The notes beneath the pieces were generated by a model. It saw nothing but the letters and a program-made list of their open reading frames with translations. It was not told the origin of the DNA and did not search any database. 64,000 nt of DNA, from IMG/VR virus record IMGVR_UViG_3300032931_001151, positions 124,001-188,000 of that record; one strand, given 5' to 3'. Within the stretch, counting starts at the first letter, position 1, and each line of letters begins with the position of its first letter. Positions 1-64,000 of this stretch are shown here, piece after piece. The position numbers and the translations under genes are program-made.

Positions 1-21
1 TATTTCCGTATAATGACATTT

Positions 22-681
22 TTAAACCTTTTTAATAACATATCTATCGGATGGAACTATACCGGAATGCACCCATGTAATTGGTAATATAATCTTATCC
101 GGTTCACTTTCTTTTAGTTGAATTTGGCCTATTGATGCGGGATGTAAATCTTTTATTTCCATTTCAAATACTTTTTCTTGGTGATTATTCAATATAAGTA
201 ATGTGCCATTTACATAGAATCTCTTATAATACTCATATTCTTGAAACTTCATATGTTCTTCGGGATTATGTGCCGCCAATAACCAAAAATACATTAATCT
301 ATATACAAACCAATCTTCATCATTCATTACATTCATTGTTAAATCGCCAAACTCCAATTTACCCATAACATGCTTTACCGTAGCCATTTGAGTTTGCATA
401 GATGCATACCCCACGTTCATTTCTGGCAAGTCTACATTTTGTACAAATAATAAAAAGTTTTTAAGGTCAGTATTTCGTTCTACGAAAACTTCTTGTCTTA
501 TTTTCTCTAACTCTATATTATTCTTTCCAAATTGCAATTGTAAGTTTAATAAATATTCATCTGTAAATTTAGAAAGAAGATAACTAGTTGGAATGGAATC
601 TAATATGAATATATACTTATTAGTATGAGATTCATTAATGAGTAACTCTGAATTAAATACTATTTGATCACAAATGGCCAT
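22..681 (-). CDS. gp3: Tail terminator / tail completion protein (T4 gp3-like, tail-tube fold)
   Basis: Segment 'VQNVDLPEMNVG...KLEFGDLTMNVMNDEDWFVYRLMYFWL' resembles T4-like gp3; tail/baseplate context. Confidence 0.6.
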   Translation of the reverse strand: MAICDQIVFNSELLINESHTNKYIFILDSIPTSYLLSKFTDEYLLNLQLQFGKNNIELEKIRQEVFVERNTDLKNFLLFVQNVDLPEMNVGYASMQTQMATVKHVMGKLEFGDLTMNVMNDEDWFVYRLMYFWLLAAHNPEEHMKFQEYEYYKRFYVNGTLLILNNHQEKVFEMEIKDLHPASIGQIQLKESEPDKIILPITWVHSGIVPSDRYVIKKV

Positions 682-690
682 AAAATATCC

Positions 691-1077
691 TTAATAAAGA
701 TCCATTAGTCTAAAATAAGTAACTTTTACATCACTCATAGTAGTTGAAGGTGCTCCAGAAGTACCAGAAGTGCCGGATGTCCCCGATGTTCCGGGGGTTA
801 AGGTGGTTGTAAGTCTAACTATAACTCGATATACGCCTTTAATCCACGATTCATCAGTTTGGAGTCTATATGAGTACCATCCAGGTCTTGAATATATTTG
901 ATCCATTTGCGTGGAAACTAATAAGTTATCTTCAGTGTCATGAATCTCTATGGTAGCTCCGTCTGCCCAACGATAATCATTGGACTCGGGGGGAATAGAT
1001 TGGTCAACATATGGCTTATTACTCACTTCAATGGTAACACTCTGTCCAATTCGTATTGCGATATCTTTTGCGTACAT
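691..1077 (-). CDS. Hypothetical virion protein, beta-rich, with (GTS)4 loop
   Basis: 128-aa ORF co-oriented in the baseplate operon; GTSGTSGTSGTSG at 754-792. Confidence 0.55.
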   Translation of the reverse strand: MYAKDIAIRIGQSVTIEVSNKPYVDQSIPPESNDYRWADGATIEIHDTEDNLLVSTQMDQIYSRPGWYSYRLQTDESWIKGVYRVIVRLTTTLTPGTSGTSGTSGTSGAPSTTMSDVKVTYFRLMDLY

Positions 1078-1086
1078 ATAAGTCCT

Positions 1087-1293
1087 TTAGGCAATAAAGT
1101 ATATATCTATTTTATTAGTTTCAAAAATTATTAAATCTGATATTAGTGGTTGATATTTTGTTGTATCTTCTATGGGGATAATAGGAGTTACTGGAACTAT
1201 AGGAGTTGGACTAATGCATTCCTCAACCTCATGGGTATTGCCCCAATCGGCCCACCAACTTCTATTATTAGCATTAGGTACTTCGTCCGTCAT
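1087..1293 (-). CDS. Hypothetical protein (Pro/Ile-rich)
   Basis: 68-aa ORF tightly packed between co-oriented genes. Confidence 0.5.
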   Translation of the reverse strand: MTDEVPNANNRSWWADWGNTHEVEECISPTPIVPVTPIIPIEDTTKYQPLISDLIIFETNKIDIYFIA

Positions 1294-1294
1294 A

Positions 1295-2749
1295 TTAACT
1301 ACCTTTAAGTTGTGAATTAGAGGATAAGGTACTTATCCTTGGTATAAAGTTATTTATCCGTTTAGAATCTATTAAGAAGTATGAATCTCTAACTAATTCA
1401 ATCTCGGATACGGCTTTACCACTTGAGGATATCTTATCGGTAATACTCCATATAACCCAATCCCCCGAATTCATTAAGTCTATCCCAACCGATTTATCGG
1501 AACTTGGTAATGTTATATTTACTTTTTCTCCTGGATTTCTAAATTCATTTGCATAGGAATATATAACTATTCTATTTGCTCCAAGCATTATTCTTTTACT
1601 ATATAAATTTCTAAAGTAGTTTTGTACTTGATTTGTATCATATGAGGTAGCACCCATAAATGTATTGTTAATGGAAGACCATTGATTTCCCCAAGATTTC
1701 TTATTTGCTTCCTTTTGATACACACTCCACATGCCCAATCCAGAATATGATTGTAAGAAATTCTCAAATGTGGTTGAGAAATATGAAGTTCCCCCTATTG
1801 CATCTCTACCTACAATAGTTTCCCCATTCATACCAAAGAAAAGCATACTACCATCGAATGATTTTTGCATTCTACCTAAAATAACATCTTGAGGACTATA
1901 ATCTTTGTCTTTTCCATCGGCTGGAGATTTGAATTGTTGTGGAGTTGTATTTTCCGTGCCCGGAGTAGGATCACGGAGCATTTGGTCAGATCTTTGAGAA
2001 GAAAATTGTCTAAATGCCTTTCCCTTCAACAAATTAAATATTGAGTTATAATGAATTGTTTGGTGCTTCATTGAGCTAACGGTGGTAGACATGTCATCTT
2101 GTCTAATAGTAAGAACATAAAACGGCTCATTGTTTGTAGTAACCGCAAACTTTTGTAAGTATTTTAATGTTTTTATTAATGTCCAATTAGGAACCCAAAA
2201 GTCTATTAACCCTTTAGTTGGTTGAGGTTTTGCTATATTGTAGTAATCTTCAATAAAATTAATTCCCTTTAAACTATCATATACTATATCAGAAATTGCG
2301 GCTTGATTATTGGGGTATGTTTTATAAATTGAAGAATTACTAAACATTTCAAATGCTGGAAATTCAACTAAATGAATAACCATAAATTTACTACCAGGAT
2401 TCGCATTAATTAAATTAAAGTTATCTACCATTTGTATGTCAAATACTCTAAAATAAACTATTTTTTCTCCGGTGTTTTGGTCACTTGCTTTATTCTTATA
2501 TCTTACCCCTATAATCTCATTTCCAGTAAACGGAGTTGATTCCGCTAATTGAGTTTGATCGTGTAATACTATTTTACCAATTTTAAAATATTGATCTAGC
2601 GAATCCGTTATTTCTACCCCGATTACGTTTGGCAACATAGTCCCAGTAGAAAATAATTTATGACCATCAAGACCTTTTGCGAAGTCTTGCATTCTAACCA
2701 TGCTCACTCCATATGAGCAACTTTCAACTAGTGTAGAAACTTCATTCAT
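1295..2749 (-). CDS. Baseplate hub protein (gp27-like)
   Basis: 'EITDSLDQYFKIGKIVLHDQTQLAESTPFTGNEII' is typical of T4-like hub N-termini; follows the gp53-like gene. Confidence 0.6.
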   Translation of the reverse strand: MNEVSTLVESCSYGVSMVRMQDFAKGLDGHKLFSTGTMLPNVIGVEITDSLDQYFKIGKIVLHDQTQLAESTPFTGNEIIGVRYKNKASDQNTGEKIVYFRVFDIQMVDNFNLINANPGSKFMVIHLVEFPAFEMFSNSSIYKTYPNNQAAISDIVYDSLKGINFIEDYYNIAKPQPTKGLIDFWVPNWTLIKTLKYLQKFAVTTNNEPFYVLTIRQDDMSTTVSSMKHQTIHYNSIFNLLKGKAFRQFSSQRSDQMLRDPTPGTENTTPQQFKSPADGKDKDYSPQDVILGRMQKSFDGSMLFFGMNGETIVGRDAIGGTSYFSTTFENFLQSYSGLGMWSVYQKEANKKSWGNQWSSINNTFMGATSYDTNQVQNYFRNLYSKRIMLGANRIVIYSYANEFRNPGEKVNITLPSSDKSVGIDLMNSGDWVIWSITDKISSSGKAVSEIELVRDSYFLIDSKRINNFIPRISTLSSNSQLKGS

Positions 2750-3171
2750 TAAATATTTCCGCCCTTTGCGTTTACTTCGTCATTGATAGCCTTTATTCGT
2801 TTCATCTCTGATATTATACTCGAAATATATTGTATTTTTAATATATTAATAACTCCATTATTCAAATTCTTATTTACTACATCGTCAATATATGTAAAAG
2901 GATCTTCTACGTTATTAACTATTAAAGTTATCCACCATAACCTATCGGATTGATAAAATAATTTTGCTAGTCTTTCTAATGTGTCTTCTTGAGTCGGCCT
3001 ATATAAAAAAGTTGGCAATCTATTATTGCTACCACGAGTTATGTTATCAATTTGATATGCGTCCCATATATCTAAACTATTTTGTGCTATTTGAGAAGAG
3101 TCATAAACTATTTCAGAGAATAGATTTACGAAACTTTCTTGTGGTACATTTTTTTTATTATTAACAATCAT
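2749..3171 (-). CDS. gp53: Baseplate wedge protein gp53-like (LysM-like)
   Basis: 'DTLERLAKLFYQSDRLWWITLIVNNVEDPF' motif. Confidence 0.75.
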   Translation of the reverse strand: MIVNNKKNVPQESFVNLFSEIVYDSSQIAQNSLDIWDAYQIDNITRGSNNRLPTFLYRPTQEDTLERLAKLFYQSDRLWWITLIVNNVEDPFTYIDDVVNKNLNNGVINILKIQYISSIISEMKRIKAINDEVNAKGGNI

Positions 3172-3179
3172 AAGAACCT

Positions 3180-4382
3180 TTAAGGATTGTTTTGACGGTT
3201 ATTTGAACCGTATTGATTTTGTAATACAATGAAATCATCAGAGAATAACGGCTCAGAAGTCTTAAGTTGTAATTCACATTCCGCAATAGCTGGATATGCT
3301 ATGTTAGCATTACTTAAAGATGCCTCCGTGATAGTTTGCCCTTGTCCTAAAGAATTCTTTAATGATGGGCCAGATCCGTCAATTGAAACCCTAAACTTAT
3401 ATCTAAATTTAGTTATGTAACAATTCTTATAACTAAATAATCCCCCATTGTGAAATACATTAACATATGCGGGAGGTTTTGAAACGAATACTCTAAATCC
3501 AGGATTAATAGCAGACATTTTAGCTTCTATATCCATATCACTTTGACCTTTAGGCGGTTGTCCTTGTGAATCGGTTCCATTTACACCCGTTGGAGTTTGT
3601 GGAATTATATTCATTGATTTTCCAAAACTATTTAATGCTCCATTAATTCCGGGAGTTGTAGTATTATCTCTTTTAGGATATGAAATTTGGGTAAGTAACA
3701 TTATAGGATCATATATATCTCTAATAAAATTTTCTTCCCCGCCGGCGGTGAATAGTACGAATGGTATAGTTATACTTTGCTTCTCGGTATATTGATATGT
3801 CTCAACAAAATCTCTTCTTCTATTAGGAGTCGCTTCAAATGGCCCAGTAATACCACTAGCACCTTTTGCTAAATTCTCAAATTTAGTTCTAGTATCATCT
3901 ATTCCGCCTATTATTTTAGACGCACCATCTAAAATTTGATCAAATATACTAGGATTTTTGTCCCAGTTGTGAACGTGTTCAATTTCAACTCCAATCGCAC
4001 CGTCGTCTGGTTGAGTTGGAGAGATATGAATCTCATATAGTGGTTCTGGTGGAGAGGTTGATGATCCATCCGCATTAGTCCCATAAGAATACTTACTTAT
4101 TATAGACCCATTAGCTCCCTTTTCAGTAGTTGTCTTAAATGGTTGATTAGTTAATACTTGTATTACTATATCACGGGGATTGAATAAATCATGCGTTTTT
4201 AAATTCATTAATGATTGTGCTTGCGACGTATCACCAAATTTTTTATATTGAACACCTATAGAAGATGATGCTTCTCTATTACTATTAGCAGGAGAACTTC
4301 CCGAATATTTTGTTGGAAATCTCTTTAATCCTACATCAGAACAAGCCTCGGGTGTTGGAAGGAATTTTTTAGTAACAGCCAT
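3180..4382 (-). CDS. Baseplate-tail tube junction protein (gp48/gp54-like)
   Basis: Lies between tape measure and gp53; C-terminal 'CYITKFRYKF...IAECELQLK' tube-like strands. Confidence 0.45.
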   Translation of the reverse strand: MAVTKKFLPTPEACSDVGLKRFPTKYSGSSPANSNREASSSIGVQYKKFGDTSQAQSLMNLKTHDLFNPRDIVIQVLTNQPFKTTTEKGANGSIISKYSYGTNADGSSTSPPEPLYEIHISPTQPDDGAIGVEIEHVHNWDKNPSIFDQILDGASKIIGGIDDTRTKFENLAKGASGITGPFEATPNRRRDFVETYQYTEKQSITIPFVLFTAGGEENFIRDIYDPIMLLTQISYPKRDNTTTPGINGALNSFGKSMNIIPQTPTGVNGTDSQGQPPKGQSDMDIEAKMSAINPGFRVFVSKPPAYVNVFHNGGLFSYKNCYITKFRYKFRVSIDGSGPSLKNSLGQGQTITEASLSNANIAYPAIAECELQLKTSEPLFSDDFIVLQNQYGSNNRQNNP

Positions 4383-4385
4383 AAA

Positions 4386-6491
4386 TTATCTCCTACCCAA
4401 TAAGCCAGTAGCAATCATTTTAGCAATGCTCATTTGATCATCTTGAGTTTGCCCATGTGATTTTGATGTTTGTGGAATATCATCTATTTTTTTAATTATT
4501 TCGGATAATGTTTTCATTATAATATCACTTGGAGACTCTTTTTTATTCGGTTTAGCGGTTGTAGTTCCGCCAGTGTACATACTTGTATAACTTTGAGTTA
4601 TGCTTTCGTAAAATGAAGGGGTTTCCATAGTATCCATCTTATAACTTATATCACTAACAATATCTTTAATTTCAATATTTTGATCTTTGATATCTATAAT
4701 AGCTTTAAATAATTCCGAATTATTTAGCATAGAACTAAAAGAGTTATCATCAATATTAAATGTTTTCTTTAAGAATGCCAACCCTTGCTCATTTAATGGT
4801 ATAGCAGCCTCCGGACCCGCCTCTGCGAATACCGCACGCATAGGTTGTAATGCTATCTTACCTTCAGCGAACCAATTCATGGGATTTATGGTATCTACTA
4901 CACTCTTTCCCCAACTTGCCAATTTATCTGTTACTGCGGAGAATTTCTCAGCTACAATATTGCCAACTTTAGAAGCGGCTTGTGATATCATTTTAGCAGG
5001 ATTAGAAATGAATTCCCAAATACTATTAATTATACCAGAAATGAAATCCCATCCAGATTTAAATGCTTCCCATATCCATGAAATAACGACCATTAAAGTC
5101 TTTGTTATCCAATCAATTACGGGTTGTAGATAAGTATTCCAAAGACCGACTATCTTATCAACCCACGGTTTTATATGCTCTTCATAGAACGCAAAAGCCC
5201 ATTTAAACAGTTTATATAACATATACCCAATTATTAATACTACGGCAATTATAATTATTCCCGCAATTGATGATATTAGACTTAATACGGTTATAAATGC
5301 CAACATTGGTGTTATCACCCCAATTAAATATGCCAATATGCTAAACACTAATGGTACTATGAAAAATAGCGTAGTAAACAATAACACTCCGGTCATTAGT
5401 AAAGTTGCTGCACTAAATAAAACAACTGCCATAAGTAAAGGTATTAAAAAGAATACAACTGCGAATATGGTAGCAACTACTAATAATGCCATTATTGAAG
5501 CTATGAGTAGCAATTCCAAAACAGTAAATATCATAAATGCGAATAAAGTCATTACAACTAAGAATACGGTAGCCATTGTCGTCATTGCAATTATAAACAA
5601 TGAAGCCATAAGAGTGATTGCCGTTATTGCTACCGATGCCATAAATCCAACTATTATACCTACTATAGTCAATAAACCCGTAACTATAGCCGTTGCTAAT
5701 GAAAATAGTAATGTAATTACTGTTGTCGCTAGTGCAAATACTAACGATACTATAGTGGTAGTCAAAGTAAACAAGAATGTTATAACTGATAATGTCAATG
5801 AGAATAAAAAGGATATAACCGTCATTAGTAATTCAAATGCTATTACTACTATCTCCATAATAAATCTAATAACCGTCATTATCATCTCACCAACAAATTT
5901 AATAGCATCTATTAATGGATCAAATAACTTCTTAACATATTCCATTATTTTAGCAACGGGATTGAATGATGCTAACTTAGAAGAAAATGAAGATATAGCA
6001 CCCTTAATGCTCGTAAAAGCACTTGATAGTGCTTTAATTGGTGCAATATTTTGAACTTTAGTTTTTATAGTTTCTGATAATTGCTCAATTACACTTTTGC
6101 TAAATGATATAGCTTTGAGTGGAGCCGACATAACATTACTAACGCTTGTTGCTATATTTTTATATAATATACTTGATGTATTGTTTAATCCTGCTTGAAT
6201 TGACGCCATAGTATCATAATTAGTGCCAACCTTATTATTAATATTCTCTATTATTTTCTTTTGTTCTTTAATAGGAAACTCTTCAAATCCTATTTCTTTT
6301 TTAAATTTATTAACTAATTCATCTCTTTCTTTAATAAATTCATTAGATTTCGGATCTAATCTAGTTGATAGATCGTCCAATGTGCTTTTTAATTTATTAA
6401 ATTTATCATCAATGTCGGCATTAGGCTTAGATGAAGGGATTACTCTCCTCATCAAATCTCCAGCCATTGATGCTGTTATTGTTCCTGCCAT
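4386..6491 (-). CDS. Tape measure protein
   Basis: Long helical protein with 11-residue periodicity, Trp-spaced repeats and the C-terminal 'AEAGPEAAIPL' motif; follows the tube and chaperone genes; has its own late promoter. Confidence 0.75.
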   Translation of the reverse strand: MAGTITASMAGDLMRRVIPSSKPNADIDDKFNKLKSTLDDLSTRLDPKSNEFIKERDELVNKFKKEIGFEEFPIKEQKKIIENINNKVGTNYDTMASIQAGLNNTSSILYKNIATSVSNVMSAPLKAISFSKSVIEQLSETIKTKVQNIAPIKALSSAFTSIKGAISSFSSKLASFNPVAKIMEYVKKLFDPLIDAIKFVGEMIMTVIRFIMEIVVIAFELLMTVISFLFSLTLSVITFLFTLTTTIVSLVFALATTVITLLFSLATAIVTGLLTIVGIIVGFMASVAITAITLMASLFIIAMTTMATVFLVVMTLFAFMIFTVLELLLIASIMALLVVATIFAVVFFLIPLLMAVVLFSAATLLMTGVLLFTTLFFIVPLVFSILAYLIGVITPMLAFITVLSLISSIAGIIIIAVVLIIGYMLYKLFKWAFAFYEEHIKPWVDKIVGLWNTYLQPVIDWITKTLMVVISWIWEAFKSGWDFISGIINSIWEFISNPAKMISQAASKVGNIVAEKFSAVTDKLASWGKSVVDTINPMNWFAEGKIALQPMRAVFAEAGPEAAIPLNEQGLAFLKKTFNIDDNSFSSMLNNSELFKAIIDIKDQNIEIKDIVSDISYKMDTMETPSFYESITQSYTSMYTGGTTTAKPNKKESPSDIIMKTLSEIIKKIDDIPQTSKSHGQTQDDQMSIAKMIATGLLGRR

Positions 6492-6532
6492 TAAATTACC
6501 TTTTTAGTTAATATTCATACATATACAAAGAG

Positions 6533-6540
6533 TATTTATA
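6533..6540 (-). promoter_or_regulatory. T4-type late promoter TATAAATA (tape measure operon)
   Basis: Exact consensus upstream of 6491. Confidence 0.7.
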
Positions 6541-6545
6541 ATAAT

Positions 6546-6833
6546 TTAATGCTTCTTTAGTTCGTTGGCACCAGAATTGGTTCCATATGCCCCGGCGATA
6601 GTCTTACAAATAACTTCGACCGCTTTATTAGCAAATTCAAAGGTGTTTTCTATGAACTTCTTCTTTTGTTCATTATCATCTGTATATTTTTTCTTGAAAA
6701 AGATTCTAAAAAATTCAAACTCAAGGTGATCAAGCTCGTTGATTTGATCTATATTTAATAAACCATTAGACCACACAAGTAACTCAATAATTTGGTTTAT
6801 CGCATTACGATACCCCAAATCAAAGGTCATCAA
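6546..6833 (-). CDS. Tail/baseplate assembly chaperone (gp51-like); possible -1 frameshift extension of the upstream gene
   Basis: Small ORF in the -1 frame directly after the gp26-like gene; TGATG stop/start overlap; no close SD. Confidence 0.55.
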   Translation of the reverse strand: MMTFDLGYRNAINQIIELLVWSNGLLNIDQINELDHLEFEFFRIFFKKKYTDDNEQKKKFIENTFEFANKAVEVICKTIAGAYGTNSGANELKKH

Positions 6834-7627
6834 CTGATAAAAAAAACGGCTACGTTAACCTCCTCTTGAGAAGTATGCTCACAATTAGTACAAGTGAAAC
6901 TAAATGGCAAAGTTACACCAAATTCAAGAGATTCTACATAATCCGTAATAACTTTTAAGTCATTTGAGGTTAAATTGTCCATAAATGACACTTTTTCACC
7001 AATATCCTTGAAGTCAACCTTTTGAGGCTCGCCACCCCCTATTTTAATATATACATTTTTAATAACCGCAGCAAGAATAGCAAATTGCTTATCGGTCATT
7101 GTTTTTAGTTTATTCTTTTTTATATATTCTTCACTTTGGATTTCATCGCTTCTCGTAACAACGCCTAATTCTAATACTAATTGATTATCCCCATTTTTAA
7201 TATTAATTTTAGCATTTTCCCCATCACCCTCATAGAATTTTAAATTTAAACTATCAGTTTTAAATGATATATTCTTATTTACAAATTCACATTTTGGGCA
7301 TTGGTGTGCTATTTTGCATTCCTCTTCACCGTTTGCAACTCTAATGTAGACAAGTATTTGTTGTCTTTCTTGGGTTGTCAACTCTTTTGGATTAAACTCA
7401 CCACCATCTGGTAACTCAACATACTTCATAATTATATCATCAAGTACACTATTGACTATAATCTCATTTTTACTTTCAATAGACTTTAGAAGTTCTTTTT
7501 TATCTTTTACTTTTAGCGGCCTAACTAGAATTGTTTTTCGTGAATAGCACAACTCTATAGACATTTGTGCTGAAATAACGGATTGAGAATAGGCTTTCTT
7601 GAGATCTGTAATAGAAATAGTTGACAT
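6830..7627 (-). CDS. gp26: Baseplate hub assembly / tail chaperone (gp26-like)
   Basis: 'VRPLKVKDKKELL', two CxxC pairs and C-terminal 'FF'; T4 gp26-like architecture. Confidence 0.7.
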   Translation of the reverse strand: MSTISITDLKKAYSQSVISAQMSIELCYSRKTILVRPLKVKDKKELLKSIESKNEIIVNSVLDDIIMKYVELPDGGEFNPKELTTQERQQILVYIRVANGEEECKIAHQCPKCEFVNKNISFKTDSLNLKFYEGDGENAKINIKNGDNQLVLELGVVTRSDEIQSEEYIKKNKLKTMTDKQFAILAAVIKNVYIKIGGGEPQKVDFKDIGEKVSFMDNLTSNDLKVITDYVESLEFGVTLPFSFTCTNCEHTSQEEVNVAVFFIS

Positions 7628-7680
7628 AATAAATCTCCTTTATTATTAATTATAACATAAATTGTATTTTTATTCAATAA

Positions 7681-7709
7681 AATAAGCCAACTTTTTTAGT
7701 TGGCTTATT
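7681..7709 (-). terminator. Intrinsic terminator after the tail tube gene
   Basis: 12-bp stem AATAAGCCAACT/AGTTGGCTTATT. Confidence 0.75.
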
Positions 7710-7734
7710 CTATATAAGCAAATTTTAAATACTT

Positions 7735-8391
7735 TTAGAATACGTTTTGGACTTGTAATCCGAACGTTCCAGCAATTGAGCCAATAGTTCCGCTAACTGT
7801 CGCCGCAACTGATCCAATTCCAGTGTCAACCGATATACCAACGAAGAACGAGTCCGCATTTGCATTGGTTCCAGATCCGGCCATGGTCCAATAATCATAT
7901 GTAAATTCAACTTCAAATTGCTCTGGTTGTTCTCCACCTTCTTGGGCAACTTCAATATTTCCGACTTTTGTGGGGAACATACCAACGAATTGGTATTGAA
8001 CTACCGATTGTGACATTCTATCAAGTTGAACAACTTTAATGTTATCAGCCTTATATTCAATCGGAGCACCATTTCTCATAATTGAGGGGTCGTATTCTCT
8101 TTGCATCCATCCAACCAATTTATTACGGATTGAGTGACCTTCATCACAAAGAAACTTAACTGACCATTTTCCGTCAAATTGAGCAGTATGAGCGATACGC
8201 CACTTTTGAGTTTGGAATGGCACTTCAACGGTCCCAATAGTATACTCGGGAAGTGTAGTAGATCTTGCGAATGCTGTTACTTTTTCGTCAGACGCAAGAT
8301 AGGGAATGCTAATAAGGAATAAGTACGGACGAGAGATATCTCTTATTACATTACCAAATTGTTTAATATTTTGAATTCCATTTAGAGCCAT
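7735..8391 (-). CDS. gp19: Tail tube protein gp19
   Basis: 'RPYLF', 'TTLPEYTIGTVEVPF', 'GMFPTKVGNI', 'EQFEVEFTYDYW'; directly after the sheath gene. Confidence 0.9.
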   Translation of the reverse strand: MALNGIQNIKQFGNVIRDISRPYLFLISIPYLASDEKVTAFARSTTLPEYTIGTVEVPFQTQKWRIAHTAQFDGKWSVKFLCDEGHSIRNKLVGWMQREYDPSIMRNGAPIEYKADNIKVVQLDRMSQSVVQYQFVGMFPTKVGNIEVAQEGGEQPEQFEVEFTYDYWTMAGSGTNANADSFFVGISVDTGIGSVAATVSGTIGSIAGTFGLQVQNVF

Positions 8392-8415
8392 AGTAATTCT
8401 CCTTTAATTTTTAGA

Positions 8416-10362
8416 TTATCCGTTTGATACGACTTCGGAGAAACTAACTCCGGTAGATACCGCAGTGAAAGTTAATGTAATAAATTCTGCAACTCTATTT
8501 GGCTTAACCATGATTTGAGCAACGAATTCGTTATTATCAATAACATCTGGGGTATTATTTGATGTATCGCAAACAACTTTATAGTCTGTTATACCTCTTT
8601 GCGACTTAATTCCGGATAAGAATGAATTGGCTAAACTTGAGAATCTTGCTCTTGTGAAGTCATCATTGAATTCAAAGATAAGGAATCTTGCCATCTTTTC
8701 AATGCTTCTTTCCATATTAAGGAATAGTCTACGAACATTGATACGATCGAATGCGGTTGGAGCAGCCGAAAGTGTCTTTTGACCCCAAATAACAACCCCT
8801 TGTCCAAAGAAATTTGGAATTGGATTGATTCTATTTGAATACATTACGTCTCTTTGGGCTTGATTTGGATTAATAGCAACCGCATTTATTCCACTAATGA
8901 TACCACGATTCAATCCAGCGGGTGCCCACCATTGAGCGTTGTTGAAATCTACATCTGCAATTATTTGACCAACATAACCAGCAACGGGAACCCAACGATT
9001 TACTTGATTATATTTGTCATAAATATTAAAATATTGTCCATATATTGCTGAATATGAAGAATTAATATTTAACGATCCCAATGGATCTCCACCTTGGACA
9101 TATGCTTTCATCAAAGAGTATGCATTTGCATAAGGCTTTGAATTGTTTATATTAAACATTTTTGATGCGGGCATACTTAAAATTGAGAAACAATCTTTAC
9201 GGATTTGACTTGAAATGAAATCAAGAGTTCTCTTAAGATCGTCAACATATCCTGGATCTAAAAGAAGATCTATTTCAAGAGTTTCTTTATTGGTGAAATT
9301 ATTAAACCATTGTTCTGAGATTTCACCCGTTAAGTTTCCAAGACTTGAACTTAATGAGTCCGCACCCATTAGATTGAATTGACCAGTTGATTGAACTATA
9401 ACGCCGTCTGCACCACTCTCTGACCCATCAACGAAGAAGTAGATATAACTACTTGCCCCATTTATAACAAGAGGACCAAAATCTCTATTTCCTTGACTAT
9501 CAACACTATCTGCATTTTTTGAAACTAAGAATTGTTCTACGAGAGATCCGGCAGGACTCCACACATATACGGCAAATTTATCTTGTTGCGCTATACCAAA
9601 TGCCGTAGCTGGAACTACTGAAGTATCCATTTCTATAATTGGACCAGTTTCAAATGAAACGTATTCAGAAAGTAAAGTTGTATTAATAGCATAATCGTTA
9701 TTAACATCAATTAATTCATCTCTTAATAACGGACTATCGGAAAGATAAGGAACAGCGGGGGATGAGGTTGTGGATGGAGTTCCATTGTACCAAGTTTCTC
9801 CAAGTGTTTGTAAATCATCTAGTGAAACAGCTTGAGAAATTTCTTCTTTGAATTGCTTTAGAAGATCATAATCTAAAGCACTTATAATAGATACTTTAAC
9901 TCCATCATAGTAAGGTCCAGCACCAACTGCGTAAACGTGGAACATTTCACTATCAAGAAGTTCTACATTTCCATCAATCGCTTCATGAGCAGAAATATTG
10001 TCATATGAAAGGGGATAATCGGAAACTGGTTTTTGAGTTGGAAGAATTGTTAAGTTTGCACCCGACAATCCAACCGTGGCACCCGCACAAAGGGTATTTG
10101 CATTTTCTGTTCTAACAACATAAAGTTTATTACTTCCACCTAAGAAGGCGGCGGATGTAAAGAAGTGTGGATAATTTACAGCGTCCGGTTGGCCGAATGT
10201 ATTAACATAGTCTTGCTCATCCGAGACAAGAGTTACAACATTAATAGGACCTTTTTCGGCAGCTACAACTATAGCACCGACCGAACTTGTTACGCTTGGA
10301 ATTCTTAGTGTTTCGTTCGTCTCTACTATTGCTACGCCGGGAGATTGAAGTACTATTGCCAT
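8416..10362 (-). CDS. gp18: Tail sheath protein gp18
   Basis: 'SPGVAIVE', 'WWAPAGLNRG', 'WGQKT', 'FDRINVRRLF', 'FEFND' sheath motifs. Confidence 0.95.
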   Translation of the reverse strand: MAIVLQSPGVAIVETNETLRIPSVTSSVGAIVVAAEKGPINVVTLVSDEQDYVNTFGQPDAVNYPHFFTSAAFLGGSNKLYVVRTENANTLCAGATVGLSGANLTILPTQKPVSDYPLSYDNISAHEAIDGNVELLDSEMFHVYAVGAGPYYDGVKVSIISALDYDLLKQFKEEISQAVSLDDLQTLGETWYNGTPSTTSSPAVPYLSDSPLLRDELIDVNNDYAINTTLLSEYVSFETGPIIEMDTSVVPATAFGIAQQDKFAVYVWSPAGSLVEQFLVSKNADSVDSQGNRDFGPLVINGASSYIYFFVDGSESGADGVIVQSTGQFNLMGADSLSSSLGNLTGEISEQWFNNFTNKETLEIDLLLDPGYVDDLKRTLDFISSQIRKDCFSILSMPASKMFNINNSKPYANAYSLMKAYVQGGDPLGSLNINSSYSAIYGQYFNIYDKYNQVNRWVPVAGYVGQIIADVDFNNAQWWAPAGLNRGIISGINAVAINPNQAQRDVMYSNRINPIPNFFGQGVVIWGQKTLSAAPTAFDRINVRRLFLNMERSIEKMARFLIFEFNDDFTRARFSSLANSFLSGIKSQRGITDYKVVCDTSNNTPDVIDNNEFVAQIMVKPNRVAEFITLTFTAVSTGVSFSEVVSNG

Positions 10363-10400
10363 TGTGGATTCTCCTTTAAAGGTAATGTCTCGCTAAATCA

Positions 10401-10445
10401 TATTTATAAGCAAAACAAATACTTTATCGGTTACTAGTATTTATA
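10401..10445 (-). promoter_or_regulatory. Tandem T4-type late promoters (sheath/tube)
   Basis: TATAAATA at 10401-10408 and 10438-10445. Confidence 0.75.
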
Positions 10446-10458
10446 CAAAATGGCTTTT

Positions 10459-12198
10459 TTAATCTTCGGATTGCATCTCTTTTTCAAAATTTTCCATGTC
10501 TTGTTCTGGACTTGTATAGCCATCCATGTTGAATATTTTCTTAAAATCACTCAATACTTCTTCGTCTTGAACTTCTTCGGGTCGAGTAGATTGTTGAACT
10601 ACTATTTTACTATAAAAATCATTTTTATTATCATCCCACCACTTTGACCTTAACATATATGATACCCAGTAACTTGCGGCTACTTGGTCGTCCATATTGC
10701 CATTCCCACGTTTAGCAGCAAACTTGCCCGGCTTATTACCCTCTTCATATATTCTTAATTCAACTAATATTGAATTAGCATATATCTTACATACATCACC
10801 TTCAACGTCTTCTTTGAAATTAGTAGTTGCCAAAGGCTTTGTTTGAGCATTGGCGTTTACGCCTAATGTTTGGTTGTCATAATCGTAATAAACGTTCTCG
10901 TAGCCCTTTTCCATATATATTTCGTTTAATAGAATGACGCCTAATCCGGTTCCATTATTTTCACATATAATAGAAGCATTATTATATCTTTTAGCTATAG
11001 TTTGTGCAATAGAAGCAAAATCAAATACATTTATATCATTTCTCTTGTATAGTGCTGCTAATTCATAGTAACCTTCTGTATAGTAATTAGTTACATCATA
11101 TATCGCAACCACCGAATTATCGCTTCCTGCTCCGGAAGATACGTCAAGACCTGCAATATATACTCTTCCGGGTTGAGGGTTAGACCATATGTTGAACCAT
11201 TGACTTTCTTGCTTAATAGGGGTCTTTATCATCTTACCCAACGAATCAAGAGCCGCACCACTTAATAAGGTCTTTGAAGAACCCTCAAATTTACATTCAT
11301 ACTCTTGCAACCACGACTGTAAGGAGCCGAGAGCCGCTATAGTGTCTTTCTTAAATTGCTCATCTCTACCCGGAACCTCCCACCATTCTACTTTGAATGG
11401 AGCAAACGGATAAGTACCATCTTGTTTATTAGCACTTTGCCAAATCTCGTAAAATAGGCCGGCTGGACCATTTGGAGTAGACACCAATATAACTTGACCT
11501 TTATTTCCAATAATTGGAAAATTTGATTTCCAAAATTTATCCGCAATATTCTTAGGAACGAATGCGAATTCATCACAAAAAAGTATCTTAGCCGAGAAAC
11601 CACGCAAGGCATTTTCGGAAGTCGCTGCGCCAAATATTGCCGACCCATTTTCAAATTCTATCTTTGTGTTATTATATTCCGTAACACCTGGCTTCATAAA
11701 TGCGGGCAATCCCTCGTATGCTTTACGAATATCGTCAAGAATTTCAATGGCATTCTTTTGCTTATTAGCCAAAACTGCTATATTGCAATGCTCGTTGAAT
11801 ATAGCCGACCAAAGTAGATATATACAAGAAGTTGTAGTGTTATGACTCACTAAACCATTAGAATAAAATTCATGCTCTTCCGAATCTACTTCAACGTCAT
11901 ACATATTCTCTTCATATCCAAGATTTGATATGTAATTACATGCATAATACCCAACGTCCGTTTCAATTAAAGTTCCAATTTGAATGTCTTGTAAATATAT
12001 CGGAGTATGATCTATTGTATAAAGAATATGTGTATCGGCGGCTTTTAATTCATCTCCGTTAACCAACTTAATGTGCCATACTTCATATGGTATAGTCTTC
12101 ATTACCTTATTGATATTTTTAAATCCTTGTGGAGTTTTTATAAGATAGTTAGAAGGTACGGTAAATACTTCTTCAAATTTTCGTATCGGTTGTTCCAT
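10459..12198 (-). CDS. gp17: Terminase large subunit, C-terminal part, preceded by split-intein IntC (aa 1-120)
   Basis: Intein block F/G 'MYDVEV...FYSNGLVSHN' followed by Thr+1; then 'LFCDEFAFV' Walker B, 'STPNG', 'QEYEC' and nuclease 'GLDVSSGAGSD'. SD GAGGA. Confidence 0.92.
   Translation of the reverse strand: MEQPIRKFEEVFTVPSNYLIKTPQGFKNINKVMKTIPYEVWHIKLVNGDELKAADTHILYTIDHTPIYLQDIQIGTLIETDVGYYACNYISNLGYEENMYDVEVDSEEHEFYSNGLVSHNTTTSCIYLLWSAIFNEHCNIAVLANKQKNAIEILDDIRKAYEGLPAFMKPGVTEYNNTKIEFENGSAIFGAATSENALRGFSAKILFCDEFAFVPKNIADKFWKSNFPIIGNKGQVILVSTPNGPAGLFYEIWQSANKQDGTYPFAPFKVEWWEVPGRDEQFKKDTIAALGSLQSWLQEYECKFEGSSKTLLSGAALDSLGKMIKTPIKQESQWFNIWSNPQPGRVYIAGLDVSSGAGSDNSVVAIYDVTNYYTEGYYELAALYKRNDINVFDFASIAQTIAKRYNNASIICENNGTGLGVILLNEIYMEKGYENVYYDYDNQTLGVNANAQTKPLATTNFKEDVEGDVCKIYANSILVELRIYEEGNKPGKFAAKRGNGNMDDQVAASYWVSYMLRSKWWDDNKNDFYSKIVVQQSTRPEEVQDEEVLSDFKKIFNMDGYTSPEQDMENFEKEMQSED
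11839..12198 (-). mobile_element. Split intein C-fragment (IntC, 120 aa)
   Basis: Block B-like 'AADTHIL'; terminal His-Asn codons at 11844-11839; +1 residue Thr (ACT, 11838-11836). Confidence 0.9.
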
Positions 12199-13354
12199 TT
12201 AATTCCTCATTTATTAAATTAACACAATAGTTAATTATAGCATGTTTGTCTTTTTTATAGTCCTTTTCTTTAATATGTATTATTTTTAAAGTAGGATTGA
12301 ATTTTATAATGTTTTCTTCTCTAATTCTATCCCTTTCTTGATTTCCCCTCTTTTCCCCGTGCCAATAATCCCCGTCAAATTCAATACATAGGTTAATTGA
12401 GGGAATAAAAAAATCAAGAAACATCATTTTCTTTTCGGGGGTTATTATCATATATTCAAAATTATCTCCAAATGGATTAATTATGTCTTCATTTTTCCGA
12501 GTTGCATAGTACACTTTTAATTCGTAAGGCAAAAATGACATTATGCTATTAAATAAATCTTGGGATATTTGCGAATAACCCTTACCATTATTCATCTTGG
12601 CTCTTGCTATTCTTTCAATTTCCTCGTCTGGTTTATTTAATAATGTTTCTTGCCATTTATTTTGTCTTTCTTTCCATCTTTTAATTCCCTCTTCCTCACC
12701 AAATTTTTCAATCATTATCTTTTTTGAAAATGTTTGTTGTCTCTCATGAACTTTTTGTTTTGCTTCTTGCTCGGAATATCCCTTTAGTACCCAATATCTC
12801 TCTGATGATGTTGACAAATGGTAGTCCGGATTTTCTTCTTTTCTTTTGGTGAGAGTATCCATCGCCCGTTCTATTCTATTGGTGTTTTTTGCATACCATG
12901 CAGTACTACAAGAAAAGCTACAAAAATCATTAAATCCCCTATCAAATCTAAATCCGTTCTTCTTTCCACATTGCTTACAATGGGTAAAATCTATAGGTTT
13001 CATCATATATTTAATATAATACTCTTCTGTTACCATATTATGTTTCTTTAAATGTCTACTTAAATTTTTCAAAGAGTCAAACAATTCCCCACATTCTTCA
13101 CATTTTATGGTTTTAATAGATTCTCTTCTCTCTTGTTCTAATTCTCTTGTAGATTTTATACTATGTACTTTTTTCTTGTGAGTAGCAAGAGAGATTTTAG
13201 TAGTGCATTTCTCTCCACACACATCGCATATAAAAGGAACTATTCCTTCATATTTCTCAAAATATTCTGCTATATTACACTTATGCACATCTCTTAAGTG
13301 TTGATATAAACAAACATAATTTGGGAACTCTTTATTACATAATTTACAAAGCAT
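12173..13354 (-). mobile_element. Free-standing putative homing endonuclease: C2H2 zinc fingers plus Vsr/DUF559-like PD-(D/E)xK domain
   Basis: Three CxxC...HxxxH fingers, a CxxC...CSxxC motif and C-terminal 'LDFFIPSINLCIEFDGDYWHG'; lies between the two terminase halves. Confidence 0.8.
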
Positions 13355-13374
13355 AGTTATTCTCCTTCATAGTA

Positions 13375-13394
13375 TATTTATATTAGTATACCAT
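13375..13394 (-). promoter_or_regulatory. Late promoter plus extended -10-like site upstream of the endonuclease and TerL-C
   Basis: TATAAATA at 13375-13382 with TGGTATACT just upstream. Confidence 0.65.
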
Positions 13395-13408
13395 ATAGGA
13401 AAGAAAGT

Positions 13409-13756
13409 TTAAATACTTTTTATCATATTGAAAAATTCTCCAATTTCTATCTTTTCAATTTTACCACTTATTTTGTCTAATATTTCAACATATTGTTGAG
13501 ATTGAACACATTTTCCACTTTGTCTACCACTCATAACAACTTTGTGACGATTTCCAACGAAATGCTCAAGTAGCCTTTCTTGGAACTCTCTTAAGTTAAT
13601 TACATGTTCTCCCGCATCACTAATAACCTTATAGTAATTGTTAGCAAAATATTTTATGTCTTGTTTACATCTTAAAATTTCGATAACTTGTTCTTCAGTT
13701 AAATTTCTAGTTTGATTTGGCTTTATAACTCCATTTTCATCATATGTAATTGGCAT
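13409..13756 (-). CDS. gp17: Terminase large subunit, N-terminal part (aa 1-82), fused to split-intein IntN (aa 83-115)
   Basis: 'EILRCKQDIKYFANNY', 'LREFQ' Q-motif and Walker A 'GRQSGK', then Cys1 'CVQSQQYVEI...IEIGEFF'. Confidence 0.9.
   Translation of the reverse strand: MPITYDENGVIKPNQTRNLTEEQVIEILRCKQDIKYFANNYYKVISDAGEHVINLREFQERLLEHFVGNRHKVVMSGRQSGKCVQSQQYVEILDKISGKIEKIEIGEFFNMIKSI
13412..13510 (-). mobile_element. Split intein N-fragment (IntN, 33 aa)
   Basis: Begins with Cys (TGT, 13510-13508) immediately after the Walker A Lys; block A-like pattern. Confidence 0.85.
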
Positions 13757-13765
13757 AAATTTATT

Positions 13766-14320
13766 TTATTCCTTTCTAACTTCTGCTTTAACTTCTATTG
13801 TTTTTGGGGAAGACTTTCCTGCTACATTTATTTGTTTCATTAAATCTTGTAATGTTCCTGTAAATGCTATATTTTGTGTTATACTGGCAGGACCGTCTCT
13901 TTTCGCTTCTATCTTTTGTCTCTCTATAGCAAATTCTTTTTCTTTAATATCTATATCTCTATAACTATCGGCGGCAGATACTACCGCATTACTTAAAGTA
14001 GCTATCACTTCAACATATCGAGGTGAAGGATCAATTTCCATTTCGCTTTTAGTCATTTGTAGAAGACCGAATCCCTCAAGAGCCAATTCTTTATACATAT
14101 TTTTTGCGAAGGCATCACCCTCTAAACTTCCCATTTTTTCTAACTTCTCTTTAATTGCTTTTGCTTGTTCTTGACGTTCTTCAATTTTATCAAGAGCATC
14201 TTCACTAGGGGAAGATTCAATAGATCCACTATCTAAATCTGATAGATCGTTAACATTAGATGATATACCTAATGATTTTTCTATCTTTTTTTCGGACAAT
14301 GACTTTATTCTTTCACTCAT
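13766..14320 (-). CDS. gp16: Terminase small subunit gp16
   Basis: 'PSPRYVEVIATL' and 'TQNIAFTGTLQDL' motifs; position between gp15 and gp17. Confidence 0.75.
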   Translation of the reverse strand: MSERIKSLSEKKIEKSLGISSNVNDLSDLDSGSIESSPSEDALDKIEERQEQAKAIKEKLEKMGSLEGDAFAKNMYKELALEGFGLLQMTKSEMEIDPSPRYVEVIATLSNAVVSAADSYRDIDIKEKEFAIERQKIEAKRDGPASITQNIAFTGTLQDLMKQINVAGKSSPKTIEVKAEVRKE

Positions 14321-14328
14321 AAAACCCT

Positions 14329-15435
14329 TTAAATTTGTAAGGGTGGTGGCCCTATTGTATTATTCCAATCCTCATACTCTTGTGGTGCCTTCGGGTCTGG
14401 CATAACCGGAGCCTCCGGATTTAAACTATTATAATAATTATACGACAAATTTCCCGATTCTGGCCACAAATATCTTAGTGGGGGATTATGAGTATCTTGA
14501 AATTGCCCTATTGTTATATCAATTTCACCTTTACCAGAATTGCTAGTAGGAGTAAACACAACCTTATTTTGATTTTGCCAAGTATCTACATTAATAATAT
14601 AATTAGCACCACTTATTTGAGCTGTAGCACTACTTGATTGGTCTAAATCTGCTATTCTTGATAGTAATGTAGCATCAACTCCATACATTAGAGAACCACT
14701 TACTCCAGTAGTTATAACCTCGCCATGTGCTCTTAAACTACTTGATTTACTCATATCCGCAATACTTATACGAGTTACAAAAATCTCTTTATCAAAGTAA
14801 ATTGGCTTATATAAATTACATTCTACGGTAAATGATAGATTCCATTGTAGTAATCTTCTATCCGGCTCATTTAATTCAGAAACGAAATTTGGATTAACAC
14901 TATTCAATCTAACCATACATTTACGTTCAGACTCTACTCCACGCTCTTTCAATGAAATATATAGTTCTGGGGCAAAAAATGGCAATAGATTTTCAAGTAT
15001 CTGCACTCCATCATCCATGTACTTAGTCCACAATACAACTTCCATTTCAAGAGAATATGGGACCGTTTGAAAGTCATAATTTTTAACTCTTGTTTGACCC
15101 GTTGATGTATCTAAATATTCAATAAATAGATTTCTCTTTTGAAGTTGGCCACGCATTCTTTCCGGAACCCACGAAATACCATTCCAAGCAACGCTAATTT
15201 TTGGCAATGTATTATCCACTTCCGCACGATCTTTTCCTAATTGAACCGTTAGTGCTGAAATAACTTTCTCTTTTGGAGAAAGAATAACAGGAACGGTTTT
15301 ATAACCAATTATTTGTCCATATTGAGGGGAATTTCTATCCTTCTCGTATATGTGAAGCCGAATGTCCTCAAATAACTCAGCAAATGCTGCTATATGACTC
15401 CAAATTGTTCTATAGTAATAGACTGTGCGGCTCAT
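14329..15435 (-). CDS. gp15: Tail sheath stabilizer / completion protein gp15
   Basis: 'YYYRTIWSHIAAFAELF', 'VPVILSPKEK', 'QILENLLPFFAP'; probable start at 15435 (ATGA overlap with gp14). Confidence 0.85.
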   Translation of the reverse strand: MSRTVYYYRTIWSHIAAFAELFEDIRLHIYEKDRNSPQYGQIIGYKTVPVILSPKEKVISALTVQLGKDRAEVDNTLPKISVAWNGISWVPERMRGQLQKRNLFIEYLDTSTGQTRVKNYDFQTVPYSLEMEVVLWTKYMDDGVQILENLLPFFAPELYISLKERGVESERKCMVRLNSVNPNFVSELNEPDRRLLQWNLSFTVECNLYKPIYFDKEIFVTRISIADMSKSSSLRAHGEVITTGVSGSLMYGVDATLLSRIADLDQSSSATAQISGANYIINVDTWQNQNKVVFTPTSNSGKGEIDITIGQFQDTHNPPLRYLWPESGNLSYNYYNSLNPEAPVMPDPKAPQEYEDWNNTIGPPPLQI

Positions 15436-16175
15436 AAATCTCCCCATCCATTCCATATTTCTCTATTGTGGACTATCGCAACATCTTTAGCCGCTTTAGT
15501 GATCTCGGAAGCGTCCCCTTTATTTGCATCTTGACTCGGTTGAGGTACTTGATACTTATCTGCAATTCTCCCCGATCCATCGCTTACAAGGGCATCTGCT
15601 GGGGCATTAGGAACAAGATTACCTTGAGAATCCACAACTCCGTATTGTTCCCCTCGACCTTCCGTAGCGGGGGAAATCTCGGCTTCTTTACAAGTTAAAT
15701 CGTAACAAGTTCTACGACCAAATACATTTCCTTTGGTTCCCAATGTAGTTAAAACCACGTTAGTCACTTCAAATTTCAACTTTGAGTTATTCGGAAACAT
15801 AAATAAGTCACCTGGAAGTGGATCTCTATTAAATCCTATAAGACGTTTCCAAGTATTGATATGAAGATACATTGAGAAATCCACCGTATTTAATTGTCCA
15901 AATCCGTTAAAAAGCAATGATTCTTCAACGGTTCCATCTTTTAAAATAGTTGTAAGTTGCCTCTTGTCTTGATATTTCTTAGTATCATCTTCTCCAAATA
16001 TACGATCTTTATTAGGATCGGTTATTTGATGGAAGTAATCAATTGGCAACCCATATATTCCAAAATATTCAGCAATCATATTGTCAAGGTACTCTATCTC
16101 AGTACCTTGATTTATTTCTCCAGTAAACTGGGGAAAATATTCTTTATAACTTAAAGGATGTTGAAGTCCGCTCAT
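15432..16175 (-). CDS. gp14: Neck protein gp14
   Basis: 'DRIFGED', 'PLPGDLFMFP', 'YDLTC'; synteny 13-14-15. Confidence 0.8.
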   Translation of the reverse strand: MSGLQHPLSYKEYFPQFTGEINQGTEIEYLDNMIAEYFGIYGLPIDYFHQITDPNKDRIFGEDDTKKYQDKRQLTTILKDGTVEESLLFNGFGQLNTVDFSMYLHINTWKRLIGFNRDPLPGDLFMFPNNSKLKFEVTNVVLTTLGTKGNVFGRRTCYDLTCKEAEISPATEGRGEQYGVVDSQGNLVPNAPADALVSDGSGRIADKYQVPQPSQDANKGDASEITKAAKDVAIVHNREIWNGWGDL

Positions 16176-16182
16176 AAAAATT

Positions 16183-17184
16183 TTAACCTACGAAGAAATC
16201 GGTCGGAGTGTTGAAGGAATTGTCTCTAATTTGTTCTTCTAAATCTTTAATTTCTTCTTTTGCTTCTGCTAGATAGAAGTCCCAATCAATTGTTACGCCA
16301 CCTGGAAATACCGCATCTTTGTACAACTTGCCATTATAAGCAATTTGTTTCTTCGCTAAAGCGCATGCATACCTTCTAACCCACATATGTTCGTACATCC
16401 ATTCTTCACTAACTCTTGCCCAAACACCAATTACTATAAATCCGTCTCTTGGTGGTGCTGGAGAGAATCTTACTTTTCTTTCTTGCTCTAAAAACTGCAT
16501 TCTCATTTTAACAGTGAACATTTGTTTAACCATTTCAAGATATTGAAGGCTCATCATGTAACTTACTAAATCAACTCCACCACCTGCGCCACGAACACCA
16601 CCACGAGTACCAAACGCATCAAATCCGGGAGTTCCACCTGGAACGAATAATCCCGTAGTAGTTGCAGTTCCCATACCACCACCCAAACCACCGACACCCC
16701 CTAAACCAAAATTACCAAAAGCCGATTGCCAAGCAGATGTATCTAATAAACTCTGGTCGTCATTAGATGCTCCAGCATTGACATTTCCATAATTTTTTGA
16801 ACTACCACCCGAACTTAAAAAATCAGACAATGCTATAACACTTCTAGGCAATTGATACTCTTGCTTGTATCGCATAATCGCACCAGCGGAAGTATTAATT
16901 GACATGCTTGTCGGATTGTTTCTAATATCCGAATTCTTTATTAATCTAGTATCTTTATCTTGTAATAAATTAGTATTCTCAATTTCGCAATCGCCCTTAG
17001 TCCATATAATAGCCATTTGCTCTTCATTACCAATCCCACCCATAAATTCACCACCATACAACACGGCTTCATCAATTACGTCGTCTAATTGCTCTGGAGC
17101 CAAAGGAATCGCTCTAAGTATTGGAGCACCCAATCTTCTTCTAATCCAATCCGCTAATTCCTGCTTTTTGTTGTATATTTGCAT
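16183..17184 (-). CDS. gp13: Neck protein gp13
   Basis: 'ELADWIRRRLGAP', 'WVRRYACALAK', 'PGGVTI', C-terminal 'FFVG'; contains a Gly-rich insertion. Confidence 0.85.
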   Translation of the reverse strand: MQIYNKKQELADWIRRRLGAPILRAIPLAPEQLDDVIDEAVLYGGEFMGGIGNEEQMAIIWTKGDCEIENTNLLQDKDTRLIKNSDIRNNPTSMSINTSAGAIMRYKQEYQLPRSVIALSDFLSSGGSSKNYGNVNAGASNDDQSLLDTSAWQSAFGNFGLGGVGGLGGGMGTATTTGLFVPGGTPGFDAFGTRGGVRGAGGGVDLVSYMMSLQYLEMVKQMFTVKMRMQFLEQERKVRFSPAPPRDGFIVIGVWARVSEEWMYEHMWVRRYACALAKKQIAYNGKLYKDAVFPGGVTIDWDFYLAEAKEEIKDLEEQIRDNSFNTPTDFFVG

Positions 17185-17189
17185 TTAAT

Positions 17190-17723
17190 TTATAAATCCT
17201 TTATAATTCCCTTTATAAACTTTACCAAGTCCCATTTAGTTTTGGGTACATGTGAAAAATCTATATTTGCTTCCGTTAATAATTTGATACTTTGATCTTT
17301 TGTTACAGAAAACCATTCTTTATTTGTTAACTTCTTTAGTTCTTTTAACTTATCAATATTCACTTCAATTGATGGAGTAGGTGGAATTGCTCTATCAATT
17401 TCTTCTTGTCTACTCTTTTCTATTGATTCGTAGAAATTTACAACTTCTTTTATTTGATCATCTTCGGATTTCCCCTCATTCCACGAAGGAGAGTCCATTT
17501 GTATTACTTTTGGTTCATATGAAGGACGTTGTATAGGTTGTGGCATCGGTTTTGGTGCAACAACTCTTTGTTGATTCATAAGAGCTTGTGACGGTTGTTT
17601 GAGATACATCCATCCACCCTCTCGATGTTCCATAATAGCATCATAATCGGCTTTTATTATATCGCCGGTTTTAATGTTACCTATTGGTGGCCCAACTCTT
17701 TTAAAAAAGCCTATTCTTGCCAT
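17190..17723 (-). CDS. Hypothetical late protein with possible C-terminal HeH/LEM-like motif
   Basis: Late promoter upstream; 'TKDQSIKLLTEANIDF...TKWDLVKFI'. Confidence 0.5.
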   Translation of the reverse strand: MARIGFFKRVGPPIGNIKTGDIIKADYDAIMEHREGGWMYLKQPSQALMNQQRVVAPKPMPQPIQRPSYEPKVIQMDSPSWNEGKSEDDQIKEVVNFYESIEKSRQEEIDRAIPPTPSIEVNIDKLKELKKLTNKEWFSVTKDQSIKLLTEANIDFSHVPKTKWDLVKFIKGIIKDL

Positions 17724-17741
17724 AATGGTCCCTTTCTAATG

Positions 17742-17749
17742 TATTTATA
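17742..17749 (-). promoter_or_regulatory. Late promoter (neck/terminase operon)
   Basis: TATAAATA. Confidence 0.7.
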
Positions 17750-17754
17750 AGAAT

Positions 17755-18045
17755 TTAAACGGCGTTCAATTCGGAAATTTCTCGCTTAAGATCCGATATT
17801 TCTTTTTCGGTATCTTCCATAGCCCTTTCGGCTTCCATTCTTTTTGTCGCATGCGATATGTCCAATTTTAAAGTAAATTGTGCCACGTCTTGCTTTGCAT
17901 ACCATAAAGCCTCTTCAAGTTGATCAATATGCTCCTTAAGAGATTGAATCTTCCACTGGCGTTGCTCTTGAGTCATCTCGTGTGGAGTAAGAGGCTTAGG
18001 TTTAATTCTAATAGGACCGGTTAATTTAATAATTCTCTCAGACAT
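17755..18045 (-). CDS. Hypothetical coiled-coil protein
   Basis: Strong SD AAGGAG and extended -10 TGTTATAAT upstream. Confidence 0.6.
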   Translation of the reverse strand: MSERIIKLTGPIRIKPKPLTPHEMTQEQRQWKIQSLKEHIDQLEEALWYAKQDVAQFTLKLDISHATKRMEAERAMEDTEKEISDLKREISELNAV

Positions 18046-18080
18046 ATAATATCTCCTTTAAGGAGTATTATAACATATTA

Positions 18081-19889
18081 TCAACAAATCATATTAAATC
18101 TCATATGTCCACAATCATAAATTCTAAATAATCCATTATCTCTCGCAAGTTGTTCTTCGGTTTTCGTGGGATCCCCTTTAAATATCTCTATTAGTTTTTG
18201 TTTTGTATAAGCAAATCTATGCTTTCTTTCAAATGAAGTCCCCTCTCCAACATAATAGTATCCTGGACGAGTATTATAGTCATATGTAAATCCTAGTTTC
18301 TCGTATACTCCACCATTACCCCATCTCAAGTCACAAAATGTTATTAATCTACTATTTTTATGCCCTTCCTTAAATGCTTTAAGTAACTTATTAGCTCCAC
18401 CCATAACTATTGAATCTAATTTAGAACAAAATCTATTTAATTCCCAGTCGTACACATCAATAGATCCTCTCTTTACGATTGACGGTTTGCTAAAAGTCAT
18501 CACGGCAATTAGATCGTCTTTATTAAATAGACCATAAGCAATGTGGGATTTTCCTTGTCCTTGTATATGATTTTCTTCGCAAAACTTTAATGCTATGATA
18601 TTATCTATTTGTTCACAAGTAGTCTCTCTTGCTCCAATTTTATTTTTTGTTTTACCAAAAATATGTGATAATCTCGATTGACAAATATTCTTCTTGAGTC
18701 CCCATTCATCACTAAATATGGTAACTAATCTAATTCCTTTTTCTTTACATTTCTCAAACTTATCCTTATGATAATTAGGATCTACTTTATATTCCGTAGA
18801 ATGCCAATTCAAGCCACAAAATTCAATAGCCGTTTTTGTTTGCTCGTCGTAAATATCTAACTCTAATGGGCTTATAATACTCCTATTGTCATTAGAAATT
18901 TTTCGTCCTAATAGTCCCTCTAAATAATCTTGAACTTCGGTTTGTTGTTTTCTTTTAGTTCCTTTAAAACATTCTGGACATGATAGGTTGTATCTATTAG
19001 CATTTATTTTCTCCCAACTTTTAGAAAATTCATGTCCACAATTATTACATTTAAAGTCTATTGGGGTTGAAATGTTTGAATAAAATTTTGGATTTTTTGG
19101 AAATATATTGCTTGTTTTAAATACTTCAATTGCATGATCGTATAACTTCTTTCTATTAAAAATTTTAGCACATTGTAAGCATTTTACCCCTTTTATAAAA
19201 AGATTAAACGGCGGCTCTTCTTTCACATATCCACAAGTTTTACATTGAAACACTCCTTTATGTCTTGTACCATTATATTTGACAATATGCCAATTTGATG
19301 TTTTAAATTTTTCAACAAGTGTATCTGTTAATGCTTTATTTAGGGTAGTCGGAAGTAACTCTATAGGTTCTATAATAGGAGTCGAGTTATCTTTAATGTC
19401 TTCAATAAATATTTCTACTTTTTTCATCGGCATTAGACCAAAATTTTCTATTTTACACGATTCGCATACGTGTACTTTTCCTATATTATTCCTCTCCCAA
19501 TGAAACAAGGCTTTTATACTATCCTCTTTCCCACATTTTTTACAAATTATATTTAAAACGTCGTCCCATCTACTATAAAAATCTTTTTTCGGATAATATT
19601 CCAAATTATTAGAGTCGCAATATTTTTGTATTAACTCTTTTGGTATTTGTTTTTCGGCATTTCGCTTTTCAGTATTACAATGCGGACACCCTTTACTTAA
19701 ATCAATATTTTTACCTTCTATATTTGATATACTTTTAACGAATATATGTGATGGATTTTGAGAACATCTTAATTTTAAAAGCATATTCTTATTGAAGTTT
19801 TGAATATCTACTTTCTCTACAATTTCACAACCTTTGTTTATAATATACTTTTTAGTTAATTCTTCAAAACTTGGCTTTGGTCTTGGCAT
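18081..19889 (-). mobile_element. Hef-like free-standing endonuclease (zinc-ribbon repeats, PD-(D/E)xK domain, C-terminal 'NHIQG...YDCG' domain)
   Basis: Multiple CxxC ribbons; 'ELDIY...AIEFCGLNWHS', 'IFSDEW', 'WELNRFCS', 'RIYDCG'; downstream of gp23; start at 19889 inferred from SD. Confidence 0.75.
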
Positions 19890-19935
19890 TAATGTTTTCC
19901 TTTTTTGGTCTATAGATATATTATAAATCCAAAAT

Positions 19936-19967
19936 AAAAAAGGCAAGGGTTTTATCCCCTGCCTTTT
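19936..19967 (-). terminator. Intrinsic terminator after the major capsid gene
   Basis: AAAAGGCAAGGG/CCCCTGCCTTTT stem with U-tract on the minus strand. Confidence 0.75.
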
Positions 19968-19996
19968 CTAACTTACTACTATCTAACTATTTAGAA

Positions 19997-21352
19997 TCAG
20001 TAGAGACTACCGGCCAACGATGAAGCGGTTAAGCCACGAACGTCGATGTAACGATAGTATAATTCTGAACCAAAGAGGTTGTTAGCGATGGCATAACGTG
20101 TCATTACGCCGACTCTTGGTTGGAATTCTTCTTGACCGACTGCACGGCTGAACATGAGGGGGATGTATGGGCAGTAGATTAATCCTGCGTCATTGTCCTT
20201 TGGTCCCTTATATCCAACTACGGCATAATCGTTAACAGCGAACATATCACGGTAGACCGTGAAGCGTCCGATGGTTCCGACTTTAGCAACGCCCGAGGTT
20301 TCGGTTGCAAGGTTGGTGGCAACACTTGAAATTGCGAATTGTGCAAGAGATTCTAGAGCGGCGATAACGCCAGGTGAAGCGAGAATAAAGTTACCAGCGC
20401 CTCTACGGGTTGATTGAGCGATTTCGTTAGAAGCCTTCAAGCAAGTGGTGTAGAGGGTACGGAACTTCTCTTGTTCCCAACGACCATCAGCTGAACCAAC
20501 TTGGTTCGCTTGGTAGTTCCAAACGAGAACGCCGCCAACTTGACCGATGGCGATGAGGTTATTCTTAACTTCAGCGTCAATTTCGGCTGAAACTTCATAA
20601 GCAAGCAAGTCGGTCATCTCTTCTTCGATGTCGACTCCGTGCATATGAGCCAAGTCTTGTTGAGCTTCAAGTGACCAACGAGCTTTGAGCTTACGAGTCT
20701 TAGCTCTGATCTCTTGTTGTTCAACTGAGAGACTCATCTCTCTCATTTGCATTGCACCATTGTATAGTGCGGCATTGGTGTCAACTCCACCTGGGAAGTT
20801 ACCAGTCGCAAGACGTTGCTCAGTGTTGAGTAATTCGCCTTGTTCTGTTGAGTAGCCCCACTTGTTTTGTTGTGCGTTATCTCCACCAACGATATTGGAG
20901 GTTGCTCCAAAGTCGGATGATGTAGGAACGGTTGGGCCAGCGCCAGCGTTTGCTGAGGCGGGATTTGAACCAGAGTACAACGAGTAAACGGTGTTATATC
21001 CAGCTTCGGCTCCGGCAGTTGCGCCGCCGCCGGTTGAGGCGTAGCGATAGCGTAGAGCATAAGCTAGACCAACTGGGGTACTCATGGGCTGAACGCCAAC
21101 GAGGTCATTGGATACTAATTCTGGGAATACACGAGCAACGAGAGGCATAACGATGGGCTTGAATTGAGCCACGCCTTGACTATTGAAGCCAGGTCCGTTA
21201 TTTCCAGCGGTTGAGGATGTACCCGCAGCTTCTGCGAAGTATTTGGTTTGAGCTTCAAGAAGTTTGCTGGTGATTACACGCTTACGCTCGCTCTTGATGT
21301 GCTTGGTCATTGGTGCCCATTTTTCCATGAGCTTTTCGGTTGCTTTCGACAT
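19997..21352 (-). CDS. gp23: Major capsid protein gp23
   Basis: 'LVGVQPMSTPVGL', 'AKTRKLKARWSLEAQQDL', 'YCPYIPL', 'FQPRVGVMTRY'; probable maturation site FAE41|A. Confidence 0.97.
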   Translation of the reverse strand: MSKATEKLMEKWAPMTKHIKSERKRVITSKLLEAQTKYFAEAAGTSSTAGNNGPGFNSQGVAQFKPIVMPLVARVFPELVSNDLVGVQPMSTPVGLAYALRYRYASTGGGATAGAEAGYNTVYSLYSGSNPASANAGAGPTVPTSSDFGATSNIVGGDNAQQNKWGYSTEQGELLNTEQRLATGNFPGGVDTNAALYNGAMQMREMSLSVEQQEIRAKTRKLKARWSLEAQQDLAHMHGVDIEEEMTDLLAYEVSAEIDAEVKNNLIAIGQVGGVLVWNYQANQVGSADGRWEQEKFRTLYTTCLKASNEIAQSTRRGAGNFILASPGVIAALESLAQFAISSVATNLATETSGVAKVGTIGRFTVYRDMFAVNDYAVVGYKGPKDNDAGLIYCPYIPLMFSRAVGQEEFQPRVGVMTRYAIANNLFGSELYYRYIDVRGLTASSLAGSLY

Positions 21353-21394
21353 TTGAAATATCTCCTTTAGAGAGGTTGTTTGTTGTTTATAACT

Positions 21395-22537
21395 TTAGTT
21401 GTCCTTGGACATTCTAATTTGACGATTTAGTGTTCCTGCCCATTCTGCCATTTCTGGATTTTGGGATATTACACCTTCGGAAAGGATCTCAGCTTTAAGT
21501 TTTTCAACTTTCTTTTGAGCGGCCTCGCCTAACACGACCGGTTTTTTCTCAACGGGTTTAGATTCACTTGAGGTTATTGGGCGACTTGGTGCGCTTTCAG
21601 TAAGGATAATATCCTTAATTGCAGCGAACTTGTCTTCCATTTCTTCAGCCTTGTAAGACTCAAGAACCTTTTGTGTTTTTCTTCTTTGGGCAACGGTCAT
21701 GCCCTCAGTTAATTCAAAGAGTTTGGCTTTCTTTTTCAACTCTTGAACTTCCGATGTTAGATGAACAATGTCCTTTGTTTTAGCATTTACGCTTTCGGAC
21801 AACTTTTCATTTGCTACCTGTGCTTCCTTGACAAGTTTATATGAAGCATCATCTAGTTTGATATAATTCTTACCAAATGTTGCTACTATACCCTCAACAA
21901 GTGGCTCATAAGCAGCCAATTTTGTTGCAGACTCCATAATACTTTCAGGAATTGATTTCTTAAGTTCCGATTCCAAGAATGCGGATACTTTTTCAACCAT
22001 TTCTTCCTTAAATGCACCAACCTCTTCTTGCAAGGTCTGCTCTTGCTTACTTGAATGGTTTCCGGCTTCCTCAAGGACTACGGATTCCAAAACTTGTTTG
22101 TAATTTCCAGCTTCTTCCATTACAATAGATTCAAGACTTGATTTGTAAGAAGCGGCTTCTTCCGCAACTATCTTCTCAAGTGATTCTCTATATGTTGAAG
22201 CTTCTGTACGAATAGTATTTTCCACTTCTTCACGATATCCATTTACTTCCTCAAGCATAATGGCTTCTTTAGCTACCATTGCTTCTGCTAACTCTTTAGC
22301 AAAATTTTGTGCTTCGGATTTTAGAATTGCTTCTTTTTCTTCAAATTGATTCTTTAAATCTTGAGCAGCTTCAAGAAGAGTTGCTTCATTTTTAGCACTC
22401 TCCTCTACTATAGCCTTTGCTCTTGCTTCAACCAATTGGTTGATTAAAGATTCAGTATGTGTTCGAACTTCATCCGATTGAAGTTTCTCGGTAATTCCGA
22501 GATTCTCGAATAGTTTTTCTATAACTGTTTTTTCCAT
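21395..22537 (-). CDS. gp22: Prohead core (scaffold) protein gp22
   Basis: Glu-rich coiled coil between gp21 and gp23; 'LTEGMTVAQRRK'. Confidence 0.8.
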   Translation of the reverse strand: MEKTVIEKLFENLGITEKLQSDEVRTHTESLINQLVEARAKAIVEESAKNEATLLEAAQDLKNQFEEKEAILKSEAQNFAKELAEAMVAKEAIMLEEVNGYREEVENTIRTEASTYRESLEKIVAEEAASYKSSLESIVMEEAGNYKQVLESVVLEEAGNHSSKQEQTLQEEVGAFKEEMVEKVSAFLESELKKSIPESIMESATKLAAYEPLVEGIVATFGKNYIKLDDASYKLVKEAQVANEKLSESVNAKTKDIVHLTSEVQELKKKAKLFELTEGMTVAQRRKTQKVLESYKAEEMEDKFAAIKDIILTESAPSRPITSSESKPVEKKPVVLGEAAQKKVEKLKAEILSEGVISQNPEMAEWAGTLNRQIRMSKDN

Positions 22538-22558
22538 ACTAGAGTCTCCTAATAATTA

Positions 22559-22566
22559 TATTTATA
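22559..22566 (-). promoter_or_regulatory. Late promoter (gp22/gp23)
   Basis: TATAAATA; a TATAAACA variant lies at 21384-21391 before gp23. Confidence 0.7.
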
Positions 22567-23269
22567 ATGATTTATTAAAATCTTTAAAGAATTTTGTAAG
22601 TGCCTCGGTTAAATACGCATTAACTTCTTTTTTTGGCAAATAAGATAGGGTTTTATCAAGGTTTTCATATGCTCTCGCTTGAACTTCTTGATATTTTCCA
22701 GAATCAATTATATAATTTCTGCTCTCGCAAATGCCTCTTACCCAACCTTGTGGGGCAGAAGGATCTGCGACTATATCAATAGCAACCAAGTCAAATTCAA
22801 CTACCTTATCGCCGGGTCCATTATATGATTCATCTAATGCACCCATACCACGAGTTGATACTCCTAATTTGCAATTAGAATTTAATATAGTATTTGCTAT
22901 TCTTCCATTTGCGGTATCAAGTAATTGACACTTTCCTAATACATCATTGCCTTCCCATCTCATCTCGGCTACATAATGTGAGACTCTATCTAGATTAATT
23001 TCAACGCCTTCGGGATGTCCTAGTTCACCGTATGATCTATATGCTCCTGGAATAACTCTATCTTTTATATACTTTTCTACTACTGGAACCATAACGGATT
23101 TTGGATAATTTCTACCATTTCTATTTTCTATTTCGGTTTGAATTAGTCTTGCTTCAAATTTAGCAAGCCCCATTTTACCGCCGGCAGTTTCTTCCGTAAA
23201 TACCTTTATGATACCACCATCGGATGATTCATCATAACGATTTTCAACGATGAGTTTGTGATATCTCAT
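22562..23269 (-). CDS. gp21: Prohead protease gp21
   Basis: 'NRNGRNYP', 'GELGHP', 'INLDRVSH', 'GVSTRGMG', 'DIVADPSAP'. Confidence 0.95.
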   Translation of the reverse strand: MRYHKLIVENRYDESSDGGIIKVFTEETAGGKMGLAKFEARLIQTEIENRNGRNYPKSVMVPVVEKYIKDRVIPGAYRSYGELGHPEGVEINLDRVSHYVAEMRWEGNDVLGKCQLLDTANGRIANTILNSNCKLGVSTRGMGALDESYNGPGDKVVEFDLVAIDIVADPSAPQGWVRGICESRNYIIDSGKYQEVQARAYENLDKTLSYLPKKEVNAYLTEALTKFFKDFNKSL

Positions 23270-24324
23270 TACTTAGTCTCTCTTACTTTTTTAGCGATAT
23301 CTTCCGCTAAAGATTTTTGATATTGTACTTTTCTATCGCTAATCATTGAATTGACACAAGAATTGGCCATTTCTTTGATGGTTTCTTTCGCTTCAACATA
23401 TCTATCTTTGGCAATATGCTCAAGGAAAGTTTCAATAGTTGCTCCAAGTTTTTGTCTTTCAGTCATTTTTTTCTTTGCCTCTTGTAAAAATATATCGTTT
23501 ACTTTTCTATCAAAATTAGTTTTAACTTCTAGCCAAAATTTTCTTGAACTACGAACGTGTTGTCCCTTCTCTTGTTCTTCAACGCACTCTTTCCATATTT
23601 TTTCTAATGAATTTACTCCAATATCGCTATTTCTTGAGGTTTTTGAAAGATATAAATTAATAGATTCGTCAAACTTCTTCCAATCTGTGGTTTTTCTATC
23701 ATATTTCTTTTTATCTTTTTCAACTTTTTTAGCGGGAGGCATATGTTTATTTCCTTTGCGGTCTTTTCCCGCACCGGCGGCTTTTACTTGCTTTAGTTCT
23801 TCTTTTTTACTTTTCTTTTCCATTATTGCAACATCTGCGGGTGATTTTTCTACCCCAGTTAAAATTCCATCATCTTTTGGATCTGATGCTCCGGGTAAAT
23901 TTCCTTGTGGTGGAATTTTACTAGTCATAGGAGGTTCATCTAATTTAGTGGAGTTTTCTTCTACTGGAGGAACTACATTAACTCCCGGAACGGTTTCAGG
24001 TAATCCTTGAGGGGTTCCGTGTGAAACTCCACTTGGAGGTAATGGCGATGCCACGATTAGTGAAACGGCGGATGGCTCACCCATTGGGAGTTGTGAAGTT
24101 GGACCATCTAATGGAGTGGGGGTTTCCGGAGCATTTGGATCCGCAACAACTCCATGTATATTTGCCATTTCTTCATCTATAACTTTATCAAGATTGAATT
24201 CCTCTTCTTCCTTTTTGAAAGTCTCGGGATTTCTATCTTGCTTGTTGGCAGTGGCGTAATATATTTGCTTACCTTTTTCTTTACCATATTGGTCTTGAAA
24301 TTTCTTTATAATTTCTTCGGGCAT
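23269..24324 (-). CDS. Prohead core protein with C-terminal gp67-like domain and long disordered N-terminal region
   Basis: Between gp20 and gp21; C-terminal 'FLEHIAKDRYVEAKETIKEMANSCVNSMISDRK' resembles T4 gp67. Confidence 0.5.
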   Translation of the reverse strand: MPEEIIKKFQDQYGKEKGKQIYYATANKQDRNPETFKKEEEEFNLDKVIDEEMANIHGVVADPNAPETPTPLDGPTSQLPMGEPSAVSLIVASPLPPSGVSHGTPQGLPETVPGVNVVPPVEENSTKLDEPPMTSKIPPQGNLPGASDPKDDGILTGVEKSPADVAIMEKKSKKEELKQVKAAGAGKDRKGNKHMPPAKKVEKDKKKYDRKTTDWKKFDESINLYLSKTSRNSDIGVNSLEKIWKECVEEQEKGQHVRSSRKFWLEVKTNFDRKVNDIFLQEAKKKMTERQKLGATIETFLEHIAKDRYVEAKETIKEMANSCVNSMISDRKVQYQKSLAEDIAKKVRETK

Positions 24325-24353
24325 ATATAAAACTCCTTGTGACTATTTAATAT

Positions 24354-24361
24354 TATTTATA
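24354..24361 (-). promoter_or_regulatory. Late promoter
   Basis: TATAAATA upstream of 24324. Confidence 0.7.
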
Positions 24362-24374
24362 TAGATGATATGAA

Positions 24375-25985
24375 TTATGCGGGAGGTTCTGCTTCACTAC
24401 TACCACCTTCTTCTGCTAATGCCGCTTCTTCAGCTATTAATAATTCTTGGTTCTTGTCCCAATCATCATCTGAAACTTCAAGGAACTTCTTAGCAACCCA
24501 TTCACGAGAAAGCATAGGCTTCTCAGTATTAATAAGACTACTATATGTATCGAATCTTTGGTGATTGATTTCATCAATTTTTGCTTGGAAGAACTTATCA
24601 AATAGATTATTACTATGCATATGAACCGCTATATCTTCTTGAGTTATACCAAATTCTTTTGTTATTCCTCTAAGTTCTAAATGATATATAAAGGCTTGTT
24701 TAAATAAATTAGCAAATCTCTTTGAATATTGTTTTACTTGTTTGGAGAAACTTACTTCCTCTCTTGTAATATCCGAAGTATCGCCAATACTAAATCCCGT
24801 ATCGGATTGGTATCTCTTGAGCGGTATAGATAAGCCTCTAAACATTTTATCTCTAAAGTATATTACATCATCCATTTGTCCAAGATTTTCGCCGCCGGCT
24901 AATGTATCTATTTTTGATTGTCTACCACCATTAAATACCGGGAACCAATAATCTTCCGTCATAGCCATAACATCTAATCCGTCAGTAGCCTCTCCGGTTC
25001 TTGGATCAAATAACTTTCTTTGACGATATTTAATAATTAAGTCTTTAATATATTGTTCGGCTTTCCCTTTTGGTAGATTTCCGACATCAATATTAAATAC
25101 TCTTCTTTCTGGAGCACGAACTAGTCTATATATGACCAAAGAGTCTTCAAGTTGCTTAAGGCGCTTATAAGTAGTTTTAGCGGGTTCTAAGAAACTTAAG
25201 ACTACTTTGTCGTCTTCCGTTTGATTGTATTCAAATAATCCAGAATTAGCATAAGCAACCATTCCACTATCTAATGCAAGAATATTCGATTCCGTTTTGT
25301 ACGCAAAGGATGATATCTTATCTATTTCCAAGTCATCCCAAAGAGGATGCAATTTAGTAGTTCTCAACTTCTTCATCTTTTTGATACCATCTTGCGGATT
25401 TTCGTTGTCTATAACATTTTCAAATCCTATTTCTCCATCAACTATAAATTCTCTAAACCATTGAATAACATGCTCATCGGCTTGAATGATATCATATATT
25501 AGTCTATTCCATTCGGAAGTAATAGTTTTTCTAATATTGGCGTTGCTTTTTAAAGCGTCGGACTTGATTATCAAATCCATGAATTTACCTTCATCATCAC
25601 AATTTACGGCTTCTAGAACATATTGATCTACGGCGAATTGTATTTCCGGATATTTAGCCATTTCACGATAGAGTGCTAATCGTTGTTCTTTACTAGCTTC
25701 CACCGAATAAACATAGTTGTTATATACATCTATCATTCCACCAAATGCGCCAGCGGCACTAAATCCTTCAAGATCGGTTACGGCCATTTGTTCTGCGGTT
25801 GGATCCGGCGAACGACTTCTCTTTAAGTGAGCAAATACGTTAAATCTATTTTTATAAACTGCTTCTTTTTGTGCTGGGGATAATTCAAGATTTGCTCTAT
25901 TTTTAGTAGATTGCATACCTTTTCTTCTTCCTCCAAAGAAGAACGAGCCGCCAAATCCGTATCCAAAGAAATTTCGTAAACCCAT
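24375..25985 (-). CDS. gp20: Portal protein gp20
   Basis: 'LEDSLVIYRLVRAPERRVFNIDVGNLPKGKAEQY', 'EDYWFP', 'ITREEVSF'. Confidence 0.97.
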   Translation of the reverse strand: MGLRNFFGYGFGGSFFFGGRRKGMQSTKNRANLELSPAQKEAVYKNRFNVFAHLKRSRSPDPTAEQMAVTDLEGFSAAGAFGGMIDVYNNYVYSVEASKEQRLALYREMAKYPEIQFAVDQYVLEAVNCDDEGKFMDLIIKSDALKSNANIRKTITSEWNRLIYDIIQADEHVIQWFREFIVDGEIGFENVIDNENPQDGIKKMKKLRTTKLHPLWDDLEIDKISSFAYKTESNILALDSGMVAYANSGLFEYNQTEDDKVVLSFLEPAKTTYKRLKQLEDSLVIYRLVRAPERRVFNIDVGNLPKGKAEQYIKDLIIKYRQRKLFDPRTGEATDGLDVMAMTEDYWFPVFNGGRQSKIDTLAGGENLGQMDDVIYFRDKMFRGLSIPLKRYQSDTGFSIGDTSDITREEVSFSKQVKQYSKRFANLFKQAFIYHLELRGITKEFGITQEDIAVHMHSNNLFDKFFQAKIDEINHQRFDTYSSLINTEKPMLSREWVAKKFLEVSDDDWDKNQELLIAEEAALAEEGGSSEAEPPA

Positions 25986-25987
25986 AT

Positions 25988-26596
25988 TTAAACCCTCTCA
26001 TCCGGTAGTTGTTTTTGTAAACTTACATGTTTTGGCGCAACATTAATTATAACATTAGCAGCATCAATATTTAAAGAAATGTTACCATTCGACACTTTAA
26101 GAAAATTATCCATTATAATTTTCATATTCTTAGGAGTATAACCCCTCCAATATTCTCTTAATAAATTAACATTTTTCATTTCATTATTTATTAATTTACG
26201 ACCTTTAACCATACTATACATGTCTAAATTCTCGTAAGTAAAAGCATTAGGACTATTATATGCTATATTTCTTTTAACTTTAGACATTTGATTAGTTTGT
26301 GGGTCTATTTTTTGGTCCCAATATACCTTTTCAAATCTTCTAAGAAACGATACCCCTATAGATGGTTGTTTATCCATGTAGAACATTCTAAGGTTTGGGC
26401 CATATATAAGATTATTAGTAGCATCATATCCAGCAAATACTATTAATGGATTAATAATCTCATCATCTCTATTTGCCCCAGTGTATCCAAAATATAATAT
26501 ATCACCCCTCTCCAAGCCTTCAGCCGAGAAGTTCCCAAATGCCATCTTTTTTATATACGGCTGTAATTTAGCATTTTTCGGTCTATCCCCAAACAT
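25988..26596 (-). CDS. DNA end protector gp2-like
   Basis: 'PLIVF...IYGPNLRMF' resembles gp2; adjacent to gp4; start at 26596 inferred from SD GGAGG and late promoter. Confidence 0.5.
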   Translation of the reverse strand: MFGDRPKNAKLQPYIKKMAFGNFSAEGLERGDILYFGYTGANRDDEIINPLIVFAGYDATNNLIYGPNLRMFYMDKQPSIGVSFLRRFEKVYWDQKIDPQTNQMSKVKRNIAYNSPNAFTYENLDMYSMVKGRKLINNEMKNVNLLREYWRGYTPKNMKIIMDNFLKVSNGNISLNIDAANVIINVAPKHVSLQKQLPDERV

Positions 26597-26613
26597 AGAA
26601 TCCTCCAAATATC

Positions 26614-26621
26614 TATTTATA
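26614..26621 (-). promoter_or_regulatory. Late promoter (gp2/portal)
   Basis: TATAAATA upstream of 26596. Confidence 0.7.
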
Positions 26622-26644
26622 ATAAATAACATTTAGGAGAAATT

Positions 26645-27133
26645 ATGAAAAAACCACACACCCATTTAAATGATAGAAAAGAAGGCTTTAAGCAAGATTA
26701 TTTCATTCCAAAAAATAAAGAAAAATACATAGGAACTTGGCCAATTACTTATCTTAGTTCGTGGGAACATAAATTCATGCGCTTTCTAGATATTAATGAA
26801 AATATACTTCAATGGGGAAGTGAAAGTATACAAATTAGATATATGTACTTTGACCCTATTAAAAAGACTCAAAGCGAGCACACCTACTTTCCAGACTTTA
26901 TTATAAGAATAAAGAAGTCCGAAACCGTCACGAGAACTCAAGTAATAGAAATAAAACCATTTAGAGAGACTAAAGCTCCTAAATTAGCCAAGAATAGAAA
27001 TACCAAGACAATGTTATACGAAGTGAAAACATATGCCAAGAATCAAGCAAAATGGGCCGCCGCTAAAGAATATTGTAGAGTTAGGGGTTGGGACTTTGTA
27101 GTGATAACGGAAAAGGATTTACCGAATTGTTAG
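26645..27133 (+). CDS. gp4: Head completion protein gp4 (TnsA-like nuclease fold)
   Basis: 'KYIG...YLSSWEHKFM', 'WGSE', 'YFPDF', 'IEIKP', 'NQAKWAAA', 'VITE'. Confidence 0.9.
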   Translation: MKKPHTHLNDRKEGFKQDYFIPKNKEKYIGTWPITYLSSWEHKFMRFLDINENILQWGSESIQIRYMYFDPIKKTQSEHTYFPDFIIRIKKSETVTRTQVIEIKPFRETKAPKLAKNRNTKTMLYEVKTYAKNQAKWAAAKEYCRVRGWDFVVITEKDLPNC

Positions 27134-27995
27134 GATTTAATTTTTTGAGTATCTTTTCAATCTTTCCAATCTTATAAAACATATCTCTCATTTTATGTTT
27201 AACTATATAATCATAAAATCCTTTTGACGAGGCTGGATGAGCGTCATCAACAACTTTTTCTAATATATCAATAAGTTGGGCCGGGGTTTTAGTTAAATCT
27301 ATTAATTTTTTATTTCTATTATAATTTTTAACTAACTCGGTTGGTCCACCTTCTGGAGTTGTTTCTTTTAGTAATTCGTCTAATTTCCCAGACTCTATTA
27401 ATTCGGCGCTTCGTACTTTACCCAAACCTACACGAATCGAAGGTATATTATCCGAATTCTTATCACCCATTACAATCTTTCTCTCAAGATGAAATATAGG
27501 ATTGTCGAACTCAATGTATGTTTTCTTTAATGGGCAATATATTTTTGTATTTGGATATCTCAACAATTGAACGAAATCCGAGTCAGATGAAATAATTAAC
27601 TTTTCATCATTGATATTCTTTCTAACTAAATATGAAATAATATCATCTGCCTCAAGCCAATCTACTTGAAGGACATAAAAAGGAAAACTAGATTTAAATC
27701 CCATTTTAACTTCTTCAACTATTTCTTGGAATTGGTTCCAATCAATATCAGTTTTTTCTTTTGCGGCGGCTCTATGTGCCTTGTAAGGCTCATAGAACTT
27801 CTTACGCCAATTTCTTGGAGCATCACAACAAATAAAAACTTTATTAGGTTCAAATTTTTCAACATTATATAAAACGCTTGTTATAATTGCGTGACGTAAA
27901 ATACCGTAACCATTAGACTTTAGATCCGGTCCTAATTGGTGAACATTTCTATAACAAATATTAGATAAGTCTATATATAGATGTTTTTCTGGCAT
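27081..27995 (-). CDS. rnh: T4-type RNase H / 5'-3' exonuclease
   Basis: 'WRKKFYEPYKAHR', 'LEADDII', 'SSDSDFVQL', 'GDKNSDNIP'. Confidence 0.9.
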   Translation of the reverse strand: MPEKHLYIDLSNICYRNVHQLGPDLKSNGYGILRHAIITSVLYNVEKFEPNKVFICCDAPRNWRKKFYEPYKAHRAAAKEKTDIDWNQFQEIVEEVKMGFKSSFPFYVLQVDWLEADDIISYLVRKNINDEKLIISSDSDFVQLLRYPNTKIYCPLKKTYIEFDNPIFHLERKIVMGDKNSDNIPSIRVGLGKVRSAELIESGKLDELLKETTPEGGPTELVKNYNRNKKLIDLTKTPAQLIDILEKVVDDAHPASSKGFYDYIVKHKMRDMFYKIGKIEKILKKLNPNNSVNPFPLSLQSPNP

Positions 27996-28033
27996 TGGAA
28001 TTCCTTTTCAATAGGATATATCCAAAAACAAAA

Positions 28034-28066
28034 AAATAAAGGGAGCCAATTAGGCTCCCTTTATTT
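28034..28066 (-). terminator. Intrinsic terminator
   Basis: AAATAAAGGGAGCC/GGCTCCCTTTATTT stem. Confidence 0.8.
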
Positions 28067-28089
28067 AGAACAACTAACTTATCTTTAGA

Positions 28090-28662
28090 TTACTTACCTT
28101 TATTGAGGCCCTTATTTGGTTCGTTTAGAGGTCCGTTTACTATTTTTTCGTTACCGGCAAGGCCGAGTATATTACGAACTTTGCTACGGAAATCGGCATA
28201 AGGTTCTGCGCCTTCTTTCGTTTCGCCGGTTTCAACTTTGGTTCCTTTTGCTGCTCCACCCTTTGAGGCTTCTTCAGCGCCTTCACCACGTTTAACGCCA
28301 CCATCTTCACCAGCCGCTTTCTTTGAGCCAATATCAGCTTTCTTTGCTTCGGGTTGGGCATCTTTGACGCCTTCGCCACGAGCAACGGGTTTTACTCCGT
28401 CGCCGGTAGCAGACTTGTCGCCATGCTCGGTTTCATTTTTTACTTCTACTTGTTCGCCCGTTTTTGCTTTTGTTCCAGTTGAGCCGGCTACATCAGCGCC
28501 GCCTGCGGCACCAACTTCACGGCTTACTTCGGTTGGCTTTTTATCGCCATATCCTTTTATGGGTTTAATGCCTTGACCGGCGGGGAGAGTATTGTAAGCT
28601 TCACCTTCGGTTAGATTTTTATAGGCTTTTCTGATTTCGCTGAGAGTTACATCTTCTTGCAT
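28090..28662 (-). CDS. Low-complexity Gly/Lys/Glu/Ala late protein (probable abundant internal head protein)
   Basis: Own late promoter, strong SD and terminator; GC-richer codon usage similar to gp23. Confidence 0.55.
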   Translation of the reverse strand: MQEDVTLSEIRKAYKNLTEGEAYNTLPAGQGIKPIKGYGDKKPTEVSREVGAAGGADVAGSTGTKAKTGEQVEVKNETEHGDKSATGDGVKPVARGEGVKDAQPEAKKADIGSKKAAGEDGGVKRGEGAEEASKGGAAKGTKVETGETKEGAEPYADFRSKVRNILGLAGNEKIVNGPLNEPNKGLNKGK

Positions 28663-28700
28663 TTTATTTCTCCTTAAAGAAGTATTGTTGTTCTAAATAT

Positions 28701-28708
28701 TATTTATA
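28701..28708 (-). promoter_or_regulatory. Late promoter
   Basis: TATAAATA; others in this block at 29772, 33175 and 34343. Confidence 0.7.
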
Positions 28709-28717
28709 TGAGATCGG

Positions 28718-29752
28718 TCAAATTTCATTTGACTCTTTTATGGCTCGTAGAAATAATCTTAAATTTGTTTGATAATTTGAATTTTCTTCCATTTTTATAT
28801 ACTCTTTTATTCCAGCCGATTCAACCCCTTGCTCTCTTGGAACTGGATTATCTATGTCCATTTTTGCTTTAGAAGGAGTAAACTCGGATATGTTAGATCC
28901 TTCAACACCTTGCTCTCTTGGAACTGGATTATCCACGTCCATTTTTACTTTAGAAGGGGCGAATTCTTTTATTCCAGACCCTTCAACACCTTGCTCTCTA
29001 GCCACTTCCGTTGGAGCCTTAGAATTTCCATCTTTATACCAAATAAAATCTTTCTTCTCACCTTTTCTATATAAGTTTTTGCCTTCCGGCTTTATTTGTG
29101 CTATTACCGCAACTTCTTCAGCCTTAATAGACGGATTTGTTAAAGGTTGAGTTGACGGTTCATTAGGAGCTGCGCCCAAAGTTTTTCCATCGTTATTAGA
29201 CCCTACACTATGGACAACATCTGGAGATTTTTCTGAAGTACCATTAGTATACGGTTGCTCTGTTTTTTGAGCTTCATCTAAACTATATGTTTTTGATGGT
29301 GTTGGAATTATATTAGAATCTATATGTTTTGTTGAAGTAGATAAAATATCTTTGTTTTCATGCATAAATTTTTGTACCGATTTTATAGTAGATTTTAATA
29401 TACCCTCAGATAATGAATCAACCCAATTTTTTAATTTAGTTTGAATATCTATAAAAATTGCCTCACTTGAGTCTTCCGATTTAAACTCTCTTAGACTTAA
29501 CTCGCTATTTGAATTATCTAACATAGTTGCATTATACACTATTTTATCTTTATTTTGTTCAATTTGCTCTTTAAGCCCATCCACATATGATTTTAAGTCC
29601 TGATCGGAGTCTTTATTTGTCCAAGAATCTAGTCTTTTGTTTATTATTTGTATAGCTTCATCATAAGATTCCACTTCTTTCTCAAATAGAAGACTTTCAT
29701 CTACTTGAGGTGATGTAACTTGACTAAATGATTCCGGATCGGTAAGTGCCAT
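28718..29752 (-). CDS. Hypothetical late protein with three 27-aa repeats
   Basis: 'REQGVE' repeats at 81-bp spacing; late promoter at 29772. Confidence 0.6.
   Translation of the reverse strand: MALTDPESFSQVTSPQVDESLLFEKEVESYDEAIQIINKRLDSWTNKDSDQDLKSYVDGLKEQIEQNKDKIVYNATMLDNSNSELSLREFKSEDSSEAIFIDIQTKLKNWVDSLSEGILKSTIKSVQKFMHENKDILSTSTKHIDSNIIPTPSKTYSLDEAQKTEQPYTNGTSEKSPDVVHSVGSNNDGKTLGAAPNEPSTQPLTNPSIKAEEVAVIAQIKPEGKNLYRKGEKKDFIWYKDGNSKAPTEVAREQGVEGSGIKEFAPSKVKMDVDNPVPREQGVEGSNISEFTPSKAKMDIDNPVPREQGVESAGIKEYIKMEENSNYQTNLRLFLRAIKESNEI
28800..29010 (-). repeat. 81-bp imperfect tandem coding repeat (about 2.5 copies)
   Basis: TCAAC(C/A)CCTTGCTCTCT recurs at 28821, 28902 and 28983. Confidence 0.85.
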
Positions 29753-29760
29753 AAAAACTC

Positions 29761-30252
29761 CTATTTTACATTATTTATAGTAATCGTTCCATAATGACCG
29801 ATACAAATTGAATCGGCTTTTCCGTCGTGTGGAACTTTACATCTTGCCGATTTTAATAAGTTCATAGTCGGGTATGTATCTTTTACGAAATCTATTGCTC
29901 CACTTTTCTCGTCGTGTATGTATTTTTCACCCAATACATTCTTTTTCCATTTTTGTGGAGATATTTCCTTATATTCTATCCCAAGACACTCACATACCCC
30001 CTTAACCACTCCAACTCCTTCTCCGAAATTCCAAATGGACGTTCTTCCCTGGCCGGCAAATGCATGAACATGTTCCAAGTATACTAATTCAACTTTATTG
30101 GTTTTTAGATAATTAGATAGTTCTTTACCGTTTATTTTATTTTTTCCGTTTTCCTTTTCTTCTATTGGCATAATGATACAATCAATAAGATTTGTATCAT
30201 TAAAGATAGAAATTCCACCACTAAAACCAGGATCAATCCCGCATATAATCAT
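29761..30252 (-). CDS. ruvC: RuvC-like Holliday junction resolvase
   Basis: 'ICGIDPGFSGGI', 'YLEHVH', 'NFGEGVG', 'SPQKWKK', 'HDGKADSICI'. Confidence 0.85.
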   Translation of the reverse strand: MIICGIDPGFSGGISIFNDTNLIDCIIMPIEEKENGKNKINGKELSNYLKTNKVELVYLEHVHAFAGQGRTSIWNFGEGVGVVKGVCECLGIEYKEISPQKWKKNVLGEKYIHDEKSGAIDFVKDTYPTMNLLKSARCKVPHDGKADSICIGHYGTITINNVK

Positions 30253-30267
30253 TTGTTCCCCTAAAAG

Positions 30268-30299
30268 AATAAACCTTCCCGATTAAAGGAAGGTTTATT
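30268..30299 (-). terminator. Intrinsic terminator
   Basis: AATAAACCTTCC/GGAAGGTTTATT stem. Confidence 0.7.
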
Positions 30300-30318
30300 G
30301 TAGTACATTATAGTAAAC

Positions 30319-31275
30319 TTATAGTCCTATATTGGTTCCAATATTAGTTAAACCAATTCCACCTTTGCTCCCGCTTCTATCACCCTCTTCTGCACTCTTT
30401 TTTGCAGTTTCTTCTAATTCTTTTTTCATCATTTCTTCATATGCATTGGATAAGTTACCCATTAATTCGCCACTATTCTCATTATACTCACCTTCGCCAA
30501 CATATCCATATGATTCATCAATAGCGGGATTTCCACGACTCGTGCAAGCATCTTCGTAAACTGAATGAATCTCTTCCATTGAATTTCCGCACATTTCGCC
30601 CAATGATTGTAGTGCGGCACCACGATCTCCATTTTCATGTAGACCATTTGATTTTATGTGATTATATAATTCGTTCTTTTCCATTATACGTGATTCTTGT
30701 TTTGGCATCATTTCGGGTTCCAATTCGGCAGGCCCCCCACAACCTTGGGCAGATTCTACTGAATTCATTTCCATAGTCTCATATATTTTTCTCAAGTCGC
30801 TAACACTATCTTCAAATCTTTCACGGTGTATTTCAACTCCCTCGATATGCTCAACAATCATTTCCGTTGGATTTACTATCATTTTTCTTAGACCACAACG
30901 AAGTCCAAATTTAGCAGAATCTTCGTTTAATTTAATTGATTCAATAATCCACTCACGATTCTTTATATTATTAATACAAACCGTATCACCAACTTTAAAT
31001 TCATTATACGATTCTGCTATTGAGTCGCCGTTTCCAGTCATTGAGCCTCCAAATTTTTTCCCGGTAGATCCTTTTACGCTATGTTTTCCTTTTGCTTTCT
31101 CGTCATCTTCGTCGTCTTCGTCATCTTCATTTCGCAAATTATTACCTTTTAATATTTCCGAATCTTTTACCATATCGTCCTTATCACCTTTTAGTAAAGG
31201 ATCTTGAGTAAAAGGGATAGGACCCTTTTTTACTCCGGCTACTAAATATTCACCTTCTTTAAGTTCTGTTTCCAT
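30319..31275 (-). CDS. Acidic hypothetical protein with SH3/KOW-like domain
   Basis: 'FKVGDTVCI...EWIIESI'; very Glu/Asp-rich. Confidence 0.55.
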   Translation of the reverse strand: METELKEGEYLVAGVKKGPIPFTQDPLLKGDKDDMVKDSEILKGNNLRNEDDEDDEDDEKAKGKHSVKGSTGKKFGGSMTGNGDSIAESYNEFKVGDTVCINNIKNREWIIESIKLNEDSAKFGLRCGLRKMIVNPTEMIVEHIEGVEIHRERFEDSVSDLRKIYETMEMNSVESAQGCGGPAELEPEMMPKQESRIMEKNELYNHIKSNGLHENGDRGAALQSLGEMCGNSMEEIHSVYEDACTSRGNPAIDESYGYVGEGEYNENSGELMGNLSNAYEEMMKKELEETAKKSAEEGDRSGSKGGIGLTNIGTNIGL

Positions 31276-31285
31276 ATATTATCCT

Positions 31286-33133
31286 TTAGGGCTGTACATT
31301 TGAATTGGGTAGGGTGTCTTCTATTGGGGAAATTTCAACATTCGGATTAGGTGCATCTTCGTATGCTATTCCGAATCCCTTTCCGCCGATTCTTTCTTCT
31401 GGGTCAAATGATTTATTTTTTTGTTCGGCGGGAGTTCCGCCTTTTGGCAATTGTATGGCACCGGATTTGTTAAAATTCTTTAAACTACTCGGAGTTCTTT
31501 TTGGGGGAGCAAGAGTTGCTTCCGGATCAAAATTTTCTATACCTTTTTGTTTTGCTTTAAATTTAGTAGGATCAAACATTCTATCTACTTGCAAAAGAGG
31601 AGCAGATTCGCCAATGCTCTTTTCTATCTTTTCCCATTCTTTTCTTAAATTGTCAGTACCACGTTCATAATGGTCTTCCATTTCGTCAAATCCTTGCCTA
31701 TCTGATAATTCTATATTTTCCATATTAGTTTCGGCGGTTTCGCCGTTATCAGACTCAAGCAATACCGTATCGCCTTGTATCTCCATTATAACCCAATGTT
31801 CGTTCTCAAATATTACATCTTGTCCTTGTTTATAATTTCCTAGTGGAATATCTTCAATTTCTCCAGGTTCTTCTTTTTCATCTTCAAATCCTGGATCTCC
31901 GAAATATGCACCTGGGGAATGTTGCGTGAAATTATTATTTGTGTTAAATGCCAACTCAGATTCTTCCGATGGTGGAATTGATGTTTCTGGAGTAAGTAAC
32001 TCGGGATCTATTCTGTCAATATTAGACTCGGTAACGGTTGGATTTTCCATATCTCTAGTGTCTACTTGAGAGTCGCCCATTTCTTTAGTAGACGTGCTTA
32101 TTGATTGATCTTTTTGGACATTTACTTCATCATGGGTAACTAATTCTGCATCTTCTTTCATGTTAATTCCACATTCTTGTAACATATTGCACGCCTCGTC
32201 GCATACGGTTTGCATGTCTTGCTTCATAGAAGTGATATCGCCATGTCCAATATTAGCATTAAGTTGTTCAGAGATAGTATCTACCGCTCTTCTAATATCG
32301 GGAGCACTATAATGTGCATTTACTTCATTTTGTAAATAATCATTAAGATTAGATTGTATATCATTTATAGCAGACTTTAATTTTTCAAGTATTTGAGCCT
32401 CTTGCTCTTCATGATCATGTCCTTCATCGGACCCATATTGTCTTTCTTGTTCTTCCGCATTATTAAGTAGATTTAAGGCATTTTTAAGACCTTCTACGTT
32501 ATTTTTGAGGGTAGCAAGGGCTAAATGCTCTATTTTTTCGGCGGCAGGAGCATTTTGATCAACCATGCCCATTGGATCCATCGCTTGAGAGCCATCTTCG
32601 GCATCAAACGTTTCGCTTGGGGTTTTTATTTCTATATCACTACCGACTCCAATTTCATCCTCATCATCATCATTTCCCACCATCATATTATTTTCTTGCT
32701 CTTCTTCTTCTTCTTCGGGATAATCAAAATCGGCATCATTTGGATTCTGTATATTATGGAATTCTATTAATTTTTCTATGCCTTCCATAATTGCAGAAAA
32801 GTCATACTCTTCTCTTAACCCGGCTTTATAATCCATATATAATTCGGTGGCAATGCTACTTAATCTTTCAATAAAGTCTTTAGTATATTCTGGACCGTCA
32901 TTAATATAGCCCTCTTTTATTTCACCAATAGCCGATGAAATAATAGCATCATTAAGATTTGATCTCATTCTCTTGATTATAGTTTCACAAAATAATCTAT
33001 AGTTTGGGGATGTATATGCTTCGTTGGTTACTTCTGAGAATTCGGAGCCGCAATCGTTACAAACATATTCTTCACTCAACATAGTTGGTGTGAATTCATT
33101 TGTATTTCCGCAGCAAGGACATTTTTTATCCAT
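31286..33133 (-). CDS. Acidic hypothetical protein with N-terminal zinc ribbon and SH3/KOW-like domain
   Basis: 'CPCCG...YVCNDCG'; 'YKQGQDVIFENEHWVIMEI'; late promoter at 33175. Confidence 0.55.
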   Translation of the reverse strand: MDKKCPCCGNTNEFTPTMLSEEYVCNDCGSEFSEVTNEAYTSPNYRLFCETIIKRMRSNLNDAIISSAIGEIKEGYINDGPEYTKDFIERLSSIATELYMDYKAGLREEYDFSAIMEGIEKLIEFHNIQNPNDADFDYPEEEEEEQENNMMVGNDDDEDEIGVGSDIEIKTPSETFDAEDGSQAMDPMGMVDQNAPAAEKIEHLALATLKNNVEGLKNALNLLNNAEEQERQYGSDEGHDHEEQEAQILEKLKSAINDIQSNLNDYLQNEVNAHYSAPDIRRAVDTISEQLNANIGHGDITSMKQDMQTVCDEACNMLQECGINMKEDAELVTHDEVNVQKDQSISTSTKEMGDSQVDTRDMENPTVTESNIDRIDPELLTPETSIPPSEESELAFNTNNNFTQHSPGAYFGDPGFEDEKEEPGEIEDIPLGNYKQGQDVIFENEHWVIMEIQGDTVLLESDNGETAETNMENIELSDRQGFDEMEDHYERGTDNLRKEWEKIEKSIGESAPLLQVDRMFDPTKFKAKQKGIENFDPEATLAPPKRTPSSLKNFNKSGAIQLPKGGTPAEQKNKSFDPEERIGGKGFGIAYEDAPNPNVEISPIEDTLPNSNVQP

Positions 33134-33188
33134 TTTTTAAACTCCCTTTAATGAAGCGTAATAATCTATATTCTTATTTATAATGCTT

Positions 33189-34307
33189 TTAAAATCCTTC
33201 TTCGGTGCCACTAGCCCCTTCGGGTGGAGTTTCGGACGCCGTAGATGATTCGCCACCCGAAGCAGATTCCGCACCACTAGTATCTTCCGGATTGGTTGGT
33301 TCTGCACTAGCACCGGATTCGGCTGACGCACTTCCGCCCGCACCACCACTAGTTGAACTACTAATAACCGGTTTCAATCCTATTTCTTCGCTAACTTCTT
33401 TTTGTGCTTCTTGTTGTCTATCCGAAACCCTATTTTGATATAACTCTCTCAAGTACATCTTTTTTAATAATTCCATAATAAAAATATAGTTTATATCTTT
33501 TTCGTCTTCTTCTTCGTCGCCAAATACCGACAAATCCGGAAATAGTGCTCTAAATGCTAGTAGATATTTCTCTCCCATAACTTTGAAATGTATCGTTCTA
33601 ACTAGATCTAAAATGTTTGCCAATTTATACTTATAACAAAAACTTTTTAATTCGTCCGGGTTTGGTCTTTCAAAATCCATAAGACAAATAGCTTTGATTA
33701 TTTGCCCCGACATTTTAGCATTACCTAAGAACTCAACGGGGGTGGTTTCTTTTGGCCTCCATGTAATAAATCCAATATTTAAATCTTGGTCAGAGAATTT
33801 TTTAGTTATTTCGTCTGTAGCATTATTATTCTCGGGAAAATCGTCAACGCTTAAAACTATTAATATATTTGCTCTTTGAAATGATTTTTTCAAATTATTA
33901 ATAGAATCTTTAAAATTTTCTTCTTTATCCGTATAATTTTGCTTTTCGTCGGTGGCTAATATTAAGTCTTTAAAGTCCAAAGGGAACATTCGTAACCCGA
34001 AAATCTTCGCAGTAATGAATTCTTTTTCGTCGTTAGTTAAATTGTATTTAAACTTATCTAATATAGCAGATTGGGAAGTTTTTTCTTCGTTACATATTAG
34101 ACCAAACTCTACTTTAGGTGAAAACTTATCTTTATGTTGTCCAGTTTGAACTACCTCTTTTATAAATTTCTTAATCTTCTCATGTTCATCCCTTGTAATA
34201 GGATCATATGTTCCACTAAATAATACAACATCCCATTGATCATTAGTTTTGGGTGTGTTGTTATTTATTCCACTCGCATTTCCAAAAAAAGTTTTAAATG
34301 TTGACAT
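33189..34307 (-). CDS. Degenerate cytidylyltransferase-like (HIGH-class) protein
   Basis: 'VVLFSGTYDPITRDEH' resembles the G-x-F-D-P-x-x-x-G-H motif; Ser/Gly/Ala tail; late promoter at 34343. Confidence 0.45.
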   Translation of the reverse strand: MSTFKTFFGNASGINNNTPKTNDQWDVVLFSGTYDPITRDEHEKIKKFIKEVVQTGQHKDKFSPKVEFGLICNEEKTSQSAILDKFKYNLTNDEKEFITAKIFGLRMFPLDFKDLILATDEKQNYTDKEENFKDSINNLKKSFQRANILIVLSVDDFPENNNATDEITKKFSDQDLNIGFITWRPKETTPVEFLGNAKMSGQIIKAICLMDFERPNPDELKSFCYKYKLANILDLVRTIHFKVMGEKYLLAFRALFPDLSVFGDEEEDEKDINYIFIMELLKKMYLRELYQNRVSDRQQEAQKEVSEEIGLKPVISSSTSGGAGGSASAESGASAEPTNPEDTSGAESASGGESSTASETPPEGASGTEEGF

Positions 34308-34319
34308 TATTACCCCGTA

Positions 34320-34676
34320 TTATTTTATATTGCTCAACAAAGTATTTATAAGTTCACGGTCTTTTCTTTTTAAAAATGGGGTCTTTACTAGTTCCCCGCC
34401 AACAACTATAAACTTTTGTCTTGTTAGTAATATATCATTATTTTCCCCTAGACCATAGAAATTCAAAAATTTACTAATTAATATAGCATTGTACACGTCA
34501 TCTTTTGAATTCTTTATAGAATAAATTAATATATCTATAAGCGGAGTTAAATCTTTATCAATATTTTTGAATAATTCCAATAACTCGGTTATCTTACTTT
34601 TAGTTAGAGAATACTCCTTTGCTTCTATATCATCTAACTTTAATTTCAGTTTCTCTTTTATTGAAGATTCTTCCAT
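34320..34676 (-). CDS. Hypothetical protein
   Basis: 118-aa ORF with SD GAGGA and TGGTATAAT upstream. Confidence 0.55.
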   Translation of the reverse strand: MEESSIKEKLKLKLDDIEAKEYSLTKSKITELLELFKNIDKDLTPLIDILIYSIKNSKDDVYNAILISKFLNFYGLGENNDILLTRQKFIVVGGELVKTPFLKRKDRELINTLLSNIK

Positions 34677-34693
34677 AATATTTCCTCATAATT

Positions 34694-34721
34694 TGGTATA
34701 ATAGGTAAGTTAATTATACCA
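34694..34721. promoter_or_regulatory. Overlapping divergent extended -10 promoters
   Basis: Inverted repeat TGGTATAAT...ATTATACCA between divergent genes (34676 minus, 34741 plus). Confidence 0.6.
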
Positions 34722-34740
34722 TATACAAGGAATATATTTT

Positions 34741-35211
34741 ATGGCCGAAAATGATAAGACAAATGAAGAAAAAAAGGCAATATTGGACGAACTTGATAAT
34801 AGATACAATGAAAAATATCAAGAAATAAAAAAAGAAATTGACGAAATGTTTAAAATCAATCAATTTGAATTGGCCGAAGAAAGTGTAAAACATGTATCAA
34901 AAATGCACTTCTATAATAGTAGACTTTCAGAAGAGAAAATGATGTTATTTAAGATTAAAAGAAAGATGGATGAAATTCATGGAGAATTATTTGAGAAATA
35001 TAGATTTAATAATAGTTTTAAAATAACTACTAAGGGTGAAGTAGAGGAATGGATAAATAGAGACATAAAATGGCAGAATATTAATACAAGATATGAAAAT
35101 CAAAAAATAATGGTAGATCATTATCAACGAGTAGTTGAAGCTATTAAGGATAAAGGGTATATGATTAAAAACTTAATTGACTTAAAAAAGATTGAACTAG
35201 GTCTTCGATGA
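34741..35211 (+). CDS. uvsY: Recombination mediator UvsY
   Basis: Helical ~150-aa protein upstream of uvsW; C-terminal 'IKDKGYMIKNLIDLKK' matches the UvsY pattern. Confidence 0.75.
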   Translation: MAENDKTNEEKKAILDELDNRYNEKYQEIKKEIDEMFKINQFELAEESVKHVSKMHFYNSRLSEEKMMLFKIKRKMDEIHGELFEKYRFNNSFKITTKGEVEEWINRDIKWQNINTRYENQKIMVDHYQRVVEAIKDKGYMIKNLIDLKKIELGLR

Positions 35212-36728
35212 GTCTAATTAGCAAAGATATATACATCGTAAAACTCAATAACGTTTGGGGTCAAATTTCATGTGAAGACTATGAAGTTATTGAAGGTGCA
35301 TATCAACAATTTGGTTTATTTGCAGATGGATATTTCTTTGATAAAAGATATAAGGCTGGTATATGGGATGGAAAGGTTCGAGGAGTTAGAAGAGATGGAA
35401 CGTTCTATCTTGGATTATATAAAGAAGTTAAAGACTATCTTGAAAAACAATCAGAATATTCATTACAAATAGATCCAAAGTTTATTTCTACCATTGAAGA
35501 TAAAGAAGAGTTAAAAGATGACTTAGTGATAGTTACTAATAAGATGTTAGATTCTGTTAAATGTGATCTCTCTCCTAGATATTATCAATGGCGGGCCGCA
35601 CTTAAGGCATATTATTATAAAAGAATGATAGTAGAGCATTGTACTAGTGCGGGTAAGTCATTAACTATTGCTATTATAATAAATTACATATTACATAAAA
35701 ATCCAAATTTTAAAATATTAATATTAGTCCCAAGGCTTGATCTTGTTGAACAAATGACCGAAGATTATACTAAATATGGAATTGATCCTAGTAAAATGGG
35801 AAAATTTACCGGAGAATTTAAAGATTTTAATGAACAAATAATAGTTAGTACTTGGCAAAGCATGAACTCTCAAAAATTTCTTTTGGGTAAATTTAATGCT
35901 ATTATAGCTGACGAATGTCACTCTTTAAAAGCTTCCGTAGTTAGATCGGTTGCGGAAGATGCTATTAATGCTGAGTATCGGATAGGAATGACTGGTACTA
36001 TGCCTGATCCGCCGGCAGAGCAAATGCTAATTAAAGGAGTTTTAGGTTTCGTCGGTGATATAGTTAAAGTAGCCGAATTGGCCGAACAAAAAATGATTGC
36101 GATACCGAAAATACATATACCTTATTTGAAATACTCTAAAGAAGATGTTAAGTCTATAGTGTCAGCACAAAAGAATCTTGAAGGAAGAGACGCTTATAGG
36201 TTTGAACAAGAGTTTTTATTTAATCACGATAAAAGAAATGAATTAATTTATAAAATAACTAAAAAGTTCATTCAACGAAAGCAAAATATTCTTATATTAG
36301 TTTCTAAACATGACCATTGTGAAAAAATTAAAGAAAAGTTAATGAGTAGGGGTATTATACCACTAGTAGTCACGGGCGAATTAAAAGATATGGGTGAAAG
36401 AAATAGAATTAGAAAATCATTAGAAGATGAAGGCGGGCAAGTCATATTAGCAACGGTTGGCGTTTATTCAACCGGTATTTCAATTAAGAGACTACATGCT
36501 ATAATATTTGCGGCGGCAGGTAAAAGTAAAATCCAAACATTACAATCTGTTGGTAGAGGTCTTAGACTAGATAAGAGGAATGACAAAACTCAATTATACC
36601 TTTACGACTTTGCCGATGATTTGAAATATTCTAATGACGGGTTAACAACCCGAATGGAATATTATGCTAGAAATGAGTTTAATGTTAAAATTAAGGAAAT
36701 AGATCTTTATGCCGAAATTCCAGAATAA
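35208..36728 (+). CDS. uvsW: SF2 helicase UvsW
   Basis: 'WDGK', 'TSAGKS', 'STWQS', 'DECH', 'GMTGT', 'LQSVGRGLR'. Confidence 0.93.
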   Translation: MSLISKDIYIVKLNNVWGQISCEDYEVIEGAYQQFGLFADGYFFDKRYKAGIWDGKVRGVRRDGTFYLGLYKEVKDYLEKQSEYSLQIDPKFISTIEDKEELKDDLVIVTNKMLDSVKCDLSPRYYQWRAALKAYYYKRMIVEHCTSAGKSLTIAIIINYILHKNPNFKILILVPRLDLVEQMTEDYTKYGIDPSKMGKFTGEFKDFNEQIIVSTWQSMNSQKFLLGKFNAIIADECHSLKASVVRSVAEDAINAEYRIGMTGTMPDPPAEQMLIKGVLGFVGDIVKVAELAEQKMIAIPKIHIPYLKYSKEDVKSIVSAQKNLEGRDAYRFEQEFLFNHDKRNELIYKITKKFIQRKQNILILVSKHDHCEKIKEKLMSRGIIPLVVTGELKDMGERNRIRKSLEDEGGQVILATVGVYSTGISIKRLHAIIFAAAGKSKIQTLQSVGRGLRLDKRNDKTQLYLYDFADDLKYSNDGLTTRMEYYARNEFNVKIKEIDLYAEIPE

Positions 36729-38553
36729 TAGTAAAAAAAGGATAGATATTATATATCAAGGAAGAAAGATAGTAATTCCAATTGGCGGATTTATTGAAGG
36801 ACCGCCACATTTAAAATTATATAAGGGACTTGAATTATGTATAGATGCTACTAATAAGGTAGCACTCAACTCCTCCAAAAAAATAGAGTCAACTTTAGAT
36901 ATAAACCAAGAGAATATAAACAACATAAATAAAACAATTCAATATATTAGCGATTATACGACTCTACCATCTATATCTATTTGTATATTAACAAAGAATA
37001 AATTACATTTTATCTCCGATTGCATAAATTCTATTCTTGATAAAGTTAAATATCCTAATACAAAAATATTGTTATTTGATACTGGAACAACCGAGCAAGA
37101 AGTTTTAAATTATTATAAAACACTTTCTAATACAAGAATACCTATTATTATTCATAATATAGGAAAATATCATTTTTCAACAAATTACAACGATGGAATA
37201 TTTAAATGCGTTGATACTGATTATTGTCTAATTCAAAATAATGATACTATTGCGTTGAATGATTACGTTAGTAAATTAATGAAAATTTCTATTATTGAAA
37301 AAGTGGGTGCTTGTGGACCTAGAATGTTATATAAAAATGGCACTATACAACACGACGGTCAATATATGTTTAACCATCAAGTAGGATCCGGATTTGTTAA
37401 TCCAGGCCATTTAGGAATGGGAAAATTACCATCTGAAGTTGGAGGAGGTAGACATCTAGTTGATGGCATAACTGCGGCAGGTCAACTTGTTAGAACTAAA
37501 TTATTTAAGAAATTAGGAGGATTTAATACTAATTTTAAAGACATCTATCAAGATGTCCATTTTAATATGACATTAAGAGGGAATGGATATATTTCTATTT
37601 GTGATAGAGATGCGGTAATTAATCACTATGACAATTCTTCTCGTAAAGATTCGTTTCATATACAGGAAGAAGTTGCAAAGATGTGGAAAGATAGTAACTA
37701 TCTATTCCATGAATTAATCCCTCGTGATGGCACATTACGGAATTTTAAAAGAAAAACGCCAATATTTAGCATTATTACATTAGTAAACGATAAAAAACAA
37801 TATATTGATTTTCTAGAAGATCTAAAAAATCAAAAATTTAATGGAATATTTGAAGTAATAGCCTTGCCAAATTTTAATGACGAATATAAAAGTGCAGCGG
37901 AAGCACTTAATGTTGGTAAAGATATAGCAGAAGGTGACTATGTAATGTATTGTCATCAAGATTTAAAAGTTCCATGTGATTGGCTTCTAAAAATATCAAA
38001 TAATATAAACTCATTAAATATGAAATCTATTGGGTTTCTTGGAATGGCTGGAGTTCTTTACAAAGAAGAAAATAATAAAAAGCAAGATGCTGCCATATTT
38101 CTTTCTAATTTAAATAGCAATAAACAAAAATTGTCGGATTACTATATGAAATTAGTGGGAGACAAACTTGAAGTTCAATGTTTAGACGAATTATGTATTA
38201 TAGGGTCTAGATCTGACCGCTATAGATTTGATGAGATTAATTTTGATCACTATCATTGGTATGGAGCCGACATATGCTTACAAGCATTGGTAGATAGTAG
38301 AAAGAATTATGCCATTAATGCCGAATGCTATCATTTATCCAATGGAGTATCCAATTTCAATAGAAGTGGGCATAGTGAAAAATATATAGAAGGTTCAAAA
38401 AAACTATATATTAAGTGGACACCTAAAATAAGTGAATTTAGAACAACTACCGCAACGTTCATTAAATCTACGAAAACTATTAAATTTTTAGTATATAAAG
38501 TATTACCAAATGAATTAAAAAAGAATTTTATTGAAACAATCTTAATGACTTGA
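36709..38553 (+). CDS. Two-domain GT-A (GT2) glycosyltransferase; first domain WbbL/rhamnosyltransferase-like
   Basis: Domain 1: 'ISICILTKN', 'LIQNNDT', 'VGACGPRML', 'FKKLGGF...YQDV'. Domain 2: 'FSIITLVN', 'ALNVG', 'YCHQDL', 'HWYGADICLQ'. Confidence 0.8.
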   Translation: MPKFQNNSKKRIDIIYQGRKIVIPIGGFIEGPPHLKLYKGLELCIDATNKVALNSSKKIESTLDINQENINNINKTIQYISDYTTLPSISICILTKNKLHFISDCINSILDKVKYPNTKILLFDTGTTEQEVLNYYKTLSNTRIPIIIHNIGKYHFSTNYNDGIFKCVDTDYCLIQNNDTIALNDYVSKLMKISIIEKVGACGPRMLYKNGTIQHDGQYMFNHQVGSGFVNPGHLGMGKLPSEVGGGRHLVDGITAAGQLVRTKLFKKLGGFNTNFKDIYQDVHFNMTLRGNGYISICDRDAVINHYDNSSRKDSFHIQEEVAKMWKDSNYLFHELIPRDGTLRNFKRKTPIFSIITLVNDKKQYIDFLEDLKNQKFNGIFEVIALPNFNDEYKSAAEALNVGKDIAEGDYVMYCHQDLKVPCDWLLKISNNINSLNMKSIGFLGMAGVLYKEENNKKQDAAIFLSNLNSNKQKLSDYYMKLVGDKLEVQCLDELCIIGSRSDRYRFDEINFDHYHWYGADICLQALVDSRKNYAINAECYHLSNGVSNFNRSGHSEKYIEGSKKLYIKWTPKISEFRTTTATFIKSTKTIKFLVYKVLPNELKKNFIETILMT

Positions 38554-38563
38554 AAGAATTATG

Positions 38564-38592
38564 TTGAAGAATATGTTTTTGGATTGTATAAT
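38564..38592 (+). promoter_or_regulatory. Sigma70-type promoter facing a long non-coding region
   Basis: TTGAAG-N17-TATAAT. Confidence 0.65.
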
Positions 38593-38597
38593 GAATA

Positions 38598-39110
38598 GGT
38601 CGCTCTTTAAAACTATCTTATCTAATGGAGATATAAAAGTACATTAGAGATTTTTAGACATCATTTTTATTAAAATGATTCCACGATGCTACATATAAGG
38701 TTATTATTATCCTTATATTCTGGAGAGAAGGGTTGGAGATCCTGTAGTATGGTACGCTAGTGATAGTCTACCCAACAAATTGCTTTGACGGTAATCATAT
38801 AGTTTAATTGATTACTAACACGCAAAAAAAATAAATTATACATAAAACTAATCAAAGTATAACTCCGCAACTTAGGAGTTTATTACCTCTACTTAAGCTA
38901 AAATCTTCTTTAGTGGCTACTAATTAACCAAAGTGGTGGAAGTAACTAAAAAGAAATAAAAGTTCGTGTAACTTGAAATAACTAGTAAAAAGCCTTCTTA
39001 AAAGAAAATGTAAATAAAATAACACGGAAGGATTTTAAGGAAGAATTGTTTTTAATTTTGTTTTATATAATAGATAATAAAAAACCACCATATTGTGTAT
39101 GGTGGTTTAA
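38598..39110 (+). ncRNA. Candidate structured non-coding RNA (or transcription-activated origin)
   Basis: About 510 nt without a credible ORF, downstream of a promoter, with multiple hairpins; family not recognised. Confidence 0.35.
39082..39108. terminator. Terminator hairpin (best U-tract on the minus strand; possibly bidirectional)
   Basis: AAACCACCATA/TATGGTGGTTT stem. Confidence 0.75.
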
Positions 39111-39131
39111 TTTAATAAATATGTTAATGTA

Positions 39132-40952
39132 TTATATAATTTTATCTATTGAAGTAAATTCATTCTTTTTAATTAAATGTATAATACTATCAAATATTTC
39201 TTCACCCAGTTCTTTTTTATGTGAAATAATGTAAATACATTTATCAGGACAATTAGTTTTAAATCCATTCTTTAAATGCTCTAAAAATGATTCGGCTCCT
39301 ACGGTATCCAATGATGTATCAAGTACTTCATCAAGTACTAATATATTTGTATCAATTGAATTTCTCTCTTTTGATACATCCATTAAAGCAAGAAGTAATG
39401 CTAAATCTATTCTTTTCTTTTCTCCACCAGAAAACGACTCGTATGATCTTATATCTTTATTTCTTGCTATTAATTTTTCTTTTAGTTCACTATCAAACGT
39501 AATAGTATAATCGGAACCTAACATTGATAAGTAAAAATTAACTTTTTTGTTCAAAATAGGTAATACTTTCATCGTTACATATTTTCTTACACCATCTTCT
39601 CCAAGTAAACCTCTAATAAATTTATTGTACTTAAAGTCTTTTTGGGCAATATTAAATTTTTCTTCGGCTAATTTAACTAAATTTTCTAATTTATTATATT
39701 CTTGTTGGGATATAATCTCTTTTATTTCAAGTTTTCTTTTAATTTCTCTTTCTAAGTTATCATTAGAATTTTTAATTGACATTTCTAATTCACGAATTTT
39801 ATTTTTAGCCATTCGTAATTTATCAACATTATCTTCAAGTTTTGAAATTTTTTCTGTTATTAATTTTGAATTTGTATAACATTCGTTAATAAATGTAGTA
39901 TATTCATTAATTTTTTTATTTAAGTCGTTAACTTTAAGTTTTAAATTATTAACATATTCGGTAATTAATGGATTATTGGTTGAAGTTTGGCATAGCGGAC
40001 AATGTTCCGTATGTTCAAGTTTAGCCAATACACTATTATTCATTTTTATTTCTGTTTCTAATTTTGATTTATCATTAATATAACCATTTCGTTTAATTGT
40101 AATATCATTAAGTTCTTTCTTCAATGTATGAAGTAAATCATCAAAATTGACATCTTTAATTTTTTCTTCTATCTTATTTTTATTAATTTCAAATGATTGT
40201 ATTTCATCTTTTAAATCTTGAATTCTTTTTTGTTTATCCGTTTCAAACTTCAAAGTTTCAATAAGCAATGACTCTCTTCTATCTTTAGTTAAAGAAAGAG
40301 TATTAACCGCATTCTTTAGATCATTTTCAAGTACTGTTATATCACTTTTGGCATTTAGATGTTTAGTTTTAGCCTTATCACTCATTCTTCCATAGATTGA
40401 AAGAGATAGAATGTCTTCTAACACCGATCTTTTAGATGCAGGATCCATACTTAAAAATGGTACAGAGTGGTTTACATTTAAAATAATCATATTAGTGAAG
40501 CAAGTAAAACTAATTTTTATTTTTTCTTCAAGTAACGATTGGGTGTGTTTAATACTGTCCAATTGAATTTCATTGTCATCTTCCCAAACATCTGGGTTAA
40601 TTTCCCAATCCTTTATATCCTTTTCCCAAATTTTCAATAAATTCGGTTTAATTCCTCTTTCGATTTTATAAGCTTTATCTCCAATTTTGAAAGTTCCACT
40701 TAATAAACATCCATCACCATTTGTAGTATTAATAATTTCATCTTTATTAATATTTCTTAATGTTTTACCATAAAGTAAGTATGTTAACGATTCGGCTAAT
40801 AAAGTAGTTTTACCAATACCATTTCTTATAGTAGTATTTGGGACTAAATTGCCGGTTACAGCATGTATTCCCGGAGTATATTTGAAGGTTGTTGGAATAT
40901 TTCCAAAAGATAGAAAGTTTTGGATAGTTATATCAATGAACTCTAATTTCAT
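39132..40952 (-). CDS. gp46: Recombination endonuclease subunit gp46 (Rad50/SbcC-like)
   Basis: 'QNFLSFGN', Walker A 'NGIGKT', zinc hook 'CPLC', 'FSGGEK', 'LDEVLD'. Confidence 0.95.
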   Translation of the reverse strand: MKLEFIDITIQNFLSFGNIPTTFKYTPGIHAVTGNLVPNTTIRNGIGKTTLLAESLTYLLYGKTLRNINKDEIINTTNGDGCLLSGTFKIGDKAYKIERGIKPNLLKIWEKDIKDWEINPDVWEDDNEIQLDSIKHTQSLLEEKIKISFTCFTNMIILNVNHSVPFLSMDPASKRSVLEDILSLSIYGRMSDKAKTKHLNAKSDITVLENDLKNAVNTLSLTKDRRESLLIETLKFETDKQKRIQDLKDEIQSFEINKNKIEEKIKDVNFDDLLHTLKKELNDITIKRNGYINDKSKLETEIKMNNSVLAKLEHTEHCPLCQTSTNNPLITEYVNNLKLKVNDLNKKINEYTTFINECYTNSKLITEKISKLEDNVDKLRMAKNKIRELEMSIKNSNDNLEREIKRKLEIKEIISQQEYNKLENLVKLAEEKFNIAQKDFKYNKFIRGLLGEDGVRKYVTMKVLPILNKKVNFYLSMLGSDYTITFDSELKEKLIARNKDIRSYESFSGGEKKRIDLALLLALMDVSKERNSIDTNILVLDEVLDTSLDTVGAESFLEHLKNGFKTNCPDKCIYIISHKKELGEEIFDSIIHLIKKNEFTSIDKII

Positions 40953-40953
40953 A

Positions 40954-42033
40954 TTAGTCCCCCTCTTTCAATGATTCGCTATAAATCTCCATAAGATAAC
41001 TCTTTAACTCCGTTTTATCTATTCCATCTTCGTCTATATCAAGATTTTCTACACATTCCATTAGTAAACTAAATGGATCGCTAATTTTAGTAATATCTAT
41101 ATCGGAATCCTCTACTATTGAATCAATAATAGTGTTTTCTACTTCAAAAGTTAAAGATTCCATGCTTTCTAGTTTTGCTCTTGCTTTTATAAGCCACGAC
41201 TCATCAACTTTTTTATCAATCATAAATTTAATATGATTTCCCTTAATCTTCTTTAAAATAGTCATATTTTTAGTTTCAACATCATTAATGAATACCTTAA
41301 CAAATTCTGGGCTTTTGTCATTTTTTATAAAAGTGTGTTTTTCTTCATCTATATCCCAAATATTAATACCTTTGTCGTCACCATAGTCGCCCCAATTTTG
41401 TTGAAATGGGCATCCTAAATAGGTAACATTATCAATAGTATTCCTTATATGGTAATGTCCAGTAAATACTTTTTTAAAGTTCTTAAATGCTGATATTGGT
41501 AAATTTTCAGTGTCATAAGTACCTCTACTTATTTCAAACCCTCTTACTTCAAAGTGACCTAAACAAAGATCATAGAATACATCATTCGATGAAGTTGATA
41601 GAAAATGAGTATGTTCATTGCCACCCGGAACCAACCAAGGATATGTAATTATTTTTTTGCCGTTTATAGTTTCCGTGGTTACTTTATCAATAATTTCAAT
41701 ATTACCTATATGCCTTAAACAATCAATTGAATTAACATCAATTCTATTTTTATAGTAAATATCGTGATTTCCTAATAATATTTTGAATTTTACGTTAGGT
41801 CTATTGGTTTTATACCATCTAAAGGCATCCATAGCCACTGAAAGGGTTCTTACATTAATATTATTGCGACAATCAAATAAATCACCCAATATTCTTACGT
41901 CGGTTATTTTTTGATTATCTAACACATCAAGAAAAGTCTCGGTTAATAACTTTTTAATTATTTCTAGATATGTTTCACTATTATTACGGCACCCGAAGTG
42001 AATGTCGCTTATTAATGCTATTTTATATCCCAT
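40954..42033 (-). CDS. gp47: Recombination endonuclease subunit gp47 (Mre11/SbcD-like)
   Basis: 'SDIHFG', 'GDLFD', 'GNHD', 'GHFE', 'GHYH'. Confidence 0.95.
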   Translation of the reverse strand: MGYKIALISDIHFGCRNNSETYLEIIKKLLTETFLDVLDNQKITDVRILGDLFDCRNNINVRTLSVAMDAFRWYKTNRPNVKFKILLGNHDIYYKNRIDVNSIDCLRHIGNIEIIDKVTTETINGKKIITYPWLVPGGNEHTHFLSTSSNDVFYDLCLGHFEVRGFEISRGTYDTENLPISAFKNFKKVFTGHYHIRNTIDNVTYLGCPFQQNWGDYGDDKGINIWDIDEEKHTFIKNDKSPEFVKVFINDVETKNMTILKKIKGNHIKFMIDKKVDESWLIKARAKLESMESLTFEVENTIIDSIVEDSDIDITKISDPFSLLMECVENLDIDEDGIDKTELKSYLMEIYSESLKEGD

Positions 42034-42102
42034 ATCCTATCCCCTTATCTATAGTTCCATTTGTTAATTATAGGTCCAAGAAACGGGGATAAAAATGAAA
42101 TA

Positions 42103-42558
42103 TTAAAGGTCTTCGGCAATAGAAAATGATAATTTTTGAAGAGATACTTTATCTTGATTTTTAATTAAGGCGTCTTTAACCTTACTTTGATGTTTCTCTT
42201 TGTACATAACTTGAATAAATGCTCTTACTATTATAGTAGTACAGTAGCTAAAAGCATCGGTTGGTTTTCCCTCTCTCGTTTTTCTAGTTGGATCGTAATT
42301 ATGACTATATTTTAGAAGATGTAATAGAGCCGTCCCTTCCATATCAGATTTATACGTATAGTCTTTAAAATTATGGGCACTTGATACTCTAGATACATGT
42401 AACATGAATAATTCACCAAGTCTATCGGTGGCTTTACCAGTTTTAGTATATTTTATCAATTCATTAGAATATTCGTCTTTATCAATATAATACCGTGATT
42501 CGTCAGAGAACGTTCTTCTTTTTCTTAGAATAATTCTCTTCTTTTCTTTTTTGGACAT
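42103..42558 (-). CDS. gp55: Late transcription sigma factor gp55
   Basis: 'NFKDYTYKSDM', 'KYSHNYDP', 'AFSYCTTIIVRAF...KEK'; synteny 55-47-46. Confidence 0.88.
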   Translation of the reverse strand: MSKKEKKRIILRKRRTFSDESRYYIDKDEYSNELIKYTKTGKATDRLGELFMLHVSRVSSAHNFKDYTYKSDMEGTALLHLLKYSHNYDPTRKTREGKPTDAFSYCTTIIVRAFIQVMYKEKHQSKVKDALIKNQDKVSLQKLSFSIAEDL

Positions 42559-42585
42559 ATAATATCTCCTTATAGATTTAACTAT

Positions 42586-42654
42586 ATTATAACATTAAGA
42601 TACAATATATTGTAAATTATTTAGTTATAAAATTTACGAACTATGTGTTATAAT
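42586..42654. promoter_or_regulatory. Divergent extended -10 promoters (TGTTATAAT on both strands)
   Basis: Minus-strand site at 42594-42586 before gp55; plus-strand site at 42646-42654 before the glycosyltransferase. Confidence 0.6.
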
Positions 42655-42682
42655 ATTTTTATTAATACCTTGAAAGGAATTT

Positions 42683-43726
42683 ATGACTACTCAAAATCAA
42701 CCTGATAAAAATATTGTTAACTTTCCATCAGACAAGAATGGGTGTGGATATTATAGAACATTTATACCCTATGGCTATTTAGCTTGTAAATATAATTATA
42801 ATGTTACGAACCTAATGGAATTCGTATTTGATTTAAATTTTATAGCAAGATCGCAATCTATAAGATTTCAACGTCAAGTAACAGAAGCACAAAAGAAAGT
42901 AGTTTTTGAGTATAAAAAAGTAATTCAACGAGTTGGCGCAAAAACTAAGTTAATTTACGAGATTGACGATAATGTACATGAAATTATGCCGTCCAATATA
43001 GTAGCATATCAATTCTACACCGAGACGAAAAAGAATAATATGCTTCAGATTATGAGGAATGTTGATAAAGTAACCTTTAGTACACAATTCCTTAAAGATT
43101 ATTACAAAGAGAGATTTGGCATTGAAAATTCTATAGTTGTTCCAAATTATCTACCAAAATTCCTTTGGGGTGGAGCCGGTAAGAGAGATAAGTACAAAAA
43201 AGGATCAAAGCCAAGAATTTTATGGGCAGGTTCCGCCTCGCACGTAGGAAAAGGGGGAGATTTAGAATTCTTATTACCTTTAATTAAGAAGACGAAGGAT
43301 GAGTTTGAATGGGTATTCTTTGGTGTAATTCCCCCAGAATTAACTGGTCAATTTGAATTCCACAATTGGTCGGATTTTTATTCTTATCCCGCCGCACTAG
43401 ACGCTATTAATGCGGATATAGCTTTAGCTCCAATTTGTGATAATGCTTTCAATTATGGAAAATCCGATTTGAAATTGCTTGAATATGCGGCATTAGGTCT
43501 TCCCGGAGTATACTCATCAATAGGTGATGGTCTAGGCCCATACGATCTAGTTGAAGGTATTCCATGTGTTAAAAATAATATGGATGAGTGGTATCAAGCT
43601 ATTAAAGGGCTAACTAGCGATCAAGCAAAATGGGATGCGGCACTTCAAGCATCACAAAGAGAATTATCAAAGCGTTGGTTAGAGGATGAGAGTAATATAA
43701 AAGTTTACCACGATGTACATTCTTGA
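42683..43726 (+). CDS. GT-B fold (GT4-like) glycosyltransferase
   Basis: 'GCGYYR', 'YEIDD', 'VVPNYLP', 'ILWAGSASH', 'DIALAP...FNYGKSDLKLLEYAALGLP'. Confidence 0.8.
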   Translation: MTTQNQPDKNIVNFPSDKNGCGYYRTFIPYGYLACKYNYNVTNLMEFVFDLNFIARSQSIRFQRQVTEAQKKVVFEYKKVIQRVGAKTKLIYEIDDNVHEIMPSNIVAYQFYTETKKNNMLQIMRNVDKVTFSTQFLKDYYKERFGIENSIVVPNYLPKFLWGGAGKRDKYKKGSKPRILWAGSASHVGKGGDLEFLLPLIKKTKDEFEWVFFGVIPPELTGQFEFHNWSDFYSYPAALDAINADIALAPICDNAFNYGKSDLKLLEYAALGLPGVYSSIGDGLGPYDLVEGIPCVKNNMDEWYQAIKGLTSDQAKWDAALQASQRELSKRWLEDESNIKVYHDVHS

Positions 43727-43741
43727 TAAAAGGAATATAAA

Positions 43742-44143
43742 ATGGATGACCCAACGAATGTATTAGTTGACCAAGAAGTATCCGATGCCATATCAAAAAG
43801 ATGTGCTGAAGAAAAAAGAAAAGAAGAAATTCGTCAAGAAATGAAGATGGCAGACGCAAGAGCGAAAATGAAAAATAAAAATGTTGTAAATGATGCAAAA
43901 GTAATAGCTCAACCATCGGAAATTGTCCAACCAACAAAAAAAGAAGAAATTTCCGAGCCGATTAAGGTAGAAAACGGAGAAGAGTTGGTAACTAAACAAA
44001 AATTAGTGGAAGTTGTTGGCGGAATAAACAAAAGTTTTGCATGGTTAGAGAAGTTTATACAAGCACAAAATACGCAAAATGCAAAAGTTAATAAATTTAT
44101 TTCAGATATTTCAAAGGCAATTGAAGAATATAATAAAAAGTAA
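43742..44143 (+). CDS. Hypothetical protein
   Basis: SD AAGGA; coiled-coil-like. Confidence 0.6.
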   Translation: MDDPTNVLVDQEVSDAISKRCAEEKRKEEIRQEMKMADARAKMKNKNVVNDAKVIAQPSEIVQPTKKEEISEPIKVENGEELVTKQKLVEVVGGINKSFAWLEKFIQAQNTQNAKVNKFISDISKAIEEYNKK

Positions 44144-44203
44144 TTTCTATTTTTGATTTTGGATTTATATTATGGTCATCACCTAATGAAAAGGAGTATA
44201 TGT

Positions 44204-44593
44204 ATGGGTAAAAAACCTAACGACGTTGAAGAAGATAAGAAACCACCAAAACCAAAGAAAATTTTTATGTTAACATATGAATTTTGGGACGATGGCGAAG
44301 TGACTTGTTCTAGAATAGAAAAGGTCCCTCAAGAAAGAGGTGCTCCAAAAAATCTTCCTTATTTTGAAGAGAATAAATTAGATTTTGTTACTTCTCTTAA
44401 GTCAAGGTTGGCCAAGGATAAATATGAAATTTTCCAAGAGGTTATAAAAGCAATTTCAATAACGGAAGATGAAATTAAGCATTTTTATGCTCCAACTACA
44501 AAAAAAGTAATGACCAAAGAGGACGCTGATATAGTTAGCGAAGTTAACAAAAAAGATTCTAAAGTAGATGGGTTTGATTTTGAAGAAAAATGA
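44204..44593 (+). CDS. Hypothetical protein
   Basis: Start at 44204 after SD AAGGAG. Confidence 0.6.
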   Translation: MGKKPNDVEEDKKPPKPKKIFMLTYEFWDDGEVTCSRIEKVPQERGAPKNLPYFEENKLDFVTSLKSRLAKDKYEIFQEVIKAISITEDEIKHFYAPTTKKVMTKEDADIVSEVNKKDSKVDGFDFEEK

Positions 44594-44600
44594 AATAATT

Positions 44601-44670
44601 TAAAATTATTTAAAATTATTTAAAATTATTTAAAATTATTTAAAATTATTTAAAATTATTTAAAATTATT
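44601..44670. repeat. Perfect tandem repeat (TAAAATTATT)x7
   Basis: Seven exact 10-bp copies read directly from the sequence. Confidence 0.95.
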
Positions 44671-44671
44671 T

Positions 44672-44708
44672 AAATAAAGGGGAAGTAAATCTTCCCCTTT
44701 ATTTTTTT
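44672..44708 (+). terminator. Intrinsic terminator upstream of the DNA polymerase gene
   Basis: AAATAAAGGGGAAG/CTTCCCCTTTATTT stem followed by a T-run. Confidence 0.85.
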
Positions 44709-44773
44709 GTTCTTGGATGTTAAATAGGTAATACATCAAGACGAAACCCCGTCTTACTCAATAGGATATAAAA

Positions 44774-47650
44774 ATGTATTCATCTATCTACTTTAATAGG
44801 TCTAAATCTATAATCCATCTATGGGAATATATTGATGGAGTAAAAACCCATAATACATTTGAGGCTCCACTCTATTTTTACAAACAAGATAAAGATGGTC
44901 CTTTTACTTCAATATATGGCGAAAAACTAAAAAAAGTTGAATGTAAAACATATAACGAATATCAAGAGAAGATTGAAAATCTCAAAAAGATGGGTAAAAA
45001 GTTATATGAATCCGACGTTTCAATAGATTCTAAATTTATTATTGATCATTACATAGGACAAGATTTACAACCACCAAAATTCAATATACACTTTATTGAT
45101 ATTGAGGTTCATTCTGAGGATGGATTTCCTTCACCCGACGAAGCAAAACATCCTATTACGGTTATAACCGTGTGGTCAACAAAGCACGAAAAATTTTTCA
45201 TTTTTGCTGAAAAAGATTTTGAAGTTAATTTTCTTCGTGAAGGTGAGAGTTGTCAAAAAATAATTTGCTCCGATGAGGCTGGCAGATTAAGGGAATTCGT
45301 TAATTTTATCAATGAAGAGCATCCGGATGTGATTTCCGGGTGGAACTCGGATGGATTTGATATACCATATATTATTCGTAGAACAGAACAATTATGTGGA
45401 GAACGATGGGTAAAAAAGTTAAGTCCTATTGGGGTAGTTAGAGAAGTGGAAATGACCGTAGGAAAAGGTGCAAACAAAAAGAAAGAAAAAAGATTCATAA
45501 TTGGGGGAATTAATTGTCTTGATCTATTATGGGTTTATAGAAATTATACTTTCTCGGATAGAGAAAACTATAGATTGGGATATATAGCCGAACTTGAGAT
45601 AGGGGAAACGAAGCTTGAGTATGACGGATCTTTGTCGGATCTATATAAAGACTGGCAAAAGTATATGGAATATAACGTTCAAGATACTCGTCTTTTAAAA
45701 TTAATTGAACAAAAACTTGGATATCTTGGTTTATTATTTACCTTTTGTTATGGATGCCGTGTTCCATTTGATCAATATAGTAAAACTACAAGAGTCCTTG
45801 ATGGGGCTTTTATCTCGGAACTATCAAGAGAAGGCATAATTCTCCCCGATGTAAATAGAGACATCACGGACGTTCAATATCCTGGTGGGTTCGTGAAGGA
45901 TCCGGATAGAGGTGTTCACGATTGGATTATGTCGTTTGACGCAACCTCGCTTTATCCATCAATTATGATGAATTGGAATATAAGCCCCGAAACTAAATAT
46001 GCCGTATTAAATAAGAAATTTATTGATGCTACCGTTGAAGCATATCGTGGGGTTTCGCTTAACGATGATTTAAAATTTAATCTTCCGGGAAAAGCACAAA
46101 ATAAAACAATTTATGAAATAGTATCATATGTAAGACAAAAAGGATTGAAAGAGGTAAACAAAGAAGACGGTGGAATACATGGTTTATTTAATGACGAACC
46201 TATAAAGCACATAACAAATGCTTTAGCTAATCTTCCATATGAAAACATTGAGGTATATTTTAATAATGAATTAACTAACATAGTTAATGTCGTAAAGATT
46301 ATAAAAGATAAGAACTTATGTCTATCTGGAAATGGGATTTTATATACTCAAGATAAGATCGGGGTTATTCCAAGATTCGTTAAAATATGGTTTGATAAGA
46401 GAAAAGAATATAAAAAGAAAATGCTTGAAGCCGAAACTCTAGGTGATAAAGATAAGAAGAAATACTACGATTTACTCCAATTAAATTTTAAGATTCTAAT
46501 TAATAGCGTATATGGTTATTTAGGTACTTGCCATTCAAGGTTCTACGATTTTGATAATGCTGTGGCGGTTACGATAAATGGTCAAAATATTATTAAAGAT
46601 GCATCATATTCTATTGAAAACTTCTTTCTTAATAAATGGTCAACCCATTTCATGGGAGAAAAGTTAAAAGCAAGTAACTTTGAAGGTGTTATTACATATA
46701 ACGATACGGATAGCGTATATGTAAATGGTGGAAGAATTATTAATAGTATTAAAGCAATAGACATGAACTCTTATGACATGAATAAAATAAAGAACTTTAT
46801 AATATTTGGAAAGCCATATTCCAATGAAGATTTGTACGATATCCACGAAGAAAAAGGTAAGAAGAATCTAAAAATAAAAGAACAATTTAAAAAATTAGAA
46901 GATAACGCTAAAAGTATTCAAAATATTATTCAAAAACTTATAACGGACTCCATGATACATTTAACGACTATAAAATTTAATTGTAAAGAAAATAAAATCT
47001 TCTTCAAGAGAGAGGCGGTTGCAAGGCGAGCTGGGTTCTTACAACGAAAGAGATATGTTGCATGGGTTCTTAATAATGAAGGAGTTGAATGTGATAAGAT
47101 GAAATGTGTTGGGGTTGAAATGGTTAGATCTTCAACCCCATTATTCATTCAAGATGTTCTTGAAGATGTTGTTTTTGATATGTTGAAGTATAAATCTCTT
47201 GAAAAAAGCGATGAAAAGGTAAAAGATATTAGAGATAAATTTCTTAAGGCTCCTATAGAACAAATCTCATTTCCAAGAGGTATTCATGGGATGGACAAAT
47301 ATGAAGAAGGCGGTGAAAGTGAAAATAAATCCCAACCCATTCATGTTAGAGCGTCTATGTTATATAATGATATGATAAGTTCAAATCCTATACTTAAAAA
47401 TAAATATAATTTAATTAAGAATGATTCAAAGTTAAAATTCATATATATGAAACCATCGGCTATCTTTAGATCAAATGTTATTGCTTTCGTCGATAAATGG
47501 CCTAAAGAGTTTAATCTTGAAGCCAATATTGATAAAGATTTACAATTTGAAAAGACTTTTATTATGCCTATGACACAGTTTTATGAGTTGTTTGGCTGGA
47601 CTATGCCAAATTTAAAAAATGTAGATGTTTCTGATCTATTCGTTTTTTAA
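44774..47650 (+). CDS. gp43: Family B DNA polymerase gp43
   Basis: Exo 'DIEV', 'GWNSDGFDIPY', 'YNVQD'; pol 'DATSLYPS', 'KILINSVYG', 'YNDTDS'; C-terminal clamp-binding-like 'VSDLF'. Confidence 0.97.
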   Translation: MYSSIYFNRSKSIIHLWEYIDGVKTHNTFEAPLYFYKQDKDGPFTSIYGEKLKKVECKTYNEYQEKIENLKKMGKKLYESDVSIDSKFIIDHYIGQDLQPPKFNIHFIDIEVHSEDGFPSPDEAKHPITVITVWSTKHEKFFIFAEKDFEVNFLREGESCQKIICSDEAGRLREFVNFINEEHPDVISGWNSDGFDIPYIIRRTEQLCGERWVKKLSPIGVVREVEMTVGKGANKKKEKRFIIGGINCLDLLWVYRNYTFSDRENYRLGYIAELEIGETKLEYDGSLSDLYKDWQKYMEYNVQDTRLLKLIEQKLGYLGLLFTFCYGCRVPFDQYSKTTRVLDGAFISELSREGIILPDVNRDITDVQYPGGFVKDPDRGVHDWIMSFDATSLYPSIMMNWNISPETKYAVLNKKFIDATVEAYRGVSLNDDLKFNLPGKAQNKTIYEIVSYVRQKGLKEVNKEDGGIHGLFNDEPIKHITNALANLPYENIEVYFNNELTNIVNVVKIIKDKNLCLSGNGILYTQDKIGVIPRFVKIWFDKRKEYKKKMLEAETLGDKDKKKYYDLLQLNFKILINSVYGYLGTCHSRFYDFDNAVAVTINGQNIIKDASYSIENFFLNKWSTHFMGEKLKASNFEGVITYNDTDSVYVNGGRIINSIKAIDMNSYDMNKIKNFIIFGKPYSNEDLYDIHEEKGKKNLKIKEQFKKLEDNAKSIQNIIQKLITDSMIHLTTIKFNCKENKIFFKREAVARRAGFLQRKRYVAWVLNNEGVECDKMKCVGVEMVRSSTPLFIQDVLEDVVFDMLKYKSLEKSDEKVKDIRDKFLKAPIEQISFPRGIHGMDKYEEGGESENKSQPIHVRASMLYNDMISSNPILKNKYNLIKNDSKLKFIYMKPSAIFRSNVIAFVDKWPKEFNLEANIDKDLQFEKTFIMPMTQFYELFGWTMPNLKNVDVSDLFVF

Positions 47651-47651
47651 A

Positions 47652-49094
47652 TTATTTTATATCCGGGGTGGATCCTCCCATTTTACTCCAAGTATCACCC
47701 GCTTGTTGGAGATAATCATTTAATCCCCCTAATATATTCTTAACAAATCTACCAGATAAAATGCCATCGACTACTTTAAATGAAGCTCCGACAGCTTTAA
47801 GCCAAGCAAACCCTTTAGCATAGTTTACTTTAGATACAAGTTTAGATTCAACGTCTTTAAATTTATTTTGTGGCTTTCCTTTACTAATAACAAATGCTTT
47901 AGTTAAAGGTTTGTTATTAATAGAGTTATCAATAATTTTTGCTTTTGTATTTCCATCAAAATTAACCAATTGAATATGCATCATCTTCGTTCCCGAAGAT
48001 TTAGCTTCTTTAGTATCTTCAATTTGCGCTTTAATATCAACTATTTCTTTAATTGCTTCTTCAAATTGCGGACTACTAGCTTTTTCTTCCAAAGCTTTTC
48101 TTAAAGCGGTATTTCCCATAACTTTTGTATACATAACATCGGTTTTTTCTTTTTGTATAGCATCCGCATTAACTTTAGTATTTAAAGGCGATCCACTTTT
48201 TAGATTAGAACATATTTGTGCTATTTTATTCTCATATATAGTTGTAGCCTTTTCAACATTTCTATCTGCTTGATAATATCCGAATTGAATACATTCCGTA
48301 ATAGTCGCCCTATCTAATATTAAATCAACTAATTTTACTACCACTTCTTTTCCCTTTTCTGGTCCGTCAGTATATACTACTTTAGCCGTTCCATTTTTTT
48401 CGTCAATATATTTAGGTGGAAGTTTATTATCTTTAGTATCAATTGGGGGTTTCGGGTCTTCAATTTGTTTGGGGTCTTCCGAGGTGGAATCAGGAGTAGA
48501 GGTCGGAGCATTGAGATCTTCCGCCGCTTCGTAAAACAAAGACGATATATGTTCTTTTAACTCTTTGATATTATTATCTTTAGGCGCATTCATATCAACG
48601 AACTTCACATGATACTTATCAATTTTAATCTTTCCTTCTAATTGTTCTGGTTTTTTGAGTTTATTTAATAGCGTTTCGGTGTCAACGTACCATACCATAT
48701 CTCCGGGAGTAGCATCTTTTGATGTTGACATAGTTTCAGAATCTTCCGCTTCTTTCATATAAAAAGATTCGCTCACTACTTTTTTAATTTTACTTTTTAT
48801 TTTTTTCTTTTTTGTTTTCTTATCAACCATAGATTTAGGTCCAATTACTTTTGTAATCTCGTCATGAGTCGGAGACTGGCTAATGGGTGTATCATCTATT
48901 TTTCCGCCAACTTGAGTTACTTTTTTATCCATACTAATTTTGTTCAATGCGTCTCCTACTACTAAAGAGGGATTATCAAATCCAGATTTTATATCACTTA
49001 CGGCACCTTTAAATTTACTCCAAATTCCTTCCTTTTTATTAGAATCCGCCTCATTTTTTTGTTCTTCTAATAATGTCTTGAAAAAGTCTTCCAT
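47652..49094 (-). CDS. Hypothetical late protein (possible internal head protein)
   Basis: Antisense gene between gp43 and uvsX; late promoter at 49168; N-terminus 'MEDFFKTLLEE'. Confidence 0.55.
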   Translation of the reverse strand: MEDFFKTLLEEQKNEADSNKKEGIWSKFKGAVSDIKSGFDNPSLVVGDALNKISMDKKVTQVGGKIDDTPISQSPTHDEITKVIGPKSMVDKKTKKKKIKSKIKKVVSESFYMKEAEDSETMSTSKDATPGDMVWYVDTETLLNKLKKPEQLEGKIKIDKYHVKFVDMNAPKDNNIKELKEHISSLFYEAAEDLNAPTSTPDSTSEDPKQIEDPKPPIDTKDNKLPPKYIDEKNGTAKVVYTDGPEKGKEVVVKLVDLILDRATITECIQFGYYQADRNVEKATTIYENKIAQICSNLKSGSPLNTKVNADAIQKEKTDVMYTKVMGNTALRKALEEKASSPQFEEAIKEIVDIKAQIEDTKEAKSSGTKMMHIQLVNFDGNTKAKIIDNSINNKPLTKAFVISKGKPQNKFKDVESKLVSKVNYAKGFAWLKAVGASFKVVDGILSGRFVKNILGGLNDYLQQAGDTWSKMGGSTPDIK

Positions 49095-49167
49095 TTTATC
49101 CTCATTTTAGTGATACCAAGTTTGTATTGGTTTTTGGATTTATGTGCGATATAATAACTACAATTCA

Positions 49168-49175
49168 TATTTATA
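49168..49175 (-). promoter_or_regulatory. Late promoter for the antisense gene 47652-49094
   Basis: TATAAATA within the uvsX leader. Confidence 0.6.
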
Positions 49176-49192
49176 CAAAAGGAGAAATTGAT

Positions 49193-50350
49193 ATGGCTAG
49201 AAAATCATCCACCCCAGAAGATGGCGAAGCAAAACAAAGTAAGTCTTTAATTGCAGATTTCTTAAAGAAATCACAAATAAAAGGACTTGAAATGGCGAGT
49301 GTGTTAAGCACTAGTCTTCTTTCAAACGTGTCGGAATGGGTTAGTACCGGTAGTCTATCTCTTAATAAGATAATATCTGGTGATATCTATAAAGGTTTAC
49401 CAAGAGGTAGAATTATGGCCTTTGCTGGACCTTCTGGTGTCGGTAAAACCTATTTACTTATGTCTTCAGCAAGAGAAGCTCAAAAACAAGGATATACTAT
49501 ATTAGTATTAGATTCGGAAAACGCTTTTGACGCTGACTCTTTTCGAAGACTCGGCGGAAATCCTGACGAGGTTCTGCATTTCCCGGTTATAACTGTTACG
49601 GAGTGCCGTAATAAATGTGTTCAAATAATGGACGAATGGATGAAACTTCATCCCGAGTCAAAGTTGTTTATTATAGTGGACTCATTAGGTGGACTAACTA
49701 CGGAAAAGGTATTTGAAGATATAGAAAAGGATGAAGGTAAGGCCGACATGGGTAATAGAGCCAAACAACTTCGTGAGATGGCTAAAGTATTCACTAATTA
49801 TATTGCCAAGCATCAAGCTATCATGATCGTTTCCAATCACACGTATGAGCAACCACCCCCAAATCCAAAAATGCCACCCGTTGTTAAATTTGGTGGCGGT
49901 GAGGGATTTGTATATGCTACTTCTGGCATAGTATTCTTAAAAAAGAGTCAAATCCGTGAAGAAGAAGTTGACGCTCAAGGCAATTCCGTTAAGGTTAAAA
50001 AGGGAAATATTCTCAAAGCAACCGCTGAAAAAAATAGATTCGTCCCAGAAGGCATGGTTGGGGAGATTTATCTTTCGTTTGAAACCGGACTTAATAAGTG
50101 GTATGGATTACTTAATGATGCGCTTGAAGCACAATTAATAACTGAGCCGTCTCAAGGTTGGTATCACTTTGCACACCAAGAAGGCAATGTTAGAAAGAAA
50201 GAATTATATAAAACGGCAAATTGGGTTGGATTAATTGATAAGTTGGCTGAACATATTAGAAATAAATACAAATATACCAAATTTACTACCGATGAAGAGA
50301 TTGAGGCTACCTTGGGGTCAGTAGAAAAAGAAGAAGATAAAGGCGATTGA
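49193..50350 (+). CDS. uvsX: RecA-like recombinase UvsX
   Basis: 'STGSLSLN', 'GLPRGRI', 'GPSGVGKT', 'LDSENA', 'VDSLG', 'ADMG', 'SNHTY'; start at 49193 by SD. Confidence 0.93.
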   Translation: MARKSSTPEDGEAKQSKSLIADFLKKSQIKGLEMASVLSTSLLSNVSEWVSTGSLSLNKIISGDIYKGLPRGRIMAFAGPSGVGKTYLLMSSAREAQKQGYTILVLDSENAFDADSFRRLGGNPDEVLHFPVITVTECRNKCVQIMDEWMKLHPESKLFIIVDSLGGLTTEKVFEDIEKDEGKADMGNRAKQLREMAKVFTNYIAKHQAIMIVSNHTYEQPPPNPKMPPVVKFGGGEGFVYATSGIVFLKKSQIREEEVDAQGNSVKVKKGNILKATAEKNRFVPEGMVGEIYLSFETGLNKWYGLLNDALEAQLITEPSQGWYHFAHQEGNVRKKELYKTANWVGLIDKLAEHIRNKYKYTKFTTDEEIEATLGSVEKEEDKGD

Positions 50351-50375
50351 CATATAGTTATTTTGGAACTATAGT
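50347..50375 (+). promoter_or_regulatory. Sigma70-type promoter for the helicase gene
   Basis: TTGACA-N17-TATAGT. Confidence 0.75.
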
Positions 50376-50405
50376 TAGAATTATCAACCAAGGAGGTAGC
50401 GGCGA

Positions 50406-51833
50406 GTGTCGGACAACAATATTCAATATTATATTTTAAACGGGCTTCTATCAATAGAAGATTATGCGTCTAAATATATTGATAAAATAGATGCCTCGCA
50501 TTTTGCAATAGAAATGCGACCAATTATAAAGGGGATTCAGAAGTTCCATTTAAAGAACTTGAAAATCCCCTCAATTGGCATCCTTATTGATAGAGTTATT
50601 CCAGTAATTACGAAAAATGATCCAGAGCAACAACAAAAATGTGAAGATATAATTCAATCCGCAATGGCTATTGAGTTTAAGAAAAATGACTTTTATGATT
50701 GGTTAAAAACGGAAACTAATGAGTTTATCAAGAAACAACGAGTTATTGATGCTTTGATGAAAGCCGTAGATATTGTAAATAACGGTGACGTGGACGAAGC
50801 CAAAAAACTAATGGATGAGGCTTATCAAATTACATTTGATGATAATCTCGGATTAGATTATTTTGGAAATTTAGAAGATAGAATGAAAAGACTTAAAACT
50901 GGAGCAAACATAATTAATACTGGATTAGAAATACTTAATAATATGATTGGTGGTGGTTGGAGAAATAAGTCATTAATAGTGTTTGGTGCTGGAACTAACG
51001 TAGGTAAAACTCTAATTTTAAGTGATATATCATTTAAGTTAATAAAGCAAGGTCTTAACGGATTATATGTAACTCTTGAAATTTATGAAGATAGTTTGGC
51101 GAATAGAATAGATGCTAATTTATCTAATATTGAATTAAGTGAGTTACCTTCAAATGTTGATTATTTAATGCAAAAAATATTAGAAGAAAAGAAAAACGCC
51201 GAAGCTTCGGGTAATCCGTTTGGAAGATTTATTATCAAAGAATTCCCACCTGGCATTAATTGTAATACTATTCTTTCTACCATTAGAGAATTAAATCTTA
51301 AACAAGGATTTAAACCGGATTTCCTTGTGATAGATTATATTGGATTATTGGCTCCAAATGGAAAAACTGCCGATAATTCTTTTACGGATTTAAAGAAAGT
51401 ATCGGAACAAGTTAGAACTCTATCGTCAATGTTGAATATTCCCGTATTTACCGCCCAACAAACAAATCGTGATAGTTACGGGTTGAGTGAAATCGGACTT
51501 GAATCCACCTCGGAATCAATGGGTATACCTTTTACCGCCGATATTATGATTATGTGTTCACGGACGAAAGATATGGAAGAAGAAAATCAAATGTATTGGT
51601 ATATAGCCAAGAGTAGATTTAGTAAAAATAACGTTGGATTCTTTGTAAATGTTGAATATCCATATATGAGAATATCTGAAACTAACGTATCTATCCAAAA
51701 TATATCCCAAAATGTATCTACAAAACCCAAGGCTGAAAAAAGAAAAGTTGAAGTAAACTTTTCTTCTCATTCCCCAAATATTAGCGGAGGCATAGATGAA
51801 ACCGAAGAATGGACAAAGACAATTAACTTATGA
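50406..51833 (+). CDS. gp41: Replicative DnaB-like helicase gp41
   Basis: 'AGTNVGKT', 'YVTLE', 'IIKEFP', 'VIDYIGL', 'TAQQTNR', 'SESMG', 'KSRF'. Confidence 0.93.
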   Translation: MSDNNIQYYILNGLLSIEDYASKYIDKIDASHFAIEMRPIIKGIQKFHLKNLKIPSIGILIDRVIPVITKNDPEQQQKCEDIIQSAMAIEFKKNDFYDWLKTETNEFIKKQRVIDALMKAVDIVNNGDVDEAKKLMDEAYQITFDDNLGLDYFGNLEDRMKRLKTGANIINTGLEILNNMIGGGWRNKSLIVFGAGTNVGKTLILSDISFKLIKQGLNGLYVTLEIYEDSLANRIDANLSNIELSELPSNVDYLMQKILEEKKNAEASGNPFGRFIIKEFPPGINCNTILSTIRELNLKQGFKPDFLVIDYIGLLAPNGKTADNSFTDLKKVSEQVRTLSSMLNIPVFTAQQTNRDSYGLSEIGLESTSESMGIPFTADIMIMCSRTKDMEEENQMYWYIAKSRFSKNNVGFFVNVEYPYMRISETNVSIQNISQNVSTKPKAEKRKVEVNFSSHSPNISGGIDETEEWTKTINL

Positions 51834-52086
51834 CGAAATAGCTCGTAAGTACGATATGACCCCCGCCAAAGCACATTCGGTGGTCAAACAAGCATACAAT
51901 AAAATGGTCAAAGCATTGATAGAAAGAGAAAAAATAAATATTTTTGATGCAATTTTAGCACTTCGAGAATATTTTAATATGTCAGAGCAAGAAGCATATG
52001 ATAAACTAACCGACGAACATAAAGAATTATTAAAAGAATATGCTATAAAAGAGTTTGATATAAGATCAAAGAAAGGCAAGGCGTAA
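51796..52086 (+). CDS. Late transcription co-activator gp33-like with N-terminal sigma4-like HTH
   Basis: C-terminal half 'INIFDAILALREYFNMSEQEAYDKLTDEHKELLKEYA' is gp33-like; T4 synteny 33-59-32; SD GGAGG. Confidence 0.55.
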   Translation: MKPKNGQRQLTYDEIARKYDMTPAKAHSVVKQAYNKMVKALIEREKINIFDAILALREYFNMSEQEAYDKLTDEHKELLKEYAIKEFDIRSKKGKA

Positions 52087-52087
52087 A

Positions 52088-52678
52088 GTGATTCCGCACG
52101 ATCTATTTAAATTATGCATGGGGTGTTTACATAGATCGTGTGGCACTACTATACAAGATTTTAACGAGTCTAAACATTATAATTTTTTTAATATGCTACT
52201 TAAATATTTTAAAAATGAATTGAAGTTTAATAGTATACAAATAAGACAATATGTAACGGTATTAGCCAAAATACATGAAAATAGTTTTGACCCTTGGAAG
52301 TTAGATTCTCAAGAATACTTTAATGATTTTAAGGCTTGGTATAAAGTCAACTCCTCTAAAGATGCTTACTTAAATAATGTTAAAGAAAGCGTTAAGACCA
52401 TAATAAAATTTTGTAAAACGAAAAAAATAAAAAAGTTAGAAGACTATGTAAAGAATTGGGGTGTAACACATTATATCTCCGGAGTGCTTAACGAAAACGT
52501 CGCATATGCAATAGGTTTACATGAACTTACTCTATCTAAACCTGAAAAATTTATGGTAAAAAGATTTTTGAAGAATGTTCCAATGATAAAAGAGAGACTT
52601 GAGAGAGAAGGTCGCTTAAAAGTATTATTAGAAGATGAAATAAAACAAGCCAAAGAAATGTTGATTTGGATTTCTTGA
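52088..52678 (+). CDS. Helicase loader gp59-like
   Basis: Size and position between the gp33-like gene and gp32; weak sequence support. Confidence 0.45.
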   Translation: MIPHDLFKLCMGCLHRSCGTTIQDFNESKHYNFFNMLLKYFKNELKFNSIQIRQYVTVLAKIHENSFDPWKLDSQEYFNDFKAWYKVNSSKDAYLNNVKESVKTIIKFCKTKKIKKLEDYVKNWGVTHYISGVLNENVAYAIGLHELTLSKPEKFMVKRFLKNVPMIKERLEREGRLKVLLEDEIKQAKEMLIWIS

Positions 52679-52689
52679 CTTGCTATAAT
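52661..52689 (+). promoter_or_regulatory. Promoter for gp32
   Basis: TTGATT-N17-TATAAT with extended TG. Confidence 0.7.
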
Positions 52690-52778
52690 AAATAAAGAAT
52701 GAGTTGGGAATGTTTCCCGATTTCTATATCTAGTTAGAAGTATCTAACGTATCCAATATATCCCAAAAGGAAATATCC

Positions 52779-53756
52779 ATGTCAAAATTCGACACATTAT
52801 CCCAAAACACTAAATTTGAAGAACTTCGCCAGAAACTTCAAAAGCAACGCACCGATGCTGAAAATAAAAAGAACGGTGGGACTACCCGAGATGATACTTG
52901 GAAGTTTCTTCCCGAGCTTCCAGCCGATAAGCCAAGTGCAAAATACACACTAAGAATTCTACCAAATCGCCACGATATGGAATCGTCATATCCTTGGATT
53001 GATGGTTATTTCCATATGTTCCGTAGAAGCGATGGTAAGTTCATCTATACTATGTGTCCTACTACGGTGGACGAAAAAGCCCCATGTCCAATTTGTGAAA
53101 AAGCTAAAAAACTATTCGCAACTAAAGATAAAGCAGACGAGGATGCCGCTTTTAAACTCTATAGAAAACAACGCTTCTTCGTTAACGTTTACGTAAAAGC
53201 GGATCCGAGAGTTGGCGAAACCAATCAAGCAGGTAAAGTCGTTGTATACGAATTTGGTAAGAAATTATTTGATAAGTTCTCGGATGCTATTCTTGAGCAA
53301 CAACTTGAAATTGTTAATACTTTAAACGGACACGATTTCATGCTTGTACTTAAGAAACAAGGCGAATATACAAACTATGATAGTTCGCTATTCGTTGCTA
53401 AAGAAAGTGTAGTCCATGAAGAGGAAGAAGAGTTGAATAAGATTTATGATTCGATAATTAATCTTAAAGAGAAAGTTATAGGTCGTGGACCGCAAACTTA
53501 CGAGAAACTTCAAGAGATGCTTACTGGTCAACCCGCTAATGGGGCTTCAGTATCAAATGCTCCTAAAGTTTCAATTACGAGTGATTCGGCTAAAGGTGGA
53601 GCAAAGGTAATTGAAAAGCCATCAGAAGGGGTAGTTCCCGACGAAGCCGCATTCAATGAAGGTCTTGGTGCTAAACCAAAGGTAGAAACGAAAGTAAAAG
53701 CCGATGTCGCTAAAAAGAGCGACGATGACTTTGACTTTGATTTTGATGAAAAGTGA
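52779..53756 (+). CDS. gp32: Single-stranded DNA-binding protein gp32
   Basis: 'LRILP', 'CPTT...CPIC', 'GKVVVYEFGKKLFDK', 'NYDSS'; acidic/aromatic C-terminal tail. Confidence 0.93.
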   Translation: MSKFDTLSQNTKFEELRQKLQKQRTDAENKKNGGTTRDDTWKFLPELPADKPSAKYTLRILPNRHDMESSYPWIDGYFHMFRRSDGKFIYTMCPTTVDEKAPCPICEKAKKLFATKDKADEDAAFKLYRKQRFFVNVYVKADPRVGETNQAGKVVVYEFGKKLFDKFSDAILEQQLEIVNTLNGHDFMLVLKKQGEYTNYDSSLFVAKESVVHEEEEELNKIYDSIINLKEKVIGRGPQTYEKLQEMLTGQPANGASVSNAPKVSITSDSAKGGAKVIEKPSEGVVPDEAAFNEGLGAKPKVETKVKADVAKKSDDDFDFDFDEK

Positions 53757-53777
53757 TAATCTTATAAAATAGGATAT

Positions 53778-53814
53778 AATAAAGGGGTGCTCAATTGAGT
53801 GCCCCTTTATTTTT
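53778..53814 (+). terminator. Intrinsic terminator after gp32
   Basis: AATAAAGGGGTGCTC-AATT-GAGTGCCCCTTTATTTT. Confidence 0.8.
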
Positions 53815-53826
53815 GAAAGGAACTAA

Positions 53827-54852
53827 ATGGATAAAGTTTTAATATTGACTGGAATGGCCGGATTTATAGGAATGAATGTATTAAAAGAAATGGCAAAAGA
53901 TGAAAATTTTATAAAATCATATAAAGATGTAATTTCTATAGATAAAATGGGATATGCTACCAAATATAACGATGCCGAATATAAAAAAATATGCGATTTG
54001 CATTGTATTAATATAATTAACATAAATATTAACGATTTACCTAAATCTAAATATAAATTAGAATATAAAGACGTTAAATATGATATTTTAGATATGGCTT
54101 CAGAATCGCATGTTGACAATAGCATACTAGATCCCTTTTCAATATATAATCAAAATACATCAATACCAGCAAAGTTACTTGAGTGGATTGGAAAAGAAAA
54201 TTGGAAAAATATTGGAACATATTACCATATTAGCACTGACGAAATATACTCAGAAATACCTTTAAATAAAGTAAATGATGATAAAAATTGGTTTAAAATC
54301 GATGACTCATTTAAGCCGAACAACCCATATTCAGCGTCAAAGGCGGCACAAGATTGTTTCTTAATAGCAATGAGACATACCTTTGGGTTAAATGTCAAAT
54401 TTATTAGGATGGCGAATCAAGTTGGCACATTCCAACATATAGAAAAAATGGTTCCCGCAAGCACATTAAGAATTTTAAAAGGCGAGGCTATAAAGATTTA
54501 TGGAGAGGGATTAAATGTCCGTCAATGGACCCCTGTTAATGTGACGGCTAAAATAATAGTTGATATATTAAGAGAAAAAGTTATCTTTAATGATATATTA
54601 CACATTGCTTATAGATACGGGATATATAACAATAATGAAATTTCAAATTTGATATCGGAATGCATGTTAGACTTTGGGTATAATGCTAAAATAGAATATA
54701 TTGAAGATAGATTGGGGCATGATTCCGCATACGCATTGGATACAACTCCAATAGTTGATGAATATTTTGAAGAAATAATAAACTTCAAAGACTACTTAAA
54801 ATCAACTATTGAGTTCTATGTTAAAAATAAAGAATTATATTTAGGAAAATAA
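53827..54852 (+). CDS. rmlB: dTDP-glucose 4,6-dehydratase
   Basis: 'GMAGFIG', 'DKMGYA', 'ASESHVDNSI', 'ISTDE', 'YSASK', 'GEGLNVRQW', 'DRLGHD'. Confidence 0.9.
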   Translation: MDKVLILTGMAGFIGMNVLKEMAKDENFIKSYKDVISIDKMGYATKYNDAEYKKICDLHCINIINININDLPKSKYKLEYKDVKYDILDMASESHVDNSILDPFSIYNQNTSIPAKLLEWIGKENWKNIGTYYHISTDEIYSEIPLNKVNDDKNWFKIDDSFKPNNPYSASKAAQDCFLIAMRHTFGLNVKFIRMANQVGTFQHIEKMVPASTLRILKGEAIKIYGEGLNVRQWTPVNVTAKIIVDILREKVIFNDILHIAYRYGIYNNNEISNLISECMLDFGYNAKIEYIEDRLGHDSAYALDTTPIVDEYFEEIINFKDYLKSTIEFYVKNKELYLGK

Positions 54853-54853
54853 A

Positions 54854-56152
54854 ATGAAAACCGTAGCACATAAAAATATACATAATTGGTGGGATGGAAA
54901 AGTTATTATTGATGAAGTTAGGGAATATATAGACGATCGAGGATCGTTGACGGAATTGTGGAGAACTGATGACGAGGTAATGTGCGAAGACCCATATTGC
55001 CCGCAAATGTCATATTGGTCAATAACAAAGCCATATGTAATGCGTGGAATGCATCAGCATTCAATGGCTCAATGTGACTGGTTCTATACTTTCAAAAGTA
55101 AAATGGTGTATCAATTATATAACGAAGAAACTAAAGAGATGCGATGCTATTTCACCAATCCTAATGCTATAACAAGAGTTAAAGTGTCGCCCCCTATAAT
55201 TCACGGATATAGATCCCTAGAAAATAGAGATATAGTTACCGCAAATTTCCCATCTTCGCTATTCATGGGGGAGAATAAAAAAGAACCGATTGATGAAATT
55301 AGATGGGAAGATAAATTTAAGGATGTACCCGTAGTCTTCATTTTTGGCGCTAATGGTAGATTGGGTAAAGCTTTAACAAAATCTTTTTTTGATAATATGG
55401 GGTTTTGTACTTATGAGGTAGTTCCATGCTATGAGAAACTTAATAGTGTTGAAGAAGTTTCAAAATTGTTTAAGACACTTGAGGCATTGTTTAAAGGTAG
55501 AAAACTATATTTCTTTAATTGTGCTGCGCTAACAAATGTTCAAGATAAAAATACACTTTTTGATATTTGGGAATGGGCTAATGCTAAAATGCCATCATAT
55601 ATGGCAAACTATTGCGTTGCCAATGATTGGAAATTTATAGGGTTTAGCACGGATTATATATATCAAAATAGCGAAGAAACTAAAAATAATTATACGTTAT
55701 CAAAGAAGTTATTTGAGAAATTAATTGAGACTAATTCAAGAAATGATGGGATATCTATATTAAGAGTAGCAAATCTCTATTCAAAAGACCCTAATGATGT
55801 TCATAATGCCATTATTAAGTTTTGTAATGTTATAAAATCGTGTAAAGAAGCAACTATAGACCCAAAATTAAGTATATTCCCAACAAACGTAGAAATATTA
55901 TCTTTTAAAATTGTTGGATTATTTAAAAATTCATCATTTGATCATATGGATTGCAAGTATTTCAATATAATACCGAAAAAATATAAACTTGATAATTTTA
56001 TATCCACGTTCTTTCCTAACACTCCGATTAAAACTATTGACTCTAAATTAACTCCGTGGGATATAAAATTTGAAACCGATAAAGAGCCAATTAAATTAAA
56101 TATAGGTCAATCGGAAAATGCCATCCAAAATATAATTTCATTAAATAGTTAG
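54854..56152 (+). CDS. rmlCD: Fused dTDP-4-dehydrorhamnose 3,5-epimerase / reductase (RmlC-RmlD)
   Basis: RmlC cupin: 'DDRGSLTELW', 'VMRGMHQH', 'IHGY'. RmlD: 'GANGRLG', 'NCAALTNV', 'STDYIY', 'YTLSK'. Confidence 0.85.
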   Translation: MKTVAHKNIHNWWDGKVIIDEVREYIDDRGSLTELWRTDDEVMCEDPYCPQMSYWSITKPYVMRGMHQHSMAQCDWFYTFKSKMVYQLYNEETKEMRCYFTNPNAITRVKVSPPIIHGYRSLENRDIVTANFPSSLFMGENKKEPIDEIRWEDKFKDVPVVFIFGANGRLGKALTKSFFDNMGFCTYEVVPCYEKLNSVEEVSKLFKTLEALFKGRKLYFFNCAALTNVQDKNTLFDIWEWANAKMPSYMANYCVANDWKFIGFSTDYIYQNSEETKNNYTLSKKLFEKLIETNSRNDGISILRVANLYSKDPNDVHNAIIKFCNVIKSCKEATIDPKLSIFPTNVEILSFKIVGLFKNSSFDHMDCKYFNIIPKKYKLDNFISTFFPNTPIKTIDSKLTPWDIKFETDKEPIKLNIGQSENAIQNIISLNS

Positions 56153-56165
56153 AATGTCATATTAG

Positions 56166-56173
56166 TATAAATA
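56166..56173 (+). promoter_or_regulatory. Late promoter for the lipoprotein gene
   Basis: TATAAATA 22 nt upstream of the ATG. Confidence 0.7.
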
Positions 56174-56194
56174 CTAGTAAAAGGAATTACTATT

Positions 56195-57037
56195 ATGAAA
56201 AATATTAAATATATAGCAATGGGATATTTATTAGCAACAATAACCTTTGTTTTACTTAGTTGTGCTGATAATAGACCCATACAACAACCAGAAACTAAAC
56301 CGGAACAACAAATAGCGACCAATGTTCCGCAAGCACCAAAGGAAACTAAAACTCCATTGGAGCAGAAAATAGATGCTTTACAAAAGCAACTTGATGTATT
56401 AAATACAAAAGCGGATACGGCAGCGTCATCCGGAAATAAAGTAGATCAATTAACTGCCGAAAAAGATGCATTGTTAATAAAAACTCAATTAGCAGAAGCA
56501 TATGCCACGGAATGGAAGAATAACGCTGCCGCCTATAGTAGTCAAGGAAAAGAAAAAGAAAAAGAGTTAGCACAAGCAAAACTTGATGCTTGGAAGGTAA
56601 AACTTTGGTGGATGGCTGGGATTTGTGGGTTTTTAGCTATAGTTAGTGCGGGATTGGCTTGGGGAATGCCATTACTTAGACCTATAGCAAAAAAGGCAGC
56701 AATTATATTTGCGGCTATAGCTGGATTGATGTTATTTGTAGCGGAAAGTATATCAACAATTGCTTGGCTATTAGGATTAGTTCCATATATTATAGGTATT
56801 GCGGTTGTGATAGCAATGATATACATAGTAGTTGGCCTCTATCATTGGTGGTTAGATCACCATAGTTTATCTCAAGTCATACAAGCAATTGATCCTATTA
56901 AAACTCAAGTTTCCAACTTTGGAGAACATATGGAAAAGAATCTTGATTCGTCTTTAATAAAAAATATAGATAAGTATAGAGTTGGATTGGGAATAAAAAA
57001 AGTAAAATCTAAAATTCTAGATATACCGCAAAAGTGA
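56195..57037 (+). CDS. Late lipoprotein with coiled coil and three C-terminal TM helices (spanin/lysis candidate)
   Basis: Signal peptide II 'MKNIKY...FVLLS|C'; coiled coil; three hydrophobic segments; TATAAATA at 56166. Confidence 0.55.
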   Translation: MKNIKYIAMGYLLATITFVLLSCADNRPIQQPETKPEQQIATNVPQAPKETKTPLEQKIDALQKQLDVLNTKADTAASSGNKVDQLTAEKDALLIKTQLAEAYATEWKNNAAAYSSQGKEKEKELAQAKLDAWKVKLWWMAGICGFLAIVSAGLAWGMPLLRPIAKKAAIIFAAIAGLMLFVAESISTIAWLLGLVPYIIGIAVVIAMIYIVVGLYHWWLDHHSLSQVIQAIDPIKTQVSNFGEHMEKNLDSSLIKNIDKYRVGLGIKKVKSKILDIPQK

Positions 57038-57059
57038 AAAATAAATAATTTTATTTATT

Positions 57060-57097
57060 AAAACTCTAGTTAGAAATAACTAGAGTTTTTCTTTTTT
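57060..57097 (+). terminator. Intrinsic terminator
   Basis: AAAACTCTAGTTA/TAACTAGAGTTTT stem plus T-run. Confidence 0.75.
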
Positions 57098-57128
57098 GGA
57101 TATAGTATAGAGGTATATAGGAGATATT

Positions 57129-59009
57129 ATGACTAATGTGAATGATGTAAAGATACTCACCGATAATGACCATGTGTTATTACGAAGTGAAATGTACATT
57201 GGAACTGTTAGTTTAGAAAAACAACCTTTTTTCGTTCCAATAAATGATAAATTTAAAATTAAAGAAATTAATAATATTCCCGGACTATATAAAATAGTAA
57301 ATGAGATAATTGATAATGCTATCGATGAACATCAGAGAGGATTTTGTAGTGAGATTTGGATTTCGGCTGATACCGAAGAAGGAATTTATTCAGTAAAAGA
57401 CAACGGAAGAGGAATAAGCCCGGATAAACATGAGTGTGGCAAACATGTGCCCGAAGTTCTATTCACAATGTTAAGATCTGGTACTAATTTTGATGATAGT
57501 AAAAGAAATACACTGGGAATGAATGGAGTTGGAGCGGCACTAACTAATATATTTTCCACTAAATTTACGGTTGAAATACACCGTGATAACAAAATTTATA
57601 TTCAAACATATTCAAATAATAATAAAGATATCTCGTCGCCCCAAATATTAAAAGAAAAAACGAAACAAACTGGAACAAAAGTAACATTTATCCCCGATCA
57701 AAACATATTCAAAACCACTCTTAACCCGTTATTATTAAAAAAGAGATGTTTAGAGTTGGCCTACATGTTCCCCGAATTAACTATTAATCTTAGAGTTAAT
57801 GGGGAGACGGAAACATATAAAGGAAAAGACTTTGAAGAATTAGTAAAAATGTTTGGTGAAGAATACTATATATTAGATGAAAAGAAACTTGGGGTTAGAT
57901 TAGCCATAGTAAAAGGTGATGGTGAATCGTTCTCACACTTTTCAATAGTAAATGGAGCAGATACTATTAGAGGCGGAACCCACGTTGATTACATAAAAGA
58001 TTGCATAATTGATAAATTAAAAGAAGTCATAAAAAAAGAATATAAATTAGAAGCCACTTCAATTGACCTAGCTAAACATTTACATATTGTTAATTTTCTA
58101 AAAATGAATGCCCCTAGATTTGATAGTCAAACAAAAGAAAAATTGTCATCTTCTAAGGAGGATATTGCTAAGATATACGATCCTTTATTTACGACACGTA
58201 GAATTAATATGATACTTGATTCTATGAAGGGTTTAATAAATCAAATACACGAATCATTAATGTCAAAAAATGAAGCAAGGGAATTAGCGGATCTTAAAAA
58301 AGCACAAAAAGATATAAAATCAAAAAAAGTCGCAAAATTAATTGATTGTTCATCAAAAGATAGAAAAAATTGCACAATATTTCTAACTGAAGGAGATTCG
58401 GCTGTTGCAGGGTTATCGGCTATTAGAGACACTAAACATCATGCGGGTCTACCCTTGAGAGGTAAAGTGCTAAATGTGTCTGGAATGACACCTAAAGATA
58501 TTATAGAAAATAAAGAAATACAAACCCTTATGGGGGTTATTGGATTGGAATTTGGAAAATCTCCTATAACAATATCAAGAGGCAAACCAGATTTGAATGG
58601 TCTGAGATATGGTAATATTTCCATATTGACCGACGCTGACCATGATGGTAGTGCCATTAGGTGTTTATTGATTAATTTTTTCTTTAGATTTTGGCCAGAA
58701 TTATTTGAACATGGGTTTATAACCATTTCAGAGGCTCCGCTATATGAGGTCATAGAAAAGAAATCTGGAAAACAAGAATTTTTTTATGATAAGATAGAAT
58801 TTACTAGTTTCTTAAAAGGAAAGAATTCTTTAGATTATGAAATAAGTTATTTTAAAGGTCTTGGTTCATGTGATAAGAACGGATGGGATTTTTTCATAAA
58901 CAAAAAACCTAAAATGTATAAGGTTGATAAAGACGAGCAATCAAAATCAAAATTATTAATGGCATTTGGAGATGATGCGGATTTAAGAAAGCAATGGCTC
59001 CGTAAATAA
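57129..59009 (+). CDS. gp39: DNA topoisomerase II large subunit (gp39+gp60 equivalent, GyrB/ParE-like)
   Basis: 'EIIDNAIDE', 'DNGRGI', 'GMNGVG', 'TEGDSA', 'PLRGK', 'TDADHDG', 'YFKGLG'. Confidence 0.95.
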   Translation: MTNVNDVKILTDNDHVLLRSEMYIGTVSLEKQPFFVPINDKFKIKEINNIPGLYKIVNEIIDNAIDEHQRGFCSEIWISADTEEGIYSVKDNGRGISPDKHECGKHVPEVLFTMLRSGTNFDDSKRNTLGMNGVGAALTNIFSTKFTVEIHRDNKIYIQTYSNNNKDISSPQILKEKTKQTGTKVTFIPDQNIFKTTLNPLLLKKRCLELAYMFPELTINLRVNGETETYKGKDFEELVKMFGEEYYILDEKKLGVRLAIVKGDGESFSHFSIVNGADTIRGGTHVDYIKDCIIDKLKEVIKKEYKLEATSIDLAKHLHIVNFLKMNAPRFDSQTKEKLSSSKEDIAKIYDPLFTTRRINMILDSMKGLINQIHESLMSKNEARELADLKKAQKDIKSKKVAKLIDCSSKDRKNCTIFLTEGDSAVAGLSAIRDTKHHAGLPLRGKVLNVSGMTPKDIIENKEIQTLMGVIGLEFGKSPITISRGKPDLNGLRYGNISILTDADHDGSAIRCLLINFFFRFWPELFEHGFITISEAPLYEVIEKKSGKQEFFYDKIEFTSFLKGKNSLDYEISYFKGLGSCDKNGWDFFINKKPKMYKVDKDEQSKSKLLMAFGDDADLRKQWLRK

Positions 59010-59064
59010 ACTACTTTTATTCTATGATTTTGGACTTACGATGTGGGTATAAGGAGTTTATAAA

Positions 59065-59838
59065 ATGAGTGAATTTAATATACAAGCGACTCTTACGGAT
59101 AAACAAGCAAAGGACTTTTTTACTCCATTAAACGATATTTTGAGAAATTGTGGCCAAAAAGTTGTAATTAGATTTTTCAAAGAGAAGAAAATAATTATTA
59201 AGACTATTACTGAGCAACGAGATTTAATTCAATTTGTTAACTATAATGATAGTATTTCTTCTCTTTTCAATATAGAGAATGATTATAGAACTGGAATTTA
59301 TGACTTAAGTGAATTTGTTAATCTTTTCAAGATATTTGACACGGGATTAGATTTTAAGTATCACGCAAATGAGAAAAAAATAGAGTTAAGCAATAATGTT
59401 AACGGTGAGGATCAATCCCTTCAATACTATATTTGCGACGAAACTGTAGTCCCAAAGCCACCCGAAGGCATTGATTTTTCGAAGATTACATGGTCCACTT
59501 CATTTGTTTGGAATATCTCTAAATACGATACTCTTTTTAATGCAATGAAGAGTCTTAAATATCCCAATATAATTATAGTAGGAAAGAAGGACGAAAAGCA
59601 TCTAACGGTTTCAATTACCGAAAGTGATATCAAAACTACTACTTTTAAATCAAAGATAAATCTTGATGCTCCTATAGTATCAAGCTTCAATATAATTGTT
59701 GATAAGGCTAAATTCATCAACATAGTATCAAGTAGTATAAAAGAGTTTAATATTAATATATGTGAAAGATTGCTACATTTCAAGGGGAAGTCTGACATTT
59801 GTGATGTAGAATATATGCTTTCACCTTTGAAGAAATGA
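59065..59838 (+). CDS. gp45: Sliding clamp gp45
   Basis: 'GIYDLSEFVNL' motif; immediately upstream of the clamp loader. Confidence 0.75.
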   Translation: MSEFNIQATLTDKQAKDFFTPLNDILRNCGQKVVIRFFKEKKIIIKTITEQRDLIQFVNYNDSISSLFNIENDYRTGIYDLSEFVNLFKIFDTGLDFKYHANEKKIELSNNVNGEDQSLQYYICDETVVPKPPEGIDFSKITWSTSFVWNISKYDTLFNAMKSLKYPNIIIVGKKDEKHLTVSITESDIKTTTFKSKINLDAPIVSSFNIIVDKAKFINIVSSSIKEFNINICERLLHFKGKSDICDVEYMLSPLKK

Positions 59839-59848
59839 GAAATATAAT

Positions 59849-60748
59849 ATGTCCGATTTACTTGTAGAAAAATATAGACCTACTACTTTATCCGATATTA
59901 TTCTATCGGAACAACTTAAAGAGAAGTTTAAAGAATATATTGACCAAAAGTATATTCCTCACATACTTTTAAATGGGCCACCGGGAATAGGGAAAACTAC
60001 GATAGCTAAAATACTAGCTAAAAGTATAACCGAAGATTATTTATTTGTATGTGCGAGCGATCACAATTCGGTTGAGGATATTCGTGGTAAAGTAAAAGGG
60101 TTTTGTATTACGATGGGATTCTCAAAATTTAAAATAGTTATTCTAGATGAATGTGATGCCATATCATTAAATGGCCAAATGATGTTGAGAAATCTAATGG
60201 AAGAGTTTCATGAAACTTGTAGGTTTATATTGACTTGTAATCTTGGAGAGAAAGTTTTAGATGCCGTGAAATCTAGATGTCAATCTTTTGATTTAGTTGC
60301 CCCGGATATGAAAAGTGTTGCTATGAGATGCATGGAGATATTAAAGAGTGAAAATATAAAATGTGATAATAAAGAAGATATTAAATCATTAGTAAAGAGA
60401 TTTTACCCAGATATTAGAAGAGTAATTAATAACTTACAAAAGATGACTACTAACGGGGAGTTTAAATATACAGAATCAAAATCGTTGGAAGACCAAGATA
60501 TACTAATAGAATCTTTAAAAAATGGAGATTTAAAAAAGATATACAAAGAAATTCTCGGCCCTGGTTGCGATTATATATCATTATATAGAATTCTTTTTGA
60601 TAGATGCGACGAGATATCGGAGAGCCAAAAGATAGAAATTATGTTAATTGTTGGCGATTTTCATAAATATCACGGATTGGTAATTGATCCACAGATACAT
60701 TTTAAGACTTGTTTACTAACTATCGCTAAATTAATATTCAAAAAGTAA
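59849..60748 (+). CDS. gp44: Clamp loader large subunit gp44
   Basis: 'VEKYRP', 'GPPGIGKTT', 'ILDECD', 'FILTCN', 'SRC', 'PDIRRVIN'. Confidence 0.95.
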   Translation: MSDLLVEKYRPTTLSDIILSEQLKEKFKEYIDQKYIPHILLNGPPGIGKTTIAKILAKSITEDYLFVCASDHNSVEDIRGKVKGFCITMGFSKFKIVILDECDAISLNGQMMLRNLMEEFHETCRFILTCNLGEKVLDAVKSRCQSFDLVAPDMKSVAMRCMEILKSENIKCDNKEDIKSLVKRFYPDIRRVINNLQKMTTNGEFKYTESKSLEDQDILIESLKNGDLKKIYKEILGPGCDYISLYRILFDRCDEISESQKIEIMLIVGDFHKYHGLVIDPQIHFKTCLLTIAKLIFKK

Positions 60749-60818
60749 TAGTTTTGTGGTAGAATATACAATGGAATTTCTAAAAACTATAAAAAACTTC
60801 TTTAAAAGGACTTTAAAC

Positions 60819-61520
60819 ATGGAATTATATCTTGTTACTATTGATACAACTTTCTCTCAAAAATTAGGGAAGTCTTTGCAAAATTACGGCATTTGCTTGG
60901 CTAGTGATCCCAACAATGCACGAGAAAGATTTATACAACCTCTTCGTACAAGAGTTCCACCCAACGTTCTTGCAGATATATATCCATATGTATATGCCTA
61001 TAAATTGAGTGACATAACAGAAACAATTAATGACCAACATCCTATGTGGGCATATGTTTCTAATTCTCAAAATAGAAGCGTTGGACAACAAACAAAATAT
61101 CCATTTTTTGTACCAGTTCCTAATACAATAGAATCCCCGCCTCCAATTCAAGAAGTCCAACCTACCGCACCCCCAATTCCTATCGTTGAAGAGTTTAAAG
61201 CCCCCGATGGAGTAACGGATCCGGTCCAATTAGCTATGTTGAAGACTATGTATGATATGGCCAAAGAAATAAAGAGCTTAAAATCCGCTCCTTCCAACCC
61301 TCAAACAGGCTCAAAAGTATCAATACTTGATTTGGAGTCCCAATTTCGTGCACCACCTCCAGCATCTATTATGCCGGGGTCTTCACCTCTTAATGTTAAT
61401 TCTATACCCGTTCCACAAGTTCCACATGTTACTTCATTTCCTAAAGGAAAAATTGACCGTGAAACGAAAGCAAGGTTAGAACAAAATATGCGACCAAGTA
61501 ACTTTGAAGTTATAGATTGA
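60819..61520 (+). CDS. Hypothetical Pro-rich protein inserted between gp44 and gp62
   Basis: SD AAGGA before ATG at 60819; TGGTAGAAT upstream. Confidence 0.6.
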   Translation: MELYLVTIDTTFSQKLGKSLQNYGICLASDPNNARERFIQPLRTRVPPNVLADIYPYVYAYKLSDITETINDQHPMWAYVSNSQNRSVGQQTKYPFFVPVPNTIESPPPIQEVQPTAPPIPIVEEFKAPDGVTDPVQLAMLKTMYDMAKEIKSLKSAPSNPQTGSKVSILDLESQFRAPPPASIMPGSSPLNVNSIPVPQVPHVTSFPKGKIDRETKARLEQNMRPSNFEVID

Positions 61521-61531
61521 TATAATAAATT

Positions 61532-61966
61532 ATGGCAAAGCGTGAAGGACTATCAAAGCAAATAAAAGAGAAGCCAACAAATTATCTTTTTGAAATTTTA
61601 AATGATATTAAAGTTTATAAAAAAGGTAATTTGTTGGATATTTCGGAGTATGAAAGAGCATTTGATAAGTTTATAATTATGAAGTTTCTTTCTATGAATG
61701 ACGAAATTTGTGAAATAATTAATTATGTTAATGATTTTCATGATATTTTATCTAAAAAACAACTTTATAAATTACTAATTGAAATAGTTCCTATCACAAA
61801 ATCATATGACCCGTATATAAAGTCGGATGTTGAGGTTATTGAAGATGGGGCAAAGAAAGTTGCGGAATATTACGAATGTTCTCTTAAAGATGCTAATGAA
61901 TATATAAAAATTATGGGGTCAGATTGGTTAGTGCTTTTAAATGGAAAATTTGGACGTACAATATAA
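61532..61966 (+). CDS. gp62: Clamp loader small subunit gp62
   Basis: 'FDKFIIMKFLSM', 'VAEYYECSLKDANEYI'. Confidence 0.8.
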   Translation: MAKREGLSKQIKEKPTNYLFEILNDIKVYKKGNLLDISEYERAFDKFIIMKFLSMNDEICEIINYVNDFHDILSKKQLYKLLIEIVPITKSYDPYIKSDVEVIEDGAKKVAEYYECSLKDANEYIKIMGSDWLVLLNGKFGRTI

Positions 61967-62005
61967 ATAATGATTGATATAAAACCTTATAAGGATTGAA
62001 ATTAT

Positions 62006-62410
62006 ATGAATGATTTAGATATTATTAATAAGATTGGAATAAAAGTTCTTTTAAAGGCCGACTATCCGATAGTGTGTGAAACTCTTGAAAGAATTGGCAT
62101 AGTTAATAAAATCGAAAAAAAGATATTCCCAAGTTGCTATTGTATAAAATATCAAGACCAAGAAGGTAGTGAATGTTATAGAATATGCCACTTCAAGGAG
62201 ATGTTTTTGCTCCAAAATAAAGAATCAACTTTCAATGATCTTGACAAGGTTCGTAGAAATACAATTGGATATTTGCTTCAATCATGGAATCTAATTGAAG
62301 CACTTAATCCGGATGATATTGCAGATATTCTAAATAGAAAAATACCAGTTGTTCCTTACAAAGAAAAGAAAGACTATAGAATAATACATAAATTTAGAAA
62401 TATTCATTAA
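62006..62410 (+). CDS. regA: Translational repressor RegA
   Basis: 'VCETLERIGI', 'ICHFKEMFLL', 'RRNTIGYLLQSWNLI'. Confidence 0.9.
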   Translation: MNDLDIINKIGIKVLLKADYPIVCETLERIGIVNKIEKKIFPSCYCIKYQDQEGSECYRICHFKEMFLLQNKESTFNDLDKVRRNTIGYLLQSWNLIEALNPDDIADILNRKIPVVPYKEKKDYRIIHKFRNIH

Positions 62411-62449
62411 TTCCGTTTTTCCAACAATTTAGTTGGATGTGAAAATATT

Positions 62450-63577
62450 ATGTCATATGTGAAATTACCAAGTTATGCTATTAAAACTTCATTTTTTAGG
62501 GTGATGCATACGCAATCGCCGGTAGAATCCCGTCACTCTTTCTTATTATTAAGTTGTAAATGTCCTCTATGTGGGGACTATAAGAGAAGAATGTACCTAA
62601 GAGAATATCCGGGCGATTATCTTCTATTTTGCCATAATTGTGGATACTCAAGGCCATATGGTCTATATTTAAAAGACGAGAAACCCGATGAAATAGAGAA
62701 TTTAAAAGAATATTTTCTTAAGTCTATTAGCGACGGTTCGGCATTTAAACCTAAATCAAATATAATTGAAAAAGAACCTAAAAGTAAATTTGATGAAGTA
62801 AATTATAAATTAAGAAAGTATTTATCTTTTAGATCATTCCCTATATTTGATGAACAACCTAATGAGAAAAAAGAGAAATTTAGGCAACTATGTCTAAATG
62901 AGATGAAAAGACGAAAAATATCCGAAGAAATCTATTCCGATTTTTATTGCATTACTAAAGGTCCATTAAAGGGATATCTAGGCATTCCATTTTTTGATAG
63001 AGAACAAAAGAATCTTATTCATATTCAAGGTAGAAGAATGTTTAAGCCTAAAGATGAGTATGAGGAAAGTTGTTGTCCAAAGTACCTATTCTTAAAAGAT
63101 TCCGAAGAAGACATTATGCTTGATAAAAAATATATATGGGGACAATGGAACGTTGATAGAAGTAAAGAGGTAATCGTAAATGAGGGAACTCTAAATGCTG
63201 GATTTTACGATAATGGTATAGCAACGTGTGGCGCAAGAGTATCTTCTTCTTTTATATCAAAGTTAAAAACTGAATATCCTAAAAGAATTTGGGCATTTGA
63301 TAATATATGGAACGACGAAACAGGTAGAGAATTAACCATATCATTATTACATTCCGATGAAACGTGTTTTATTATACCAAAGGAATTTAAGGCTAAAGAT
63401 GGAAATGACTTGGCTTTGGAAATGAATGTTGATAAAATTCCTATGGACTTCGTTATGAAGAATACCTATAAAGGAAAGTCGGGACTTATAAAATTGAGCC
63501 TAATGGATGAAAGAATATCTCAAATAATTAAATATCAAATTAAAAATATTGAAAGAAAGAGTAATTATGCAAATTAG
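62450..63577 (+). CDS. gp61: DNA primase gp61
   Basis: 'CPLCGD', 'FCHNCG', 'IPFF...IQGR', 'VNEG', 'FDN', 'KDGND'. Confidence 0.88.
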   Translation: MSYVKLPSYAIKTSFFRVMHTQSPVESRHSFLLLSCKCPLCGDYKRRMYLREYPGDYLLFCHNCGYSRPYGLYLKDEKPDEIENLKEYFLKSISDGSAFKPKSNIIEKEPKSKFDEVNYKLRKYLSFRSFPIFDEQPNEKKEKFRQLCLNEMKRRKISEEIYSDFYCITKGPLKGYLGIPFFDREQKNLIHIQGRRMFKPKDEYEESCCPKYLFLKDSEEDIMLDKKYIWGQWNVDRSKEVIVNEGTLNAGFYDNGIATCGARVSSSFISKLKTEYPKRIWAFDNIWNDETGRELTISLLHSDETCFIIPKEFKAKDGNDLALEMNVDKIPMDFVMKNTYKGKSGLIKLSLMDERISQIIKYQIKNIERKSNYAN

Positions 63578-64000
63578 TGATATCATAGAAGGCCAATATA
63601 AGCCATTTAGTCATTATGTGATTGAATCTCGTGCCATTCCAAAAATAGCGGATGGCCTAAAGCCAGTAGAAAGAAGATCACTTTGGGCAGCTAAAAAAGT
63701 AGCGGCGAAAGAGTGGTGCAAAGTTAGTAAGTTGGCAGGCGCAACTATGAGCAATCACCCCCACGGAAATATGTCAATTGAAGCCACTATATCTTCTATG
63801 GCTCAAGACTTTGCCGGAGCCAACAACGTCCCGTTCTTTGACGGAAAAGGAACCTTTGGGTCGAGATTAACCGGATCGGGAGATGGATATGCATCGGCAC
63901 GTTATGTTGCCGTCAAACTATCCGACAACTTTTATAAGTACTTTGATGTTGATTCGGATTTGGTTCCATTTGTGCCTAATTATGACGAGACGGATAAAGA
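63567..64000 (+). CDS. gp52: DNA topoisomerase II medium subunit gp52 (GyrA/ParC-like), truncated by the window edge
   Basis: ATG at 63567 reads MQISDII...SRAIPKIADGLKPVERR...HPHG...ASARY (catalytic Tyr motif); not in the supplied ORF track. Confidence 0.9.
   Translation, partial: MQISDIIEGQYKPFSHYVIESRAIPKIADGLKPVERRSLWAAKKVAAKEWCKVSKLAGATMSNHPHGNMSIEATISSMAQDFAGANNVPFFDGKGTFGSRLTGSGDGYASARYVAVKLSDNFYKYFDVDSDLVPFVPNYDETDK

What the first reader, a model, noticed from the sequence alone, without database searches (positions are those of the whole stretch)
51796..52086. gp33-like co-activator carrying a sigma-70 region-4-like HTH
Seen: N-terminal LTYDEIARKYDMTPAKAHSVVKQAYNKM fits the sigma4 pattern (T-x-x-EIA...R-V...A-x-x-K-L/M), followed by a gp33-like segment, in the T4 33-59-32 order. 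Known: gp55 retains only sigma domain 2, and gp33 binds the beta flap in place of sigma4 without binding DNA. Inference: gp55 plus this protein may form a split sigma factor with DNA-binding ability, a possible evolutionary intermediate of T4 late transcription.
Basis: partly seen in the sequence, partly recalled or inferred. Interest (0 to 1): 0.6.

Follow-up and report, generated by a model that had tools for sequence, protein, structure and literature searches.

The report
gp33 co-activator with sigma-4-type HTH
This small gene of an uncultured T4-like phage encodes the counterpart of T4's late-transcription co-activator gp33, but unlike every described gp33 it carries at its start a helix-turn-helix resembling the DNA-reading end of bacterial sigma factors, the first sequence-level link between gp33 and sigma.

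Summary
The ORF at 51796..52086 (+, 96 aa) is real and reads as quoted. It lies in the order UvsX, gp41, this ORF, gp59-like, gp32. It has a GGAGG ribosome site and 36 relative clusters in metagenomes.

- **gp33 core.** Residues about 26-93 adopt the gp33 fold. T4 gp33 (3TBI) is the top PDB match by two methods, and profile comparison with 12 classical gp33s gives P 3.4e-5.
- **Sigma-type HTH.** Residues 10-37 form a sigma-70 region-4.2-type helix-turn-helix. The window protein alone is below threshold, but six relatives pass Pfam's Sigma70_r4 cut-off, and the family profile matches E. coli sigma region 4 at P 2.5e-5. Classical gp33s show nothing (0.7).
- **Conservation.** The HTH is the best-conserved part of the family.
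- **Companion machinery.** The phage has a gp55-like sigma-2 factor, a clamp, a clamp loader and T4-type TATAAATA late promoters.
- **No upstream element.** The 26 intergenic promoter copies show no conserved upstream motif, so sequence-specific -35-like reading is not supported.
- **Missing tail.** This copy lacks the clamp-binding tail that many relatives carry.

This is a new variant of a known kind. DNA binding and the evolutionary direction remain untested.

The parts
51796..52086 (+). gene for the 96-aa gp33-like co-activator (P0001)
   Evidence: ORF found. There are 26 close homologues and 36 clusters at 50% identity. The AF2 model has pLDDT 86.
51786..51790 (+). GGAGG ribosome-binding site, 5 nt before the ATG
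   Evidence: Read directly from the sequence.
51823..51906 (+). residues 10-37: sigma-70 region-4.2-type helix-turn-helix (model helices 12-18 and 23-43)
   Evidence: Pfam Sigma70_r4 in 12 of 34 relatives, six above the cut-off, always at profile positions about 19-49. hhalign against E. coli sigma region 4 gives P 2.5e-5. SigL region 4 (3hug_A) superposes at rmsd 1.4 A over 42 residues, Z 3.9. The nearest ESM Atlas clusters by features carry Sigma70_r4.
51871..52074 (+). residues 26-93: gp33 fold (expected beta-flap-binding core)
   Evidence: 3tbi_A is the top match: VIA Z 7.3, rmsd 2.4, 68 of 71 residues aligned. Foldseek also ranks it first, prob 0.97, TM by target 0.71. The Atlas shape match is a PF16805 cluster, TM 0.57/0.61. 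hhalign against classical gp33s gives P 3.4e-5 over residues 32-87.
42103..42558 (-). gp55-like late sigma factor (sigma region 2 only), 151 aa, ending ...KLSFSIAEDL
   Evidence: phrog_234 E 2.7e-21. phmmer with T4 gp55 gives E 8.6e-5. Sequence.
52088..52678 (+). gp59-like helicase loader, 196 aa, GTG start
   Evidence: No Pfam or PHROG hit. The AF2 model has pLDDT 88.8. It matches T4 gp59 1c1k_A at VIA Z 9.3 with 171 of 217 residues aligned; the next hit is Z 5.1.
52779..53756 (+). gp32 single-stranded DNA-binding protein
   Evidence: Pfam gp32 E 4.6e-25; phrog_224 E 1.5e-34.
50406..51833 (+). gp41-like DnaB helicase; its end overlaps the start of the gp33-like gene
   Evidence: phrog_19 E 5e-84; DnaB_C E 2.2e-20.
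59065..59838 (+). gp45-like sliding clamp, followed by gp44 (59849-60748) and gp62 (61532-61966)
   Evidence: phrog_223 E 2.4e-11 and phrog_225 E 2.7e-18. Gp44_lid and AAA domains.
44774..47650 (+). gp43-like DNA polymerase; its C-terminus ...VDVSDLFVF shows this phage's likely clamp-binding motif
   Evidence: DNA_pol_B E 8.7e-39. C-terminal sequence.
6533..34350 (-). region holding twelve T4-type late promoters (TATAAATA) upstream of minus-strand structural genes; first motif bases at 6540, 10408, 10445, 13382, 17749, 22566, 24361, 26621, 28708, 29779, 33182 and 34350
   Evidence: TATAAATA is the most enriched 8-mer upstream of genes; 25 of the 40 genome copies lie in sense within 120 nt of a start. 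No upstream motif was found.

Best explanation
The ORF encodes the gp33 (late-transcription co-activator) orthologue of a deep-branching, uncultured T4-like phage.

**Core (inferred function).** Residues about 26-93 fold like T4 gp33. By homology they should clamp onto the flap-tip helix of the host RNA polymerase beta subunit, the site that sigma region 4 normally holds.

**HTH.** Residues 10-37 form a helix-turn-helix of the sigma-70 region-4.2 type. Its recognition helix (23-43) runs straight into the first helix of the gp33 fold.

**Two-piece late sigma.** Together with the gp55-like sigma-2-only factor (42103-42558), the protein makes a two-piece late sigma for TATAAATA promoters.

**Role of the HTH (inferred).** These promoters have no -35-like element, and the -35-reading residues of sigma-70 are not kept. 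The HTH therefore most likely contacts the backbone of upstream DNA without reading sequence, extending the K75-type contact known for T4 gp33, or else plays a structural role.

**Tail.** This copy lacks the hydrophobic clamp-binding tail that many relatives carry. Clamp tethering here would rest on gp55 or be dispensed with.

What is shown: the fold, the family relations, the gene order, the companion genes and the promoter type. What is inferred: flap binding, DNA contact and the role in late transcription.
For: **gp33 identity**
- T4 gp33 (3tbi_A) is the top hit of 350,542 chains by Foldseek (prob 0.97, TM by target 0.71, rmsd 2.0 over 61; E only 0.89).
- It is also top of 48,161 chains by VIA-align: Z 7.3, 68 of 71 residues aligned, next hit Z 5.0.
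- The ESM Atlas shape search returns a PF16805 cluster.
- hhalign of the family against 12 classical gp33s gives P 3.4e-5.
- Two relatives hit PF16805 at about 1e-3, and P0047 has Sigma70_r4 (residues 8-36, 24.7 bits) and PF16805 (29-68) in one 88-aa chain.
- No PF16805 or phrog_254 match was found anywhere in the 214-kb record.
- The same order, gp41, this gene, gp59-like, gp32, is seen in loci L016, L018 (one extra 99-aa ORF), L024 and L025.

**Sigma-4 HTH**
- Supported.
- Control: none of 12 classical gp33s hits Sigma70_r4 at E <= 0.1, and hhalign of that set against sigma region 4 gives 0.7.
- The HTH is the most conserved region (2.39 bits per column against 2.13 for the core). N35 is invariant; K36, K70 and L71 are nearly so.
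- The HTH region is net positive in most members (+3 here). The window protein has pI 9.2, against 4.5 for T4 gp33.

**Late system**
- gp55-like factor; clamp and loader; TATAAATA promoters.

**Flap binding**
- Co-fold with E. coli beta 831-1057 gave 'weak support': score 0.43 against a best control of 0.00.
- That mark was reached by 58 of 80 solved complexes and 2 of 110 mismatched pairs. At 0.60 or under it was reached by only 7 of those 80 and by both mismatches that passed.
- The runs agree in at least 93% of contacts, and the partner's pLDDT is at least 73.

**T4 background**
- gp33 binds the flap tip, and K75 touches upstream DNA (PMC7892883).
Against: - The window protein itself passes no curated family threshold: Sigma70_r4 13.4 bits against 24.1, and no PF16805 hit.
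- BLASTP against cyanophage and pelagiphage gp33 finds nothing.
- Z 7.3 is middling for a small helical protein, and hhalign probabilities are only 72% (gp33) and 50% (sigma region 4).
- Some relatives score as well on Cro/C1-type HTH_3 as on Sigma70_r4 (P0049), so the HTH class is not unambiguous.
- Only the HTH of region 4.2 is matched, never region 4.1.
- The co-fold used the E. coli flap because the host is unknown. A like complex (3TBI) is solved, so that pass may reflect likeness only.
- No upstream promoter element was found, and nothing here measures DNA binding.
Confidence: 0.7

Rival explanations
1. True split sigma with sequence reading. The HTH recognises a specific upstream element at late promoters, as sigma region 4 reads the -35 box, so that gp55-like plus this protein act as a bipartite promoter-specificity factor.
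For: The HTH is of sigma-4.2 type and is the best-conserved part of the family. It is net positive. T4 gp33 sits against upstream DNA (PMC7892883).
Against: The 26 intergenic TATAAATA promoters show at most 0.28 bit at any position from -70 to -5, and no 4-6-mer is enriched in -55..-8 after correction. The positions aligned to sigma-70 R584, E585, R586, R588 and Q589 are P, A, K, H, S. The analysis covers this one genome and would miss a very degenerate or variably spaced element.
Confidence: 0.1
2. An ordinary gp33 whose HTH does not touch DNA. The N-terminal helices serve only folding or protein contacts, for example with the beta' zinc-binding domain, gp55 or the flap. The protein would then work exactly like T4 gp33: a repressor of basal transcription and an adaptor.
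For: T4 gp33 does not bind DNA on its own (PMC2988020, PMC7892883). No upstream motif was found. The C-terminal half of the recognition helix is built into the gp33 core.
Against: Strong conservation of the exposed N-terminal half of the HTH. Positive charge of that region and pI 9.2, against 4.5 for T4 gp33. This copy has lost the clamp-binding tail, which in T4 is essential for activation (PMC7892883), so some other tether would be needed.
Confidence: 0.2
3. Not a gp33 at all: an unrelated small HTH regulator, or a DsbA-like DNA-binding protein, that merely occupies the slot before gp59.
For: The window protein has no PF16805 or phrog_254 hit. In T4 the DNA-binding protein DsbA lies next to gene 33. 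Many small viral Sigma70_r4-only proteins exist.
Against: T4 gp33 is the top structural match by two PDB searches, and the ESM Atlas shape search returns a PF16805 (gp33-family) cluster. Profile comparison gives P 3.4e-5. There is no Phage_DsbA hit, and phmmer with T4 DsbA gives E 1.6. No PF16805 or phrog_254 match was found elsewhere in the genome, although gp55, the clamp and TATAAATA promoters are present.
Confidence: 0.05

Closest known systems
T4 gp33, late-transcription co-activator (Pfam PF16805 Trans_coact, phrog_254; PDB 3TBI)
   Same: Same gene slot before gp59 and gp32. Same helical fold over residues 26-93. Same companion set: a gp55-like factor, a clamp, and TATAAATA promoters without a -35 box. 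A lysine at or next to the position of T4 K75 (K70, 30 of 34 relatives) is conserved. Many relatives end in an acidic linker plus an LF motif like the clamp-binding tail.
   Different: No hit to the curated gp33 models. A conserved N-terminal sigma-4.2-type HTH stands where classical gp33s are variable or truncated. The protein is basic (pI 9.2) where T4 gp33 is acidic (pI 4.5). This copy has no clamp-binding tail.
Sigma-70 family region 4.2 (Pfam PF04545 Sigma70_r4)
   Same: The HTH sequence signature, in relatives LTYEEIG..L.IS.QQVHKIEKEALNKL against RpoD [27 protein letters not shown]. Six relatives exceed Pfam's cut-off. The expected site on RNA polymerase, the flap tip, is shared.
   Different: Only the two HTH helices match. 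There is no region 4.1 and no regions 2 or 3 in the chain. The -35-reading residues are not kept. The cognate promoters lack a -35 element. The helices after the HTH are gp33-like, not sigma-like.
Cyanophage and pelagiphage gp33 (e.g. S-IOM18 YP_008126521, Mosig QOI69109)
   Same: Small size (72-83 aa), the order 33-59-32, and short basic tails of the type KGVLPL that resemble the GKGLSLK or GKGMLI tails of this protein's closest kin.
   Different: They hit PF16805 strongly and Sigma70_r4 not at all. There is no detectable pairwise similarity to the window protein.
T4 DsbA (PF11126), the small DNA-binding protein encoded just upstream of gene 33
   Same: A small DNA-binding-type protein associated with gene 33 and late promoters in T4.
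   Different: No sequence similarity. No separate dsbA-like gene lies upstream here; the gp41 gene abuts directly.

Membership tests
gp33 / Trans_coact (PF16805, phrog_254) | Match to the curated family model above its cut-off | tested here: not met
   The window protein has no hit. Two of 34 relatives hit at E 1.4e-3 and 2.7e-3, below the 25-bit cut-off. P0036 hits phrog_254 at E 0.0097.
gp33 / Trans_coact (PF16805, phrog_254) | gp33 helical fold as in PDB 3TBI | tested here: met
   3tbi_A is ranked first by Foldseek (prob 0.97, TM by target 0.71) and by VIA-align (Z 7.3, 68 of 71 aligned, next Z 5.0). The Atlas shape match is a PF16805 cluster. The model is predicted, not solved.
gp33 / Trans_coact (PF16805, phrog_254) | Detectable profile-level homology to classical gp33s | tested here: met
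   hhalign of A2 against A3: P 3.4e-5, probability 72%, with window residues 32-87 aligned to T4 gp33 38-92.
gp33 / Trans_coact (PF16805, phrog_254) | Gene order 33-59-32 in a T4-like replication module | tested here: met
   gp41, this ORF, gp59-like (Z 9.3 to 1c1k_A), gp32. The same order is seen in loci L016, L018 (one extra 99-aa ORF), L024 and L025.
gp33 / Trans_coact (PF16805, phrog_254) | Binds the beta-flap tip helix of RNA polymerase | tested here: inconclusive
   The co-fold with E. coli beta 831-1057 gave weak support: 0.43 against a best control of 0.00. The mark was reached by 58 of 80 solved complexes and 2 of 110 mismatches, but at 0.60 or under by only 7 of the 80 and by both passing mismatches. 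This needs a binding assay.
gp33 / Trans_coact (PF16805, phrog_254) | C-terminal hydrophobic sliding-clamp-binding motif | tested here: not met
   The window protein ends ...DIRSKKGKA. It is 7 nt shorter at this point than its relative in L024. Many relatives end in ...SDLFGE, TSLFE, LDALFE or EDLFR, like the polymerase tail SDLFVF.
gp33 / Trans_coact (PF16805, phrog_254) | Works with gp55 and a clamp at TATAAATA-type late promoters | tested here: met
   The companion genes and the promoter motif are present. Function itself was not tested.
Sigma-70 region 4 (PF04545) | Match to the curated model above its cut-off | tested here: inconclusive
   The window protein scores 13.4 bits against 24.1. 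Six relatives score 24.7-29.0 bits. hhalign of the family against E. coli region 4 gives P 2.5e-5.
Sigma-70 region 4 (PF04545) | Both sub-regions 4.1 and 4.2 present | tested here: not met
   All matches cover profile positions about 16-49 of 50, that is the HTH of region 4.2 only. Residues 1-9 are disordered in the model.
Sigma-70 region 4 (PF04545) | Residues that read the -35 box, and a -35 element at cognate promoters | tested here: not met
   The positions aligned to RpoD R584, E585, R586, R588 and Q589 are P, A, K, H, S. No upstream motif was found at 26 late promoters.
Sigma-70 region 4 (PF04545) | Part of one polypeptide with sigma region 2 | tested here: not met
   This is a stand-alone 96-aa protein. 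The sigma-2-like gp55 homologue is a separate gene about 9 kb away on the other strand.
T4 DsbA (PF11126, phrog_639) | Match to the family model | tested here: not met
   No hit in Pfam or PHROGs. phmmer with T4 DsbA gives E 1.6.

The most novel reading that the evidence does not exclude
gp33 descends from sigma region 4. This family would be a surviving intermediate that still carries the region-4.2 HTH fused to the flap-clamping helices. The T4 late 'split sigma' (gp55 plus gp33) would then be a genuinely split sigma-70-family factor rather than a sigma-2 relative plus an unrelated mimic. In this lineage the HTH would still bind upstream DNA and partly replace the clamp tether.
Probability: 0.3. 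Interest if true: 0.75.

Novelty: new variant of a known kind. Interest (0 to 1): 0.6.

Why it matters
The T4 literature treats gp33 as a functional mimic of sigma region 4. [quoted passage not shown]

A conserved family that is gp33 by fold and gene position, yet carries a sigma-4.2-type HTH by sequence, makes the origin of the split late sigma directly testable.

It also offers a natural gp33 variant that is basic and lacks the clamp-binding tail. With it one can ask whether a DNA contact can stand in for clamp tethering.

The family is known only from metagenomes. None of four members tried was found among 50,697 deposited phage records.

Tried and rejected
- BLASTP of the window protein against S-IOM18 and Mosig gp33 gave no alignment.
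- tblastn of the window protein and of three distant relatives against 50,697 phage records gave no match.
- PF16805 and phrog_254 searches over the whole 214-kb record found nothing. phmmer with T4 gp33 and DsbA against all ORFs found nothing significant.
- A profile search of PDB sequences with A1 or A2 did not find 3TBI. It gave only weak, though numerous, sigma region-4.2 hits.
- Frameshift idea: I considered that the sequence HDLFKL just after the stop, in the +1 frame, was a frameshifted clamp-binding tail. I rejected this because M..x.L[FY]K.C is the conserved N-terminus of the gp59-like protein in five phages. The short tail is also a natural variant shared with P0002.
- DsbA-fusion idea: rejected, since there is no similarity.
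- hhalign of the 196-aa protein against three gp59s was not significant. Its gp59 identity rests on the fold alone.
- The search for related loci with A2 failed for lack of a conserved stretch. With A1 it gave five IMG/VR loci, which I did not analyse further.
- The gp33 structure paper by Twist et al. 2011 is not held.
- An apparent 'TP.K' similarity to the cyanophage gp33 N-terminus is about 10 residues out of register with the hhalign alignment. I did not pursue it.
Full report
**1. The observation**

The ORF 51796..52086 (+) encodes 96 residues, and the quoted stretch is residues 10-37. A GGAGG sits 5 nt before the ATG, and the ORF overlaps the end of the upstream helicase gene.

The window is bases 124001-188000 of a 214.2-kb virus record with 33% G+C. 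Its gp32 and DNA polymerase are only about 30% identical to the nearest deposited phages, which are cyanophages and a pelagiphage. It is therefore a deep-branching, uncultured T4-like phage.

The neighbouring genes, in order:

| Window coordinates | Gene | Evidence |
|---|---|---|
| 49127-50350 | UvsX | |
| 50406-51833 | gp41-like helicase | |
| 51796-52086 | the ORF | |
| 52088-52678 | 196-aa ORF | see below |
| 52779-53756 | gp32 | |

The 196-aa protein has no family hit. Its predicted structure (pLDDT 88.8) matches T4 gp59 at Z 9.3 with 171 of 217 residues aligned, and the next hit is Z 5.1. The T4 order 33-59-32 therefore holds. The same order is found in four other metagenomic loci that carry relatives of the ORF.

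**2. Is it gp33?**

The curated models say no. The window protein does not hit PF16805 or phrog_254, nothing in the whole record does, and BLASTP against cyanophage and pelagiphage gp33 is blank.

Structure and profiles say yes:
- An AlphaFold2 model built on 13 homologues (pLDDT 86; helices 12-18, 23-43, 49-60, 64-69, 73-87) has the T4 gp33 crystal structure 3TBI as its best match in the PDB by two independent searches.
- Foldseek gives prob 0.97, TM by target 0.71 and rmsd 2.0 A over 61 columns, although E is only 0.89.
- VIA-align over 48,161 chains gives Z 7.3, rmsd 2.4 A and 68 of 71 residues aligned, with model 26-93 on gp33 32-102. The next hit is Z 5.0.
- A shape search of the ESM Atlas returns a cluster in which 99% of members carry PF16805 (TM 0.57/0.61).
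- An exhaustive profile search found 36 clusters at 50% identity. Their 34-sequence alignment (A2) compared with 12 classical gp33s from T4 to pelagiphage (A3) gives hhalign P 3.4e-5, with window residues 32-87 on T4 gp33 38-92.
- Two relatives hit PF16805 at about 1e-3.

These lines agree with each other and with the gene position. I therefore take the protein to be the gp33 orthologue of this lineage.

**3. Is the N-terminus sigma-4-like?**

On the window protein alone the hits are sub-threshold: Sigma70_r4 E 0.058 and Sigma70_r4_2 E 0.038, alongside other HTH families. Across the family the picture is much stronger:
- 12 of 34 members hit Sigma70_r4, the best at 7.4e-7.
- Six members exceed Pfam's 24.1-bit cut-off: P0047, P0048, P0049, P0053, P0054 and P0064. 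The match always falls at residues about 8-37 and profile positions about 19-49 of 50, which is the HTH of region 4.2.
- P0047 carries Sigma70_r4 (residues 8-36) and PF16805 (29-68) in one 88-aa chain. The recognition helix of the HTH is thus the first helix of the gp33 domain.
- hhalign of A2 against region 4 of E. coli RpoD, RpoS, RpoH and FliA gives P 2.5e-5. As a control, the classical gp33 alignment against the same target gives 0.7.
- None of the 12 classical gp33s hits Sigma70_r4 at E <= 0.1.
- About two-thirds of the 57 weak PDB sequence hits of the family profile are region 4.2 of RpoD, SigA or RpoH.
- Model residues 7-49 superpose on SigL region 4 at 1.4 A over 42 residues.
- The nearest ESM Atlas clusters by language-model features are small viral proteins that carry Sigma70_r4.

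Caveats remain. Only the two HTH helices match and region 4.1 never does. One relative (P0049) scores slightly better on the Cro/C1-type HTH_3 model than on Sigma70_r4.

**4. Is the HTH functional, and does it read DNA?**

Signs that the HTH is functional:
- It is the best-conserved part of the family, at 2.39 bits per column against 2.13 for the gp33 core. N35 is invariant, and K36, K70 and L71 are nearly so.
- It is net positive in most members, and +3 here.
- The whole window protein has pI 9.2, against 4.5 for T4 gp33.
- In T4, gp33 lies against upstream DNA and K75 touches a backbone phosphate (PMC7892883). The conserved K70-L71 sits at or next to that position in the alignment.

Signs against sequence reading:
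- TATAAATA, the T4 late-promoter box, is the most enriched 8-mer upstream of genes in this genome. Of 40 copies, 25 lie in sense within 120 nt of a start.
- The 26 intergenic copies show no conserved position from -70 to -5 (at most 0.28 bit) and no enriched 4-6-mer in -55..-8.
- The positions aligned to the -35-reading residues of sigma-70 are P, A, K, H, S. Which sigma-70 residues read the -35 box is taken from my own knowledge.

I conclude that sequence-specific reading is unlikely. Non-specific DNA contact is plausible, but nothing here measures it.

**5. The rest of the late system**
- A gp55-like factor of 151 aa lies at 42103-42558 on the minus strand (phrog_234 E 2.7e-21).
- The clamp, gp44, gp62 and RegA follow in T4 order at 59065-62410.
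- The polymerase ends in ...SDLFVF.
- Many relatives of the ORF end in an acidic linker plus SDLFGE, TSLFE, LDALFE or EDLFR. This resembles the polymerase tail and the LDFLL of T4 gp33.
- The window protein, like P0002, stops at ...SKKGKA. Its closest kin carry short tails such as GKGILV or GKGLSLK, resembling the cyanophage KGVLPL.
- In T4 the clamp-binding motif of gp33 is essential for activation (PMC7892883). How this copy would activate is therefore open.

**6. Flap binding**

A co-fold with E. coli beta 831-1057 gave 'weak support'. The score was 0.43 against a best control of 0.00. That mark was reached by 58 of 80 solved complexes and 2 of 110 mismatched pairs. At 0.60 or under, it was reached by only 7 of the 80 and by both mismatches that passed. 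The runs agree in at least 93% of contacts, and the partner's pLDDT is at least 73.

Because 3TBI is a solved complex of the same kind, this result shows likeness rather than binding.

**7. Comparison with what is known**

The standard review calls gp33 a sigma-4 mimic and gp55 plus gp33 a split sigma. It also states that there is no discernible sequence similarity between gp33 and sigma proteins, and that the N-terminal third of gp33 is highly variable (PMC2988020). [quoted passage not shown] One comparative-genomics paper states in passing that gp33 contains an HTH that binds the flap as sigma does (PMC7824862).

In five literature searches I found no paper that describes a gp33 with region-4.2 sequence similarity. 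None of four family members tried by tblastn was found in the deposited phage collection.

**8. Verdict**

It is unsupported on sequence-specific DNA reading. It remains open on the evolutionary direction, since loss of the HTH in T4 and cyanophages is as possible as gain in this clade.

This is a new variant of a known kind. Its interest is moderate to high for phage transcription, because it turns a long-standing analogy into a testable homology.

Noticed in passing
window 52088-52678 (+): A 196-aa protein with no Pfam or PHROG hit. Its predicted fold matches T4 gp59 helicase loader (1c1k_A) at Z 9.3 with 171 of 217 residues aligned, so it is a very divergent gp59. Its N-terminus M..x.L[FY]K.C is conserved in five phages.
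   Followed up: yes
window 6540, 10408, 10445, 13382, 17749, 22566, 24361, 26621, 28708, 29779, 33182, 34350, 49175 (- strand); 56166, 61962 (+ strand): T4-type late promoter boxes TATAAATA lie 8-80 nt upstream of gene starts. It is the most enriched 8-mer upstream of genes in the whole 214-kb record, and no upstream element accompanies it.
   Followed up: yes
window 53827-56152 (+) and 42683-43726 (+): Two nucleotide-sugar epimerase/dehydratase-like genes (phrog_540) and a glycosyltransferase (phrog_7162) sit inside the replication module. They may serve DNA or cell-surface sugar modification. Relatives L024 and L025 carry the same epimerase pair after gp32.
   Followed up: no
window 59065-62410 (+): The T4 order 45-44-62-regA is kept: clamp (phrog_223), gp44, gp62 (phrog_225) and RegA (PF01818). 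An extra 254-aa ORF (60756-61520), with no family hit, lies between gp44 and gp62.
   Followed up: partly
window 47501-47650 (+): The DNA polymerase ends in ...NVDVSDLFVF, the likely clamp-binding motif of this phage. The gp55-like protein ends in ...KLSFSIAEDL.
   Followed up: partly
ESM Atlas: There are many viral clusters of 60-72-aa proteins made of little more than a Sigma70_r4 HTH. They resemble the N-terminal half of this protein, and their relation to gp33-like proteins is unknown.
   Followed up: no
L025 (JGI contig Ga0621872_00102): A 93%-identical copy of the protein, with the same neighbours, lies on a contig of 385,866 bp, far larger than this 214-kb record. IMG/VR labels the window's record 'provirus', which is odd for a T4-like phage.
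   Followed up: no
window 47652-49094 (-): A 480-aa lysine- and glutamate-rich ORF with no family hit. It is transcribed from a TATAAATA box at 49175, between the polymerase and UvsX genes.
   Followed up: no
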